A DNA stretch of 64,000 bases from an uncultured archaeon. GTDB taxonomy: Archaea; Micrarchaeota; Micrarchaeia; Micrarchaeales; CABMGC01. The stretch covers positions 156,148 through 220,147 of the forward strand of contig CAVSOP010000006.1 of the NCBI GenBank assembly GCA_963729635.1. The letters run 5' to 3'. The notes under the pieces are model-generated. The model was not told where the DNA came from. It worked only from the letters and a program-made list of their open reading frames with translations, and searched no databases. Made by a program: the position numbers and the translations under genes. Positions 1 to 64,000 of the stretch are shown one piece after another (the stretch's first letter is position 1; each line of letters begins with the position of its first letter).

Positions 1-1815
1 GAGGAACTTCCTCAGCTCCTCGAAGCCGAAGTCCTGCGTTATCTTTATGAAAAGCGTGTTGCCCTCGCCGTAGACCAACTTCGTGACCACTCCCTCGGTT
101 ATGACTCCGTTCTTGATGACGAACTTCTCCTTCTTCGAAGGGAGCTCGAAGTCGAGGCCCTCTGGGAGGAGCATCGAGAAGACGTCCTTGCCCCTGTACA
201 TCCCGTTCTTCGCCTCCTTGGGCATGCGCCTGACCCCGGCGAGGCTGAGCAGGTACTGGGCCTCGTCGCCCGTCAGGTAAGTGTCATCCTGCGTTAGCAG
301 GTACATCCCCATGATGCCGTCCTGGCCCTGCGCTATTATCGCCCTTCCGTCCTTGGGCGAGAAGATCTGCTCCTGCACCTGCATGAGGTACTTGGCCTCC
401 GCCTGCGCCTCCAGCGTCTGCGGGACGTGGAGGTTCATCTCGTCTCCGTCGAAGTCGGCGTTGTAGGGCGCCGTCGAGCAGTAGTTTATCCTGAAGGTCT
501 TTCCGCTGACGACCCTGACCCTGTGGGCCATTATGCTCATCCTGTGGAGCGACGGCTGCCTGTTGAACAGGACTATGTCGCCGTCGTTGAGCTGCCTCTC
601 CATGATGGAGCCCGGCATTATCTCCTTGATCAGCTCCTCCCTGTTGGTGCCGAGGATCCTCTTCCTCTTGCCGTCGGGGGTGATCATGTTGACGACCATC
701 GGGAAGACCTCGCTCGTGAGGAGCCTCGTGGCCTCGTCCTTGTTCCACTCCGTTATGTAGAAAGGCACGGTGAGTTTCTCGGCCATGCTCTTCGGGACCC
801 CGACCTCGTCTATGTCGATGTACGGGTCGACGCTGATGACCGTCCTCGCCGAGTAGTTGACCCTCTTCCCGCTGAGGTTGTACCTGAACCTTCCTTCCTT
901 GCCCTTGAGCCTCTGCGCTATGGTCTTCAGCGCCCTTCCGCTCCTGTGCCTTGCGGGCGGTATCCCGCTCGTCTCGTTGTTGAAGTATGTCGTGACGTGG
1001 TACTGCAGCAGCTCCCACAGGTCGTCGATGATTATCTGCGGCGCGCCCGCGTTGATGTTCTGCTCCAGCCTCTGGTTGATCCTCATGATGTCGACGAGCT
1101 TGTGCGTCAGGTCGTCCTCGCTCCTCTCTCCCGTCTCCAGCGTTATCGAAGGCCTCACGTCGACCGGCGGTACGAGGAGCGTATCAAGTATGAGCCCCTC
1201 CGGCCTGCTCGTCTTGGCGTCTATGCCGAGGAGCACAAGGTCGTTGTCGCTTATCTTCATGAGCATGTCCCTTATCTCGTCGGGCTTGAGCCTCCTGTCC
1301 CCGAGGTAGAAGTACGTAGGCATGGAGAACTTGAGCTTTTCCTGCACGGTCTCGCAGTGCGGGCACTTGTGGACGCTCTTCAGCTTCCTGAGCATCGTGA
1401 CCTCTGCCTGCGTCTCCCCTCCGCCCTCCTTGCTGCCCGCCTCAGCCGCCAGCTCCGCAGCGACGTTGTCCCTGAAGGCGGATATCTGGTCGTTGTTGAG
1501 GAGTATCCTGTGGCACTTCTGGCACGTGGCCTGCAGAAGCATGTTTATTATCTTGCCGAACTCGGAGTGCGCGACCGGCCTGACCAGCTCAATGTGGCCG
1601 AAGTGGCCTGGGCAGTTCTTGTTCCTGCCTCCGCACGTCTTGCAGACCAGACCCGGGTCGATGACGCCGAGCCTCTGGTCTAGCAGGCCTCCGTCAATCG
1701 GGTAGCCGTCCTCGTTGTAGGTGTCGGGCACGGTGAGCTTCGCCACGCTGAGCTTCTTTATCTGCTCGGGGGAGAATATCCCGAACTTTATATGGTTGAT
1801 TACCTCGGCTTGCAT
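1..1815 (-). CDS. rpoA1: DNA-directed RNA polymerase subunit A' (start in window; 3' end runs off the left edge)
   Basis: Manual minus-strand translation from ATG at 1815: MQAEVINHIKFGIFSPEQIKKLSV...CKTCGGRNKNCPGHFGHIELVRPV...NRQPSLHRMSIMAHRVRV...YNADFDGDEMNLHVPQ (zinc motif and NADFDGD catalytic motif). Missing from the ORF track because it is open to the window edge. Canonical position after rpoB'. Confidence 0.95.
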   Translation of the reverse strand, partial: MQAEVINHIKFGIFSPEQIKKLSVAKLTVPDTYNEDGYPIDGGLLDQRLGVIDPGLVCKTCGGRNKNCPGHFGHIELVRPVAHSEFGKIINMLLQATCQKCHRILLNNDQISAFRDNVAAELAAEAGSKEGGGETQAEVTMLRKLKSVHKCPHCETVQEKLKFSMPTYFYLGDRRLKPDEIRDMLMKISDNDLVLLGIDAKTSRPEGLILDTLLVPPVDVRPSITLETGERSEDDLTHKLVDIMRINQRLEQNINAGAPQIIIDDLWELLQYHVTTYFNNETSGIPPARHRSGRALKTIAQRLKGKEGRFRYNLSGKRVNYSARTVISVDPYIDIDEVGVPKSMAEKLTVPFYITEWNKDEATRLLTSEVFPMVVNMITPDGKRKRILGTNREELIKEIMPGSIMERQLNDGDIVLFNRQPSLHRMSIMAHRVRVVSGKTFRINYCSTAPYNADFDGDEMNLHVPQTLEAQAEAKYLMQVQEQIFSPKDGRAIIAQGQDGIMGMYLLTQDDTYLTGDEAQYLLSLAGVRRMPKEAKNGMYRGKDVFSMLLPEGLDFELPSKKEKFVIKNGVITEGVVTKLVYGEGNTLFIKITQDFGFEELRKFL

Positions 1816-1825
1816 TGGGATCACA

Positions 1826-3658
1826 TCACTCGTTCATTCCTATCCTGGGCCTTATGTGCAGCGACCTGATCTCGTCGAGCAGCAGCTTGAAGGCATAGCT
1901 TATCTCGACCTCAGTAAGCTTGCTGCCGCTGCAGAGCGGGCAGACGTTCGTCTTCTTCGCGTAGTCCCTGTAGCCTACGGACCCGCAGTCCTCGCAGATG
2001 AGGACCGGCCACTTGTCGCTCTGGTCGAGCATCCTCTCCTTAAGCAGCAGGCTCGCTCCGTAAGCGACGAGCACGTCCCTTTCCATCTCTCCGAACCTGA
2101 GCCCTCCCTGCCTCGCCTTCCCTTCAGTGGGCTGGTGCGTGAGTATCTGGACGGTGCCCCTGCTCCTGACCTGCATCTTGTTGCTGACCATGTGGTAGAG
2201 CCTGTTGTAGTAGACGACGCCGGTGAATATCCTAGCCTTGAACGGCCTGCCGGTGACCCCGTCGTAGAGGAGCTCCTCGCCGAACTTGTCGAAGCCGTGG
2301 GCCTCGAGTATCTTGGCGTAGTCCTCCATCCTCTCCTTCCCGCTCTGCGAGAAGGCGGTGCCGTCGAGCTTCGAACCCTTCATGGAGCTCGCCTTGCCGC
2401 CGAGCGTCTCGAGCAGGTGGCCGAAAGTGGTCCTTCCAGGGATCCCGTGCGGGTTCAGCAGCAGGTCCGGAACTATGCCGCTCTCGGTGAAGGGCATGTC
2501 CTCGTTCTGCACGACCTGCGCTATGACTCCCTTCTGCCCGTGCCTGCTCCCGAACTTGTCCCCGACCTCGGGCACCCTGATGCCCCTTACGCGGACCTTG
2601 ACTATCTTGGTCGCGCCCGGCGACTCGGTGAATACGACGCTGTCGACGACGCCCTTCTCGCCCGGCTTGACCACCGTCGAGTCGTCCCTGGTCTTCTCCT
2701 CGAGGCCGCCTGCCCCGATGTTCTCCTCCAGGAACCTTGGCGGCGCGACCTTGCCTACGAGAACGTCGCCCTCCTCGACCTCCATCTCCGGCTCTATGAT
2801 TCCGTCCTCGCTCAGCTTCGCGTAAGCGTGCTCGCCGAGGTATCCGTCGGTGGTGGCCGGAGGCATCTTGAAGACGTCCTTCTGCCCTCCCGGATACCTC
2901 CTCTCCTCGTCGCTGTAGGTCTTGTAGAACATGCTCCTTCCGAGACCCCTGTCGACAGCGGCCTTGCTGACCACGACCGCGTCCTGCTTGTTGTAGCCGT
3001 AGTAGGTGGTGAGCGCGACGACGAGGTTCTGGCCCGATGCGTGCTTGCTGAAGTTCAGCGCCTCGTAGGCGGTGGTCGTTACGAGGGGCGCCTGCGGGTA
3101 GAATAGTATGTACGCCCTCGAATCGAATCTCAGGTTGAAGTTCGTGGCGTAGAGACCCTGGGCCTGCTTGATGTAGCTCGCGAACATGAGGTGCCTGGCA
3201 AGGCTGTTGCTCTCGGGGAACGGAGCGGTGTTGACGGTGAGCCCGAAGATCGTCGTGGGGTCGACCTCGAGGTGGGTCGTCTCCTTGGTTATGTCTGCCT
3301 CGTTGATCGCGACGAGCGCGTCCTCCTCCTCCTCCGTGTCGAGGAACTCTATTATGCCGCTCCTCACCAGGTAGCCGAAGTCGACCTCCTTCTTCTGCAG
3401 CCTGTCGAGCATCTCCTTCGTGAGCTTGGACTTCCCGTCCTCGACTACTATGTAGGGCTTCCTGACCCTGCCCCTGTCGGTGTTTATGTGGATGACGTTG
3501 AGCCTTTGGAGGTATGATACGTTGACCTCGCCAGAGAGCGCGCCCTTCCTCCTGGAGTTCCTGACCTCCTTAACGAAGGACTCCGGGTCGGCGACGTGGC
3601 CTATCGCCCTCCCGTTGAGGTGCACGTAACACTTTTCGCTTATTTTTGAGCTTGCCAT
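1826..3658 (-). CDS. rpoB1: DNA-directed RNA polymerase subunit B' (C-terminal half of split B)
   Basis: Intact 610-aa ORF with typical RpoB C-terminal blocks: GDKFGSRHGQKGV, NPHGIPGRTTFGHLLE, GGLRFGEMERD, and a C-terminal zinc ribbon CEDCGS...CPLCGS. Confidence 0.95.
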   Translation of the reverse strand: MASSKISEKCYVHLNGRAIGHVADPESFVKEVRNSRRKGALSGEVNVSYLQRLNVIHINTDRGRVRKPYIVVEDGKSKLTKEMLDRLQKKEVDFGYLVRSGIIEFLDTEEEEDALVAINEADITKETTHLEVDPTTIFGLTVNTAPFPESNSLARHLMFASYIKQAQGLYATNFNLRFDSRAYILFYPQAPLVTTTAYEALNFSKHASGQNLVVALTTYYGYNKQDAVVVSKAAVDRGLGRSMFYKTYSDEERRYPGGQKDVFKMPPATTDGYLGEHAYAKLSEDGIIEPEMEVEEGDVLVGKVAPPRFLEENIGAGGLEEKTRDDSTVVKPGEKGVVDSVVFTESPGATKIVKVRVRGIRVPEVGDKFGSRHGQKGVIAQVVQNEDMPFTESGIVPDLLLNPHGIPGRTTFGHLLETLGGKASSMKGSKLDGTAFSQSGKERMEDYAKILEAHGFDKFGEELLYDGVTGRPFKARIFTGVVYYNRLYHMVSNKMQVRSRGTVQILTHQPTEGKARQGGLRFGEMERDVLVAYGASLLLKERMLDQSDKWPVLICEDCGSVGYRDYAKKTNVCPLCSGSKLTEVEISYAFKLLLDEIRSLHIRPRIGMNE

Positions 3659-3677
3659 GCTATCGCGAGATTAAACC

Positions 3678-5145
3678 TTATTTTATGTCCCCCAGTTCCA
3701 TCAGCTTCGACTCGACGAGCTTCTCGTCTGCGCCGACGCTGATCTTCGCCATGAGGGCCATGTACTTCGTGAGCCCCACGTCAAGACCTTCTGGGGTCTC
3801 GGAGATGCAGATCTTCCCCCACTGGGTCCCGTGGACCTCCCTCGCGGCGAAGTGCGGGTGCTTCTTCGCCAGCGGAGACTTGACCCTCCTGAGGTCGGCG
3901 TAAGTGTGAATGAGGTTGGTCCTGTCGAGCACCTGCGAGACCCCTGTCTGGCCCTGCGACCCACGTCCCGGTCCCCATCGCGTACGCGATCTTCTCGGTT
4001 ATCGTCTCGGGGCTGATTATCGTAGGTATGCTGAGCTTCCTTCCCCTCGCGCTCGCGCGCTCGATCTGGTACTTGACGTCCTTCACGAAGAACCTGAAGG
4101 CGTACGTGAAGAGCTCCTCCATAAGCTGCCCGGAGTACTTGACCCTCTTGTTGGAGTAGTGGTCCTTGTCGTCAGGCGGCGCGAGCCTGTTGGCGACTAT
4201 GCTGGAGCTCCTCGCCATCTGGAGCACGTACGCGCCCTTGACCTTCCTCTCCTCAGTCCCGGTGCCTATGTGAGGCAGCAGGTACGTGTCTATCTGCGTC
4301 TCGGCGCGCTTGGTCTGGTACTCCTTGGCCTGGCCCGGAGCGGAGAGCTTGCCCAGCTCCAGGAGCGCCTCCGTGGGCCCCATCTCCTTGGCCGGGCTGA
4401 GCTCGGTGTTGAGGAGCACGTCGTTCTTGAATCCCACGATGTCGCTCGACGCCTCGAGCATGTCAGCGACGGGGGTGCCCAGCGCCCTGAGTATAAGGAC
4501 CAGGTCCACCGCCTTGTGGAGCGTCGGGAACTCGACAGTGAAGAACCCGTTCTGGTTCCTCGACACGACCGTCCTGGCCCTGAAGCCCGGAGCGGTCGAG
4601 AAGACCTTGCTGACCGTGTCCGTGCCGCTCCTCTCCGTCATTATCCTGTTGGGCGCGAGGTCCTCAAGGCCGATGAGCACCCTCTCGGTGCCCTTGATTA
4701 TGAAGTATCCGCCGGGGTCGTCCGGGTCCTCGCCGTTCTCGACCAGCTGGTTGCGCGTCATCGTCTTGAAGTGGCAGAGGTTGCTCCTCACTACGACAGG
4801 GAGCTCCCCTATGAAGACCTCTCCGTAGGACGCCTCCTTCTCTATGCCCCTTATGACCGGCACGAACTCCAGGAAAAGCGGCGCGGCGTACGTGAGGTTG
4901 CGCAGCCTCGCCTCGTTGGGGAGTATGCTCCTCCTCGAGCTGTCCGCCTCTATTATGGAGGGCTTGTCGAGCCGCACCTTGCCTAGCTTGAGCGCGAAGC
5001 CCTCGACGCTGGGCTGTATCGTAGACTGCTGGTCTATGATCTTCTGGAGGTCCGTCTCCACGAACCTGTTGAAGCCGTCTATCTGGTGATGCACCAGAGA
5101 TGTGGTAGTCAAATAAGATTCTAGCAAGAGGTTATCTCTTATCAT
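3678..5145 (-). CDS. rpoB2: DNA-directed RNA polymerase subunit B'' (N-terminal half of split B), one apparent frameshift
   Basis: ORF 3781..5145 (MIRDNLLLESYL...GTGTW) continues in another frame as GSQGQTGVSQVLDRTNLIHTYADLRRV (ORF 3678..3932). The shift maps to the ccc/ggg run at about 3960-3962. Confidence 0.9.
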
Positions 5146-5155
5146 AACACCTGGA

Positions 5156-5392
5156 TTAGCCTTCGACTACCTGCCTGTAGTGCAGGTACGCCTTCCCGAA
5201 ATCGTTCCGCCTTATCTCGAGTACGTCCCCGACGTTCGCCTGCAGCTTCACGGCCTGCGGGTCGCTATTGAGTATTTTCGGCAGGTTGCTGACCTTTATC
5301 CCGAGCCTGTCAAGGAGCTCCTCCACCCCCTTCGCGCTCATGATCTTGTGCACCGGTACGAATTCATGTTCCTGCTTATCGTTATCGACCAA
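5156..5392 (-). CDS. rpoH: RNA polymerase subunit H (Rpb5-like)
   Basis: 78-aa ORF at the head of the rpoH-B''-B'-A' operon. Size and C-terminal pattern (VGDVLEIRR...YRQVV) are typical of RpoH. Confidence 0.85.
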   Translation of the reverse strand: MVDNDKQEHEFVPVHKIMSAKGVEELLDRLGIKVSNLPKILNSDPQAVKLQANVGDVLEIRRNDFGKAYLHYRQVVEG

Positions 5393-5578
5393 GGATACAC
5401 CTAAAGAAGGATAATACTAACAGAGGGCGCGTCTACTATACTATGATAGATAAGCTTTATATATTTTCTTGCACTTTGGGGTCGTGCCACTATTAGGTCG
5501 CATTCCAGGGTGCGGGCAGGGTCAGGAAGCCCAGCGATTCTTTATATTAGTTTAATCATCCAAATATTGTCGAGTCGC

Positions 5579-6696
5579 ATGGCAGATGATTTCAAGGTAA
5601 CGCCCTACGAAGTGGAAGGCAACATAGACTACGATGTCTTCGCCAGGAATTTCGGCATAGACCTCATAGACGCGAAGCTCGAGAAGAAGATAGAGGGGCT
5701 AGCTGGAGAGTCGAACTACGCGCTCAGGAGGCACATAATATACGCCCACAGGGACTTGGGCTGGCTGCTCGACGAATACGAGAAGGGCAACCCTTTCTAC
5801 CTCTACACCGGAATCGCGCCGAGCGGGGCGATGCACTGCGGACATCTGATCTCGTTCATGTTCACGAAGTGGCTGCAGGAGAGGTTCGGTGTCGAGGTCT
5901 ACCTGCAGATACCTGATGAGGAGAAGTTCCTCGCCAAGAAGGGGCTGACGCTCGAGGGCATACGCGGCGTGGCGTATGAGAACGCGCTCGACATCGTGGC
6001 TCTGGGCTTCGACCCCAAGAAGACGAAGATCTTCTTCGACACGGAGTACGCGAAGACGCTGTACAAGCAGGCGGTGCGCGTCGCGAAGCACATAACCTTC
6101 TCGATGATGAAGGACGCGTTCGGGTACACGAACGATACCAACGTCGGCCAGATATTCTACACGAGCATGCAGGCGGTCCCCGCCTTCCTCAGATCCGTGG
6201 AGGAGGGAAGAAACGTCCCGTGCCTGATACCCCTGGGCATAGACCAGGACGTGCACTTCAGGGTCGCGAGGGACGTGCTCCCGAAGCTGGGCTACTACAA
6301 GCCGGCGATAATGCACACAAAATTCATGCCGGGGCTCGACGGGAGGCCGAAGATGTCGGCCAGCGACCCCAACAACGCAATATACCTGGGCGACGCGCCC
6401 GACCTTGTCGTCAAGAAGATAAACAAGGCTCTGACCGGGCAGCAGGCCACGGCGGAGCTGCAGAGGAAGCACGGCGGCGACCCGGAGAAGTGCGCTATCT
6501 GCCAATACTACAAGTACCTCTTCGAGCCCGACGACAAGAAGCTGGCGGCGATATTCCGCGCGGAACGCGACGGGACCCTCCTGGCGGGCGAGCACAAGGC
6601 CGCATTGCCAAGAGGATAAATTCTTTCCTTGAGGAGCACAGGAAAAGGAAGGAGCGCCTCAGGCCGAAGCTCGAGGATTTCATAGTCAGGGACTGA
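5579..6696 (+). CDS. trpS: Tryptophanyl-tRNA synthetase (archaeal/eukaryotic type), C-terminal frameshift
   Basis: MADDFKVTPYEVEG...YLYTGIAPSGAMHCGHL (HIGH-like)...KMSAS motif. The last roughly 30 aa (IAKRINSFLEEHRKRKERLRPKLEDFIVRD) are in a second frame; the shift is at about 6600-6603. TATA-like tttatatt lies about 30 nt upstream. Confidence 0.9.
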
Positions 6697-6708
6697 CATT
6701 CAGGTCAG

Positions 6709-7692
6709 GTGGTTTTCGTGCTCGTCATAGGAATAGAAAGCAGCGCGCACACGTTCGGCGTAGGCGTAGTCTCTGACGGGAAGGTGCTCGCCAACGAGAA
6801 GGCGATGTACGACGTCGGCGCGAGGGGGATGATACCGGCGAAGGTCGCCGAGTTCCACGCGAGGAACGCCGGCGGGGTGATCGAGCGCGCGGTGAAGGCA
6901 GCGGACATAAGGCTCTCCGACGTGCAGGGAGTGGGATACGCGAAGGGCCCTGGACTGGGACCGTGCCTGCAGGTGGGGCAGCTCGCCGCCAAGACCCTGG
7001 CGGACCGGCTCGGACTGGAGCTGGCTCCCGTCAACCACTCGGTAGCGCACGTCGAGATAACTAAGCACGCGTCGGGGCTCAAGGACCCCGTGGCACTGTA
7101 CGTCAGCGGGGGCAACTCGCAGATACTGAAGATCGCTGACACTCCGTACAGGCACTACCGCGTACTCGGGGAGACGTTCGACATAGGCGTCGGCAACATG
7201 CTCGACGCCTTCGCGAGGTCGGCCGGGCTGAAGCCGGCCTGGGGCTCTACAGTGGCAAGGCTCGCCGAGGGAGGGAAGTACGTGGAGATGCCTTACACGG
7301 TCAAGGGGATGGACTTCGCCTTCACGGGGCTGCTCACGCACGCGTCAAAACTGGCCAAGAACGAGAGAATGAAGGACGTCTGCTTCTCCCTGCAGGAGAC
7401 CGCGTTCGCGATGCTCTGCGAGGCCGCGGAGCGAGCCCTCCTGCTCACCGGAGGCAGGGAGCTCTGCGTCTGCGGCGGTGTCGCGCAGAGCAGGAGGCTG
7501 CGCGCGATGCTTGCGCAGGTCTGCAAGGAGCACGACACCAGATTCGGCTTCGCTAGCGACGACCTCAACGCAGACAACGGCGCGATGATCGCGTACACCG
7601 CGGAGAGGATGCTCAAGGCGGGGCGGTCCGCAAAAATGAGCGAATGCGGCGTGGAACAGAAGTTCAGGATAGATCAGGCGGTGGTCATATGA
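6709..7692 (+). CDS. kae1: tRNA N6-adenosine threonylcarbamoyltransferase Kae1
   Basis: 327-aa ORF: IGIESSAHTFGVGVV..., NHSVAHVEI, YVSGGNSQI (ASKHA-fold Kae1/TsaD signature). GTG start is uncertain (6709 or 6718). Confidence 0.9.
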   Translation: MVFVLVIGIESSAHTFGVGVVSDGKVLANEKAMYDVGARGMIPAKVAEFHARNAGGVIERAVKAADIRLSDVQGVGYAKGPGLGPCLQVGQLAAKTLADRLGLELAPVNHSVAHVEITKHASGLKDPVALYVSGGNSQILKIADTPYRHYRVLGETFDIGVGNMLDAFARSAGLKPAWGSTVARLAEGGKYVEMPYTVKGMDFAFTGLLTHASKLAKNERMKDVCFSLQETAFAMLCEAAERALLLTGGRELCVCGGVAQSRRLRAMLAQVCKEHDTRFGFASDDLNADNGAMIAYTAERMLKAGRSAKMSECGVEQKFRIDQAVVI

Positions 7693-8276
7693 TTAAACTC
7701 GGAGAGGGCGCTGAAGCGAAGGTCTTCGCAACGAGGGTCTTCGGGAGGGACGTCGTGGTCAAAATCAGGCAGGAGAAGAAATACAGGGTGGGCGCGCTCG
7801 ACCTCTCCCTGAGGCTCTCCAGGACGAGGAGGGAGGCCAGGCTCATGCTCAAGGCGCGCGCCGCAGGCGCGGGCGCGCCCAGGATAGTGGCTCTGGGCAA
7901 GTTCTCAATCTACATGGAAAGGCTTAGCGGGAAGCTGCTCAAGGACTGTGTGGTGCGCAGATCGGAGTACGGAAGGGTGGGCGCGCTGCTGGCGGGCATG
8001 CACAACGCGGGAATGGTGCACGGCGACTTCACCCCGGCCAACGTGATGGTCTGCGAAGGGGGATTGCGCGTAATAGACTTCGGCCTCGCGGAGGAGAGCG
8101 GCAGCGCCGAGGAGAGGGCCATAGATCTGCTGCTCATGAAAAGATCCGTATCCAAGGACTGCTACGAGAAGTTCAGAAGTGGATACGCCGAGAAGGCCGA
8201 CGGGGCTAGGGAGACGCTCAGGCGGCTGTCCGACGTGGAGAAGAGAGGGAGATACCAGGTAAGGACTCTGCTCTGA
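7689..8276 (+). CDS. bud32: Bud32/PRPK-type KEOPS kinase
   Basis: MIKLGEGAEAKVF...VVVKIR...MVHGDFTPANVMV...VIDFGLA. ATGA start/stop overlap with kae1. It is a separate gene, not a Kae1-Bud32 fusion. Confidence 0.85.
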   Translation: MIKLGEGAEAKVFATRVFGRDVVVKIRQEKKYRVGALDLSLRLSRTRREARLMLKARAAGAGAPRIVALGKFSIYMERLSGKLLKDCVVRRSEYGRVGALLAGMHNAGMVHGDFTPANVMVCEGGLRVIDFGLAEESGSAEERAIDLLLMKRSVSKDCYEKFRSGYAEKADGARETLRRLSDVEKRGRYQVRTLL

Positions 8277-8518
8277 AGATGCGCGGGGGAGCGGCCGGCC
8301 GCGGCTACCCTCCAAGCATTCTGACAACGAGCGCGGAAGAAAGGCCTCTACAGTTCGCCTACTCTCCTCTTCTGCGATCTCTTCATTCTCTTTCTGCGCT
8401 TCTTTATCCACTTCCAGCGCATCTTTCCCTTCTTCTTCCATTTCCTAGGTATGCTTCCCAAATAGACACCGGCTGATTTTGTGCACCTGCGTGTGTGCAC
8501 CGATTTTAATATTTATTA

Positions 8519-9319
8519 ATGCATGTAACATTTATATTAGGAAGTGGTTTCTTGCGCAATGGAATTATCGCTTATATAGTCGGGCTGGTTTTTATCGTGG
8601 CGGCGGCGCTTTTGCTTTCGGGCTACCTGGGGGGAGCTGGCAGGATAATTGGGGGGATTACTACTTCGGTGCCGCAGAACTCGACGAACCAGACTGGGAC
8701 TACCGTCGTTTCTTCGGCGACCACCATTCCGACGACTTCCGTATATTTCAGCTCCTGCCAGTCCAAGAATGCGGTGGCACCCATTCTCAACGGCAATTTC
8801 TCTACGGGCACGTACTACGGATGGAACGCTAGCGGCCCGGGGTTCGGCGCGTCGCCGTTCAACCTGACGTACGCCAACAAGGTGGGAGGTTACTACGGCT
8901 CCCCTTGGAGCGGATACTCTGGCGGCTACTTCGCCACGACTTACGCGGGCGGACGGTCGCTCCAGGCGGGAAACCTGACATCGCAGCCCTTCGAGGTGAC
9001 CGAACCTTACCTGAACTTCAGGATAGTCTCGGCCCAGAGCAACCTGCTTTATGTGGAGGTACTGCAGGGCGCGAAGGTGTCCCGGTACTGGTATAACACG
9101 TACAATGCCACCGGCAACATAAAGGCGTCCAGCACGTTCCTGAACGCGAGCATACCTATCTTGGATACGTCCTTCTTCTGCCAGAACGTGAGCGTGCGCG
9201 TAGTCTCCGGCACGGTAGGGACCACGTCGAGCAAGGGCTACATTGCAGTCGGGGACTTCTACATGAGCAAGACGCCCGAGTCGGTGGCGGGAATACTTGT
9301 GAACCAGAGCCTGAGCTGA
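8519..9319 (+). CDS. N-terminally membrane-anchored extracellular protein rich in N-glycosylation sequons (function unknown)
   Basis: 266-aa ORF with one N-terminal hydrophobic helix (IIAYIVGLVFIVAAALLLSG), an S/T-rich linker and many N-x-S/T sequons. The start is uncertain (ATG 8519 or in-frame TTG at about 8552). Confidence 0.5.
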   Translation: MHVTFILGSGFLRNGIIAYIVGLVFIVAAALLLSGYLGGAGRIIGGITTSVPQNSTNQTGTTVVSSATTIPTTSVYFSSCQSKNAVAPILNGNFSTGTYYGWNASGPGFGASPFNLTYANKVGGYYGSPWSGYSGGYFATTYAGGRSLQAGNLTSQPFEVTEPYLNFRIVSAQSNLLYVEVLQGAKVSRYWYNTYNATGNIKASSTFLNASIPILDTSFFCQNVSVRVVSGTVGTTSSKGYIAVGDFYMSKTPESVAGILVNQSLS

Positions 9320-9322
9320 CGG

Positions 9323-9826
9323 CTAGGCCTGCTTCTCCTCGGCCGAGGCGGTTTCCCGCTTGGGGTCGGCGGAGGGACTGGCGACCTGGACCGCGGCTTC
9401 TCCCTGGGTGGCGGTGGGCGGGCTCGACCTGCCTCCTCTCTTCTTCTGCTTCGCGGTCCTGGCGGTCGCGAAAAGCACATCCGCGTCCTCCGGCGACTGC
9501 TGCTCCATCCAGGCCTTTATGTACGTTGCTATGTTCCTGAAGGGCTTGGAGTACCTGTCGGTGAAAGCGTACTCGCTGTTCTCGTGCTTGAGTATGCCCA
9601 CCTCGACGCCGAAGTCGAGGTACCTCTTCCACGTCGCGATGGGAAGCGAGTCCCCGCAGTCCTTCAGCCTCAGCGTCCCCCTCTGCTTGACCGCGAGGAG
9701 CGCCTTGGCGAACCTGTATGCGCGGGTCTCGTTGCCGAAGTATATCCTCGACAGCTCCCTGACGTTCGGGCTCTTGAGCTTCTCCTTGAGCGGTGCGTCC
9801 TCGAACTCCCAGTACTTGATCGCCAT
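9323..9826 (-). CDS. Hypothetical protein, possibly winged-helix-like, with a disordered basic/acidic tail
   Basis: 167-aa ORF with host-like codon usage, convergent with the upstream glycoprotein gene. No family recognised by eye. Confidence 0.4.
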   Translation of the reverse strand: MAIKYWEFEDAPLKEKLKSPNVRELSRIYFGNETRAYRFAKALLAVKQRGTLRLKDCGDSLPIATWKRYLDFGVEVGILKHENSEYAFTDRYSKPFRNIATYIKAWMEQQSPEDADVLFATARTAKQKKRGGRSSPPTATQGEAAVQVASPSADPKRETASAEEKQA

Positions 9827-10002
9827 GCGTTTTCATCGGCATCTCAAAAATTTTAACCTTTCCGTTGCCGTTCCAGCATTCTCCAGCGCTGGGAATTTCA
9901 TATACCTGAGGAAAATACGTGTATCATGATGAATGTGTAGCTGATGAATAAATTAAAATACCCTCTTACAAAAGGTTATAAATGTTACGTAAAAGTGGTA
10001 AA

Positions 10003-10062
10003 ATGGCAAAGAAAATGGCAAAGAAGAGAACAGTGAAGAAGAAAGACTGCAAAGAAGACTAA
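10003..10062 (+). CDS. Candidate micro-ORF encoding a 19-aa lysine-rich peptide (MAKKMAKKRTVKKKDCKED)
   Basis: ATG at 10003. TATA-like aaaggTTATAAATg lies about 25-30 nt upstream, which would allow a leaderless transcript. A T-rich terminator follows immediately. Confidence 0.3.
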   Translation: MAKKMAKKRTVKKKDCKED

Positions 10063-10063
10063 G

Positions 10064-10132
10064 GGAAAAGGAAAGAGATAAAGTTTGTTTTGTTTTCTTT
10101 CCTTTTTTTTCTTTTCTATTCCTTATTTTTTA
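10064..10132. terminator. T-rich region with a short hairpin between convergent genes (micro-ORF and srp54)
   Basis: The sequence is aaggaaagag...ctttcctttttttt cttttctattccttatttttt. It has multiple oligo-T tracts on the + strand, and aaggaaag/ctttcctt can pair. Confidence 0.45.
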
Positions 10133-11452
10133 TCACTTGGGCATGAATTTTGAGAGCTGTTTCCTCATGTTCCTGTCGTTCTTGAACTTGCTGAAGAGCT
10201 TCTTCATCTTGTTGAAGTCCGCTGATCAGGTCCCTCACCTCCTTCTCAGTGGAGCCGCTGCCCAGCCGCTATCCTCCTTATCCTGCTCGAGCTGGACAGG
10301 AGAGCGCCGTTGTCCCTCTCCTCCTTCGTCATGGAGTCGATTATCGACTTGTACTTCTTGATCTTCTCCTCGCTCTGCTCCGCGACGCCCTTCGGGACGT
10401 CGACAGCGCCGAGCATGCCGAGGACGTTCTTCATCGGGCCCATGCTGCCCATGGCCTTGAGCTGCGTGTAGAAGGTGCTGAAGTTCAGCTCCTCCATGTT
10501 GGCGTCCTCGGGCTTTATGTTGGCCTCGGTTATGGCCTGCTGCACGTTCGTGATGAGCGACGCGATGTCCGGGATGCCGAGCAGCCTGCCGACGAACTTC
10601 TTCGAATCGTAGAGCTCGAGGGCGTTTAGCTTCTCCCCGGTGCCTATGAATGAGACCTTGACGTTGCGCCGCGCTGACCGCGCTGAGCGCGCCGCCCCCC
10701 TTTCCGGAGCCGTCGAGCTTCGTGACTATGACCCCGGTGAGCTTCACCGCGTCGTCGAACTCCTTCGCCTGCTTCCCCGCGACCTGGCCGGTGTCTGCGT
10801 TTATCACGAGCAGGTTCTCGGTGGGCTTGAACTCCCCCGCTATGGCCTTCAGCTCGGAGATCAGCTCCCTGTCGAGGGCGTTCCTGCCGCTGGTGTCGCA
10901 GATGAGCACCTTCTTGTCCTTCAGCGCCTCGACGCGCCTGCCTCACTATCTTCCTGACGTCGGTCTCGCCCTTTATGCCGAAGAAACCCACTCCGGCGCT
11001 CTTGGCGAGGGTCTCCAGCTGCTCGTAGGCCGCGGGCCTGTAGACGTCGCACGCTATGAGCGCGCTGCCCGAGACCCCTGTCCTGGTAGAACTTCGCGAG
11101 CTTCGCGCGCAGTCGTCGTCTTGCCGGAGCCGTAGAGGCCGAGCAGGAGTATCCTCTTCGGCTTTATCTCGGGCTCGTAGCTCTCGCCCATGAGCCTGAC
11201 GAGCTCGTCGTAGACTATGTTGGTTATGTAGTCCTTGGCGCTGACCCCGTCGGGCAGCTTCTCCTTGAGCGCTATGTCCTCTATCTTCTGCGTCAGCGAG
11301 AGCGCGAGGCCGACGTCAACGTCAGCGGAGATGAGCGCCCTCTGCAGCTCCTTGTTGAACTCCCTTATCGTCTTGGCGTCTATTATGGTCGCTCCCGTAA
11401 GCTTTGCGATCGCTTTCCTCAGTCCTTCTCCAAGATCCATTCGCAGACCCAA
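10133..11452 (-). CDS. srp54: Signal recognition particle protein SRP54, at least 5 apparent frameshifts
   Basis: N/G domain: MGLRMDLGEGLRKAIAKLTGA...LLLGLYGSGKTTT. Then ICDTSGRNALD, VIVTKLDGSGKGGGALS, and M-domain FYTQLKAMGSMGPMKNVLGMLG. The C-terminus FNKMKKLFSKF...FMPK reaches the stop at 10133. The pieces lie in different frames (shifts near 11090, 10925, 10660, 10250, 10205). Confidence 0.9.
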
Positions 11453-11506
11453 ATAGCAGCAGTCCTGATATTAATAAAAATCTTAACAAATATATAATGC
11501 AGTCAG

Positions 11507-11581
11507 GGGCTCGTAGCTCAGCTTGGTTAGAGCGACGGTCTTATAAGCCGTAGGTCGAGTGTTCAAATCTCTCCGGGCCCA
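11507..11581 (+). tRNA. tRNA-Ile with anticodon UAU
   Basis: Hand-folded cloverleaf: acceptor GGGCTCG/CGGGCCC, D arm GCTC..GAGC, anticodon stem ACGGT/GCCGT with loop CT-TAT-AA, T loop TTCAAAT, discriminator A. One U-U mismatch in the T stem (GAGTG/CTCTC). Confidence 0.8.
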
Positions 11582-11592
11582 GTACACGATTA

Positions 11593-12246
11593 CTAATTCG
11601 ACGCTTCTGATCCGCGGATTTGCGGGGAACCTTCCGGCAGCGAAATAATTTCGCTCTTGTCATCCTGCCTCAGCACAATGGTTACTTGCGCCTCTTTGCT
11701 ATAGCTTTCAGAGGCCGTTTTTCGATAGGCCGAAAGCTCTATCCGAATGTGATTCTTATCTGACCCGAGGAAAATGCCAACAAATCTGAACTGCATGCCT
11801 GCGCCATTGATGATTGACCGGGTAACATTTTCGCCGCAATCGTCTGGCCAGTCCCGCATATGCTTGAGCTTTACGTCAATGGTCAGGTTCAGATATTTTC
11901 TGGCGTCGAGCTCCTCTACCAATTCCAGGAATTTCCTAAAGCTCTTTTGCTCGAATTCGTCTTTTCCTCGATTCGCAGTATCCTTGTTACTTCTGTCCTG
12001 GAAGACAGAAATTTTGATTTGCTCAGGAAATGCGTTCAGGGGCCCCTGTCCTGGAACAGGATGCAACGTAAAGAGCAGATTAATCTTTCTGATGTAGTTT
12101 GTAACTTCATTTCCCAAACGTTTTGGGACGGCTTCAATCTTATTTATGGTATAGGCTATTTGGGTACGTTCGCACGTCAATGGCTCTAGATTTAGATGGG
12201 TCCATATAGGATTGGGATTGCCGGCGAGTTCGCGATGCGTTTGCAT
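11593..12246 (-). CDS. Orphan hypothetical protein in a low-GC patch next to tRNA-Ile
   Basis: 217-aa ORF. Visibly more AT-rich, with codon usage unlike its neighbours. No recognisable motifs. Confidence 0.5.
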   Translation of the reverse strand: MQTHRELAGNPNPIWTHLNLEPLTCERTQIAYTINKIEAVPKRLGNEVTNYIRKINLLFTLHPVPGQGPLNAFPEQIKISVFQDRSNKDTANRGKDEFEQKSFRKFLELVEELDARKYLNLTIDVKLKHMRDWPDDCGENVTRSIINGAGMQFRFVGIFLGSDKNHIRIELSAYRKTASESYSKEAQVTIVLRQDDKSEIISLPEGSPQIRGSEASN

Positions 12247-12298
12247 GCTTTAATAGATCGCATCCGGCCTATAAATACGTTCCCGTTAAACTAATTTT

Positions 12299-12631
12299 AT
12301 GAAAAACGAGTCGCTAGTAAAGCGCACCGCGCTTTTCCGGATAAGGAGGCTTCTCGCCCTGGCTGAGGAGCGCACGCTGGAGAACACCGATAATTCGAGG
12401 AGGCTCGCGAAGAGGTACGCTGGCATAGCCGAGAGGATAAGCACCCACTACAAGGTAAAGATACCGAAGGCCTTGGACGGCAAGGTCTGCAAGAAGTGCG
12501 GAAATTTCCTGGTGCCTGGGATCGACTGCAGGGTGCGCCTGGCAAGCGTCCACGGTTACGTGGCATATGCGTGCGAGTGCGGGAAGGAGGTGCATGTGCA
12601 CTACAGGGCGAAGGCCTCAGGCGGTGCCTAG
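12299..12631 (+). CDS. rnp4: RNase P protein subunit Rpr2/RPP21
   Basis: 110-aa ORF: N-terminal helices RIRRLLALAEE...AKRYAGIAERIS, then a zinc ribbon CKKCGNFLVPGIDCRVRL...CECG. Confidence 0.85.
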   Translation: MKNESLVKRTALFRIRRLLALAEERTLENTDNSRRLAKRYAGIAERISTHYKVKIPKALDGKVCKKCGNFLVPGIDCRVRLASVHGYVAYACECGKEVHVHYRAKASGGA

Positions 12632-13143
12632 GGCCTCCGACATGCGCTCGACCAGCTCCTCTATCTTGCCCGAGTCTGAGAGGGTCATGATGTTCTTGTC
12701 AAGCACGAGATGCCCCTTCGCGGGCACGCCGCGATAGAGCCTCACAAGACTCTCGGTTTCCGGCTCTGTGCCGGCCACTTTTGCCTCTCTGAGAACGTTC
12801 GCCTTTGCGGCGATCTTTATGCCGTTCCCTATCCCTACGACCAGCCTGTTGTTGTCGTGGAAGGCCTTCACTATGTCGAGCAGCGGCCGGTACTCATACA
12901 GCCTGAAGGAGTCGACCCCGCTGCCGTCGGCGAGGATGATGGCGGACAAGCGCAACGGATCCAGCTCAGCGAAGGTGGCGTCGGGCTTCACCACGGCGCC
13001 GTGGTAGCCAGTGCAGTCCTTCGAATTCACGCTCGCGACGACCTTAGACATGTCCTTCTTCGCCAGCAGGAGACCGAGCAGAGAGAGGGTCTCGTCCCTG
13101 AAGTTCCTGGGGGGTATTATTATCGCAACCTTGACTTCATCCA
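12617..13143 (-). CDS. DJ-1/PfpI-like (class I glutamine amidotransferase fold) protein, nucleophile Cys apparently absent
   Basis: MDEVKVAIIIPPRNFRDETL...AIILADGSG...LVVGIGNGIKIAAKA. The fold-typical pattern is present, but the elbow reads GIGNG rather than containing Cys. Confidence 0.5.
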
Positions 13144-13220
13144 TACACTCGCCTACCTCATATGTAGCAACGGAAATAAGATAAATACGCAACCCTGCCG
13201 GGGGCACTCCCTCCGATGGC

Positions 13221-15233
13221 CTATTGCGCAGGCGCTATGCGCCTTCTCATCAATACCGCAAGGCATGCCGCCAAGACAATAATGGCGATGATGCCGACCA
13301 GATTACCTAAGGAGACGAAGAAGAGCGTGGCCTCCTTCCCGTCCGAGACCGAGGCGCGCTCGGTAATGCCGAGATAGCTCGCCGTCGCGTTCGCACCCCC
13401 GCTGGGCACGTCTGCGACCAGGACCTCGCCCGACGGCCCGGAGTACTTCTGTGAGATGCTCGCGTTGTCGTAGGCCAGGGATACGGTGGCGTTGACCGGC
13501 AGATCGAAGAGGTCGACGGTCCTTATCCTCACGTCGTAGACGGGGAGGGAAACGTTGAACGCGGACGGCCCGTTAGCCGTGAAACTCAGGTTCGCGGGCA
13601 GGAGCACCCCCTTGTAATAGGCGGCGCTCAGCAGTGAGGTCTGGTTCGCGTCAAGGAAGAAGCCGCTGCCTGACTGCTGCCGGCCGTTGATCACGAAATA
13701 AGACACGTTGATGGGGTTGCCCTGGGCGTCCTTGCCGAGCATGCCCACCAGGTATTGCCTGGCGAACTGGGCCCTCAGGCCGATCGGGGAGACGACCTTC
13801 TCGCTTATGGTGGCGTTAGCGTTCCCGTTGCTCCACGAGGTGAAAGCTAATCTCTCCCCTTGGCTTAGGTTCACTACGGGCTGCGGCACGCTCAGGTTCG
13901 CGTAGCTGCCCGACTGGTACCAGCCGCTTCCCGTTGCGTTGCCATACGACGAGGTCGCGTTCACGAGGTACTCGTGCAGCCAGAGGGAGGTGAGCGTGAC
14001 CGGGCTCGTGGCCGTGACCGTGCCGTTGAGGTACATGTTTCCATTGCTCCACGTCTCGAAAGCCTGCCTTTCGGCGGCGCTCTCGTAGACGGACGCGTTG
14101 GCCACTCCATATCTCACGATGGACCCATTGTTGTACCATCCGGAGCCGTATGCGGAGGAGAAGGGGGTGGAGACGTTCACGAGGTACTGCTGCTGCCAGT
14201 TCGCCCTCTCGGTTATGTTCCCGTCGAGCAGCAGGGAGACGTTTTCCCTGGGTCCTGTGTACGCCCCCAGGCCGGAGCCCGTCCAGCCGGCGAACAGGAC
14301 CTGCGATGAATTCCCTAAGTATATGGCCCGGGGCGCCGAGAGGCCCACATTGGTGTATGCGACGTAGCTGTTCTTCCCGCTCAGGCCCCCGTACTTCGAG
14401 AGTATACTCACGGAGTAGCCGAGGGTCCACAGGCGGGAGTTGTTCGTATTCAGGGGCAGGCCCGAGCCGACGGCGAAGTAGTTCGTCCTGGTTCCGACTT
14501 CCTTGACGCCGTATGGATTGGGAAGAGTATCGTCGCTGCCCACCCCGTAGCTTATCGTCGCGTAGCCGCTGGAGACGGGGAGGAACGACCCTCCTTCGTA
14601 GGCGGAGAGGTTCGCGAAGATGACGCTCTTCATCTGTGCGGTGTTGCTTTCCGTGTTCGCCACCTCGGCGAGGGCGACGGGGTAGTCGGAGCCCGAGGAG
14701 GACACTCCTAGATTGATGTTGCCTATCTCGTTCCCGTCTAAGTCGACGTGCCAGGTGTTGCCAGAGGAGAAGAAAGAGTAGGTGTGGAAGGTGCCGCTGG
14801 GGCCCGCCGAGGCGTCCGGCCCTATGCGGCCCATGAACGATCCATTCTCGTTAGGGAGGAAATACTCGTAGAACCACTCGGCGTCGCCAGCGTTCAGGAG
14901 CTCGATGCCTGAGCAGCCCGACGCGGTGCACACCGCTGGATAGTCTCCCGTCTCGTTCTCCACGACGTAGCCAACCTGGATGAAGGCCCCGTTGGGCAGG
15001 TTCTCCCCGACCCAGAATGCCATGGAGCCGGAGCTGCCGCCCTGAGGGGTCACGGTCTGTATGGAGACGCTGGCTCCTCCGTTGGGGAATGATCCCGCGC
15101 CGGCCCTCGCGCCGCTCTGGAACCAGTATCCCGCGCCGGCCGGCGCCGCGAGTAGCAGCAGGGACGCAATGAGCGAGATCGCAAGGAGGCCGTATCTTTT
15201 CATAGTCAATACCACTCTCTTTCCGTCAATCAT
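13221..15233 (-). CDS. Large surface glycoprotein candidate: signal peptide, globular N-domain, tandem beta-rich repeats, C-terminal TM anchor
   Basis: The signal peptide is MKRYGLLAISLIASLLLLAAPAGAG (likely true start about 15203). There are dozens of N-x-S/T sequons. Repeated modules read [Q/H][Q/E]YLVN.s....YG...GSGWY..GS.......W.SWSNGN, resembling divergent InlB B-repeats. The C-terminal helix GIIAIIVLAACLAVLM is followed by RRR. Confidence 0.6.
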   Translation of the reverse strand: MIDGKRVVLTMKRYGLLAISLIASLLLLAAPAGAGYWFQSGARAGAGSFPNGGASVSIQTVTPQGGSSGSMAFWVGENLPNGAFIQVGYVVENETGDYPAVCTASGCSGIELLNAGDAEWFYEYFLPNENGSFMGRIGPDASAGPSGTFHTYSFFSSGNTWHVDLDGNEIGNINLGVSSSGSDYPVALAEVANTESNTAQMKSVIFANLSAYEGGSFLPVSSGYATISYGVGSDDTLPNPYGVKEVGTRTNYFAVGSGLPLNTNNSRLWTLGYSVSILSKYGGLSGKNSYVAYTNVGLSAPRAIYLGNSSQVLFAGWTGSGLGAYTGPRENVSLLLDGNITERANWQQQYLVNVSTPFSSAYGSGWYNNGSIVRYGVANASVYESAAERQAFETWSNGNMYLNGTVTATSPVTLTSLWLHEYLVNATSSYGNATGSGWYQSGSYANLSVPQPVVNLSQGERLAFTSWSNGNANATISEKVVSPIGLRAQFARQYLVGMLGKDAQGNPINVSYFVINGRQQSGSGFFLDANQTSLLSAAYYKGVLLPANLSFTANGPSAFNVSLPVYDVRIRTVDLFDLPVNATVSLAYDNASISQKYSGPSGEVLVADVPSGGANATASYLGITERASVSDGKEATLFFVSLGNLVGIIAIIVLAACLAVLMRRRIAPAQ

Positions 15234-15357
15234 GGCCCCGTCCGTCCGTCCGCGGGGCCGGCGCCCCTCAAATAAGTATTTTTATTCATGCTTATGAAGC
15301 GATACCATTATATTTAATTACTATCAATGATTAATCACTTATTAAAGCGGGGTTGCG

Positions 15358-16102
15358 ATGTTCGAATTGAAGCTTGAGAATGCAAAGCACTGGCGCGATT
15401 GCATAGACGCGATAGTCAGCCTCATAGACGAGGGCCTCTTTAGCATAGCGCGACGAGGGCATACGCCTGAAGGCGATGGACCCCTCGGGCATAAGCATGG
15501 TCTCCTTCTTCATGCCGAGCAAGGCGTTCTCGAAGTTCGAGATAGAGAAGGGGATGTCGATAGGGCTCAACCTCGACAACCTCAGCAAGATACTCGCGAG
15601 GACCAGGGACAACGAGGCGCTCGTGATGAAGGACACTGACGGCAAGATGTCCCTCGAGTTCATTGGAGACAATAGCCGGAGGAGGTACAAGCTCAAGCTC
15701 ATCGACGTCAAGAAGGGTGTCGAGAAGGAACCGAGCGTCGAGTTCGACGCGAACATAGAGGTGGACAGCGAGCACCTGAAGAACGCGCTCAAGGACGCTA
15801 CGCTCATCTCGTCCTACATATCGTTCAAGGCCTCCAAGGGCCAGTTCGCGATAAACGCCAAGGGAGACTCGGGGGAGCTTGAGGAGATCCACGAGACGGA
15901 CGGCGGCAAGATAAAGAAGGTCGACGTCACGAAGGACGCCTCGGCGGTCTTCAACCTCGAGTTCCTAGAGAGCATGGTAAGGTCTACACCGGTCGGGAAC
16001 TCAATAAAGCTGTCCCTCAAGTCGGACCAGCCGCTCAGGCTCAGCTACAACATCGGCGACGCGAACGTGACCTACTTCCTCGCGCCTTACGTCGAGGAGT
16101 GA
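15358..16102 (+). CDS. pcn: DNA polymerase sliding clamp PCNA, one apparent frameshift
   Basis: MFELKLENAKHWRDCIDAIVSLIDEGLFSIA joins DEGIRLKAMDPSGISMVSFFMP... (ORF 15476..16102) after a 1-nt shift at about 15450. The C-terminus ...VTYFLAPYVEE is typical. Confidence 0.9.
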
Positions 16103-16152
16103 AGGCCGCCGCTTTGACGGCATGCGTCTGGATTATAAATCTTGGATTGCAA

Positions 16153-17099
16153 ATGCCTAGCATGGCGAGGGCCGACAGTCCGAAGCTGGATTTTGCCTAC
16201 AAGTACCCCTTCTCCGCCGAGGCCAAGGAGCTCATATCATCCCTCAACGTCCGGGCGAGGTGGACGAGCGCTACCTCACGGCGGGGCTGGTGCGAGTCAA
16301 CGAGGCGATAAGCAAGTCCAGGATAGAGTTCTTCAGGGCCCCCCTCACGGAGCTCAAGTACACCTACCTCATGAGCTACGTCTACGCCAGGATGCTCATA
16401 AGCGCCGCAGGCGACAGGTACGCCCTGGCGAGGTACGTCGCCGCCGAGGCAGGCAGGGCGGGCGAGGCGCTCTTCGAGGACCGCGCGGAGAGCATAACCA
16501 GGATAGCCGAGCGAGCTCAAGCTCAACCTCAGGGAGGGCGGCGGCGAGTTCCTGATGGACTTCGAGGACTTCGCGATGATCCACCAGAAGGGCGAGGCGC
16601 TGCTGCTCGCGAACCAGCAGCTCGAGAAGGGGGGCGGTGCGCATGACCAAGGAGCGCGCGATAAGGCTGCTTGAGCACGCCGATAGGGAGGGAGATAGCC
16701 GAGAGGCTGCCCGATAGACAGGAAGGCGCTGCCCAGGGAGGTCGTGGAGATGTCCAGGGGCATAAGGCTCGAGGAGAAGCGCGCGATAGCCGCGGAGAAC
16801 ACGGGGCTCCTACGTCGTGGATAGAGAAGCTGCTCACGACCCCGATACCCGACGTGCGGCACAGGACGGTGAACCTCATACTCGCGCCCTACATGATGAA
16901 CGTGAGGAAGCTGGACGAGGACGCCGCGGTGAAGGTCATAAGCGAGTACATAGACCGGTGCAAGCTCGTCAACCCGAGCACGAACGTCAACGAGTCCTAC
17001 ATAAGGTACCAGTGCCGCTACTCCAAGACGAAGGGGATGCGGCCCCTGGCGGCGTCCAGGGCGAAGGAGCTGCTGGCCGAGATGATAGAGTTCGGTTGA
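16153..17099 (+). CDS. priL: DNA primase large-subunit-like protein (PriL-like), several apparent frameshifts
   Basis: The N-terminus KLDFAYKYPFSAEAKELISSL and ...SYVYARMLISAAGDRYALARYVAAEAGRA resemble archaeal PriL N-domains. The C-terminal part reads WIEKLLTTPIPDVRHRTVNLILAPYMMNV.... Pieces lie in at least 4 frames (shifts near 16255, 16515, 16690, 16810). Confidence 0.5.
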
Positions 17100-17103
17100 T
17101 CCT

Positions 17104-17244
17104 ATGGCGGACGTATATGGGTTGTGCCACGTGTGCGGGAGGCCCGCGGGCCACACGTGCAGGATGTGCGGGAAGCCGTCCTGCGGCGAGCACTACGACC
17201 CCGCATCGGGATTGTGCTCGACGTGCAGGAAGGGAAAACGCTGA
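17104..17244 (+). CDS. 46-aa cysteine-rich zinc-finger protein (HIT-like interleaved CxxC pattern)
   Basis: MADVYGLCHVCGRPAGHTCRMCGKPSCGEHYDPASGLCSTCRKGKR. It starts 5 nt after the priL-like stop and is below the ORF-track size cutoff. Confidence 0.5.
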   Translation: MADVYGLCHVCGRPAGHTCRMCGKPSCGEHYDPASGLCSTCRKGKR

Positions 17245-17288
17245 CGCGGAAAGAGCGGGAAGCACGGGGCCGGAGGGATGCCCGGGCT

Positions 17289-17906
17289 TTAAGACAGCAC
17301 GTACGCATTCACGGCCTTGACGGAAGCGTCCGTGTCTGCGAATATGCCCACGGTAGCAAATCCCCATGAAAAAGACGCTGCATGGAATCTTTTTATGTAG
17401 GGCGTGCCAGGCAGAGCGATAGTGTCGGAAACATAGACTATTTCAGAAGAATTAATGTTGCAACCGTATTGCTGCAGACGTTCGGTTACTTGAGCTATTG
17501 CCTTTGCGTGGCAGGCCGCCTCCTCCAAGGTTATGTTGATTAGGGACAGGTTCTTCGGTTGGCTGGCTTTGCGGCTTGCCAAGAAAAGATTGGACTTGAG
17601 GTTTTCGCGATTCCTTAATATTCCAATCAGCTGGTCTACCACAGGATCTGGAGCCGGCCAGACCGCATTTCCATCCAGCTGATCAAGATTCCAGATCAAT
17701 TCGGAGACCGTGCCCTTATCTAAGGGAGTGGCCTGGGATTCTCTGATTGCATCGGAATGTCCTAACTCTTTGTCCGATGTGACTATGCGCCTATTCTGGA
17801 CCGACACATGTATGGATTCTCTTGTTATTACGCAAGCTGCATTGGCCTCGGCCGTTTTGGGGCATTCTACCCCCATATGTCCATATTTGACCCAAACTTC
17901 CTGCAT
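17289..17906 (-). CDS. Orphan hypothetical protein in a low-GC patch
   Basis: 205-aa ORF with a clear drop in GC and atypical codons relative to flanking genes. No family recognised. Confidence 0.45.
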   Translation of the reverse strand: MQEVWVKYGHMGVECPKTAEANAACVITRESIHVSVQNRRIVTSDKELGHSDAIRESQATPLDKGTVSELIWNLDQLDGNAVWPAPDPVVDQLIGILRNRENLKSNLFLASRKASQPKNLSLINITLEEAACHAKAIAQVTERLQQYGCNINSSEIVYVSDTIALPGTPYIKRFHAASFSWGFATVGIFADTDASVKAVNAYVLS

Positions 17907-17990
17907 CCCTCCACCACAAGTACAGGCGCTTTCAGCATTAATATAGTTTTCTGATGAAATTGACCAAGCCCGGCGGGGGTGGCAATGATC

Positions 17991-18266
17991 TCACTCCTCC
18001 ACGACACTGAAGTCAGACCTTACCGTCCCGGCGGGGAACGCCTCCCCGTTCGGCGCCTCGGCAGGCAGGCCGAATTCCTCGGCTATCTTCTCCAGCTCGG
18101 TGAGCGCGATGACCCTGTCGGTGAAGAGTTCGAAGTAGATGATGCCCGCGACGTCCTTGCGCCTGACCTTGAAGGTTATCTGCTGACCGATGCCGCCGCG
18201 GGTAACCTTTATCTTGACAGAGCCCTGCCTTATCGCCTCCTCACCCTTGGGCGTCATCTTCAACAA
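17991..18266 (-). CDS. Small hypothetical protein (91 aa), divergent from the EncFtn-like gene
   Basis: MLKMTPKGEEAIRQGSVKIKVTRGGIGQQITFKVRRKDVAGIIYFELF.... Host-like codon usage. It shares an 81-bp AT-rich intergenic region (taatatatta) with the next gene. Confidence 0.45.
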   Translation of the reverse strand: MLKMTPKGEEAIRQGSVKIKVTRGGIGQQITFKVRRKDVAGIIYFELFTDRVIALTELEKIAEEFGLPAEAPNGEAFPAGTVRSDFSVVEE

Positions 18267-18347
18267 AGCACCTCCCTGACCGAACTAAGATGGCGCGGCA
18301 GTAATATATTACTTGGTGTAGATGTTTCAGCAGAGACGGTGCGTTTC

Positions 18348-18629
18348 ATGGACTACGTAGAGAAGGGGACAATAAGCAGGAAGGTTTTGGACCTTAACAG
18401 GGCAAGGCAGTCGTTAGTGGAGGAGCTCGGGGCGATCATGTGGTACGACGAGCGCGCAGATGCGACTTCCAACAAGGACCTGAAAGCGGTCCTGGCGCAC
18501 AATAGGGACGACGAGAAGGAACACGCCACGCTGCTGCTGGAGTGGCTCAGGAGGAACGACCCTCAATTCGCCAAGGAGATCAAGGAAATTCTCAACAAGA
18601 GCAAGAAGCTGAGCGAACTCTGGGACTGA
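18348..18629 (+). CDS. Encapsulated-ferritin-like (EncFtn family) four-helix ferritin-like protein
   Basis: MDYVEKGTISRKVLDLNRARQSLVEELGAIMWYDERADATSNKDLKAVLAHNRDDEKEHATLLLEWLRRNDPQFAKEI.... This matches my recollection of the EncFtn signature (EELxAxxWYDxRxDAxxDxxLxAxLAHNRDEEKEHAxxxLEWLRRND). It has a short C-terminus with no obvious encapsulin targeting peptide. Confidence 0.75.
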   Translation: MDYVEKGTISRKVLDLNRARQSLVEELGAIMWYDERADATSNKDLKAVLAHNRDDEKEHATLLLEWLRRNDPQFAKEIKEILNKSKKLSELWD

Positions 18630-18684
18630 GAGAGAATCCTGACTATCGAAAGACCCGCGCATAACGGGCGCGGGGTCCGCCTGC

Positions 18685-19587
18685 TCAGGGAGGGACGTAT
18701 CCGTTCGTCCACGCGCCCGTGTAAGTCATCGCGGTCGCAGCGCCGTTGTTGTTGCCGCCCGAGTAGTCGTTGGTGTCGCCGTTGAGCGGCCACCACCCGA
18801 CTGTGTGGGCAGGGTCGATTGGCGCCGCGCCGATCCCCTTGAGATAGAGCGCCCGTATCTGGTTCGAGTCGAGGGACGTGTTGTATACCTGGACGTTGGA
18901 GACTAGCCCGGATAGTGGATTATTGCCGTAATTCGATGTCACTGCGACGGTGCCGCTTATCTGGAGAGGCGTGGCAGGGGTAAGGGAATTCCCGTTTGCC
19001 GCGACCGGGGTGCCGACCACCTGGCCGTTGATGTAGGCATTCAGCGTGGAGCCGTCAAAAGTGCCCGTGAAAAACTGCCATGTGTTGGGTTTTATTCCCA
19101 CCCCGGGAAACTCCCCCGCATTGGATATCTTCCACGATTCCGTTGGCGGATTCAGGCCCGACTCAATGTAAAAGTGCGAGCCTGCGATGTTCACCGCGGT
19201 CTCCCAATAGCATCCGCTGCCGGGTGCTCCGCAGTTATAGCCCCAGTAGCCATTGTTGACGGGATAGAACCAGAAAGATACGGTTATCTGGTTGCTGAGT
19301 CCCTGCGAATTCGCTGCTGCGATATAGCCCGCTGGGCTTTGTGAGAAACTCGCGACGGACTGAGGGAGCACTCCGGTGCACGTGCCCTCGAGACTGTACG
19401 TTCCGGCTACCCTCAGGATCTTGCAGTTCCCGGTCGGCGCCTTGGGCGCGAAGTTCGCGGAGTTGAAGACACCGAGCTGGAACAGCGCCCCTAGGACCAC
19501 CGCGATGATGAGTATCGACCAGCCATAAGTCATTAGGTACTCCATCGCGGACTGGGATTTGGCCCTGGGCGGACGTCTCCTCTGCAT
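18685..19587 (-). CDS. Pilin-like protein: class III (type IV pilin-type) signal peptide plus LamG/concanavalin-like domain (paralogue 1)
   Basis: MQRRRPPRAKSQS/AMEYLMTYGWSILIIAVVLGALF is a basic leader followed by the QSAMEYL prepilin-peptidase-type motif and a hydrophobic helix. The C-terminal block SNVQVYNTSLDSNQIRALYLKGIG is typical of LamG_3-type domains. Confidence 0.8.
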   Translation of the reverse strand: MQRRRPPRAKSQSAMEYLMTYGWSILIIAVVLGALFQLGVFNSANFAPKAPTGNCKILRVAGTYSLEGTCTGVLPQSVASFSQSPAGYIAAANSQGLSNQITVSFWFYPVNNGYWGYNCGAPGSGCYWETAVNIAGSHFYIESGLNPPTESWKISNAGEFPGVGIKPNTWQFFTGTFDGSTLNAYINGQVVGTPVAANGNSLTPATPLQISGTVAVTSNYGNNPLSGLVSNVQVYNTSLDSNQIRALYLKGIGAAPIDPAHTVGWWPLNGDTNDYSGGNNNGAATAMTYTGAWTNGYVPP

Positions 19588-19637
19588 TCTCTCGGAGATA
19601 ATGGAAAGAAAAGCTTAATATAATGACGCGCCGGAGC
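19362..19637. repeat. Left arm of an inverted repeat: 5'UTR plus signal-peptide module of pilin-LamG paralogue 1
   Basis: About 80-85% nucleotide identity by eye to the reverse complement of 33600..33878. Protein identity is about 85% over about 70 aa, and the upstream leader (cttttctttcc...) is also similar. Confidence 0.6.
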
Positions 19638-19740
19638 GGCCAGATGACCATGCCCCAGGGCCGAAACTGCGCGCGATTCGACCCGCGGGCCTAGACTAAA
19701 CATGACAACAAATATTAACGTTAGAGTCGATTAGTAACCG

Positions 19741-20095
19741 ATGGCGGACGCGTACCTGGCGGTGCTGATATTCGCTGCGGTAGCGCTGCTCGTACCTGCG
19801 CTGATGCTCGCGTTCTCGAAGCTCGTCAGGAGGGAAAGCGACGGCAACGACGTCGAGACGCAGAACTACGAGAGCGCTGTGGAGGGCGTGGGCAAGGGGG
19901 TCACGATGATGACCGAGTACGCACACTACTTCGTCATCTTCCTGGCGTTCGAGATACTCGGGGCGGTCGTGATCACTGTGGAGCACCTTCGCCAGGCAGC
20001 TCGGCTCGGCGGGCAACCTGCGCGTCGGGCTGCTCCTGGCGCTCGGGTTCGTGATGGCGATGTTCGTGCTAGCGCTGAGCAGGCAGGGGGATTGA
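19741..20095 (+). CDS. nuoA: NADH-quinone oxidoreductase-like complex subunit A, one apparent frameshift
   Basis: MADAYLAVLIFAAVALLVPALMLAFSKL...YESAVEG...YAHYFVIFLAFEILGAVVI continues in another frame as WSTFARQLGSAGNLRVGLLLALGFVMAMFVLALSRQGD. The stop abuts the nuoB ATG. The shift is at about 19975. Confidence 0.8.
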
Positions 20096-20662
20096 ATGGG
20101 GCCTAAGGTCGAAGACGGGGAGTTCCTTAACGCGGAGCAGGAGATGAACAGGCTGCTTGCGGGCACGCTCTCCAAGCACCAGGCAAAACCTGGCGCGGTC
20201 TTCGCGGCGATGTCGGACATCACCAAGGCGCTGGCCAAGGGGACGGTCAGGTGGTCCAGGAAGAGCTCGCTCTGGCCGCTGCAGTTCGGGCTTTCGTGCT
20301 GCTCCATGGAGCTCTTCGACTTCGGATCGCCGCGGATTGACGCGGAACGCGGCGGCTACCTGCTCTTCAGGGGCACGCCCAGGCAGAGCGACGTCATGAT
20401 CGTCGCCGGTTGGACCACGAAGTCGATGGCCCCGGAGGTCAAGAGGCTTTACGAGCAGATGCTGAAGCCCAAGTACGTGATAGCCTACGGCGAGTGCGCG
20501 ACCTGCGGCGGGCCGTGGTGGGAGAGCTACAACATAATCAAGGGAATAGACCAGATACTGCCGGTCGACGTCTACGTGGCGGGATGCCCCCCGAAGCCGG
20601 AGAACCTCTTCGCCGCGTTCATGAAGCTGCAGAAGAAGATAGGTGGTGCGATTGAAGATTGA
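20096..20662 (+). CDS. nuoB: Complex I subunit B (PSST/20 kDa, [4Fe-4S] N2)
   Basis: Intact 188-aa ORF: LWPLQFGLSCCSMEL, RQSDVMIVAG, YGECATCGGPW, YVAGCPPKPE. Confidence 0.95.
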   Translation: MGPKVEDGEFLNAEQEMNRLLAGTLSKHQAKPGAVFAAMSDITKALAKGTVRWSRKSSLWPLQFGLSCCSMELFDFGSPRIDAERGGYLLFRGTPRQSDVMIVAGWTTKSMAPEVKRLYEQMLKPKYVIAYGECATCGGPWWESYNIIKGIDQILPVDVYVAGCPPKPENLFAAFMKLQKKIGGAIED

Positions 20663-21027
20663 CAGGAACGACCTCGTGGGGAAGGCCGAGGAGCTGAAGA
20701 AGGGCGGGTTCTCGTACCTTGTCAAGATCACCGCGGTCGACTACGTCAAGTCACCTGGAGGTGGTGTACTTCGTCAGGAACATCAACGAAGGGAAGGACG
20801 AGACGATTGAGGTCGAGGTCGGCCCCGCGGACGCGTGGGTCCCCACCGTGATGGGCGTCTACGGGGCGGCGGACTGGTACGAGAGGGAGATGAGCGAGAT
20901 GTTCGGGATAGAGGTTAAGGGAAGGCCGGTCGGGAGGCTGCTTCTGGAGAAATGGAACGGGAAGGCCGCGCCGCTCAGGAAGAACTTCGAATGGGGGGAG
21001 CCCTACGAGGGCGGGAGAGCGAGATGA
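20646..21027 (+). CDS. nuoC: Complex I subunit C (30 kDa), one apparent frameshift
   Basis: V/L-start ...KIDRNDLVGKAEELKKGGFSYLVKITAVDYVK joins HLEVVYFVRNINEGKDE...AADWYEREMSEMFGIEVKG. The shift is at about 20748. Confidence 0.8.
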
Positions 21028-22116
21028 TAACCAGAATCAACATAGGTCCCGTGCACCCGAGCACCCACGGGGTGCTGAGGCTGGTGGCTGACATCGACGG
21101 CGACACCGTCGTGGGCGTCGAGCCGCACATCGGCTTCCTGCACAGGGGCGTCGAGAAGCTCGTGGAGACGAGGAAGTATATGCAGTGCCCGCCGTACATG
21201 GAGAAGCTCGACTACGTGTCTCCGATGGCGTACGACGAGATCTACGTCGCCGCGGTCGAGGAGGCGATGGGCATTGCAGGTGGGCGAGCGGGCCGCCTAC
21301 GCCAGGACCATACTGCTCGAGCTCCAGAGGCTGGCGAGCCACCTCCTCTGGCTGGGCACCATGGCCAACGACCTGGGCCAGCTCTTCGGCGTCTTCATGT
21401 GGACCTTCAGGGACAGGGACATGGTGCTCCGCCTGCTCGAGGAGGCGGCAGGGGCCAGGATGTTCTACGTCAACATGAGACTCGGGGGGCTCTCCAGGGA
21501 CTTCCAGCCGGATTTCCCGGAGAGGGCGGGAGCCGTGCTCGACCACCTGGAAAAGAGGATCGCGGAGTACGATTCCTTCGTGAGAAAGAACCCCGTGTTC
21601 GTAGAGAGGCTCAGGGGGGTGGGCAGGCTCACCAAGGAGATGGCGATCGAGCTGGGCGTCACCGGGCCGGTCCTCAGGGGATCTGGGATCGAATACGACG
21701 TCAGGAAGGACAAGCCGTATTACGTTTACAGCAGTCTCAACTTCAGGGCTCAGTCACGGGGCGAGGGCGACTGCCTAGCCAGGTACAGGGTCAGGATCAT
21801 GGAGATGGGAGAGAGCATAAGGCTGGTTAGGGAGGCGTTCAGGCAGATTCCCGATGGCAGCGCCGTGGGCGCGCCGATAAGACTGATACTGCCCGCGGCC
21901 GCGAGGAAGTCGGTGCAGATAAGCAGGGAGATGCCCAGGGGCGAGTGCATGATGTACCTCGTCCCTGACGCGCAGAGCCCCTACAGGCTCTCGATACGCG
22001 CCCCCTGCTTCATAAACCTGGCCGCCCTGAGGGAGCTTTCGAAGGGCTGCAGGGTGGCCGACCTGTTCGCGATACTGGGCAGCCTGGATCTGGTGATGGG
22101 AGATGTCGATAGGTGA
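21024..22116 (+). CDS. nuoD: Complex I subunit D (49 kDa), one apparent frameshift
   Basis: MITRINIGPVHPSTHGVLRLVADIDGDTVVGVEPHIGFLHRGVEKL... joins ...RAAYARTILLELQRLASHLLWLG...LGSLDLVMGDVDR. The shift is at about 21278. ATGA overlap with nuoC. Confidence 0.9.
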
Positions 22117-23119
22117 TTTTGTCTCTTCCGTAGTGGCCGTCCTTTCGGGAGCGCTGGCTTCGCCGGACCTGACGGTCAGGGCCGCTGCCGTAGCCGCCTA
22201 CGCAGTGCTGGTCGTGCTCCTGATCGTTGCGTTCGACTACGTCTTCGGATGGGCGGAGAGGAAGGTGATCGCCAGGATACAATCCAGGCACGGCCCGACA
22301 AAGGTGGGGAAATACGGCCTGCTGCAGAACTTCGCCGACATGACCAAGCTGCTATCCAAGGAGCACTCCACGCCAAGGAGCGCGGGGAGGTTCATGTTCC
22401 TGCTGGCCATCCCGGCCATGCTCGCTGTCACGATCTTCCTGGTGATGCTCGTCCCCCTCTCGCCTGCGCTGGTGGCTTCGGACCTCGGCCTCGGCGCGCT
22501 CGCGCTCTTCGTCGTGATGTCGTTCATGCCCTTGCTGATCTTCGTCAGCGGGGTGTCGAGCGGCAACAAGTTCTCCGCTATCGGGGCGCAGAGGTCAGTG
22601 ATCATGCTCCTAAGCTACGAGATACCGCTGATGATCGTCATAGCGACGGTGGCGCTGCTGGCCGGCAGCTACGACTTCGTCGGCATAATCGGCGCCCAGA
22701 CGCAGACCTGGTTCGTCTTCCTGATGCCGGTGGGTTTCGGTGTGTTCTTCGTGGCGATGCTCGCGGAGATGGACAGGCCCCCCTTCGACATGCGCGAGGC
22801 CGACTCGGAGCTGATCGCAGGCTGGCTCACCGACGTAAGCGCGCCTTACTATTCCCTGGCCCTCTTCATCGACTACACCCGGATGTTCCTGGGCAGCCTA
22901 GTGATGGCGGTACTCTTCTTCGGGGGCTGGGCGGGGCCGGTTCTGCCGGGGTTTGTGTGGCTGCTGATCAAGGCGTTCGTCATATGCCTGTTCATAATAA
23001 TCGTGCGCGCCACCACCGCGAGGATGAGAATCGACCGTCTCCTGAGATTGGGTTGGACGGTCCTGCTGCCGCTCGCGATACTCAATTTAATTATTACGTC
23101 AGTGATATTCCTTGGATGA
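22103..23119 (+). CDS. nuoH: Complex I subunit H (ND1)
   Basis: Intact 338-aa polytopic ORF: ERKVIARIQSRHGPTKVGKYGLLQNFADMTKLL, EMDRPPFDMREADSELIAGW. Confidence 0.9.
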   Translation: MSIGDFVSSVVAVLSGALASPDLTVRAAAVAAYAVLVVLLIVAFDYVFGWAERKVIARIQSRHGPTKVGKYGLLQNFADMTKLLSKEHSTPRSAGRFMFLLAIPAMLAVTIFLVMLVPLSPALVASDLGLGALALFVVMSFMPLLIFVSGVSSGNKFSAIGAQRSVIMLLSYEIPLMIVIATVALLAGSYDFVGIIGAQTQTWFVFLMPVGFGVFFVAMLAEMDRPPFDMREADSELIAGWLTDVSAPYYSLALFIDYTRMFLGSLVMAVLFFGGWAGPVLPGFVWLLIKAFVICLFIIIVRATTARMRIDRLLRLGWTVLLPLAILNLIITSVIFLG

Positions 23120-23489
23120 TCGCATGCTCGTCGAACCCCTGGCCAGAAGCATAAGAAGCCTCTTCGGGAAGAGGGCGACCGTGGAGTTCCCCGAACAGAG
23201 GGAGTCGCTCGACGATGCAGAGAGGTACATGATGCGGCTCGACATGGAGACGTGCATAAGCTGCGCCTCGTGCGAGAGGATATGCCCGAACAAGACGATA
23301 ACGATGGTCGGCACCCCTTCCAGGAAAGGAATCGTGAAGATGCCGCAGATCGGCATAGACCGCTGCATGTTCTGCGGGCTCTGCGAGGAGGTCTGCCCAA
23401 CCAAGTGCCTCACGCTCACCAAGGGATACGACTTCGAGGTCTACGACAAGAGGTCCCTGATAAAGAGGCCGGAGGAGCTGAAGGGTTAG
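23112..23489 (+). CDS. nuoI: Complex I subunit I (2x[4Fe-4S] ferredoxin-type)
   Basis: CISCASCERICP and CMFCGLCEEVCP motifs. 125 aa. Confidence 0.9.
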   Translation: MDDRMLVEPLARSIRSLFGKRATVEFPEQRESLDDAERYMMRLDMETCISCASCERICPNKTITMVGTPSRKGIVKMPQIGIDRCMFCGLCEEVCPTKCLTLTKGYDFEVYDKRSLIKRPEELKG

Positions 23490-23492
23490 CGG

Positions 23493-23966
23493 ATGGTGGA
23501 TTACGTACTGCTAGCATTGGCCGCCGTTACCGTAGCCGCCGCAATCATGGTGTTCATTGAGAGGAGGCTTCTGAACGCGGTCGTCTGCCTCGCGGCCTGC
23601 GCCGCGGGAAGCTCCCTGCTGTTCATGTACCTCGGCCAGACGCTCGTGGGGCTGCTGCAGCTCTTCGTCTTCGTGGGCGGGCTGTCCACCTACTTGGTGG
23701 TGGCCGTGGCCTCAGAGGAGAGGAACGGCGCCACGCTAGGCAGAGCAAGATTCGTCGTTGCCGCTGTGGTGATTGCTGCGGTGCTCGCGGTCTTACTGAA
23801 TGGCATAAATCCTGGCCAGCCTCAGACAGGCAACAGCTTCGTCTCCAGCGCGGAGAGCGCTTTCGGCAGCCAGTACGCGATGCTCTACGCCATGGCATTC
23901 CTGCTGTTCTCCACGGCGGCGGGGAGCGTACTCGCCATGAAGAGGTTCTCGAAGATGGTGGTGTGA
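23493..23966 (+). CDS. nuoJ: Complex I subunit J
   Basis: 157-aa hydrophobic ORF in the canonical position: LLQLFVFVGGLSTYLVVAVASEE. Confidence 0.8.
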   Translation: MVDYVLLALAAVTVAAAIMVFIERRLLNAVVCLAACAAGSSLLFMYLGQTLVGLLQLFVFVGGLSTYLVVAVASEERNGATLGRARFVVAAVVIAAVLAVLLNGINPGQPQTGNSFVSSAESAFGSQYAMLYAMAFLLFSTAAGSVLAMKRFSKMVV

Positions 23967-24268
23967 TGCTGGAATACCTTGCCGCAATCTCAATCGCGCT
24001 TATCGCAATCGCCCTAGCTGGCATAATCTCCGACAGGCATTTCATCGTTGTGATGCTCGCGATAGAGCTGATGTTCATCGCGAGCGCAATACTTCTGGTC
24101 TCCTTCTTCTCCTTCGCGAACTCGCCCGGGCCTGACGCCGTGATGATGCTTGTCGGAATATGGGCGGCAGCGGCCGCGGGGGTCATAGGCACGGTCACTC
24201 TTTACGTCTGCATGAAATCGCAGGGATTCGACTTCGACATGGCGAAGCTCTCGAGGCTGAAGTGGTAG
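23963..24268 (+). CDS. nuoK: Complex I subunit K
   Basis: 101-aa three-helix ORF: IVVMLAIELMFIASAILLVSF. Overlaps the nuoJ stop. Confidence 0.8.
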   Translation: MMLEYLAAISIALIAIALAGIISDRHFIVVMLAIELMFIASAILLVSFFSFANSPGPDAVMMLVGIWAAAAAGVIGTVTLYVCMKSQGFDFDMAKLSRLKW

Positions 24269-24269
24269 C

Positions 24270-26048
24270 ATGCTCCCCTTGATACTCCTAGCGCCAATGG
24301 CCGCGGCCCTCCTAGCTGTCGCTGTCAGCAGGAACTACAGGACCGCGAAGTACATCGCTCTGGCGGGGAGCCTCGCCAGCCTCGCACTGTTCCCCTTCTT
24401 GAGCGGAGGCACCGCTAGCATCGGATGGCTCGGCATAGGAGGCGCGGTCCTGGACATAGGGCTTTCCGCCGCGCCGCTCAACATGCTCCTGATGGCGATC
24501 GTGCTGCTCATAGGTCCGGTCGTGCTCCTCTACTCTTTCGGTTTCATGAGCGTGCCGAGCGAGCAGCGCAGGTTCTACCTCGAGATGCTCGCGTTCGAGG
24601 CCGCGATGCTTGCGTTCGCAATGTCTGGAAGCTTCGTGACGCTGTTCATCGCCTGGGAATTCCTGAGCGTCACCAGCTACCTGCTGATAGGATTCTGGAA
24701 CGGCAATGGCGGAGCGAACCGCGGGGCGCGGAAGGCCGTCACGCTGGTGCTGATCGGGGACCTCGCGCTCCTCGGGGCCATGGTAATCCTCTTCAACGCT
24801 TTCGGGACGCTGGACTTCGGGAGCGTGCTCGCCGCGGCGCAGGTCTCCCAGGTGCCGGTCTCCGCGGCGGTGCTGCTTCTGGTCGCGGTGCTTTCGAAAT
24901 CCGCCCAGTTCCCGTTCCAGGAGTGGCTGCCCGACGCCATGGAGGGGCCGACGCCCGTCTCCGCCTACCTGCACTCCAGCACGATGGTCAAGGCGGGGGT
25001 CTTCGTCTGCCATCCTGCTGTTCCCCCTGTTCTCTGGCTTCGGGACTGCTGCCCGTGCTCTTCTACGCCGGGCTCGTGACCGTGGTGCTCAGCACTCTGA
25101 ACGCGATGGGGGAGAAGAACGTGAAGAGGGTACTGGCGTACTCCACAGCGCAGGAGCTGGGTCTCATGCTGATGGCTGTCGGCGGAGGGGCGCTTCTCGC
25201 GGCCGTTTATTTCTTCTTCGCGCAGAGCTTCTACAAGGCGCTCCTCTTCCTCGGCGCCGGAGTGAGCGCGAAGGCGAACGGGAGGGAGGACCTGAACGAC
25301 ATGGGGGGCCTGTCCCAGAACAGGGTCGCATACTTCACCGTGCTCTTCGGCGTGCTGGCTCTCGCGGGATTCGTTCCCTTCGGCGGCTTCTTCGCGAACC
25401 TGGGCCTCGCGGCGTCGTTCGGGGCCAACCTTGCGGTGTACGCGTTCATCTCCCTCGTCAGCCTCGCGAACGAGCTTCTTCATCTTCAGGTGGTTCATTC
25501 TCCAGACTAAGAAGACCGGAAGGGCCGGCGTCGCGGCCGGCTACAGCGCCACCCCGAGGAGCATGGCCTGCGGCCTTGCCGTTCTTGCCGGAGCCGCGCT
25601 CGTTTCCGGTGCGGCCTTCTTCCTGATTCCCGGATTCGTCGCGGGCACGCTCGGCTTCGCCGGGGACATGGTATCTCTCCAGGTCAACTCGTACGGCGCC
25701 GTCATAGAGACGGTCGTGGTCGCTGCGGGGGCTGCGCTGGGCTACTTCGCGTACACGCAGAAGAAGGCCGGCATGAAGGTTCCTTCCAGGGACCTGGCAG
25801 GGCGTCGGCTATAACTCGCAACGTCGATGAACGCCGTCTACGCGTACATCGCGGCGTTCGTCCTCGCGCTGGGTGAAGGCATAGGCTACTTCGATTCAGC
25901 GGTGAACGGCGCGTTCGACAGGCTCGGGCACGCGGCGATGCGCACGGGCAACTCCGTGAAACGCGCCGCCTCGGGTGAGATAAGCACGTACGTAGTGATA
26001 TTTGCGGTCGGGATGGTCTTGTTGATATTTGCACTGGCGATTGTTTGA
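24270..26048 (+). CDS. nuoL: Complex I subunit L (antiporter-like), about 3 apparent frameshifts
   Basis: The hallmark is FPFQEWLPDAMEGPTPVSAYLHSSTMVKAGVF. The reading continues in other frames (..VLAYSTAQELGLMLMAVG.., then ..FIFRWFILQTKK.., then MNAVYAYIAAFVLALGEGIGYFD..). Shifts are near 25010, 25480 and 25810. Confidence 0.85.
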
Positions 26049-27433
26049 TCTTATACACGTACGCTTTCGTATCCCTTCTCGCGCTGCTGCTAGCCGGCAA
26101 TGCTCTATTCAGGCTGGCGCGGAAGGGCAGGTTCCAGATATGGTACAACGTGGTCGTGCTGTCGCTCATCTGCGCGGCGATCTGCGCCATGAGCGGGACC
26201 ACCGCCACCTACCTCGGCTGTCGTCAAACGCGAATCCGTTCTCACTCTTCATCATGCTGATCGTGACCCTCGGCGCTACTCCTCGTGAACGTCCTGGCGT
26301 ACCGCTATTCCCAGGACTACCGCGATTTCGCGCTGCTCAGCTCGTTCGCGCTGGTCGGCGCCTACGTTGTCGCGTCCGCGGGGTCGCTGGTGGCGATATT
26401 CATCGGTCTGGAGAGCGTCAGCCTGCCCACCGTGTTCATCATGCTAACGTCAAGGAGGCAGAGCCTTGAGGCGACGACCAAGTTCTTCATCATGACCTCG
26501 GTGGCCATCGCGCTGCTCGTCCTTCGCGGTCGTCATCGTGTACGGCGCGGCTGGTTCGCTTGCGCTCGCGCCGCAGCAGCAGGGCGAGCTTACTCTGTTC
26601 GCCGCCGCGCTTTTCCTGGCCTCCCTGGGGATTGAGGCGTCGGTATTCCCGTTCAACGTATTCACGCCTGACGTATACCAGGGCTCGGCCGCGCACGTGA
26701 CCGCGATGCTCGGAGGCATAAACGAGACGGTGGCGTTCGCCGCGCTGATGCAGGTCGCCATACTTCTCTTCGTATCATTCAATTCCGCGTTCCGGCGATA
26801 GCCGCGCTCGCGGCGCTCACCATGCTCTTCGGCAGCCTCGTCGCGCTGGTGCAGAAGAACTTCAAGAGGATGATGGCATACTCCTCGATATCGCAGGCGG
26901 GATTCGTACTCCTGGGGATCGCCGACGCAGAGCGCTTCAGGGATCACCGGGAGCCTTTTCCAGATGTTCGCGCACGCGTTCCTGTTCATAGGCGTGCTCG
27001 GGATAATAGCATGGCTCGAGAAGAACGGGAGGAGCGGCACTGACGACCTGATCGGGCTCTACAAGGAGAACAGGTTCGCGGCGATCGCGCTGACAGTGTT
27101 CCTGCTGTCGATGATAGGGCTGCCTTTCACGACGGGCTTCGTGGGGAAGTTCCTGGTGCTCCTGAGCGCGATAGGCTCTGGCCTGCTGTGGCTCGCGGTA
27201 TTGGCGTAATAAGCAGCGTCGTCTCGGTGTTCTTCTTCGCCAGGATCCTGACCGCCGTCTACACCGACAAGCTGGGAGCGAAGCGGGTCAGGCTCGATAT
27301 CGCTACGGCTGCCGTCGTTGTGACGTGCCTGGCGCTTGCGATTGTCTTCGGCGTCTACCCACAGCCCATAATCAGCATGGCAGAAAACGGGGCGGGTTAC
27401 CTGTTCGGGATATTGGGCACTGAGGAAAAATGA
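26045..27433 (+). CDS. nuoN: Complex I subunit N (antiporter-like), at least 6 apparent frameshifts
   Basis: The hallmark is [35 protein letters not shown], with [18 protein letters not shown] and [16 protein letters not shown]. The reading frame hops among all three + frames across the gene. Confidence 0.8.
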
Positions 27434-27447
27434 TAACTCAGGAGCGC

Positions 27448-30199
27448 TCAGCGCTTGCCGTACTTGCTGAAGAACGCCAGGTACCTGCCCATTATCATGT
27501 TCGGCGCCGAAGGCTTCGTCTTCTGGAGCATCTTCGTCATGTCGGCCATCTCAAGCTTCACCTCGCTGCCCTTCGACAGGCTCGACTCCAGCGCGTTTAT
27601 CTTCGCCTGCCTGCAGAGGTTCGCTATGTCGGCGCCTGTGAAGCCCTCCGTGACCTCGGCGAGCTTGCCCATGTCCATGTCGTCGCTGAGAGGCACCTTC
27701 TCCAGGTTCGCCTTGAAGAGGGCCTCCCTCTCTGCCTTCTCCGGCGGAGGGCACGAAGATCAGCCTGTCGAACCTGCCGGGCCTCAGGATCGCCGGGTCG
27801 AGCACGTCCGGCCTGTTCGTCGCGGCGACGACGACTATCCCAGGCACGTCCTTTATCTTGTCGAACTCCTGCAGGAACTCCCCGGTGAGCTGGCTTCCCG
27901 CCTCGGTGGACGTGTCCCTGGAGGGCACCAGGGCGTCGATCTCGTCGATGAACACGATGGCCGGGGAGTGCTCCTTCGCCCTGTTGAATATCTCCTTTAT
28001 CGAGACAACCGCCTTCTCGGACCCGTGCTTGCTCAGGTCGTAGCCCGAGATGGTCAGCACCCTGACCCCCGACAGCTCGTTCGCCACTGCGCTCATCAGG
28101 AGCGTCTTCCCGGTTCCGGGAGGCCCGAAGAGCAGGATGCCCCTTATGCCGCCGATGTCGTACTTCTTGACCAGGTCGGGATGCAGTATCGGTATCTCGA
28201 CCGCCTCGTGCAGCGCCTTCTTCGCCTCCTCGAGGCCGACGACGTCGCTCTATCATCACCTTGTCCTCCTCCTCGGACTGCACTTCGGGGTGGGACCTCC
28301 TCTCGTAGTCGAGCTTGAACGTGTTGTACTCCTCAAGCTGCGAGAGCGAGGTGGAGGGCTTCACCGACTTGAGCACCGCGAGTATGTCCTGCATCCTTAT
28401 TATCAGCATCTCGTGCTTCTCGATCGCCTTCTCCCCGACCTGCCTGCCTACCTCGTCGCTGATGTTCTTTATGTCCGCGCCGGAGAACCTCGCGGAGAGG
28501 CTGGCGAGCTTGTCGTAGTCTATGTTCTTGTCCACCGGCAGGCTGGAGAGGTAGTACTTGAATATCTCGGCCCTGCCCTTCTGGTCAGGCAGGGGCATGA
28601 AGAGTATCTTGTCGAACCTGCCGGGCCTCATTATGCTCGGGTCCAGCAGCTGCGGGACGTTCGTCGCGCCCGACTATCACCACGTTGGAGATCTTCTCGA
28701 ACCCGTCCATCTCGCTCAGGATCGCGGTCAGGAGCTCCTTCTTGGACTCGTTCTCCTGCACGTCCCTGCGGCCCGCTATGCTGTCGAGCTCGTCGAAGAA
28801 GAGCACGCACGGGCGAGTTCTTCTTCGCGGTGGCGAATATCCTGATGAGCGCCTGCGCGCTGGATCCGGGAATCCCGGAGAGCAGCGACGATCCGTTCAC
28901 GTAGAAGAAGCTGGCCCTTATCTCGTTGGCGAGCGCCCTCATGATGAGCGTCTTCCCGGTTCCCGGGAGGGCCGAAGAGCAGGATGCCCTTCGCGGGCTT
29001 GACTCCGTAGGCGCCGGCCATCTCCCTGTGCTCTATCGGGCGCGAGGACCGCGTTGCGGAGCTCCTTCTTGGTCTCCTCGTAGTCGGCGACGTCGTCCAG
29101 GGTCTCGTTGGACCCCTTGGTGAGGTCCTCGAACGCCACGCCGAACTTGCCGAGTATGTCCTGCTTCATCACGTCGAGGGCCATCACCACGTCGATGTTC
29201 TCCGACTCGAGCATGAAGAGGAATATGGGGGTTATCGCGAAGCTCAGGATCACTGCGTAGTTGAAGCCGAGTCCCCTCGAGCCTGGAGAACGCGATGTAG
29301 GAGAGGAGCAGCATGACCCCGAAGAGGCTGGAGAGCGAGCCCTTGTAGGGGGACCTGCTCCTCACCGCGTAGCTGCTTATCGTGAAGACGGCGAAGAGCC
29401 ACACGCACAGCTGCAGGAAGGAGAACAGGAACTGGTTTGCGATGCTCAGGAGCGCGAAATAGAAAGTGTTGTACAGGTAGGCCGGCGCCTTCAGGAACAG
29501 GGTCCCGAGGGAGGCTGTGCAGGGAGGGGAGCAGCTGATCCAGGGTGGTCGCGTTCTTGGACGGCTGTGAGGTAAGCGGCGAAGGGCTGGGCCTCGAGCT
29601 GCGAGTGCACCTGGGTCTGGTTGTACACTATCGGGCCCGGCGAGGGCGATGCCAGTGAGGCCGGAGGTCATCACCGACATGGCTATCACCACTGCCGCCA
29701 GGGCGGCGCCGCGCTTGAATCCCAGGACCAGCACCGCTATGATGAAGCCGGGTATGACGAACAGGTAGCCCAGGTAGGAGAGCGAGAGGAAGACCAGCGC
29801 GTAAGCGTAGGTTATGGTCCGGTAGTACTTGTAGCCCAGGATCAGCGAGATGCTGACCATTATCGTGAAGATCCACACCAGCAGGGGCACCTGGTACAGG
29901 AGCATCGGGAGGCGCGGAGAGCAGCAGGGAGATCAGGCCCAGGAGCGGATGTATTATCGTGAGGATGAAGACGCAGATTATGAGGGGTATCAGCACGTAG
30001 AGCGGGAAGGAAGGGGAAGGCGATCGCTATGCTGGCCAGGGCGAAGGAGGTTATGAGCGCGTCCTGGAAGTTCTTGTTGCCTGCGAGCTGGGCGGCGAAG
30101 TCCTTGAGCGAGTAGAGTGAAGAGCGGTATGGGCTTCCTTTTCAGCCTTTCACCCGTAGTTTCGGTATCCAAGCCCAAGTCACCCGCAAATAACGCCAC
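27448..30199 (-). CDS. Tandem AAA+ ATPase (Cdc48-like D1+D2) with a polytopic membrane N-terminal region, 10 or more apparent frameshifts
   Basis: D2 reads ILLFGPPGTGKTLLMSAVANE...IVFIDEIDAL...ATNRPDVLDPAILRPGRFDRLIFVP. D1 reads ILLFGPPG/TGKTLIMRALANE...LFFDELDSIAG...MRPGRFDKILFMPLPD. Upstream lie about 8 predicted TM helices (e.g. LIPLIICVFILTIIHPLLGLISLLL, VPLLVWIFTIMVSISLILG, YALVFLSLSYLGYLFVIPGFIIAVLVLGF). The putative GTG start is at 30199, with TTTAAA about 35 nt upstream. Confidence 0.75.
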
Positions 30200-30298
30200 C
30201 GGTCACCGATGTCCGCGCGCGAGCCGGACATAGTTTTAAATCCTGTATAGCTTATTAACCGTTATATTAATATTATTCAGTCCCTAATAGTCATATCT

Positions 30299-30400
30299 CC
30301 CGCTGTAGCTCAATGGCAGAGCGACCGGCTGTAGTTTGTCACTTCTTCTGAAGCGAAAGAAGATACCGGTAGGTTGGGTTTTCGAATAACCCCAGCGGGA
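30299..30400 (+). tRNA. tRNA-Tyr (GUA) with a 30-nt intron at the canonical 37/38 position
   Basis: Acceptor CCCGCTG/CAGCGGG gives the C1-G72 pair typical of archaeal tRNA-Tyr. The anticodon stem is ACCGG...CCGGT with loop CT-GTA-G, then the intron (30335..30364, containing the cttctt/aagaag hairpin). T arm GGGTT-TTCGAAT-AACCC. Confidence 0.85.
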
Positions 30401-30408
30401 TATCGCTG

Positions 30409-30684
30409 TTGAGGAGATCTTTTGGACTATGCTGTGACGATCATGGGGTCGTGGCGGGCGCGCTGACGACCTTCTCGCTGCTGCCGCAGCTCTTCAAGGT
30501 GATCAGGAGGAAGTCCGCCAAGGACCTGTCAAGGACGTGGCTGGTCACGTCCAGTGCGGGCTTCGTCCTCTGGACCTACTACGGCTGCCGCATGACCCCG
30601 ATGCCATGCCCCTCGTGCTGTTCAGCGCCATGTCGCTGGTGTTCGCGCTGGCGCTGCTGGCGCTGAAATTAAGATATAAGTAGG
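30409..30684 (+). CDS. SemiSWEET (PQ-loop, 3-TM) sugar transporter, one apparent frameshift
   Basis: ...VVAGALTTFSLLPQLFKVIRRKSAKDLSRTWLVTSSAGFVLWTYYG joins ..HDPDAMPLVLFSAMSLVFALALLALKLRYK. The shift is at about 30585 (ggctg). The start codon is uncertain. Confidence 0.7.
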
Positions 30685-30716
30685 TTGCTGGTCAAATATA
30701 ATAGGTCCAAAGCGTG

Positions 30717-30789
30717 CCTTGGTGGTGTAGTGGACTAGCATACGACCCTGTCACGGTTGTGACCCGGGTTCGAATCCCGGCCAAGGCGC
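30717..30789 (+). tRNA. tRNA-Asp (GUC)
   Basis: Acceptor GCCTTGG/CCAAGGC, anticodon stem CGACC/GGTTG with loop CT-GTC-AC, T arm CCGGG-TTCGAAT-CCCGG, discriminator G. An oligo-T tract follows. Confidence 0.9.
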
Positions 30790-30812
30790 TTATTTTCCAA
30801 AAGGTATCGACA

Positions 30813-31483
30813 TGCAGTACGAGAACATCCTGCGGAGGCTTAAGGAATCGGGCAGCGCCGGAGTCCCTGGAGGGCATGGCCAAGTTCGGGATAAACACTA
30901 AGGGGGCGTACGGCGTCTCAGTCACGGAGCTGCGCAAGATGGCGAGGATGATAGGGCAGAACCACGATCTCGCCCTCAAGCTGTGGGGATCGGGTGTCCA
31001 CGAGGCCGGATACTGGCTGGCATAGTTGACGACCCCGAGAGGGTGACTGAGAGGCAGATGGACGCGTGGGTGAGGGACTTCGACTCGTGGGACGTCTGCG
31101 ACCAGATATGCGGAAACCTCTTCGATAAGACGGAATTCGCGTACAAGAAGGCCTTAGAGTGGAGCCACGAGAAGGAGGAGTACGTCAAGAGGGCCGGCTT
31201 CGTTATGATGGCCGCTCTTGCGGTGCACGACAAGGGGGCGAAGGACAAGGACCTCAAGAGGTTCCTGCCGATAATAGTCAGAGAGGCCACTGACGAGAGG
31301 AACTACGTGAAGAAGGCGGTGAACTGGGCGCTGCGCCAGATCGGGAAGAGGAATCCCCAGCTGAGGGACGCCGCGATGACCACGGCCGCGGAGATACAGA
31401 GGATAAACTCGCCCGCTGCGAGATGGATCGCTGCCGACGCCCTGAGGGAGCTGGAGAAGAAGAAATTCTCCCCTCTACGTTAG
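30813..31483 (+). CDS. DNA alkylation repair protein (AlkD-like HEAT-repeat family), 2 apparent frameshifts
   Basis: MQYENILRRLKESGS.., ESLEGMAKFGINTKGAYGVSVTELRKMARMIGQNHDLALKLWGSGVHEA.., then ..WVRDFDSWDVCDQICGNLF...VKRAGFVMMAALAVHD...ERNYVKKAVNWALRQIGKRN. Shifts are near 30860 and 31015. Confidence 0.7.
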
Positions 31484-31599
31484 GCCCCACCCGAATTCCA
31501 GGCGCAAGGAAGGGAACTTGCATTTGTTTTATGCCAGGTAAACCCGGAGCGCAATCTGCTTAAAAAGCTTGAGCGAGGAGTCTTTCCGAAGGTGGGAAA

Positions 31600-32094
31600 G
31601 TGAAAGGGCCTTACGAGCATCCCGATACGAGAATCGACAGCAGATCGCTGGCCGTCAGCGAGATAATGAGCAGCCCAGTGGTTACCGCTAAGGAGTCCAC
31701 GCACGTCAAGGAGATAGCCAAGCTCATGGGCAGGCACAGGATAGACGCGGTGGTCATAACGAACAGGCTCGGCGAGCCGGTCGGGATGGTCACGGGCGGG
31801 GACATAGTGAGGAAGCTGGTATCCAGGACGAGGAACCTGATGTTCTCGAAGGCCAAGCACATCATGAGCAAGCCAGTCAAGACCATTCCAAGGGGCATGA
31901 AGCTCGAGGAGGCTGCACGCTATATGGCGACCCACAGGATCAAGAAGCTCTGCGTGATTGACGACTCCAACAAGGTCGCGGGCATACTGACGTCTTCGGA
32001 CATAACCAAGAACGCCAGCTATCTGATAGACGTCCTCGAGGAGATAATCGGGACGGGGTACGTGGCTGGCGAGACCGTCGAAGAGGATGGCTGA
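31600..32094 (+). CDS. CBS-domain pair protein
   Basis: Two CBS repeats: VSEIMSSPVVTAKESTHVKEIAKLMGRHRIDAVVIT.. and AKHIMSKPVKTIPRGMKLEEAARYMATHRIKKLCVID... GTG start. Confidence 0.8.
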   Translation: MKGPYEHPDTRIDSRSLAVSEIMSSPVVTAKESTHVKEIAKLMGRHRIDAVVITNRLGEPVGMVTGGDIVRKLVSRTRNLMFSKAKHIMSKPVKTIPRGMKLEEAARYMATHRIKKLCVIDDSNKVAGILTSSDITKNASYLIDVLEEIIGTGYVAGETVEEDG

Positions 32095-32095
32095 C

Positions 32096-33511
32096 CTATG
32101 CCGCGAACGGCGAGAGCAGCAGCGACGGCAGGATTCCGAACAGCAGCGCGGCAGCGACAAGCAGCGCTATCGCCACGTAGACGCTCTTTCTAGGGCCCTG
32201 ATAGGGCTCCACCGCGTCTGAGACGTTGAGGAAAGACTTCTCCAGGACATAGAACAAGTACACCCCGAGGAGCGCGAGCGCGGCGATTGGGATTATGCCA
32301 ATGACTCCGAAAGTCTTGAACGCGCCGGAGAAGACCAGGAGGTCCCCGACGAATCCGGCGGTCAGGGGCAGGCCCACTGTCGCGAACACCCCGAACATGA
32401 AAGAGTAGGCCAGCGCCGGAAAACTCTTCAGGACTCCCTTTATCCTCTCCAGTGCGAGTGTCCCGAAGGACTCGTCGAGCGCTCCGGAGAGCAGGAACAT
32501 CAGCGAGATCACGATGCCGTGGCTCAGTAGCGAGTAGAGCGCGCCGGCGGTCCCGGCGGTGGTCAGAGATACCATGCCCAGGGAGGCGATGCCCATCCCC
32601 GCCGCGCTCGCGTACGCCAGGAGCCTCTTGAGGTTCGACTGCCGTATCGCGACGACCGCGCAGTACAGCACAGAGAAGCCAAAGAGCACCGCGAAGTAGT
32701 TCGCGTATGCGCCCGCGGCGGGAAGCATCAGTAGCATCAGGAGCAGCCCGTAAGCGCCGAACTTCGGCATCACGCCCGCCAGCACCATGCTCCCCGGCGC
32801 AGGGGCCTCCGAGTAGGCGTCGGGCAGCCACGAATGGAACGGGAAGACGGGCAGCTTCACCAGGAACGCGAAGGCCAGCAGGAGCATCGCCGCGAGCTGC
32901 GTCTGCAGAGGCATGGCCGCGGACTGGCTTATGATGGAGCCCATGTCGAACGTGTGCGCCGGGACGCCTGAGTAGATCAGCATTATGCCGACCAGCAGCG
33001 ACAGGCTCGCCGACACGGAGTAGATTATGAACTTTATGGCGGCGTACCTTCTGTCGAATCCGCCGAACAGGTATATCATGAAGAACATCGCCACCTCGCC
33101 CAGCTCCCAGAACGCGTAGAACAGGAAGAGGCTGCCGGAGAGGAAGAGCCCGATTGCCGAACTACCGGCCAAGAGGAATAGGAGGTTGTAGATGCGCCCG
33201 GATTCCTTGATGAACCCCTTTGCGACGATTGCCGCAGAGAGGAGCACGACCGCGGACATGACCAGGAGTATTACGCTGTACTGCGTGACCTGCAGGCTCA
33301 ACGATACCCCGAGGGACGGGAGGTAGTTCTGGCTGAAGGACAGGGAGCCGAAGCCCGCGGAGAGGCCTACGTAGGACACGTAAGCCACGAGAAGGAGCAC
33401 GATGACGGATGACGCGAGCGCTATCTTGAAGGAGTGGCGCTTGTGGAACGCAAAGAGGGGCAGGATGGACAGCAGTGGGATGAGAACGATGATCGGCAAC
33501 AGGGGGAACAA
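32096..33511 (-). CDS. nuoM: Complex I subunit M (antiporter-like), displaced from and inverted relative to the nuoA-N cluster
   Basis: Intact 471-aa ORF: FPFHSWLPDAYSEAPAPGSMVLAGVMPKFGAYGLL, LKRLLAYASAAGMG. Confidence 0.85.
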   Translation of the reverse strand: MFPLLPIIVLIPLLSILPLFAFHKRHSFKIALASSVIVLLLVAYVSYVGLSAGFGSLSFSQNYLPSLGVSLSLQVTQYSVILLVMSAVVLLSAAIVAKGFIKESGRIYNLLFLLAGSSAIGLFLSGSLFLFYAFWELGEVAMFFMIYLFGGFDRRYAAIKFIIYSVSASLSLLVGIMLIYSGVPAHTFDMGSIISQSAAMPLQTQLAAMLLLAFAFLVKLPVFPFHSWLPDAYSEAPAPGSMVLAGVMPKFGAYGLLLMLLMLPAAGAYANYFAVLFGFSVLYCAVVAIRQSNLKRLLAYASAAGMGIASLGMVSLTTAGTAGALYSLLSHGIVISLMFLLSGALDESFGTLALERIKGVLKSFPALAYSFMFGVFATVGLPLTAGFVGDLLVFSGAFKTFGVIGIIPIAALALLGVYLFYVLEKSFLNVSDAVEPYQGPRKSVYVAIALLVAAALLFGILPSLLLSPFAA

Positions 33512-33599
33512 TGTATCACGGGCGGCGGGCTTCGGTATAGAGAAACAAATTCAAGTTTATATAGATTTTGAGCATGCGGGCGTCGCGTATGGAGAGGTT

Positions 33600-33878
33600 C
33601 GCAGACAGATATCGTTTTATCTTTTCCTTCCGATGGTATTGCGAGTCCTATGAATTATGTCGGACGCAGCGGAAAGAACAGGTCGCAGTCCGCGATGGAG
33701 TTCCTCATGACCTATGGGTGGTCTATACTCATCATCGCCGTCGTCCTGGGCGCGATGTTCCAGCTCGGCGTCTTCAACTCCGCGAATCTCGGTCCGCGCG
33801 CTCCAACCGGGAACTGCAAGATCCTCAGGGTCGCGGGCATGTCAAACCTCGAGGGCACGTGCAGCGGCGTCCTGCCGC
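33600..33878. repeat. Right arm of the inverted repeat: 5'UTR plus signal-peptide module of pilin-LamG paralogue 2
   Basis: Partner of 19362..19637 (see that feature). Confidence 0.6.
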
Positions 33879-34531
33879 AGGAAGTCGCGATGTTCAACGG
33901 GCAGAGCAGCTACATAAATGTTGGCAGCGGTGCAAGTTTGCAGTTTTCCCACAGTACTGGCTTCAGTATTTCAGCCTGGATTAAAACAAGTTCGTCGGCT
34001 ACCCAGGAAATAGCGAGAAGGGATGGAGCGGGGTCGAATGGGTATTATCTATTGAGAACTTCGGGAACGAAATTACAACTCCAGCTTCTCAACCATGACG
34101 CCAGCCAAACATCCACCATTAACGGGGGTACTAACATAGCAAAGAATCAATGGGTTTATGTCGTGGGGGTCAGAGACACGTCAAATATGATGAAACTTTA
34201 TGTGAATGGGATTTCGGATGCGACCCCAACACCCGATACCACTACTGACGCCGTAGGTGGGGCCAATTTGATAATTGGTTCGACGTCCGTCCCAAGTGAA
34301 ATATTCAATGGTTCCATCGCAGACGTCCAGATATATAACACCTCCCTCGATGCGAACCAGATCCAGGCGCTCTACCTGAAAGGAATCGGCGCGGCCCCCA
34401 TCGACCCGAACCACATCGTCGGGTGGTGGCCCCTCAACGGCGACGCCAACGACTACTCGGGGAACAACAACGGTGCAGCGGCCTCGATCAGTTACACCGG
34501 CTCGTGGAGTAGCGGATACACGCCGCCCTGA
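33650..34531 (+). CDS. Pilin-like protein: class III signal peptide plus LamG domain (paralogue 2, low-GC central core)
   Basis: MNYVGRSGKNRSQS/AMEFLMTYGWSILIIAVVLGAMF... and C-terminal ADVQIYNTSLDANQIQALYLKGIGAAPIDPNHIVGWWPLNGDANDYSG. The ends are about 85% identical to 18685..19587. The centre (about 33880-34325) is unrelated and AT-rich. Confidence 0.8.
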   Translation: MNYVGRSGKNRSQSAMEFLMTYGWSILIIAVVLGAMFQLGVFNSANLGPRAPTGNCKILRVAGMSNLEGTCSGVLPQEVAMFNGQSSYINVGSGASLQFSHSTGFSISAWIKTSSSATQEIARRDGAGSNGYYLLRTSGTKLQLQLLNHDASQTSTINGGTNIAKNQWVYVVGVRDTSNMMKLYVNGISDATPTPDTTTDAVGGANLIIGSTSVPSEIFNGSIADVQIYNTSLDANQIQALYLKGIGAAPIDPNHIVGWWPLNGDANDYSGNNNGAAASISYTGSWSSGYTPP

Positions 34532-34620
34532 ATCTGCACGTTTGGTTGGAAATCCCGGCGATCGCGGAATGACGAACAGTTTAATAAGAATTAATCATAA
34601 AACAGTCTAAGGGGCCGAGA

Positions 34621-35850
34621 ATGCACGAACAGTTCGCCGATCTATTCAAGGAGTCGAAGATCTTCGCCAACCGCGAGGTCCTGTCCCCGCACTACATGCC
34701 GGACCTGCTGCCCTTCAGGGACAAGCAGATAAACGACATCGTGAAGTCCCTGACGCCGTCGCTCAAGGGCGAGAGGGGGCGGAACATATTCGTCTACGGC
34801 AAGACTGGCACTGGGAAGACCTCGTGCATCAAGCACGTCATAAACGAGGTCAAGAACCTCCCGGTCGTCAAGGCGAGGATATCCTACGTCAACTGCAGGA
34901 TATACAACTCCCGGTACAGGGTGCTCAGCAAGATAGCCAGCGACCATTTCCCGTTCTACGCTAAGAGGGGCTATGGCGTCGTCGAGATCTACGAGAAGAT
35001 AATCGGCTGGATAGAGGAGGACAGCAAGGTCCTCATAGTGGTGCTCGACGAGATAGACATAGTCAAGGACCTCGACGACCTGGTGTACACGCTGACTAGG
35101 GCCAACAGCGACCTGCGCTCCGGCGGGATAACCATCGTAGGGGTGTCGAACAAGCTGTCTTTCAAGGAGTCGCTCGACCCTAGGAGCCTCTCAACCCTCT
35201 ACGAGAACGAGCTGGTCTTCCCTCCTTACAACTCCAGGGAGCTCGCGGCGATACTCGAGGCCAGGGTTGAGAAGGGCTTCAGGCCGGGGGTCATGAAGCC
35301 CGAGACCGTGAGGCTCGCCGCCGCCATAGCCGCGAAGGAGAGCGGCGACGCGAGGCTCGCGCTGAAGATACTCTCCAAGGCCGGCGAGCTCGCAGAGGAG
35401 CACGGGCTGAGCTTCATAAACGACAAGGAGGTCGAGGAGGCGCAGGACGACGCCGAGCAGGAGATCGCCTACGAGGTCATATCCACGCTGCCCGAGCACC
35501 AGAAGCTCGTCCTATACGCCGTGGCGATGCTGTCGCTGCAGGGGAGCAGGTACAAGAAGCTCGTCGACGGCGACGACACGCTGATATTCAGCGGGGAGGT
35601 GTACAACAAGTACACGAAGCTCGCCGACGCGATGCACAAGGACTCGAAGAGCAGCAGGTGGTATAGGAAGTACGTCTCCGACCTTGAGATGCAGGGCCTC
35701 ATAATAACGTACGAGTCAGGGAAGGGAGTGAGGGGCCACACCAAGCTCATAAAGCTCGCCTATCCGCCGGAGAAGATAAAGGAGACCATAGAGAAGAGCC
35801 TGTTCATGGAGAGCGAGGCGAAGGGAGACGTGAGCACTGCGGTGGTCTGA
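34621..35850 (+). CDS. cdc6: Orc1/Cdc6 replication initiator
   Basis: Intact 409-aa ORF: LPFRDKQINDI, Walker A YGKTGTGKT, Walker B VVLDEID, and a C-terminal winged helix. Confidence 0.9.
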   Translation: MHEQFADLFKESKIFANREVLSPHYMPDLLPFRDKQINDIVKSLTPSLKGERGRNIFVYGKTGTGKTSCIKHVINEVKNLPVVKARISYVNCRIYNSRYRVLSKIASDHFPFYAKRGYGVVEIYEKIIGWIEEDSKVLIVVLDEIDIVKDLDDLVYTLTRANSDLRSGGITIVGVSNKLSFKESLDPRSLSTLYENELVFPPYNSRELAAILEARVEKGFRPGVMKPETVRLAAAIAAKESGDARLALKILSKAGELAEEHGLSFINDKEVEEAQDDAEQEIAYEVISTLPEHQKLVLYAVAMLSLQGSRYKKLVDGDDTLIFSGEVYNKYTKLADAMHKDSKSSRWYRKYVSDLEMQGLIITYESGKGVRGHTKLIKLAYPPEKIKETIEKSLFMESEAKGDVSTAVV

Positions 35851-35854
35851 TCCG

Positions 35855-36373
35855 ATGCAGTTTTTCGATATCGTTGCACTGAAGGAGGAAATCGACCTGG
35901 AACAGCTTGCTCCGAGGTTCGGCTACAGGAAGATGTTCCGCGTTGGGAAGGACGTGGAGCTCGTCAGCGACGTGAAACGCCTGAACGAGGAGGGCAGCTT
36001 CATAGTGAGGAGCGGGAACAACGAGACGCTCTCCAAGGCGGTGAGGAGCAACAGCGTCATCGGCGTCATAGTGGACGACAGCAAGGTCAGCGGGAAGTTC
36101 ATAGAGGAGCTGCGCACGCACGAGAAGCTGCTGTTCATCCCCGTCTCGCCGCTGGTCTGCCCGGCGCAGGAGAGCAGGCTGCGGAGCCTCTTCTGGGCCA
36201 AGGGCATCCTCAGGACGGCGCTCATGGGAAAGGCGAGCGTGTCGCTGGTGACGCTCGCCGCCGAGAAGGAGTGCCTGCTCTCGAGCGGGCAGATGCTGGA
36301 GATCGCGAAGCTGCTGGGCGCGAGCGACAAGATCGCGAGCGAGATGCTCTCCGCGCTGGGTGGTCCGCTATGA
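35855..36373 (+). CDS. rnp3: RNase P protein subunit Rpp30-like
   Basis: 172-aa ORF immediately upstream of and overlapping pop5, the usual rnp3-rnp2 pairing. The C-terminal pattern ...SVSLVTLAAEKECLLSSGQMLEIAKLLGAS is compatible with the Rpp30 TIM-barrel end. It is shorter than typical. Confidence 0.6.
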   Translation: MQFFDIVALKEEIDLEQLAPRFGYRKMFRVGKDVELVSDVKRLNEEGSFIVRSGNNETLSKAVRSNSVIGVIVDDSKVSGKFIEELRTHEKLLFIPVSPLVCPAQESRLRSLFWAKGILRTALMGKASVSLVTLAAEKECLLSSGQMLEIAKLLGASDKIASEMLSALGGPL

Positions 36374-36737
36374 TATTCAAGAGAAAGCTGAGGTACGTGC
36401 TTGTGGAGGCGAGCCGCGAGGTCAACCTGGCCGACAAGAGGGAGGTGGACGACCTGAAGTCGAGGCTGCACGGGGCGATGGGGGAGGCGCTGTACTTCAG
36501 GGCCAACCTGCACGTCGCCGCGCAGCTCAGGGAGGACGTATTCGTGATCAGCGCGAACAGGGGACAGGAGAGGGACCTTGTGCTTGCGCTTTCATTCATA
36601 AGGAGCTGGGCGGGAATAGGATGGGCTTCTACACGATAAAGATATCCGGCACGATAAGGAGCCTGAAGGACTATTTCTTCAAGACGTACGCCAGTAAACG
36701 CATCGGATGCCGACGCGGGGGTTTGGTCGGGCCCTAG
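36370..36737 (+). CDS. rnp2: RNase P protein subunit Pop5, one apparent frameshift
   Basis: MIFKRKLRYVLVEASREV...LVLALSFI joins KELGGNRMGFYTIKISGTIRSLKDYF... after a shift at about 36598. Confidence 0.7.
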
Positions 36738-36853
36738 GTAAGCCAGGATCGTTCTGTCGGCGCAGTAGCAGCGGCGGGTTGCCGTCGGATTCCACGGAAA
36801 ATTTATTATACCTTGCCGAACATATCACTACCGCGTAGAAATACGGTGAATAC

Positions 36854-37153
36854 ATGAAAATAAGTGAACTGAAAGCCGGCGCCACGAACGTGGAGCTGGA
36901 AGGAACTGTTACAGAAAAGAGCGAACCTAGGGAAGTCATTACGAAGTATGGCAAGAGGCTTAACGTTGCTAATGCCGTGATAAGTGACGACACTGGAAGC
37001 ATCTCCATATCCCTCTGGGGAGAGAACATCGACCAGATAAACATGGGAGACAAGGTCAAGGTCACCAACGGATACGTTGGCGAGTTCAGGGGAACCCCGC
37101 AGCTCTCGACCGGCAAGTACGGAAAGATAGAGGTAGTTGAAAAGGCAAGCTGA
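36854..37153 (+). CDS. Single OB-fold ssDNA-binding protein (SSB/RPA-like)
   Basis: 99 aa: MKISELKAGATNVELEGTVTEKSEPREV...VANAVISDDTGSISISLWGENID...GDKVKVTNGYVGEFRGTPQLS. Confidence 0.75.
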   Translation: MKISELKAGATNVELEGTVTEKSEPREVITKYGKRLNVANAVISDDTGSISISLWGENIDQINMGDKVKVTNGYVGEFRGTPQLSTGKYGKIEVVEKAS

Positions 37154-37160
37154 AGCTGGA

Positions 37161-38451
37161 CTAGAAATCCAGTTTCAGCTCTTCTCCTATCTTGGGTGCG
37201 TGGGCGTCGAAGCCCTCCATCCTCAGGTTTTCGGCGAACTCGTCAGCCGCGGCTTTCTCCCCGTGCACGCAGGCGACAGTCTCCGGCGCGCTCTCCCTTA
37301 CGTAGCTGTAGAGGTCGCTCTTTCCCGAGTGCGCCGAGAAGTCGTAGAAGGCGAAGGGAGTGTGGATGCGCAGCTTCTCCCCGTCTATGTTTAGCTGGCT
37401 TGCCCTCAAGCAGCCTCCTCCCGTTGGTCCCCTCCACCTGGTAGCCCGGTCAGGAATATCTTCGAGTTCTGGCCGAGCTTCGTGAGGTAGTTCAGAACGG
37501 GGCCGCCGTTCAGCATCCCGGCGGTGGTGACTATTATGCCGGGCGAGTTCATCGCGGCCTCCCTCGACTGCGCGGAGCCGAGCCAGTCCATGCGCTTCGA
37601 CGCGCTGCGAAGCAGCTCGATGTTCTTCATGAACTCTGGGTGGCGCATCGCTATCTCCGTGGCCGTCTTCGCCATCCCGTCGATGCTGACGTAATCTATC
37701 AGGTTGTTCTTGTAGAGCAGCGCTATGATCTCCTGCGCCCTCCCCACCGCGAAGACCGGAACGAGCGCCGTCCCGCCGTCGGCCAGCACGCCCCTCACGT
37801 CGTCAATGAATCCCTTGGCGAGGGCGTCCCTGTTCGGGTGCTCCCTGTTCGCGTAGGTCGACTCTATTACCAGTATGTCGCTCTTCACGACCTCCGCAGG
37901 TCCCTGGAGTATCTGCGGCTCGAGCTTGAAGTCTCCGGTGTAGACCAGACGCCTGCCCTTCTTGTTCTCTGATCGCGTGATCGCGCTGCCGGGCACGTGG
38001 CCAGCGTCGTGCAGCGACAGCGAGTAGTCCCCGATCTCCGTGACCGAGCCGTACTCGTAAGGGGCGAAGTGGTTCAGGAATGTCTTGAGCTGGCGCTTGG
38101 AGAACTTGCTGTGCCTGGTGGTTCTTCCTGCTTATCTTCAGCGAGTCGTCTATCAGGAGCTCGCTCAGCTCCTTGGTCGGCTCGGTCCCGTAGGTGGTGG
38201 GGAAAGCCGTGTCGTAGAGCATCGGCATCGCGCCGGAGTGATCGAGGTGCGAATGGCTGAGCACGCACGCGTCGACCCTGCCCGGCGGGAAGGGGATACT
38301 CTGTCTTGTCGTCAAGCTTGATGCCGTAGTCCAGGAGTATGCGCTTGCTTCCGTTAAGCAGGATCGCGGATCGCCCGACCTCTCCGGCTCCCCCGAGAAA
38401 ATGCAGCTCCGACATGGCCATCAGCGTATAATCCTTTTTAATTGTTGACAT
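37161..38451 (-). CDS. Metallo-beta-lactamase/beta-CASP ribonuclease (aCPSF2-like, no KH domains), about 4 apparent frameshifts
   Basis: LHFLGGAGEVGRSAILL, VLSHSHLDHSGAMP (HxHxDH), DAGHVPGSA, ESTYANREHP, LVPVFAVGRAQE, and C-terminal FSAHSGKSDLYSYV...VHGE. Pieces lie in several frames (shifts near 38300, 38090, 38000, 37420). Confidence 0.8.
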
Positions 38452-38477
38452 TTATATGCTAGTGGAAGGATGGTTCG

Positions 38478-39177
38478 ATGGCTGATGAAGAAATCATAAC
38501 ATTCACCGATCTCGCCTGCCTCTTGAAGATAACGCCGGAGACTACCCTTGAGAAATTCGGAAGCACCATAAACGCGAGCATATACGATGCCGCGCAGATA
38601 TCCGGGACGCTGAAGCAGAAGGGGCTCATAGACTTCACCGCATACTACCCCGGGCCCAACAGCATGACGATAACAGACGCCGGCAAGGCGCTGAAGGACG
38701 AGGCCGAGGCGAAGAGCGCGGAGACGCTCGACAACCTCGACGAGGAGGTGCTCGTGCAGCTCTCAGGGGGCAAGAGGATGCCACTCGAGCTCCAGAGCTC
38801 GCTGAACATCAGGCCGAAGGACCTCGCGCTCAGGCTATACAAGCTCAGCAAGCAGGGCCTGATCGGCTACGAGCTCAGGAACGGCAACGTGGAGCTCATG
38901 CTCACCGAGCAGGGCTTCCTGAAGGCCAAGACAGCGCAGGCGCCGAAGGCGCCTCAGATGGCACCCCCTGCTGCGCGCCAAGCAGGGCATGCCGGAGAGC
39001 GATGCGCTGGTGGCCAAGGCCGCGGGGCTGCCTCTGGGCATGCCGAAGAGCGATGGAGGGATGCGGACGATCAAGGTCGCTGCCGTTGCGGTGGTGGCGG
39101 TCGTCGTTGCCATAATGGCGCTGTACTTCACGGGCCACCTGGCCTCCGTCACGAGCTACCTGGGTAATACTATATAG
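38478..39177 (+). CDS. Tail-anchored hypothetical protein with two winged-helix-like modules, one apparent frameshift
   Basis: The N-terminal part contains ...LRLYKLSKQGLIGYELRNGNVELMLTEQGFL. A P/A-rich linker follows, then a duplicated GMP[E/K]SD motif, then the C-terminal TM helix IKVAAVAVVAVVVAIMALYF. The shift is in the C5 run at 38965-38969. Confidence 0.5.
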
Positions 39178-39187
39178 CGTGTGTTCC

Positions 39188-39807
39188 ATGCCTCTGCTAG
39201 ACTATCTGCAGGCAAAGAAGCTGCTCGACAAGTACGGCATCCGCAGCATAGACAGCGCGTACGTCGGCACGGCAGATGACGCCGTGGCTTTCTCCAGAGG
39301 GGAAGGGGATAGTCCTGAAGCTCATCTCCGACAAGGCGATACACAAGTCGAAGGAGGGGCTCGTCAAGCTCGACCTCAGGGGGAAGGGGGAGATAACCGC
39401 GGCGTTCAACTACCTCGTGAAGAAAGGCGAGAAGCTAAAGCCCTACAAGATACTCGCGCAGAAGATGTCCGGCGGGGGCATCGAGATAATAATGGGAGGC
39501 AGCACCGACAAGCAGTTCGGCAGGATGCTCCTCGTCGGGCTCGGAGGCGTGTACGTCGAGACGTTCAAGGACGTGGAGCTCAGGCTGTGCCCCATAAGCA
39601 AGGACGACGCCAAGGAGATGCTCGCGGACCTCAGGTCGGGAGGAGTGATAACCTACAACGGGCGCGGCCACGGAGATGCTCGCCTCGCTCCTGACCAAGG
39701 TCTCCAGGCTGCTCGTCGAGAACGAGGACGTCAGCGAGCTGGACCTGAATCCGGTGATAGTCAGGGAGGATTCCTACGATGTAGTGGACATCAGGATAAT
39801 CAAGTGA
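39188..39807 (+). CDS. acdB: Acetate--CoA ligase (ADP-forming) beta subunit (ATP-grasp), 2 apparent frameshifts
   Basis: MPLLDYLQAKKLLDKYGIRS.., IVLKLISDKAIHKSKEGLVKLDL.., GIEIIMGGSTDKQFGRMLLVGLGGVYVE.., ELDLNPVIV. Shifts are near 39300 and 39665. Confidence 0.8.
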
Positions 39808-39811
39808 TGGC

Positions 39812-41200
39812 ATGCCGGGAAGAATAGACCTCAGACCGATGTTCAAGCCGAGGAGCGTGGCGGTCATCGGCGCCTCGAGAAACCCGGACAAGGTCGGGCA
39901 CATAATACTACAGAATCTCATGAAGGCGGGATACGACGGCAGGATGTATCCCATAAACCCAAACGCCGAGGAGATACTCGGGCTGCGCACCTACAAGAGC
40001 GTAGGCGCCCTGAAGAGGGCAGGTGGACCTCGCGGTCATAGCCATACCCGCGGAGGAGGTCCCGGGGGTCCTTGAAGAGTGCGGCAGGGCGAAGGTGAAG
40101 GCAGTAATAGTAGTCAGCGGGGGTTTCACAGAGGTGGGGAGGGCGGACCTGCAGGACAGCATAACGAAGATTGCCCAGAAATACGGCATCGCCCTGGTCG
40201 GACCCAACTGCCTCGGTGTCATGGACACGCGGTCGCGCGTGAACACCATGTTCCTCCCTTCGTACAAGCTAAGCTCCCCGCCCGTGGGCGGCGTGGGCTT
40301 CATATCGCAGAGCGGGGCCGTGGGAAGCACTGTCATCGACGTCATCGCAAGCGAATGCATAGGTCTGTCGAAGTTCATATCCTACGGCAACGCCGCGGGG
40401 GTGGACGAGACGGACCTGCTCGAATACCTCATGCACGACGAGGAGACGAAAGTAATAGTCATGTACATAGAGGGGATAAAGAGGGGCAAGGAGTTCGTCG
40501 AAGTGGCGCGGAAGGCGGCGCGGATTAAGCCTGTGGTGGTGCTCAAGGCGGGAAGGACGAGCGCGGGGGTGACCGCTGCGCACTCCCATACCGCGGCGCT
40601 CGCTGGGGACTACCAGGTCCAGGAGGCGATATTCAAGCAGTTCGGATTCACCATAGCCAACGACCTGGACGAACTGCTCTACTACGCGAAGATCTTCGCT
40701 TCGGAGATCGCCCCGAAGGGCAACAGGGTCGCGATAATCACGAACGGCGGCGGGGCGGGGGTGCTCGACCGCTGACGCTATAGCTTCGTCGCAGAAGCTC
40801 GTGATGGGCGAGCCTGACGGACAAGACAAAAGAGGAGCTGCGGAAGAGGATGCCGCCGATAGTCAACATCGCGAACCCCATGGACCTCGCCGGCGACGCC
40901 GACGCGGGCAGGTACGGCGACGCGCTGACGCTGGTTGGCAACGACCCGAACATAGACATGCTGATAGTGATAACGCTGTTCCAGACGCCGGGGGCGGACT
41001 CCAAGGTCGCCGCAGAGCTCGCGCACCAGAAGGACTCTATGGGCAAGCCGATGCTCGTCATCAGCGTGGGATCAGAGTACACCAGACTGCACAGGATAAT
41101 GCTGGAGAGCTGCGGGGTGCCGGTCTACGACTCCCCGGTCTCCGCGGCGAAGGCGCTGGAGGAGCTCTACAGGTACTCCAGATTCAAGGACAGGGCCTGA
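39812..41200 (+). CDS. acdA: Acetate--CoA ligase (ADP-forming) alpha subunit (CoA-binding/succinyl-CoA-synthetase-like), about 3 apparent frameshifts
   Basis: MFKPRSVAVIGASRNPDKVGH.., LVGPNCLGV, ISQSGAVG, and AHSHTAALAG (phosphohistidine loop). The C-terminal ligase-CoA domain reads NPMDLAGDA. Shifts are near 40020, 40770 and 40810. Confidence 0.85.
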
Positions 41201-41205
41201 TCATT

Positions 41206-42417
41206 TCATTCCGCGTTTTCAGAGAACAGCACCTCAAGCACCCTCTTGATGGCCTTCTCCTTGTTGGGCTCCGAGCTCAGCATCTCGAACATCTCGGAGG
41301 GGCCCAGGTCCAGGCCGTAGCCGTTCTGCTTGAGCTTCTCAACGAATATCCCGAGCCCGTAGTCCTTCACGGACATGTTCTCGAGCGAGCCCTTCCTGAG
41401 CGCGTCGATCTCGCCGTCCTTCGCCATGCTCTCCAGCTTGGACTTGGTTATCTCGACGGTCGCTGCGTCCTTGTAGCTCTTGGCGATTCCGCTGAGGTCG
41501 AAATCGATGCTCTTGAACCCTTCCTTCACGGCGCCGGTTATCTCGACCTTCACTATCGGCATCCCGCCGGCGGCGACCGCGGCGTCTATCCTCTCGCGCA
41601 CGGCTCTCGCGAGCTCGTCGGGGGTCTTGCCCTCCGCACTGACCTTCACCACCGACAGCCTGCGCGACTTTATCTTCCTGAAGGAGTACTTCTTCGCGAC
41701 GGTATCGTACAGGTAGAAGCCCTTCTCCTCCTGCTCCGAATCCTTGAGCTGGGTCAGCACGGTACTGCCGGGGATCAGCAGGGGCTTTCCGTGCACGGTC
41801 ATCTCTGTCTTGTTGTGTATGTGGCCGTCGACGTACAGGTCGAAGCCCTTCGGGAGGTCATCGAAGCTGGCGCATCCGCTGTCGAACGGCAGAAGCTCGT
41901 GGGTCGACTGGTGGAACATGAACACGTTGAAGCAGCCCTCGATGGGCTTCGGGTCCAGCTTCCTTATCGCCTCGGCGAAGTGCTCCTCTGAGACGCCGCC
42001 TATCCCGTAGACTGCGACCCGCTCCCCGTCCCTTCTCTATCACGGCGAAGCCGTCGCTCACGTCTATGAGCATCCCGGCGAGGGCGAGGAGGTTGACCGG
42101 GTTCTCCATCCTCTGCGCGCGCCTCTCGTGCGTTCCGGGAATCGCAATGACGGGCACGTCGGTGTAAGCCTTGCCCTCCGCCTCGAACGCTCGTCACCCT
42201 GGCCTCCCACTTCCTCTTCGAGACGCTCCTGAAGAGGTTTATCGCCTCGGCGAGGACCTCCGGCTTGGGCGCCCTTATGTCGAACAGGTCCCCGGGGAGC
42301 AGGAGCGCGTCGGCGACCGAGGCGGCGGAATCCAGGGCCTCCTGCGCCTGGCTGGTAGGCGTCCTCGTGGAACCTGTCGTAGCCGAGGTGGAAATCCGAG
42401 AATATGGCCAGCATCAT
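41206..42417 (-). CDS. mre11: Mre11-type DNA repair metallophosphoesterase, about 3 apparent frameshifts
   Basis: MMLAIFSDFHLGYDRFHEDAYQ.., LLLPGDLFD (in a shifted frame), PVIAIPGTHER, FMFHQ, VDGHIHN. Shifts are near 42350, 42180 and 42035. No rad50 is adjacent. Confidence 0.75.
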
Positions 42418-42466
42418 GGCAGCGACCTGTGCGCGCGATCTGCACGATTATATTTTCATCTTCTCC

Positions 42467-44930
42467 TTAATCTTCCTTACTACTTCCTCCCCTGCGCCCT
42501 GCGCGCCCTCGCGCCTGGGGCCGTAGGCCCCCGCGGCGCAGGCGTGGCCGCCGCCCGTGCCGCCCACCAGTCCGGCCACGCTCTCCATCATTATGCCCAG
42601 ATGGATGCCCAGCTTCTTGTCCAGGGGGGAGAGCAGCCGGGCCGAGAGCGCCGCCTCCTTCTCGGTAGTCGACCCAGAAGACAGCGGCGTCCGCGCCGAG
42701 GTTGAGCGCGGCGTCCGCCGCGACGTTCGCGTGCGCGTGCGCCCTGCCGTAGATTATCACATAGTCGCCGACTATCTCCGCCTTGGACGCGTAGATGTCC
42801 TCAATCGTCTCGTACCTGTTGTTCACGGGCACGTTGGCGTGGAAGTACTCGGATATGAACGAGAAGTCGACCTTTGATATCTCGAGCAGGTCGGCGATCT
42901 GCCTGAAGGTCTCAGGCGAGGAGTTGTGCAGGTCTGCCGAATCCGAGTCCGCCTAACGCATTGGAAGCGGTTTCGGAGGGCGAGGTCTGCCCCTCAAGAA
43001 GTGCGCCGCCTCCCACATATAGCCCGCCCGTGATTGCGGCGTTCCTGACGGATTCCTTTGCTATTGCTGAAAATATATCCCCTAACGTTTGGGTCCCTAC
43101 TTCAAGACCTTCACTAGCAGCATCTCCAGCAACGCCATACGCAGATGCTATCGCAATGACGCTCGCAATCCCGAATGAAGCCCCCAGCCCTATCGCAACT
43201 CCCTCTGCCCTGGTCGTAGGGTCTGAGCTGGCAAGGTAGGGTGCGATATAGCTCTTGATTGGATTGGTTATATAGCCGAAGGGGGACGCGTTTACGGTAG
43301 CCCCTATTGCGTTTCCTATCTGTTCTGCGTTGGAGGCGTCGGTTATCCTGAGAATATCGATCAAAGCTAGGGGATTCGTCTTAGCGAGGGCCATGTAGTC
43401 GTTGATCGTGGGGCTGATATTGGGCAATGTGACACTGCCGGAAGTCTTCATAGGGAAATACGAGGCTATCTGCGACTGCGCCTGCTGGGAGATAGGTGCG
43501 TTTTCCTGCTGGATTGTCTTCTGTATGCTGGTGAGAGCGCCATTGATGTCGCCCAGTGCAGCATTTCCAAATCCAGCGGAATATTTATATATGCTGCTGG
43601 ATATATCTCTTACTGTTGATGTTAATGAGCTGGGTATTGACGGGGGCGTTCTACGTGTTTGCAGTAGCGGTATGGTACTGGTCGGATTTGAAGTATAGGC
43701 AGTGGTCGAAGGCTTGGTTCCAAAAGAAGCACCAGCTTGAAGCGAAGCGGGCAGCAGCGATGAAGCATACTGCGTGACTCCTGCTGCCGGAGCTATTCCT
43801 GGAGTGAACGCTGAAGAAATCGTCCTCGGCTGGTAAGTCTGCGGCGTAATCCCCAATACCGCCGCAGCATTCGCCACGGCGGGGCCGTATTCCGGTCCCG
43901 CTGCCTGAAGGATCGAGTACCAGTTGGGCTCTACTGGTGCGGTCATCGGGGCGTTGTTGGACTGGAGCTGCGCTCCGCCTCCCAAGTCGCGGTATTCTAC
44001 GAGCGCGTTCTCGTAAGCCAGGGTCTGCGCTGGCGTTGGAGGCTGCCCATTGATCAGAATGCTGTTGGTCGTCGCATCGCGCACCCATCCCTGCGGCAAT
44101 GCAAGGATGGGCTCTCCGGGATAGGTGGCACCCTGCGGGGCCAATCCCTGGGATTCCAGCCATGCGTCCATCTGGGGCTGGGTCAATCCCATGGCCCCGT
44201 TGATGCTTGAGGGGATTTGCAGGACCGTGGGGGAAGTCGGTGAAGCCGGCTGCGCGGCCTGCTGCCCTCCTGCTGGCGTGAACGCAAGGCTGCCATTAAC
44301 CAGCGAAGGAGTCACCTGCACGCTCTGCCCGTTCCCCACCGCCATATAGTAATTCCCGTCCTTGCCCTGAGTCACCGAGCCTATCGCTCCCGTGGTCTGG
44401 ATGTAGCTCTGACCTCCGTAGGACAGGGCGGAGTTCTCCAGCCCGGCCGCGAGATTGGCCTGCTGGTAGGCCTGCGCGGCGCTCATAACCACGTTGCCCT
44501 GGGAATCGACCACGTTCGAGCCCTGTATCGAATAGCCCGGGGCGGTCGTGTAGGTCGTCCCATTCGATCCCGAAGCCGTCGTGCGGCGCGTGGTGGTCTA
44601 TGACCGGATCTCCCCGCGGAACTTCTCCAGCCGCTCCCTGAAAGGGCCCAGCACCTCAGGGGTGTTCGCGTCAAGCACTATAGCCAGGTCGGCGTCCTCG
44701 TGGAAGCGCGTCTCCATGCGCTTGCCGTAGCCAACGTACTCTAGCATCTTCCTGGCGTTGTTTGTGATGAAGTCTGGTGTGGCCACTACGCAATTCGTGA
44801 AGTAGGACGAGAGCGCCGCGGCGGCGCCGACGCCGTCGCGGTCGCCGATCGAATGGAACGTGAGCAGGACCTTCCTGTCCCTGTGCTCCCTGATAATGCC
44901 GCAGAGCTCGTCGAACGAGACGTTGCGCAT
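42467..44930 (-). CDS. DHH/DHHA1-family phosphoesterase (NrnA/RecJ-like) interrupted by about 1.5 kb of same-strand coding insertion
   Basis: The N-part reads MRNVSFDELCGIIREHRDRKVLLTFHSIGDRDGVGAAAAL...LAIVLDANTPEVLG...FRGEI/PVIDHHAPHDGFG. The C-part reads ESVRNAAITGGLYVGGGALLEGQTSPSETASNALG/ADSDSADLHNSSPETFRQIADLLE...GGTGGGHACAAGA. Together they make one complete DHH+DHHA1 protein. Junction stops coincide with +/-1 shifts. Confidence 0.7.
43056..44569 (-). other. Roughly 505-codon low-complexity (Q/A/S/T/G/P/N-rich) insertion within the DHH gene; unknown nature
   Basis: Part of ORF 42912..44513, which is open in the same frame as the DHH N-part. There are almost no K/R/E/D/H/C residues. A glycine-zipper-like hydrophobic stretch AIGLGASFGIASVIAIASAYGVAG lies near its end. 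The codon preference is different (caa, tca, tta, gga, aat, gct). No intein, RT, integrase or transposase motifs. Confidence 0.5.
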
Positions 44931-45295
44931 CAATGCGATCCCTGGCTTTGCTTGTACATCTGGGAGAGCCTGTCGGCGAGCGCCTTCTCCTTCGCCTTGA
45001 GCTCGTTGTACTGCTTCGTCACTGAGCCGATCCTCAGGTCGGCGAACTCGGCCCTTTCCTTTATGTCGGCGAGCGCCTTCTCCTTGCTTGTCTCGACTAT
45101 GATTCCTCCCATGGTCACGTAGACCTTCCCGCCGGCGCCAGAGACCTCCCCCTTGGCCTTCTCGAGCTCCGCCTTCTGGGTCTGGAACTGGTTGAGCTGC
45201 ATCGCGGCGACGCGCATCTGCTCCTGCACCGCCTGGTAGTCCCTGACCGCCTGCTCCGCTTCCTCCTGTCCTCCCTGCTGTGGTTGAGTGGCCAT
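44930..45295 (-). CDS. pfdB: Prefoldin beta subunit
   Basis: 121-aa coiled-coil/beta-hairpin/coiled-coil pattern: ...QLNQFQTQKAELEKAKGEV...KVYVTMGGIIVETSKEKALADIKERAEFADLRIGSVTKQYNELKAKEK. Confidence 0.8.
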   Translation of the reverse strand: MATQPQQGGQEEAEQAVRDYQAVQEQMRVAAMQLNQFQTQKAELEKAKGEVSGAGGKVYVTMGGIIVETSKEKALADIKERAEFADLRIGSVTKQYNELKAKEKALADRLSQMYKQSQGSH

Positions 45296-45425
45296 AAAAA
45301 CACCTGATTACGCCAGACATATCAACGCAAAAGGCCGTCCGGACCGTAGCGCGGCCCCTGACAAATTACATATAAAGTTTGCATATAAAGATATAAGTAT
45401 TGAGCTACATAACTGGCTTGACATC

Positions 45426-45909
45426 ATGGCGGAGCTAGGCGAATCTGGAGCTTATAGAGAAGGAGGTCACGCTGAGGAACCTCAGGCTTACCAAGGAAGT
45501 CCTTGAGACCCGGAGGTCGATAGTGAGGTGGCTGGCTCTCTCCCTTGGGGTGCTGAACCCGGGCGAATCCAGGCTCAGCGCGGTCTCGGTGCTGGACGCG
45601 CTCGTGCACTATAACTTCGTCGAGAAGACGACGCCCGACGTTGGCCAGCTCATGTCATACATAGGCAAGTACTGGGAGGAGATCAACGAGAAGACGCTGA
45701 GGTACCACCTGCTCAGGATGAGGAGGATGGGGCTGGTCGAGAATTCGCAGGGGAAGTTCTACCTCAGGCCCCCGAGCACCGGGGACGGGTCGGACGCATA
45801 CACGTGGGTCATGGGGCTCTACGAGAAGGATTACAGGGAGATAGCCGCCAAGGTCGGCGACGCCATAAAGGAGCTGAAGAACAAGAGCGCGATGGGAGGA
45901 TCGAAATGA
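45426..45909 (+). CDS. Winged-helix (ArsR/MarR-like) putative transcriptional regulator, one apparent frameshift near the start
   Basis: MAELGE then LELIEKEVTLRNLRLTKEVLETRRSIVRWLALSLGVLNPGESRLSAVSVLDALVHY...TLRYHLLRMRRMGLVE. The shift is at about 45445. The upstream region has tandem CATATAAAG boxes (45367-45397). Confidence 0.55.
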
Positions 45910-47549
45910 GGAGAGAGATATATCTTTGGATGCTATTCATAGTTGTCATAGCCGGGGCTGCGCTGTACTTCAGGTACTTCTACCAGCAGCAGATAAGCAT
46001 GGTGCTGCGGATGAACGGCTCGTCGGCGGGGTCGGTCTCATATCCCTACCAGAACGCCCCCCTGCCGATTTCAGTGTACAACAACGGGGGCGGCGCGATA
46101 ACGAACGTGAGCGTGGGCCTGTTCGTTAACGGCAACCTGACGACGCTCTACAAGGTGACCCTGCCTGCGGGGAAGCAGACAGAGATACCTTTCAACTACA
46201 CCCCGAGCGGGCCGGGCACCTACAACATAACTGCGGTGGCGGACCCGAGCAGGCTGTACGACATATCCGACAGAGCCAACACCACCTCTGGCGCGGTGCT
46301 CGTCATAATGCGGCCCGCGAACGCGACGGCTTACGCTCTGCTGCCCGCGAACGGACTGATTTCGCGCGAGGACCTGAACATGAGCAACTCGGGCTACGCG
46401 GTGGATTCATACCTTTACGACACCTACAACACGAGCGCGTTCGCGCTGGTGGACAACCCCCAAATCAACAACTTCATAGAGCCGGTGCTGAACCTGACCG
46501 CGGACTACATAAACAACATACGCGCCTCTACAGCCAAGTACGGGAACGGCGACAGGGCGTACTCCATCTGGCTGAGCGGCTACGTCCGCCCCAACATATT
46601 CACTGCCGCGGCGCAGGGCAGGGGCATGGCGTCCAACACCATCCAGACCGGCCTCGGAAACCTCACGATCGTCCAGATATCGAACAGCACGACGCTCTGC
46701 AGCTGGTACGCAGGGGGCTGGCTCAAGATACTGGCGTACTCCGGCAGCGTGACCTGCCACCAGGCGCTGAACGAGAGCGCTTCGGGAGCGCCGAACAGCG
46801 CACTGGCCTATCCCGTCCCGAGCGGGCTCGGTCTCATCGACGCCAAACTCCTTGCGAACTACACCGGAATTAGCGGCGCTACCAACTACGTCGCGACGCT
46901 CTCCCTGCTCGGCAATTCGTCCTTCATCTATGCGAGGATATCCAACCACACGACGGTGAACAACGTCTGCTACGGGGTCGTTGAGAGCGCCAACGGGATA
47001 AGCTACTGCAGCACATACCAGATCCCGGTATCCGGCGCGATAGGTGGCGCGAAATCCCTCGTGAAGACTACTGAGTACGTGGGCACGCAGAACCTCACGG
47101 TGATATCCCTCTTCAACTCATCACTGCTTACCCAACAGGTGCAGACCAACGTGGGCGTCATCAGGGGCTTCAACATCAGCGGCTCGTCGATGGCGTTCCA
47201 GTCGGGCCTGGTCAACACGTGCTCACTAAACGCCTCGTTCCCGTGCACGGGCGCCAATTTCAGCAACGGAGCGCTAGGATTCACACTGAAGAACGGACTG
47301 GGCGAGGGCATACGAATCAACAGCATGAGCTGCTACGCCGCAAGCGTTTCAGTTCCGATAAGCACGCCTGTGAACTCGCTGGTCGCCGCAGGGGGATCGT
47401 ACAACGCCACGGTGCCGTGCTACAACTACCAGGGCAGGATAAGCGGCATCGCATACAACCTCAATCTTGGCATAGGCCTCAACTACTCGGTGGCCAACAC
47501 GACGCACGCCCTCACCGGAAACGCGTACATACTTCTGGGTAGCGCATGA
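45906..47549 (+). CDS. N-terminally anchored extracellular glycoprotein with a CARDB-like domain
   Basis: MRREIYLWMLFIVVIAGAALYF (TM), then ..PISVYNNGGGAITNVSVGLFVNGNLTTLYKVTLPAGKQTEIPFNYTPSGPGTYNITAVADP (CARDB-like). More than 30 N-x-S/T sequons. ATGA overlap with the regulator gene. Confidence 0.6.
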   Translation: MRREIYLWMLFIVVIAGAALYFRYFYQQQISMVLRMNGSSAGSVSYPYQNAPLPISVYNNGGGAITNVSVGLFVNGNLTTLYKVTLPAGKQTEIPFNYTPSGPGTYNITAVADPSRLYDISDRANTTSGAVLVIMRPANATAYALLPANGLISREDLNMSNSGYAVDSYLYDTYNTSAFALVDNPQINNFIEPVLNLTADYINNIRASTAKYGNGDRAYSIWLSGYVRPNIFTAAAQGRGMASNTIQTGLGNLTIVQISNSTTLCSWYAGGWLKILAYSGSVTCHQALNESASGAPNSALAYPVPSGLGLIDAKLLANYTGISGATNYVATLSLLGNSSFIYARISNHTTVNNVCYGVVESANGISYCSTYQIPVSGAIGGAKSLVKTTEYVGTQNLTVISLFNSSLLTQQVQTNVGVIRGFNISGSSMAFQSGLVNTCSLNASFPCTGANFSNGALGFTLKNGLGEGIRINSMSCYAASVSVPISTPVNSLVAAGGSYNATVPCYNYQGRISGIAYNLNLGIGLNYSVANTTHALTGNAYILLGSA

Positions 47550-50315
47550 CACCAGACCCCTACAGGATGTTCATAGACAGGTACGGCAGTTTCACCGATA
47601 TACAGAAGTCCGCCTTCGGCGCGATAGGGAGCGGGAAGAACTGCATAATAACCGCGCCGACGGGCAGCGGGAAGACCGAGGCGGCGGTCCTCCCCACATT
47701 CGACAAGATACTGAAGGACGGTGGTGGTGGCGGGATACAGGCGATATACGTCACGCCGCTGAGGGCCCTCAACAGGGATCTTATGAAGAGGCTCGAATCC
47801 CTCGCCAAGGAGCTCGGCATAAGCATGTCTGCTAGGCACGGGGACACCCCTGTGAAGGAGAGGCAGGCTCAGGCGGCGCACCCGCCGCAGATGCTGATCA
47901 CGACGCCCGAGACGCTCCAGAACCTGTTCCTCTCGCAGAGGCTCAGGGACTCGCTGGTGAACGTCAGGACGGTGATAGTCGACGAGATGCACGAACTCTA
48001 CGCCAACAAAAGGGGAGCGCAGCTCTCCATCGCGCTGGAACGGCTAGCTGAACTCGCGGGCAATTACCAAAGAATAGGGATAAGCGCGACAATGGGCGAC
48101 ATCGATGAGGCGCAGAGGTTCCTCTTCGCGGGCGCGACCGGAGTGGCCGTGGAGTCCAAGGCAGTGAAAGAGATAAGGGTCGACATCGAGATGCCCCAGG
48201 AACCTGGCAGGGACTATAAGGAATTCAGGGAAAAATTCGACCTCGATGCCCCGACCCTCGCCAGGATCGAGAGGATGGCCGAGCTTGTCGAGAAATCCGA
48301 CTCCGTGCTCATCTTCGCGAACACGAGGCAGGTCGTGGAGTCGCTCGGCAGCAAGCTCATCTATTTTGACAAGATCCGGCCCTTCGGGAGCATGGGGATC
48401 CACCATGGGTCTCTCGACAAGAACGAGAGGATCGGCATGGAGAACGCGTTCAAGGAGCGCAGGATAAAGGGGATAATGGCGACCAGCTCGCTCGAGCTCG
48501 GGATAGACATAGGCAGCATCAACATGGTCGTGCAGTACGGTTCGCCCAGGCAGGTGTCGCGGCTCGTGCAGAGGATGGGGAGGGGAGGGCACAGGGAAAG
48601 GGCCATATCGTACGGAAAGATCATCGTGGCCAACTACATGGACACGCTGGAATCCGCGGCGATAGTCGAGCAGATGCAGGAGGGAGGGTTTGAACGCCAG
48701 AGGATCGAGAGGATGGCGCTAGACGTGCTGGCCAACCAGGCGTGCGCGATTGCCCTGGAATACAAGAAGACCAGCGCGGACGCCATCTACCGGATCGTGA
48801 AGCGAGCGGCACCTTACGAGCACCTGGACAGGAAGGACTTCGACGGGGTCCTGCAGTTCCTCGAGGGTGAGAGGCTAATAAGGACAAGGGGCAACGACAT
48901 CGGGATGGGGTCGCGGTGCAGGGAGTACTTCTACTCGAACATAAGCGTTATCCCAGACGCGGTGCGCTTCTTCGTGAAGGAGGCGGCCAGCAACAGGACC
49001 ATATCCTCCCTTGACGAGAAATTCGTCTCCAACTATCTTGACGAGGGCTCGGTATTCATAACCAAGGGACTGCCGTGGAAAGTGATCAGCATAGAAGAGG
49101 GCACCATCTTCGTTGAGCCCAGCGCCGAATTCGAGGCGGCGATACCCGACTGGGAGGGGGAGGACATACCCGTATCCTACGCAACCGCTCGGAAGGTGTT
49201 CGGCTATCTGGCGAACGGGCTTGGGGAGTCGGACGGGGCGATGGGCAGGGGCCTCGTCGCGCGGCTGGAGAAGTTCCGGGATGCGCAGAAGAAGTGCTTC
49301 CTACCGGTAGATGGCGTCCTGTACGTCGAGGAACTCGAGGACTACGCCCTGCTGCACACGGGACTCGGCAAGCTCGCCAACGAGCTCGTGGCCAGGATCA
49401 GTCGGTCACGTGGCATCGCAGATGGCTGGCAGCAGGCTGCTTGTGAAGTCCACGCCCTACGTGATAATAATTGATTACAACGGGGCGCGCAAGAGGCCGA
49501 GCACCGCCAAGGTGCTCGAGACGGTGAGGAACTACGCCATGGAGGACGTCTTCGGGAACGAAGGCATAATGGCCAACACTGAACTTTTCAGGTACAAGTT
49601 CGTGAGGGTGTGCAAGCTGTTCGGGGTCGTGGCGAAGAAGGCGACCGTGACGAAGCGCGACGCCGACAGGCTGATAAACTTCTACAGGGACTCGCCCGTA
49701 TTTGACGAGGCGATGCGGGACCTTAAGAAGAACTACCTGGACGTCGAGGACACCGCGGAGTTCCTGGAGGGGCTAAAAAAAGGCAGGGTCAAGGTCAGCG
49801 TGCTGGAGGACTCGAGGTCCCCGCTCGGGGAAGAGCTACTGAAGTCGTCATATTACTACAAGGAGCTCCTGATGCCCGCTCGCCCCGACGACGCTACGGT
49901 AAAGGAGTTCGAGGGCAAGATAAACGGCAAGCGCGCGGAGCTGCTGTGCACGTTCTGCGGCCTGGAGTTCTTCAGGGACATGGAGATGGGAAGCGCCGAG
50001 AAGGTAACCTGCATACGCTGCGCGAGCCCGATGGTGTGCGTCTACGGTGAGGAGAAGGCAGAGGCTGTGAGGAAGAGCCGCTCGGGCAAGCCGCTGGGAG
50101 CGAAGGAGAACGCCAGTTTCCGCGAGGCACTGAAGGAGGCGAGCCTCGTAGAATCCTACGGCAACAGGGCGCTAGCGGCTCTGGCAACGTACGGGGTCGG
50201 GCCGACCAACGCGGCGAGGGTTCTGAAGCTCCTGAGGAGGAGCAACAAGCAGTTCATCATAGACCTGCTTGAGGCGCAGAAGAACTTCATAAAGACCAAA
50301 AAGTACTGGAAATGA
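47546..50315 (+). CDS. lhr: Lhr-type large DEAD/DEAH-box helicase, one apparent frameshift
   Basis: TDIQKSAFGAI, APTGSGKTEAA, YVTPLRALNRD, VIVDEMHE, GISATMG, FANTR, HHGSLDKNER, SSLELGIDIG, QRMGRGGHR. The C-terminal half continues from 49311..50315 after a shift at about 49402. Confidence 0.85.
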
Positions 50316-50317
50316 AT

Positions 50318-51616
50318 TCAGCCTGGCATCGCACCGGTCTTTGGGGTCCTTGCCCACTCCCCCCTTTTCAAGACCATTCCCCTGAAGCTGCCGTACACTA
50401 TGACGGGTATGAGCACAAAGTTCAGGGCCAGCGAAGAGACGCACCATGGCAGTTCGCGGAGCTTGTCCTCCCTGTAAAGTGCGACGGAGCACGCGAAGAA
50501 GAAAGCCAGGGGAAGGTACACCGGCACTACGAAAAGGGTAAATAGGCCTAGCGGGCCGAGCCCGAGTATTAGGCCGCGATCAACGCCCAGGCTCTCGAAG
50601 AGGCCCATGCCTATCAGGAGGGCGAAGGCGCTCAGGACTATCGACATCAGGCCGAACGCACTGTTGAGGGAGCTGAAGCCGTAGAACAGGTAATCGAATT
50701 TCTCCATGGTGGTGGCCTTCTTGCTGCGCAGCAGCCTCGCGGCGTGATTCTTCGTATCGCGAGTTATCCCCTCCGAATATCTCAGCTGCTGCCTCACGAT
50801 GCTGCCGAACCGCGCAGGGCACTCCCCAGGAACGACTATGCCCTCGTCAAAGAACACCTTTCCGCCTCTCTCCGCCAGGCTGCTCGCCAGCGCCCAGTCC
50901 TCCGTTATGGAGGACTCGTCGAAACCGCCGAGCTTGTCTAGCGAAGCCTTTTTGATCATGAATGCGGTGCCGAAGATTGGAATAAAACCGCCGAGTTCCT
51001 TCCTCGCGACGACGTCGACGAGGCAGTAAGACGCGGAGGATACGCGCATGCTCCTGGTGAATACGTTCTGGGACGAATTGAGAGACAGTTCGGAGTAGCC
51101 CTGCACCACATCCACATTATGCTGCGAGAATCTCGATACCATCCTCCACACCAGGTCAGGGTGGGGCACGCAATCCGCATCGAGAATCAGCAGGTACTTG
51201 CCGCCTGGGTTCACGAATCTTAGCGCGTTGTTGAGCGCGCCCGCCTTGAAGCCAGACCTCCAGCTCCTGTGCACTACAGTTATCTTACCCTTATCTCTCC
51301 ACCTTTCGAGGCTGCGCATCGTTGCGCCGTCGGTGGAGTCGTCGGCCACGATCACATCGTAAGAGGGATAGTCGATTCTCGTCACCGCGGAGAGGAGCCT
51401 GTCCACTACCTTCGACTCGTTGTAAGTAGGAAGAAGCAGAGTGACGTGCGGTGCTGCCGCCAGCTTCTCAGGGGACGAATTGTCGCTCTTTTTCTCCGAC
51501 TTGCCGAGCATCAGGGCGATGATGCCGTGTGCGTACACCCTGGTGGCCCAGATCGATACCACAATCGTGGCCACTACCCAAAGGACGGTCTCTATCAGAT
51601 ACGCTCCTATCAGCAT
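50318..51616 (-). CDS. Family 2 glycosyltransferase, processive membrane-embedded type (cellulose/chitin-synthase-like topology)
   Basis: LLPTYNES, VIVADDSTDG, LILDADCV, ITEDWALA, QQLRYSEG (QxxRW-like), flanked by TM helices. Confidence 0.8.
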   Translation of the reverse strand: MLIGAYLIETVLWVVATIVVSIWATRVYAHGIIALMLGKSEKKSDNSSPEKLAAAPHVTLLLPTYNESKVVDRLLSAVTRIDYPSYDVIVADDSTDGATMRSLERWRDKGKITVVHRSWRSGFKAGALNNALRFVNPGGKYLLILDADCVPHPDLVWRMVSRFSQHNVDVVQGYSELSLNSSQNVFTRSMRVSSASYCLVDVVARKELGGFIPIFGTAFMIKKASLDKLGGFDESSITEDWALASSLAERGGKVFFDEGIVVPGECPARFGSIVRQQLRYSEGITRDTKNHAARLLRSKKATTMEKFDYLFYGFSSLNSAFGLMSIVLSAFALLIGMGLFESLGVDRGLILGLGPLGLFTLFVVPVYLPLAFFFACSVALYREDKLRELPWCVSSLALNFVLIPVIVYGSFRGMVLKRGEWARTPKTGAMPG

Positions 51617-51679
51617 ACCATAGGAGTTGCAATTTAGCTAATATAAAGTTTGGGAACGGCACCAGATGGCGTTGCCTGC

Positions 51680-54121
51680 TCAGGCCGTGGCGCTGGGCAC
51701 GACTACTGGTTCTCCGGCAGCGTCACCCATGACCCTGGCGGCTATCACTTTCGCTCCCGGCGCGAGCTTCATCAGCCTGACTCCGCTCGCGGACCTGCCG
51801 GTTATCCTTATAGATGCTATCGGGATAGTTATGCTCACTCCGGAGGAGTTCATGAGGAGTAGCCCCTTGGCCTCGCTGTCCACGAAGAGCGACCTCGCGA
51901 CCGGGCCGGTCTTGTCGTTGACCCTCATGTTTATCACTCCTCCGCCTCCCCTGCCTTGTATGCGGTACCTGGTGACCTCAGTTATCTTCCCGTAGCCCTT
52001 GTCGGAAACGGTCAGCAGGCTTCCAGACTCGCTCGCGGCTATGACGTTCTTGGAGATGTCATCGCCGTGGAGCCTTATTCCCCTCACTCCGGCTGCAGAC
52101 CTTCCGAGCGTCCTGACGCTGGCTTCTTTGAACTTTATTGCCTTACCGTTCCTCGTCGTGACTATGACAAACTCCTCTTTCTTGTACACGACAGTGTCGG
52201 CTATGGTGTCGCCTTGCCGGAGAGTTATCGCCCTGACTCCAGTAGATCTCGGCTTCGCGAAGAGAGACGCGCTGATCTTCTTTACGAGTCCCTTGCTCGT
52301 TAGGAAGAAGATCTTCGAGTTGGCGAAGTCCTTTATGTTGAACATAGTCACCACCTTCTCTCCCTCGAGGTTGAGCAGGTTCGCCACCGACCTACCCTCT
52401 GAGTATCTCGACCCCTCGGGCACGTTGTACGCCTTTAGCCAGTATATCCTTCCCTGATCGGTGATGAACAGGACGTAGTCCTTGTTCTTTGCGGTGGTCA
52501 CGTGCTTGACGAAGTCCCCTTCCTTGAGGTTCATGGCTATGACACCCCTGCCGCCCCTCTCCTGCTCGTGATAGTTCGTTATGTTGAGCCTCTTGACGTA
52601 CCCCGAATTGGTGAGTATAAGCGTGACCGGCTCGTCACTTATGAGATCCTCGTCCTCTATGCCCGCGAACTCGTCTATGAACTGTATCTCGGTCCTCCTG
52701 GGCCTTGCGTACTTCCTCCGTATCTCAAGCGTCTCCGCTTTTATGATGCTGTCGACCTTCGCCGGGTCCGCCAGGATTCCTGAGTAGTGCGTTATCTTGC
52801 CCTCGAGTTCCGCCTTCTCTTTGTTCAGGGAGTCGTTCTCCAACCGCGTTATCCTGCTGAGCTTCATGTCAAGAATCGCGTTCGCCTGCTTCTCGGTCAG
52901 GCCGAACCCAGACATCAGGCCCTTCCTCGCTTCCGAGACCTCCGCGCTCTCCTTTATCGCCTTGATTATCGCATCTATGTTAGTAATCGCTATGAGCAGC
53001 CCGTCGACCAGATGGAGCCTTTCCTTGGCCACATTCAGCTCGTACATGCTCCTCCGGGTGACCACGTCTCTCCTGTGAGCCACGAAGGCGGAGAGCAACT
53101 GCAGGACATTCATGCTCCTCAGAGTCTTCCCCAACACGGCGAGGCTGTTTATCGGGAAAGTGACCTCAAGCTGAGTATGCTTGAAGAGCTGGTTGAGTAT
53201 CTGCTGCGGGTTGACTCCCTCCTTGAGCTCTATCACCACGCTTATGCCGTGCCTGTCGCTCTCGTCCCTTATGTCACGTATCCCTATTATCTTCTTGTCC
53301 CTGGCGAGGTGCGCGACGGTCTCCACGAAGGTCGCCTTGTTGACGTTGTAAGGCATTTCCGATACGATTATCCTGTTCTTCTTCTCGTCTATGCTGGTCT
53401 TGGCCTTTATGTGGAGCTGGCCCTTCCCGAACTTGTAGCCGTTGAGGGCGTTGCCAGACATTATGGCGATGCCGCCTGTGGGGAAGTCGGGCCCCTTGAT
53501 TATCTTTAGCAGGTCGTCGACGGTGGTGTCCTTGTTGTCCAGGATCTGGGCGACCGCGTCGCAGATCTCGCCCAGGTTGTGTGGAGGCACGCTCGTGGCG
53601 ACACCGACTGCAATACCTGCAGCGCCGTTGACCAGCAGATTTGGGAAAGCAGACGGTAGGAGCTCCGGCTCCTCCTCGGTGTTATCGAAATTAGGTATGA
53701 AGTTGACTGTCTTCTTATCCAGGTCGTTGAGCAGCTCCTCGGCCATCTTGGTGAGCCTGACCTCAGTGTACCTCATGGCTGCAGGAGGGTCGCCGTCCAT
53801 GGAGCCGAAGTTGCCCTGGCCTTCGACGAGCAGGTGGTTCATCGCGAAGTCCTGCGCCATCCTGACCATTGTGTCGTAGATCGCCGCGTCGCCGTGGGGG
53901 TGGAACTTTCCCATGACCTCTCCGACGATCTTGGCGCTCTTTTTAGTCGGTTGGCTGTGCAGGTTGTTGATGTTGTACATCCCGTAGAGTATCCTCCTCT
54001 GGACTGGCTTCAGGCCGTCCCTAACGTCAGGTATGGCTCTGCTTATGATCACACTCATTGCGTAGTCGATGTAACTCGACTGCAGCTCCTCCTCCAGGTT
54101 TACTATATTGACCTTTGACAC
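51680..54121 (-). CDS. gyrA: DNA gyrase subunit A
   Basis: Intact 813-aa ORF: YAMSVIISRAIPDVRDGLKPVQRRILYGM, HPHGDAAIYDTMVRMAQDF, and a C-terminal beta-pinwheel repeat region. Confidence 0.95.
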   Translation of the reverse strand: MSKVNIVNLEEELQSSYIDYAMSVIISRAIPDVRDGLKPVQRRILYGMYNINNLHSQPTKKSAKIVGEVMGKFHPHGDAAIYDTMVRMAQDFAMNHLLVEGQGNFGSMDGDPPAAMRYTEVRLTKMAEELLNDLDKKTVNFIPNFDNTEEEPELLPSAFPNLLVNGAAGIAVGVATSVPPHNLGEICDAVAQILDNKDTTVDDLLKIIKGPDFPTGGIAIMSGNALNGYKFGKGQLHIKAKTSIDEKKNRIIVSEMPYNVNKATFVETVAHLARDKKIIGIRDIRDESDRHGISVVIELKEGVNPQQILNQLFKHTQLEVTFPINSLAVLGKTLRSMNVLQLLSAFVAHRRDVVTRRSMYELNVAKERLHLVDGLLIAITNIDAIIKAIKESAEVSEARKGLMSGFGLTEKQANAILDMKLSRITRLENDSLNKEKAELEGKITHYSGILADPAKVDSIIKAETLEIRRKYARPRRTEIQFIDEFAGIEDEDLISDEPVTLILTNSGYVKRLNITNYHEQERGGRGVIAMNLKEGDFVKHVTTAKNKDYVLFITDQGRIYWLKAYNVPEGSRYSEGRSVANLLNLEGEKVVTMFNIKDFANSKIFFLTSKGLVKKISASLFAKPRSTGVRAITLRQGDTIADTVVYKKEEFVIVTTRNGKAIKFKEASVRTLGRSAAGVRGIRLHGDDISKNVIAASESGSLLTVSDKGYGKITEVTRYRIQGRGGGGVINMRVNDKTGPVARSLFVDSEAKGLLLMNSSGVSITIPIASIRITGRSASGVRLMKLAPGAKVIAARVMGDAAGEPVVVPSATA

Positions 54122-54130
54122 GGGACCACA

Positions 54131-56044
54131 CTACACGTCCAGAAACTTCACGTCGCCTGCATGTTCCTCCAGAAACTTCCTCCTTGGCGCGACGTCCATC
54201 CCCATGAGTATCACGAAGAGGCTGTTCGCCTTCTCGGCGTCGAATATCTTGATCTGCTTGAGCACCCTCTTCTCAGGCGACATGGTCGTCTCCCAGAGCT
54301 GCTCGGGATTCATCTCTCCGAGACCCTTGTACCTCTGCACCTCGAGCTTCCCGCCGAACTTCGCCCTGACGCTCTCCAGCTCATCGTCGGTGTAACAATA
54401 GGTCACCTCCTTGCCTGCCGTCGCCTTGTACAAGGGGGGCTGGGCGGCATAGACGTAGCCGAGCTCTATGAGTCTCTTCATATATCTGTAGAAGAAAGTC
54501 AGCAGCAGCGTCCTGATGTGGCTGCCGTCCACGTCCGCGTCGCTCATTATGATTATCTTGTGGTACCTCGCCTTCTCGGCGTTGAAGTGCTCCTTTATGC
54601 CGGTACCCAGTGCGGTCACCAGAGTGTTCAGCTCAACGTTCTCGAAGATCCTCTCGTCGCTGGCCTTCTCCACATTCAGGATCTTGCCCTTCAGTGGGAG
54701 GATCGCCTGGATGTTCTTGTCCCTCCCCTGCTTGCTGGATCCGCCTGCGCTCTCTCCCTCCACTATGAAGATTTCGGCCTTTGCCGGGTCGTCAAGTATG
54801 CAGTCGGAGAGCTTGCCTGGCAGCACTGCGCTCTCGAAAACGCTCCTCTTCCTGGCGAGGTCCCTGGCCTTCCTGGCGCTCTCCCTGGCGTTCATGGCGT
54901 TCATGACCTTCTCAACTATGCGTCGCGCGTCGGCGGGATGCTCCTCCAAGTACCTGGAGAGCGTGGAGTAGACGGCGGTCTCTACCATGTTCTTCATCTC
55001 AGTGTTGCCGAGCTTCTCCTTGGTCTGGCCCTCGAACTCGGGATTCTGCATCATGACCTCGAGCACGGTGGTGAGACCCTCACGCGTGTCGTCGCCAGTT
55101 ATCTTCGGCCCGCTGATGTTGTTCTTGCTGTTCTTCGCGATATAGTTGAGGATCGCCCTGGTCAGCCCAGAACGGAAGCCCACCACGTGGGTTCCTCCTC
55201 CGTTCGTCTTTATGTTGTTCACGAAGGACTCCATCCTCTCGTCGTACGACCCAGTGTACTGGAGAGCGAAGTCGACGACTACTGCGCCCTCCTCCTTCCT
55301 GGTGTGCAGGATGTTGCCTATCGTCTGCTGGTCGCGGTTTATGTACGCCACGAAGTCCTCAATACCCTTCTCAGAGAAGAACAGGGTCTCCTCGTGGGCG
55401 TTGAACCTGTCATCCACGAGCTTTATGCGGAGACCTGGATTGAGGAAGGCGGTGTACCTGAGCCTCTCCTTAAGCGAAATCGAATCAAAGGCTGGTGAGG
55501 GGAATATCTCCGGGTCGGGCTTGAACTTTAGTGTGGTCCCGGCTCCTGTGTTGTCGCCCACCACGGCAAGCTCGGACGTAGGCAGGCCTTTGGAAAAAGA
55601 CTGCGTGTATTCCTTGCCTCCCTTCCTCACCCTGACCTCTGTGAACTCGGAGAGCGCGTTGACGACAGTGAGGCCCACGCCGTGGAGACCTCCCGATACC
55701 TTGTAGACCTCGTTGTCGAACTTCGCCCCTTTGTGGAGCGTGGTCATTATTACTTCGAGCGCGCTTTTTCCGTAGCTGGGCATCAGATCTATGGGTATTC
55801 CCCTGCCGTTATCGCTCACTTCCGCGACGTCGCCGGTCTCGGTCTGCGTGAGCCTGATCTCTATGTCCTTGGCGTATCCTCCGAGGGCCTCGTCCACGGA
55901 GTTGTCGAATACCTCGAAAAGCAGATGGACGACCCCGGCCGTCCCGGTAGAGCCTATGTACATCGCGGGTCTCTTTCGGACTCCCTGCGCTCCCTCCAAG
56001 ACAATTATCTTGGATGCGTTATACTCATCCGACAGTTCTACCAT
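54131..56044 (-). CDS. gyrB: DNA gyrase subunit B
   Basis: Intact 637-aa ORF: LEGAQGVRKRPAMYIGST, HLLFEVFDNSVDEA, GGLHGVG, LPGKLSDC, EIFIVEGESAGGS, and Toprim IMSDADVDGSHI. Confidence 0.95.
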   Translation of the reverse strand: MVELSDEYNASKIIVLEGAQGVRKRPAMYIGSTGTAGVVHLLFEVFDNSVDEALGGYAKDIEIRLTQTETGDVAEVSDNGRGIPIDLMPSYGKSALEVIMTTLHKGAKFDNEVYKVSGGLHGVGLTVVNALSEFTEVRVRKGGKEYTQSFSKGLPTSELAVVGDNTGAGTTLKFKPDPEIFPSPAFDSISLKERLRYTAFLNPGLRIKLVDDRFNAHEETLFFSEKGIEDFVAYINRDQQTIGNILHTRKEEGAVVVDFALQYTGSYDERMESFVNNIKTNGGGTHVVGFRSGLTRAILNYIAKNSKNNISGPKITGDDTREGLTTVLEVMMQNPEFEGQTKEKLGNTEMKNMVETAVYSTLSRYLEEHPADARRIVEKVMNAMNARESARKARDLARKRSVFESAVLPGKLSDCILDDPAKAEIFIVEGESAGGSSKQGRDKNIQAILPLKGKILNVEKASDERIFENVELNTLVTALGTGIKEHFNAEKARYHKIIIMSDADVDGSHIRTLLLTFFYRYMKRLIELGYVYAAQPPLYKATAGKEVTYCYTDDELESVRAKFGGKLEVQRYKGLGEMNPEQLWETTMSPEKRVLKQIKIFDAEKANSLFVILMGMDVAPRRKFLEEHAGDVKFLDV

Positions 56045-56417
56045 GGAAATCAGTCGCCCTTCCCGCTATTATATTGCGATTCAATCCTTATAAAGCTTTT
56101 GAGAGGGCTTTGTCGTCATAAAACTACGTATACAAGCCAGGAGAATCGTGCGTGAAAAGGTGTGCGGCCAAAAGTGCCCGCGTGCAATCTGAAAACGAGT
56201 CATAAATGTTGGCCGTTTGTCCAGTTCTGGATTGCCATGGCTGCTAAAAAGATAAGTTTATTGGGCGCCGCGGTGGTGGTTAGCGCGAAGACCCACGGTA
56301 TGGGAACGGACAAGAAGACGTTCAATAATAGTGCAGGTATCGCATAGGATAGAACCGGGAGGCGGAGCGCCAGACGAAGAGCTTAAAAAGTTCGCCGAAC
56401 AATGAATAGAGCACTCG

Positions 56418-56492
56418 GGGCCTGTAACTCAGCTTGGTCAGAGTGGCTGGCTCTTAACCAGCAAGCCGTGGGTTCAAATCCCACCGGGCCCG
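56418..56492 (+). tRNA. tRNA-Lys (CUU)
   Basis: Acceptor GGGCCTG/CGGGCCC, D arm ACTC..GAGT, anticodon stem GCTGG/CCAGC with loop CT-CTT-AA, T arm GTGGG-TTCAAAT-CCCAC. Confidence 0.9.
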
Positions 56493-56631
56493 TAAGTCAC
56501 AGTATCTGCTTAAACGAAACAATAGAATTGTTTAAATATCACGGAACACATAATATGTATGGCGACAGGGGTTGCGCACGGGTTCATGCGCAGTCATTTT
56601 ATGACTTCTTTCCAAAACGGTCGCGTGGTGT

Positions 56632-57381
56632 ATGTTTATGCAAAACAAGAAGTTCTCTCATTCTAAGTCGAAGAAAACTGTGAAAGTCGCTCCTGAGAGG
56701 AAGGCCGTGAAGGCCAGGGCAAAGGCAGGAAAGCCGAAGGCACACGTTCCGAAGAGGACGGCAGCGCCAAAGACGGTTCAGGTCAAGAAACTGGGCGTTA
56801 GGGCTCAGGCCAAGAAGCTTAGCCTTGAGAAGATGAAGGCCGCGGCCGTCGTGGCCCTCGAGAGGAAGAAAGCCGAGCAAAACATGATCGGCGAGATCAT
56901 AGAGAGGGCTTCCTTCTCGGAGTTCATGTCCCAGAACATAGGCAAGAGGGCCGGTGAGATAATAAAGCTCATACACGACCCGCAGACGGACGAGCAGATA
57001 GCGGCCACGTTGGGCATGAAGATAAACGAGGCTAGGAGAATCCTGAACGTTCTTAGCAGCTATGGGGTCGCGAGGTACGACGCCAACAAAGATAGCAAGG
57101 GCTGGCTGACGTTCGAGTGGTACCTGGACAGCGAGAAGCTCGCCGAACTCGACAACACCATTGCGACAAAGAAGCCCGAGAGCGCCTACGCACTTCCGGA
57201 GAACTGCAACGACTTCTTCTACTGCTCGAAGTGTTATGACGAGCAGAAGATGATTCTGCCCTTCGATGCGGCGTTCGAGAACCAGTTCAAGTGCGACGGC
57301 TGCGGAAGCAAGCTGAAGCAACTCAGCAGGAGCGAGGCCACGTCCCTGTTCGAGCAGGAGGCGGCGCCAGCCCCTGAATAA
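56632..57381 (+). CDS. tfe: Transcription factor E (TFE-alpha) with a lysine/alanine-rich N-terminal extension
   Basis: Winged helix (..AGEIIKLIHDPQTDEQIAATLGMKINEARRILNVLSSYGVARY..GWLTFEWYL) plus zinc ribbon (FFYCSKCYDE...FKCDGCGSKL). The first 85 or so aa are K/A/P-rich (KSKKTVKVAPERKAVKARAKAGKPKAHVPKR...). Confidence 0.8.
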   Translation: MFMQNKKFSHSKSKKTVKVAPERKAVKARAKAGKPKAHVPKRTAAPKTVQVKKLGVRAQAKKLSLEKMKAAAVVALERKKAEQNMIGEIIERASFSEFMSQNIGKRAGEIIKLIHDPQTDEQIAATLGMKINEARRILNVLSSYGVARYDANKDSKGWLTFEWYLDSEKLAELDNTIATKKPESAYALPENCNDFFYCSKCYDEQKMILPFDAAFENQFKCDGCGSKLKQLSRSEATSLFEQEAAPAPE

Positions 57382-57416
57382 AGCTTTAATAGTTTGAGAT
57401 GCCTATTGTATAGCGA

Positions 57417-57577
57417 AGCGAGGTAGGGTAGCCTGGAGTACCCGTCGGGCTCATAATAGTCGCGATTCGCCAGCTCGGCGCATCGGTATTGGGCAAAGAA
57501 GGACGTCCGTCCCGGACGGCGTCTTTTGCTGCGAATGGGAAACCCGAAGACCGGAGGTCCAAATCCTCCCCTCGCTA
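57417..57577 (+). tRNA. Initiator tRNA-Met (CAU) with an 86-nt intron at position 37/38
   Basis: Acceptor AGCGAGG/CCTCGCT gives the A1-U72 pair. The anticodon stem TCGGG/CCCGA has three consecutive G-C pairs, with loop CT-CAT-AA. T arm GGAGG-TCCAAAT-CCTCC. The exons are separated by 57456..57541, which contains a strong GACGTCCGTCC/GGACGGCGTC hairpin. Confidence 0.8.
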
Positions 57578-57587
57578 TGACCCTACA

Positions 57588-57689
57588 GTTCCACTATTCG
57601 TGTGTTATTGTCTTATTATATATATAATCATTCATAAAAACAAACAAATAACAGAAAACCCCGAAAAAAACAAAAATAATAGTGGAAAC
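57588..57689. repeat. Inverted repeat (GTTCCACTAT / ATAGTGGAAAC) flanking an approximately 80-bp, approximately 78% A+T spacer
   Basis: The arms are at 57588-57597 and 57679-57689 (10/11 match with a 1-nt indel). The half-sites resemble the TTCCA/TGGAA core of archaeal ORB elements. Located between the initiator tRNA and gins. Confidence 0.35.
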
Positions 57690-57711
57690 CCACACCCCCT
57701 TTGGTGTCAAA

Positions 57712-58197
57712 ATGTCCTTGCAAATAACTACAGAAATGCTTTTTACAAGGCTGAACGAAGAAAAAAGCAAGGGCGAACTCATCCCTTTGCAGAAGGAATT
57801 CTACACAGCAACCACAGAATTTACGAAGACGCTGGAAGTGGGAACTGAAAACGACCCTGGGCAAAGGCAGGCCGAGAACACAAGAAGACTTATTGAAAAC
57901 CTGAAGGAAAAGAGGAGGCAGAAGCTCCTGATCTACTTGGCATATGAAAAACCACTCCCCCATCCCATACCCGAAGAGGAAGAAGCTTTATATAACAAAA
58001 TACGCAAAATACTGAATGGGAGCGAAGAGAAGGGCTCCGTCGCAACTGTAAAGATAACTGCGGACATCCCCGAAGTCTTCACCTCGGAAGGCAGGAAGAT
58101 AGGCCCCTACAAGCAGGGGGAGATAGTAGAGGTGCCGAACAGCGGCGACATTGAATTCATGGTAAAGAACAAAATAGGCGAACCCATAACACAGTGA
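57712..58197 (+). CDS. GINS complex subunit (Gins51-type)
   Basis: 161 aa. The N-terminal A-domain has LIPLQKEFYTATTEF...AENTRRLIENLKEKRRQKLL...EEEALYNKIRKIL. The C-terminal B-domain has VKITADIPEVFTSEGRKIGPYKQGEIVEVPNSGDIEFMVKNKIGEPI. Confidence 0.7.
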   Translation: MSLQITTEMLFTRLNEEKSKGELIPLQKEFYTATTEFTKTLEVGTENDPGQRQAENTRRLIENLKEKRRQKLLIYLAYEKPLPHPIPEEEEALYNKIRKILNGSEEKGSVATVKITADIPEVFTSEGRKIGPYKQGEIVEVPNSGDIEFMVKNKIGEPITQ

Positions 58198-58201
58198 TCT
58201 C

Positions 58202-58483
58202 ATGAAGATAGAAAGCGAAATCAACACATATTGCCCTTATTGCGCTAAACACACAGAGCACAAGGTCAAGTATACTTCGAAAGGGGCCCAAAGGGGGCAG
58301 ACAGTCGGAACCAGGAGGCACAACAGGGCCATCAAGGGCTATGTCGGAAGCGCAGAGACGAGGCTCAAGCCCAAGAAGCTGGGCAAGAGGCAGGTCGTGC
58401 TCCTGGAGTGCAAGGTCTGCAAGAAGTCCGTCCAGAGGATCTTCGGGCAGCGGACCAAGAAGAAGATAGAGATAAAGAGGTAA
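58202..58483 (+). CDS. rpl44e: Ribosomal protein L44e (eL42)
   Basis: YCPYCAKHTEHKV...RRHNRAIKGYVG...LLECKVCKKS zinc-ribbon pattern. 93 aa. Confidence 0.9.
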   Translation: MKIESEINTYCPYCAKHTEHKVKYTSKGAQRGQTVGTRRHNRAIKGYVGSAETRLKPKKLGKRQVVLLECKVCKKSVQRIFGQRTKKKIEIKR

Positions 58484-58484
58484 G

Positions 58485-59240
58485 GTGAGACCCCTGATAC
58501 TGCAAAAGAATCTGCCAGACCTCGGCGAGATCGTTCTTGTCAAAATAAACAAAATAATGCCGCACGGCGCGTACTGCAACCTCGTCGAGTACAAGGTCGA
58601 CGCGTACCTGCCGATCGGGGAGATCGCGTCCGGATGGATAAAGAACATCCACGAGCGGATAAAGGAGGGGCAGAGGGACGTCGCCAAGGTAGTTTTCGTC
58701 GATCCCAGCCGCAGGGCGATAGACGTCTCCCTGAAGAAGGTAAGCACTAAGGAGAAGAAGGAGAAGGTCAGCGAGTACACTCTCGAGAAGAGGGCCGAGA
58801 AATTCTTCATTCAGGCCTTGGGTGCCGTGCACAAGGAAGGCAGGGCCGATGAGATAAAGAGGACTCTCTTCCCCAAAGTGCAGACCTACACCGAGCTGCT
58901 CGACCTGGTCTACGAGAACAAGCTAGAGAAGGGCCTCCTCGACGAGGACCTGAAGAGCGCGTTCTACGAGATCGTCTCGAAGAACGTGAAGCCCAAGGTT
59001 TACACCGTCTCCTACACTGTGGAACTCTCCGCATCCAGCGGCAAGGGAAGCATCAAGCAGATAAAGAAGGCGTACGGCGAAGTCGAGAAGCTCGGCGTCA
59101 CAGTGATCTATGAGGGCGCGCCGCACTACAAGATATCAGCGGAAGGCCCGAGCTACGCCGTCGCGGAGGGCAAGATCAAGGAGGCGCAGCAGGTGCTCCA
59201 GAAGTACGCGAACGAATTCGCGATAACAGTCAAGAAATAG
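58485..59240 (+). CDS. eif2a: Translation initiation factor aIF2 alpha subunit
   Basis: GTG start. S1 domain LPDLGEIVLVKINKIMPHGAYCNLVEYK..AYLPIGEIASGWIKNIHERIKEGQ, followed by helical and alpha-beta domains. 251 aa. Confidence 0.85.
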   Translation: MRPLILQKNLPDLGEIVLVKINKIMPHGAYCNLVEYKVDAYLPIGEIASGWIKNIHERIKEGQRDVAKVVFVDPSRRAIDVSLKKVSTKEKKEKVSEYTLEKRAEKFFIQALGAVHKEGRADEIKRTLFPKVQTYTELLDLVYENKLEKGLLDEDLKSAFYEIVSKNVKPKVYTVSYTVELSASSGKGSIKQIKKAYGEVEKLGVTVIYEGAPHYKISAEGPSYAVAEGKIKEAQQVLQKYANEFAITVKK

Positions 59241-59249
59241 AGTGCGCCC

Positions 59250-60011
59250 ATGAAAGACACGAAGATCTATTACAAGAAGGTCAAGCTCAGCGACCCGATC
59301 CTGCTGGTCGGGCTCCCTGGGATAGGAAACGTGGGCAACCTCGTCGCCGAGCACCTCAAGAACGAGCTCATGGCGAAGAAGTTCGCCACGCTCTACTCGC
59401 CCAACTTCCCGTTCCAGGTGCTGATGCAGAAGAACGGGAGTTTCAGGCTCGTGAGCAACAGGTTCTACTACTGCAAGGGCCAGAAGGGCAAGAGCGACTT
59501 AGTCATCCTTCTGGGCGACGTGCAGCCTATGACGTCAGAGGGTCAGTACGACGTGAACGAGAGGATAGTCGAGTTCTTCCAGAAGCTCGGGGGCAATACA
59601 ATCTACACGATAGGGGGCTACAACCTGGGCGCCAACCAGTACGTCAAGGCGCCGCGCGTCTTCGGTGTGGGCGCCGACGCGGCGATGGTCAAGCACCTCA
59701 GGAAGCAGGGAGTGGTGCCCCCGCTCGCCAACGGGACCCCCATTTGGGGGTCGGCGGGCATGATAGTCGCCTTCTCCAAGAAGCACGGCCTTAACGCAGC
59801 GTGCATAATGGGCGAGACGGGAATGCTAGACGTCGACGCCAACTCCGCGAAGGCGGTCCTGCAGGTGCTGAGCAAGATGCTCGGCCTGAGCATAGACCTC
59901 AAGAACATAGAGAAGCTCAAGGCCGACACAGAGAAGCTGCTGCAGGAGATGGAGGACGCGACGAAGACGGCCCAGCAGACGGACATGAAGCCGCAGAGCT
60001 ATATAAGGTAG
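59250..60011 (+). CDS. PAC2-family proteasome assembly chaperone-like protein (COG1938)
   Basis: LLVGLPGIGNVGNLVAEHL..., ILLGDVQP, IYTIGGY, WGSAGMIVA pattern, and a C-terminal coiled-coil tail. Confidence 0.7.
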   Translation: MKDTKIYYKKVKLSDPILLVGLPGIGNVGNLVAEHLKNELMAKKFATLYSPNFPFQVLMQKNGSFRLVSNRFYYCKGQKGKSDLVILLGDVQPMTSEGQYDVNERIVEFFQKLGGNTIYTIGGYNLGANQYVKAPRVFGVGADAAMVKHLRKQGVVPPLANGTPIWGSAGMIVAFSKKHGLNAACIMGETGMLDVDANSAKAVLQVLSKMLGLSIDLKNIEKLKADTEKLLQEMEDATKTAQQTDMKPQSYIR

Positions 60012-60024
60012 GGACATCGGGCGT

Positions 60025-60097
60025 GCGCCGGTAATCTAGCCTGGTAGGATACGAGCTTCCCAAGCTCGCTGCCCGGGTTCAAATCCCGGTCGGCGCA
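60025..60097 (+). tRNA. tRNA-Gly (CCC)
   Basis: Acceptor GCGCCGG/TCGGCGC, anticodon stem CGAGC/GCTCG with loop TT-CCC-AA, T arm CCGGG-TTCAAAT-CCCGG, discriminator A. Confidence 0.9.
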
Positions 60098-60101
60098 TCA
60101 T

Positions 60102-60704
60102 TCATTTATTGCGAGCCGCGGCGCAGTACCCGACCGCAGCCTCGATTCCCTTTAGCATCGTGGCAAAGCTCATACCTGGGAAGGTCAGTTTCGGATTTTT
60201 CGATAGGAACTCCTCGGTGAGCGGAAGGTGTATGAACCCGCACGCGAATCCCTCTTTCTTAGACCGTTCGGCAGCCACGAACATTGACAGGTTGCACAAG
60301 TAGGCATCCGGTGCGGAGAGGAGGAGCATTGCGGGTACCCCTTCTCCGCCGAGGCCCTCGGAGTCTATGCTTATGAATATGCCGTCGGGTTCATTCTCGT
60401 CCATGCGCCCTCCTTTTGGGCTGGCGCCGGCGTTATCCTTTTCCGTAGTGAACTTGAAGTTGGCGGCGAGCTTGGTGACTCCCATCTTAGGCAGGCTCCT
60501 GTACAGGCCCGTGCCCAGGACGATGTCCGGCTTGAGCCCGTTTATCCTTGCGGACAGCAGGGTTCCCACTTTACCTTACTCGACCGGCAGGACCGGCCCG
60601 GTTATGCCGCTGCCGCCCAAGGTCTTGCCGTCGAGCGCCCTTACGACCTGCTCGGAAGGGTTCTCGGCAAGGCCCAGGAAAGGTTCGAACCCGTACAACA
60701 GCAC
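60102..60704 (-). CDS. pcp: Pyrrolidone-carboxylate peptidase (peptidase C15), one apparent frameshift
   Basis: (GTG)LLYGFEPFLGLAENPSEQVVRAL... joins ..INGLKPDIVLGTGL...APDAYLCNLSMF (catalytic Cys)...GFIHLP (His). The shift is at about 60575. Confidence 0.75.
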
Positions 60705-60706
60705 TT

Positions 60707-61375
60707 TCAGATGATCGCCAGAAGCATCAATGTGCACAGGAGGAAGCCCGCGACAGAGCAGAAGAAGTTGGATGTGAACTTGTTCCCCATGCCCCTCTCC
60801 TCAAAGTAGCCCAGTATAGAGTCGACTATGTTGCCCAGGAATCCGCAGAGCACTACCACCCCCACATAGGCCATGGGCACGCCCAGCGCGAGCGCGCTCA
60901 TCCCAACTATGCCAGACCCTATCAGGCTGGCCAGCAGCCCTATGCCTGTGACTCCGCCCGAGACGCCCCTTTTGGTCCTCTTCAGGGTCAGGAGGACCAG
61001 CGGCTCACCGTCAAGCACGCCTATCTCGCTGGCGAACTTATCCGCAGTCACCGCGCAGACGCTCGCCAGGTAAGCCAGGGCCAGCGCGTTCGGCGGAAGC
61101 CACCGGTAGGCCAGGTTCAACCAGTACATGAACGCCGCCATCAGAGGCATGGCTCCATTGGCTGCGACGTTCTTCCAGCCCCTGCCCGCCTCGTATACCC
61201 CTATCCCCTGCTTCCTCACTCTCCCTGCGTGCGTGACCGCAGCGGACAGGACAAGGAACAGCAAGAGAGAACCCAGGAACAGCGGTCCGAGCCCTACCCC
61301 GAGGACAAATATCGCTATGCCCATCGCTGCCGCCAGCAATACGCCCCTCATGTCCAAAGTTAGCAGCCTAAACAT
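60707..61375 (-). CDS. DUF92/TMEM19-family integral membrane protein
   Basis: 222-aa polytopic ORF: ...GWKNVAANG..., AVTADKFASEIG..., TKRGVSGGVTGIGLLAS..., GNIVDSILG. Confidence 0.6.
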   Translation of the reverse strand: MFRLLTLDMRGVLLAAAMGIAIFVLGVGLGPLFLGSLLLFLVLSAAVTHAGRVRKQGIGVYEAGRGWKNVAANGAMPLMAAFMYWLNLAYRWLPPNALALAYLASVCAVTADKFASEIGVLDGEPLVLLTLKRTKRGVSGGVTGIGLLASLIGSGIVGMSALALGVPMAYVGVVVLCGFLGNIVDSILGYFEERGMGNKFTSNFFCSVAGFLLCTLMLLAII

Positions 61376-61447
61376 ACAATTCCATCTTTTTGGAAGTTAC
61401 TCCCAAATCCGAAGACTTTTTAAATCTAAGGAACCCATACTCAACTA

Positions 61448-61528
61448 AGTTCTCTTACGTTTCCTTCGGGGAACGTATGTAACTGGTCGCCTTGCCAGCA
61501 CATGTGAACTATGTGCTGGCCTTTTTCT
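61448..61528 (+). ncRNA. Candidate small structured RNA or 5' leader element (two strong hairpins followed by an oligo-T tract)
   Basis: Hairpin 1 (61457-61476) is ACGTTTCC-TTCG-GGGAACGT. Hairpin 2 (61494-61520) is GCCAGCACAT-gtgaact-ATGTGCTGGC, followed by CTTTTTCT. TATA-like TTTTAAAT lies at about 61417-61424. No ORF. Confidence 0.3.
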
Positions 61529-61624
61529 CAGATATTCTTTCGCAAAGTAATTAAACCAGTCACGTTATTCCAAACCTTTAACTTTTTTGCCGTGCATAAC
61601 CGTACACTAATACTGTCGTGAAAC

Positions 61625-62577
61625 CATGCCCAAGGAGAAGAGCGTAAAGGAGATAGAGGACCTGCCTGGGATAGGGCCCGCCACGGCGGAGAAGCTGCGC
61701 GCTGCCGGCTACGACAACATAGAGAAGGTGGCGGTCTCGGCCCCGCACGAGCTCTCCGAGCTGCTCGGGCATAAGCGCCGAGAACGCTAAGAAGGCCATA
61801 GAGGCGGCGAGGCAGGCCACGAACATAGAGGTCGAGACCGCGGCGCAGAACCTCGAGAAGAGGAACCAGATAGGCAGGATCTCCACGGGCTCGAAGAGCC
61901 TGGACGAGCTCCTGGGCGGGGGCGTGGAGACAAACGGCATAACCGAGACCTACGGGAGGTTCGCCAGCGGCAAGACCCAGCTCGGCTTCCAGCTGGCGGT
62001 CAACGTCCAGCTGCCCGTGGGCAAGGGGGGCCTCGACGGCGGGGTGCTGTTCATAGACACGGAGGGCACGTTCAGGCCGGAGAGGATAGAGTCGATAGCT
62101 AAGGCGGCGGGGCTGGACCCGCAGAAGGTGCTGGAAAACATCTTCCTGTCCCGGGCCACGACCACCGACCAGCAGATCCTCACCACCGAGCGCGCGGACA
62201 AGCTGATCAGGGAGAAGAACGTCAAGCTCATAATAGTCGACTCGCTGATGTCCCTCTTCAGGGCCGAGTACATGGGCAGAGGCGCGCTCAACGAGAGGCA
62301 GCAGAAGCTCAACCAGCACATCCACAAGCTCCAGAGGCTCGCGGACTCGAACTCGCTCGCGGTCTACATAACCAACCAGGTCATGGACAACCCAGGCATA
62401 CTCTTCGGGGACCCAACTCAGCCGGTCGGAGGCAACATAGTCGCCCACGCCGCGACCACGAGGCTCTACGTAAGGAAGAGCAAGGAGGACAAGAGGATAG
62501 TCAGGCTCGTGGACTCGCCGAACATGCCCGAGGGGGAGGCGGTGATAAAAATCACCACCAACGGGATAAAGGATTGA
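61625..62577 (+). CDS. radA: DNA repair and recombination protein RadA, one apparent frameshift
   Basis: The HhH domain is [34 protein letters not shown]. Then Walker [10 protein letters not shown], and [36 protein letters not shown]. The shift is in the ggg run at 61767-61769. Confidence 0.9.
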
Positions 62578-62593
62578 GATCGAAGAAGGTCAC

Positions 62594-63365
62594 ATGCTAT
62601 TCCTAATCGGCCTAGGCCTTTCATTCAAGGACGTCTCACTACGAGCCATGGACGCCGTCAAGAAGGCGGACTCGCTGCTGCTGGACCAGTACACCTCCTT
62701 CCTCCCCGAAGGTTACGTCGAGTTCATGGAGAAGGAAGCCGGGAAGAAGGCCGTACGCCTGACCCGGCAGGACCTCGAAGACAACGTGAAGTCCACGGTC
62801 GGCAGGGCCAAAGAGGCGGACGTGGCCATCCTGATCCCCGGCGACCCCCTTGTGGCTACCACGCACCATCTCATCATCAACACCGCAAAGGAAGCTCGGG
62901 ATCCGGGTCGAGGTCTTCCACTCCGCCAGCGCATTCACGGCCGCCATCGGGGAGAGCGGCCTGGACATATACAAGTTCGGGCCCACTGTCACAGTGCCGT
63001 TCTGGTTCGAGAACTACAGGCCGACCTCATTCCTCGACCTGATTGGCAAGAACCTCGAGAACAAGGAGCACACGCTTGCGCTGCTGGACATAGACCAGAA
63101 GGCCCACAGGCCGATGGGCCTTGAAGAGGCGTTGGGGATACTGCGCGCGGCCGAGACGGCGCAGCATAAAGGCGTCATAAATGACGGCCTGAAGGTGGTC
63201 GTCATAGCCAACGCAGGCAGGGAGGGCCAGGAGGTGAAGTACGTATCGCTGGGAGGGATAACCAATGAGCTCGCGAAATCACTCTCTGGCAAGGCGATAG
63301 CCCTGGTGATCCCCGCGCAGATGAGCTTCGCCGAAGAGGAGAACCTCAGGCTCGCTTCCTCTTGA
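62594..63365 (+). CDS. dph5: Diphthine synthase, one apparent frameshift
   Basis: MLFLIGLGLSFKDVSLRAMDAVKKADSLLLDQYTS...AILIPGDPLVATTHHLIINTAKEA joins GIRVEVFHSASAFTAAIGESGLDIYKFGPTVT.... The shift is at about 62895. Confidence 0.85.
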
Positions 63366-64000
63366 CCCCTTTCCTGGCTTCCCAGTAGCGCATGGTGCGC
63401 ACCAGGAACACAGACCCCACCCCTTCCACGAACCATATGCTCGCGACCCTGAACATTATCGTTATCGCTGCCGCGACCCCCAGGGTCACGCCGAATCCGG
63501 CCCCGAAGTACGTGACGAGATACCCCAGGAAAGCGGCGTCGGCGAGTCCGAGCGCCCCCGGCATCCCGCTCACCATGCCCAGGAGCATGGCGGAGGTGTA
63601 GACGAACAGCACGGTGGGCAGCAGCCCTACGCCTATCGGCACCCCGAAGCTCAGGATGACGAAGTAGAGCGCCAACCCGCTCATCAGCATCGAGGGAAGG
63701 GTGAAGACCATCGCGTACGCGTAGGTCCCGCCGCCCAGCAGCTTGTTGCTGTCGAAGTACGCGTCCCCGATCTCGAAGAAGCCGGCGAATCTCCTATTGC
63801 CGCCCAGCAGGCCCTTCAGCCACTCGAAGGGTCCCCTGACGTATATGAAGATGAATGGTATGAGCAGAAGGGCGATTATTGCCAGGGAAACCAGCGCGTA
63901 GGTGTGCACGAGGAAGGCCGATACCAGCGCCAGTATGACGAATCCCAGGAAGTCGGTGAATATGTCCGCCACGACCGCAGGAAAGGTCCGCGCGAACCTG
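63346..64000 (-). CDS. Polytopic membrane protein, UPF0104/flippase-like (LPG-synthase TM region) family; 5' end beyond the right window edge
   Basis: The frame stays open upstream of the listed start (..RFARTFPAVVADIFTDFLG..). Multiple TM helices and a basic C-terminus RYWEARKGVKRKRA. Confidence 0.4.
   Translation of the reverse strand, partial: RFARTFPAVVADIFTDFLGFVILALVSAFLVHTYALVSLAIIALLLIPFIFIYVRGPFEWLKGLLGGNRRFAGFFEIGDAYFDSNKLLGGGTYAYAMVFTLPSMLMSGLALYFVILSFGVPIGVGLLPTVLFVYTSAMLLGMVSGMPGALGLADAAFLGYLVTYFGAGFGVTLGVAAAITIMFRVASIWFVEGVGSVFLVRTMRYWEARKGVKRKRA

Follow-up and report, generated by a model that had tools for sequence, protein, structure and literature searches.

An NrnA-type DHH/DHHA1 phosphoesterase gene of a probable Micrarchaeota (DPANN) archaeon is very likely dead (probability about 0.85), 132 bp of it having been replaced by a 1628-bp internal piece of a larger gene in a recombination accident. 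The gene lies in the 64,000-nucleotide stretch of DNA that was analysed as a whole (the window), where the minus strand encodes a DHH N-terminal part and a DHH/DHHA1 C-terminal part on either side of about 1.63 kb of unrelated coding DNA on the same strand (Table 1). An earlier reading made from the sequence alone (the sequence-only reading) had described this arrangement correctly; the insert extends from 44571 to 42944, and its junctions are identical in a contig of a second assembly (L001). The event was an ordinary recombination accident that killed the gene, with no intein-like or new mobile element involved.

Table 1. Features of the disrupted DHH/DHHA1 locus and its neighbours, in window positions
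Feature	Position	Strand	Basis or remark
Prefoldin beta gene	44930..45295	-	Directly upstream of DHH; synteny conserved
DHH 5' remnant	44572..44930	-	Orthologue residues 1-120, end ...VIDHHAPHDGF; tblastn with P0002, Pfam DHH
Left junction microhomology CTTCGG	44570..44575	-	Window compared with L002 (intact DHH) and L008/L006 (free-standing donor)
Insert, 1628 bp	42944..44571	-	Fragment internal to the gene of a large uncharacterised low-complexity protein
Insert 5' half	43818..44571	-	Host-like composition, GC3 0.76; near-identical to L008 and L006
Insert 3' half	42944..43817	-	GC3 0.52; best-conserved portion of the donor family, 55% identity to P0122
Mechanical ORF, 533 codons, GTG start	42912..44513	-	Passes the right junction; TGA end within out-of-frame DHH
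Glycine-zipper-like hydrophobic segment AEGVAIGLGASFGIASVIAIASAY	43137..43208	-	Kyte-Doolittle scan and P0122 alignment
Right junction GATTCGGC	42936..42943	-	The intact orthologue gene has an 8-nt direct repeat; the junction corresponds to its second copy
DHH/DHHA1 3' remnant	42448..42943	-	Orthologue residues 164-328, DSADL and GGGH; tblastn, Pfam DHHA1
Metallophos (Mre11-like) gene	41206..42417	-	Downstream; four frame segments in the window, a 405-aa gene in L002

The identity of the interrupted gene is clear from its remnants. When joined, they are 75-76% identical to intact 328-aa orthologues, which carry the annotation nanoRNase/pAp phosphatase, and they match both Pfam DHH (32.1 bits, cut-off 28.1, 1.6e-7) and Pfam DHHA1 (39.1 bits, cut-off 25.9, 1.1e-9). 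These two domains are shared with the NrnA-type DHH/DHHA1 phosphoesterases (nanoRNase/pAp phosphatase), such as TM1595/TmPDE (5O1U) and mycobacterial NrnA (Rv2837c). The catalytic motifs GDRDG, LDAN, IDHH, DSADL and GGGH are legible and can be aligned with both the orthologue and TM1595, so that DRD (motif I), LDAN (II), DHH (III), the Asp of motif IV (in DSADL) and GGGH are all retained; the C-terminal part reads ...GGGHACAAGA...KMKI and then a stop. Unlike the NrnA-type enzymes, the remnants lack the 43 core residues that link motif III to motif IV, and they represent a remnant and not a working member of the group.

The missing stretch is well defined. In tblastn with the orthologue P0002, residues 1-120 and 164-328 map to the remnants and residues 121-163 are absent, corresponding to 132 bp (nt 10361-10492 of the related contig L002) that have been exchanged for the insert. 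These 43 residues are conserved in all orthologues inspected and align with the helices before motif IV in the TM1595/NrnA structures. The two DHH pieces are therefore not "a handful of residues apart", as had been thought, and the orthologue alignment that had been proposed for defining an empty site gave an intact 328-aa gene of which 132 bp are replaced in the window, rather than a simple insertion site. Among the 120 matches listed of 213, the essentially full-length homologues (at least 85% query coverage) are 300-349 aa long and none has an insertion. The gene is intact in the relatives L002 and L003, with perfect synteny (CARDB, hypothetical, prefoldin, DHH, Metallophos, CoA ligase), and the blastn breakpoints of the synteny with L002 are at 44572 and 42943.

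The insert is open from edge to edge in one frame, its edges having neither a start nor a stop codon of their own, and an alternative call of its ORF starts at an ATG at about 44486 (P0001, 524 aa). A word-indexed protein search with the insert returned only the near-identical P0001. An exhaustive HMMER search aligned residues 244-708 of a 1455-aa protein, P0122, to the insert (E 3e-81), and in tblastn residues 199-707 of the same protein match window positions 44558-42936, covering the insert from junction to junction. The search for free-standing copies, suggested by the sequence-only reading, yielded two that are near-identical (L008/P0127 and L006/P0123; 96.6-98.7% identity), in addition to the distant relative P0122. 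In both copies the coding sequence extends upstream past the position of the junction; nt 881-1649 of L008 are 98.7% identical to window 44588-43818, and the coding sequence of L008 continues for 292 codons upstream. The insert is thus a fragment truncated at both ends, short of at least 292 N-terminal codons as compared with L008 and of about 750 C-terminal residues as compared with the distant full-length homologue. Its tail, "ESVRNAAITGG...SETASNALG", had been taken for DHH sequence; it aligns with P0122 and is donor-gene sequence. The idea that this tail is a diverged copy of the lost DHH segment was rejected on the same alignment, which is with P0122 and not with DHH.

The protein encoded by the insert is, like that of the donor, of low complexity and rich in S, T, A, G, Q, P and N. 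It had been described as nearly free of charged residues, His and Cys and as furnished with a glycine-zipper stretch, and this is what was found: 8.3% of the residues are charged (D, E, K, R), there are 0 His and 0 Cys, and the glycine-zipper segment, the sole TM-like stretch of the insert, is conserved in P0122. The claim of a foreign composition stands for the 3' half (GC3 0.52) and falls for the 5' half (0.76), the host genes having values of 0.76-0.88. An AlphaFold2 model of the insert from a 4-sequence alignment has a mean pLDDT of 36 and a pTM of 0.23, which is too poor for a fold search.

The left junction agrees base for base with both of its sources. The window reads CACGACGG(CTTCGG)GATCGAATGGG, the DHH gene of L002 reads CACGACGGATTCCGC, and the donor L008 reads GCAGAGC(CTTCGG)GATCGAATGGG; L006, as well as L008, shares CTTCGG(G) with the DHH site. 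At the right junction, the sequence in the window, GATTCGGC, matches the second copy of the 8-nt repeat GATTCCGC in the intact DHH gene. Only a distant donor, the 43%-identical homologue L005, covers this site, and it has GAATTCGGT at the equivalent F-G codons; the comparison of the window (GGATTCGGC) with the DHH orthologue (AGATTCCGC) and L005 thus has no close donor for a base-level check. TTCGG is present on both sides of the insert, and it is also the donor's own sequence at the left and part of the pre-existing 8-nt repeat of the target.

The two DHH parts and the insert lie in three different frames, with a +1 step at each junction (1628 bp gained against 132 bp lost). At the left junction, the codon phases of the two sources (GGC-TTC-GGG in DHH and CCT-TCG-GGA in the donor) are 1 nt apart, and the junction is out of frame. 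The sequence-only reading had held the insert to be frame-compatible with the N-terminal part. This apparent match arises because the window lacks one T at 44605, a deletion that itself throws the DHH motif out of frame; L001 has that T, which restores GEILVIDHH. The window also has a 1-nt insertion at 42670 in the 3' remnant that is not in L001. Two of the four frame changes at the locus are specific to the window, in line with the indel noise that had been suspected, and the stop codons that had been listed are indeed present. Since both assemblies are indel-noisy, with many essential genes frameshifted in the window, frame arguments alone are weak. A complete DHH domain cannot be read in one continuous frame, residues 121-163 being gone and the three segments lying in three frames. 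Separate ORFs and a deleted DHH segment, by which the sequence-only reading would have recognised a simple disrupted pseudogene, are what the locus contains.

The replacement may be accounted for as follows. A break or a stalled fork in the DHH gene would have been repaired with ectopic DNA, copied or annealed by way of microhomology, which the junction sequences suggest as the most likely route because both junctions, the right one as judged from a distant donor, appear to lie in TTCGG-type microhomology. A single illegitimate recombination event would have removed residues 121-163 (two core helices, from the DHH motif to motif IV) and placed the fragment in the same orientation. Translation of DHH would enter the insert, proceed through about 90 out-of-frame codons and then stop, so that a functional phosphoesterase is presumably not produced. 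That the 524-533-codon ORF is open is probably due only to the recent date of the event, as judged from the 98.7% identity of the insert to a free-standing copy.

Several known types of element resemble the locus in part. Like inteins, of which the GyrA intein of L002 and L003 is an example, it has a large same-strand interruption by a catalytic motif of a conserved enzyme. Unlike inteins, the insert lacks a Hint domain, the C/S/T...HN-C/S/T boundaries (it begins GSNGTT and ends ...ASNALGGL) and in-frame continuity, the host protein is partly deleted, and the inserted DNA stems from another gene of cellular type, of which it is a fragment. In-frame excision restoring the host protein is precluded by the +1 step at each junction. 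In the sequence as read, neither excision nor splicing can yield a complete DHH, because 43 codons are missing; likewise, removal of a self-splicing or BHB-type intron would not bring back the 132 bases, and an Rfam search of 40000-47000 gave no match at E<=0.1.

IS elements, transposons and proviruses also interrupt genes, and the 5-nt TTCGG on both sides of the insert resembles a target-site duplication. In contrast to those elements, the insert has no transposase, integrase or terminal inverted repeats, and 132 bp of the target are lost. The left TTCGG is probably microhomology rather than a duplication, because it is part of the donor gene's own sequence. No inverted repeats were found at the ends of the insert, and the Pfam and NCBIfam profiles revealed no transposase homology in its single ORF. 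The sequence-only reading had likewise seen no intein, homing-endonuclease, transposase or integrase signature, and no Pfam, PHROG or NCBIfam match was obtained. No mobility or splicing machinery was found at the locus. A further likeness is to SPDIR, or templated insertion, in which a genomic stretch is swapped for ectopic DNA with a few bp of microhomology at two junctions and no element machinery. The products of SPDIR are described as microindels, whereas the patch here is 1.6 kb long and lies in an archaeon, with a mechanism that is read from the junctions only and a close donor known for the left junction only. At that junction, both a donor located elsewhere and junction microhomology were found, as expected of microhomology-mediated capture.

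The donor family is extremely rare, with about four protein clusters among about 15 billion proteins. Neither the insert nor P0122 or P0127 had a significant match in profile searches against Pfam, PHROG and NCBIfam, P0122 had none in a PDB sequence search, and scans of the GTDB representative genomes and IMG/VR found no relatives of the insert family. The donor sequences available are short, partly chimeric contigs and the 43%-identical homologue; L008 carries a join to Bacteroidetes-like DNA, and the boundary of the module, near 43820, is a point at which contigs break. The only match of a metagenome scan, L007 (1.37 kb), has the low-GC3 module after other upstream genes, beside a LAGLIDADG-like ORF. 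A second copy of the donor gene and a NUDIX or LAGLIDADG-like neighbour were absent from the window and from L001-L003, and a full-length donor of the same genome was not found. One may conceive that the family consists of rare, mosaic, giant low-complexity proteins of Micrarchaeota whose modules move via TTCGG-type microhomology, and that the DHH copy is one product of active fragment shuffling, or else a captured fragment that is expressed and under selection (omega 0.26; see below), rather than a one-off accident. We regard this as very unlikely.

That the insert is the last 1.6 kb of a virus or plasmid whose large gene entered DHH with the rest of the element, most of which was later deleted, is very unlikely. 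The foreign GC3 of the 3' half, the rarity and lack of annotation of the donor family, the structural-protein-like composition with its glycine zipper and the LAGLIDADG-like ORF beside the same module in L007 would fit such an origin. Against it, there is no integrase, att repeat, tRNA target or other element gene, the synteny resumes exactly on both flanks, the 5' half has host-like codon usage, and no relatives occur in the PHROG, phage, plasmid or IMG/VR collections (including tblastn of P0122 against INPHARED and PLSDB). Two independent deletions, each ending in microhomology within one ORF, are also less parsimonious than a single fragment capture. The earlier suggestion of a gene disrupted by a foreign structural-type gene was therefore essentially right, with the reservation that a viral or plasmid origin could not be shown.

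L001 is a separate contig that contains both junction strings exactly, although samples or reads are possibly common to the two assemblies. It differs from the window at 3%, including 83 gap openings (88 gapped bases). It appears highly improbable that a chimeric join or a mis-collapsed repeat set the foreign piece inside the DHH gene. Chimeric contigs do occur in these projects (nt 1-6622 of L001 are bacterial-type genes, and L008 has its Bacteroidetes-like join), and assemblies seem to break at the donor gene. One junction, and not two, would however be expected of a chimeric read or contig, and here both junctions are identical in two contigs as different as these. The two junctions are clean, lie 137 bp from each other in the target and are bordered by microhomology (at the right end as judged from a distant donor), and the synteny of the flanks is perfect over more than 9 kb on each side.

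Equally improbable is an exaptation in which the DHH/prefoldin transcript provides for expression of the 524-533-aa ORF and selection maintains its product as a small new membrane protein. In both noisy assemblies the ORF is intact, with 0 indel differences across 1.9 kb, and the insert differs between them by 8 synonymous and 6 non-synonymous substitutions (omega 0.26), the neutral chance of so few non-synonymous changes being about 0.012. The DHH-C remnant is equally purifying-like, with 9 synonymous and 4 non-synonymous differences. Moreover, an open frame is expected by chance after so recent an event, the fragment lacks both termini of the donor protein, and inspection by eye revealed no obvious ribosome-binding site upstream of either start. 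Because the DHH-C remnant exhibits the same pattern, recombination with live copies or a third-position G/C substitution bias is the more likely source of the signal.

The purifying-like pattern of the insert and the DHH-C remnant is, as such, not expected of dead DNA. The window and L001 are identical in the 3' half of the insert, but this is no special feature, the entire 43-48 kb being near-identical between the two.

The least credible reading, put forward by the sequence-only reading together with an intein-like insertion or a new element, is that of one ORF of about 820 codons, with an in-frame intein-like insertion or a new domain and with sequencing errors as the cause of the junction frame changes: although the indel noise, the two window-specific frame changes and the open same-strand insert would favour it, neither keeping nor removing the insert gives a complete enzyme, since the 43 core residues are deleted, an indel error is excluded at the left junction, which is base-exact with a 1-nt phase gap and whose donor sequences belong to short-read-style (scaffold or k-mer) assemblies, L001 contains both junction strings, the homology of the insert is to the central part of a 1455-aa protein, and no Hint/intein, LAGLIDADG or HNH domain is present, the genuine GyrA intein of L002 being canonical (C...HN/S).

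Replacement by a captured fragment calls for caution in indel-noisy long-read MAGs, where a foreign ORF that lies within a conserved enzyme gene, on the same strand, can mimic an intein or a new in-frame element; it is the intact orthologues and the free-standing copies of the insert together that resolve the present case as a replacement-type pseudogene. The locus offers a clean natural DPANN example of kilobase-scale capture of ectopic DNA with microhomology at both ends, the right end being compared with a distant donor only. It also indicates that this population can do without the conserved NrnA-like phosphoesterase or has its loss complemented, and it brings to notice an unannotated family of proteins, giant and of low complexity, in which a glycine-zipper module is conserved.

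As to the neighbouring genes, the four-way split of the downstream Metallophos gene in the window is a sign of assembly indel noise.

The splitting of a DHH/DHHA1 gene by unrelated coding DNA on the same strand, as described in the sequence-only reading, is real as a physical observation, because the two DHH pieces, when joined, match both Pfam DHH and Pfam DHHA1 significantly in profile searches. New here is the nature of the disrupting DNA: a fragment, truncated on both sides, of a rare gene for an uncharacterised giant protein, probably joined through microhomology. The edges of the insert have no start or stop codon of their own; the ORF called mechanically starts at a GTG inside the insert and runs to a TGA within out-of-frame DHH sequence.

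Layout of the disrupted DHH/DHHA1 locus in the window
Feature	Position	Strand	Remarks
Prefoldin-beta gene	45295..44930	minus	Upstream of all three pieces
DHH/DHHA1 5' piece	44930 to ~44572	minus	MRNVSFDELC... to ...VIDHHAPHDGF
Insert, 1628 bp	44571..42944	minus	Stands in place of 132 bp of the DHH gene
533-codon ORF	44513..42912	minus	Open upstream as far as TAG at 44598
DHH/DHHA1 3' piece	~42943 to stop at 42448	minus	...DSADLHNSSPETFRQIADLLE... to ...GGGHACAAGA...KMKI

The joined DHH sequence has 213 homologues, the best of which are 328 aa long (75-76% identity). Among the 120 matches listed of these, the essentially full-length ones (at least 85% query coverage) measure 300-349 aa, and none carries an insertion. 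Several homologues are annotated as nanoRNase/pAp phosphatase, and by source names the more distant ones belong to Candidatus Micrarchaeota (DPANN archaea). In two contigs of a related species, L002 and L003, an intact 328-aa DHH gene lies in a neighbourhood identical in order to that of the window (CARDB protein, hypothetical, prefoldin, DHH, Metallophos, CoA ligase). In the protein alignment, residues 1-120 and 164-328 of the orthologue correspond to the two remnants, while 121-163 have no counterpart. In the DNA alignment, L002 1135-10360 corresponds to window 53804-44572 and L002 10493-16661 to window 42943-36752; therefore, 132 bp were exchanged for 1628 bp. The lost segment, RGEVRGFNDESYNSTASIVYAALKELGAEVSKGAAFLLLNGII, is kept in every orthologue inspected, and in the alignment with solved TM1595/NrnA-type structures it falls on the helices that connect the DHH motif to the motif-IV Asp. 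The event is thus a replacement that took away core structure, rather than a clean insertion.

The window appears to be an indel-noisy, probably long-read, assembly: its Lhr, Metallophos protein, CoA ligase, ATP-grasp, CPSF and Rpp14 genes are all frameshifted relative to L002. These conserved genes, among them the Mre11-like Metallophos gene, lie at 36000-42500 and 49400, and some are frameshifted three or four times. The same insert is present in L001, a contig from a different ENA analysis that aligns with window 47867-35462 (97% identity; 83 gap openings, 88 gapped bases). L001 differs from the window at two frame changes: with one more T at window 44605 it reads GEILVIDHH, and without the G at 42670 it reads ...FWVTTEKEAALSARLL..., so that the frame is restored at both positions. 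The two changes are either errors or mutations private to the window. The frame that the DHH N-part and the insert had seemed to share is therefore only apparent, being owed to the window-specific indel at 44605, which also shifts the DHH motif out of frame. Once both indels are corrected, the frame moves by +1 from DHH-N to the insert and again by +1 from the insert to DHH-C, in agreement with 1628 mod 3 = 2. Translation from the DHH start is predicted to run through about 90 out-of-frame codons of the insert to a stop near 44296. Where the window goes on with Lhr, L001 changes from archaeal genes to genes of bacterial type (OprB porin, cytochromes c, PBP_like_2; positions 1-6622), and the contig is probably chimeric at this switch.

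The insert ORF has no match in Pfam, PHROG or NCBIfam. Searching 5.8 billion proteins by word index returned only P0001, a 99% identical copy; scanning 1.84 billion cluster representatives exhaustively with HMMER added three more proteins. The first, P0122 (1455 aa; E 3e-81, 43% identity), aligns through residues 244-708 in HMMER and, in tblastn, through residues 199-707 with window 44558-42936, spanning junction to junction; about 200 residues precede the aligned part and about 750 follow it. The second is P0123 (166 aa). It and P0127 (604 aa), a member of its cluster, derive from other metagenomes, and the DNA of the respective contigs, L006 and L008, is 96.6% and 98.7% identical to window 44574-44309 and 44588-43818. 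In both contigs the frame runs on upstream of the site where the window changes to DHH sequence, with 292 extra N-terminal codons in P0127. The third, P0124 (575 aa), is a weak, repetitive match (E 7e-05). Because P0122 extends both ways and the L006 and L008 frames extend upstream, the insert is a piece from within a larger gene, truncated on either side. ESVRNAAITGGLYVGGGALLEGQTSPSETASNALG, previously assigned to DHH, is part of the foreign gene and aligns with P0122 (QSVKNAAFMGGLNVAGGALLAGQTSPQQIASN). No full-length donor copy from the same species was found in the searches made.

The description of the insert as compositionally foreign holds for its 3' half (43817-42944; GC3 0.52), but not for its 5' half (44571-43818), whose GC3 of 0.76 is host-like (host genes, 0.76-0.88). 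Two contig breaks fall at this switch, near 43820: L008 departs from the window at 43818 in a chimeric join to Bacteroidetes-like DNA, and the match of L007, a JGI contig, starts at 43743. The donor gene therefore looks mosaic, and is perhaps multi-copy or strain-variable. Beyond its join, exactly at the compositional switch, L008 is AT-rich (1650-2127) and encodes a Bacteroidetes-like aldose 1-epimerase on the opposite strand. In L007 (1-1014), two ORFs without a counterpart in the window, an unrelated NUDIX hydrolase gene and one of 166 aa that is LAGLIDADG-like (Pfam Hom_end, E 0.0085), precede the low-GC3 module of the donor family. Charged residues (D, E, K, R) make up 8.3% of the translated insert, which contains neither His nor Cys and has a single hydrophobic glycine-zipper segment, AEGVAIGLGASFGIASVIAIASAY, kept in P0122. 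The AlphaFold2 model of the insert is unusable (mean pLDDT 36).

The left junction in the window reads CACGACGG-CTTCGG-GATCGAATGGG. The DHH orthologue is matched up to TTC, and the donor copies in L008 and L006 are matched from CTTCGG onward, base for base, which leaves no room for an assembly indel there; the codon phase is GGC TTC GGG in DHH versus CCT TCG GGA in the donor. Both junction strings are present exactly in L001. The pentamer TTCGG occurs at both junctions (CTTCGG, 44575-44570; GATTCGGC, 42943-42936). In the intact orthologue the breakpoints fall on an 8-nt direct repeat, GATTCCGC (L002 10356 and 10493); at the left breakpoint the donor gene reads CCTTCGGG, and at the codons corresponding to the right one L005, a distant donor homologue, reads GAATTCGGT. 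Neither terminal inverted repeats of the insert nor Rfam families at the locus were found, profile searches detected no transposase, integrase, Hint or endonuclease domain in the insert, and phage, plasmid and IMG/VR collections yielded no relatives of it or its family.

The sequence-only observation is borne out in part. With residues 121-163 lost, a +1 step at each junction and no Hint domain, its reading as an intein-like, frame-compatible element is not supported. Its separate frames and deleted DHH segment make it a simple disrupted pseudogene, the outcome named in the sequence-only reading as contrary to its own proposal. Judging from the junctions, a single illegitimate, microhomology-mediated event would be the simplest mechanism, in which ectopic DNA may have been copied or patched in by break repair or fork-associated annealing. 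Such an event would be analogous to short-patch double illegitimate recombination, described in Acinetobacter, although the patch here is kilobase-sized. The kind of event is already known, and the locus is a new instance only.

Between the window and L001 the insert shows 14 substitutions, all within 44298-43653 (8 synonymous, 6 non-synonymous; omega 0.26), and in the DHH-C remnant 9 are synonymous and 4 non-synonymous. The differences cluster in mid-insert and in the DHH-C remnant (42908-42451) and are mostly synonymous (omega 0.12-0.26); the roughly 700 bp surrounding each junction show none. Such a purifying-like pattern is unexpected for dead DNA, though the numbers are small and both assemblies noisy; possible causes are recombination with live copies or strains, or a bias towards third-position G/C changes.

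A canonical GyrA intein of about 316 aa (GQGNFG/C...VHN/SVDGDPP; Pfam Intein_splicing) is found at L002 186-1134, and also in L003; the window gyrA is intein-free at the site (about 53803/53804), reading GQGNFGSMDGDPP. A tRNA-Ile with anticodon TAT (UAU) is predicted by ARAGORN at 11507-11581 of the window, an uncommon way of reading AUA in archaea.
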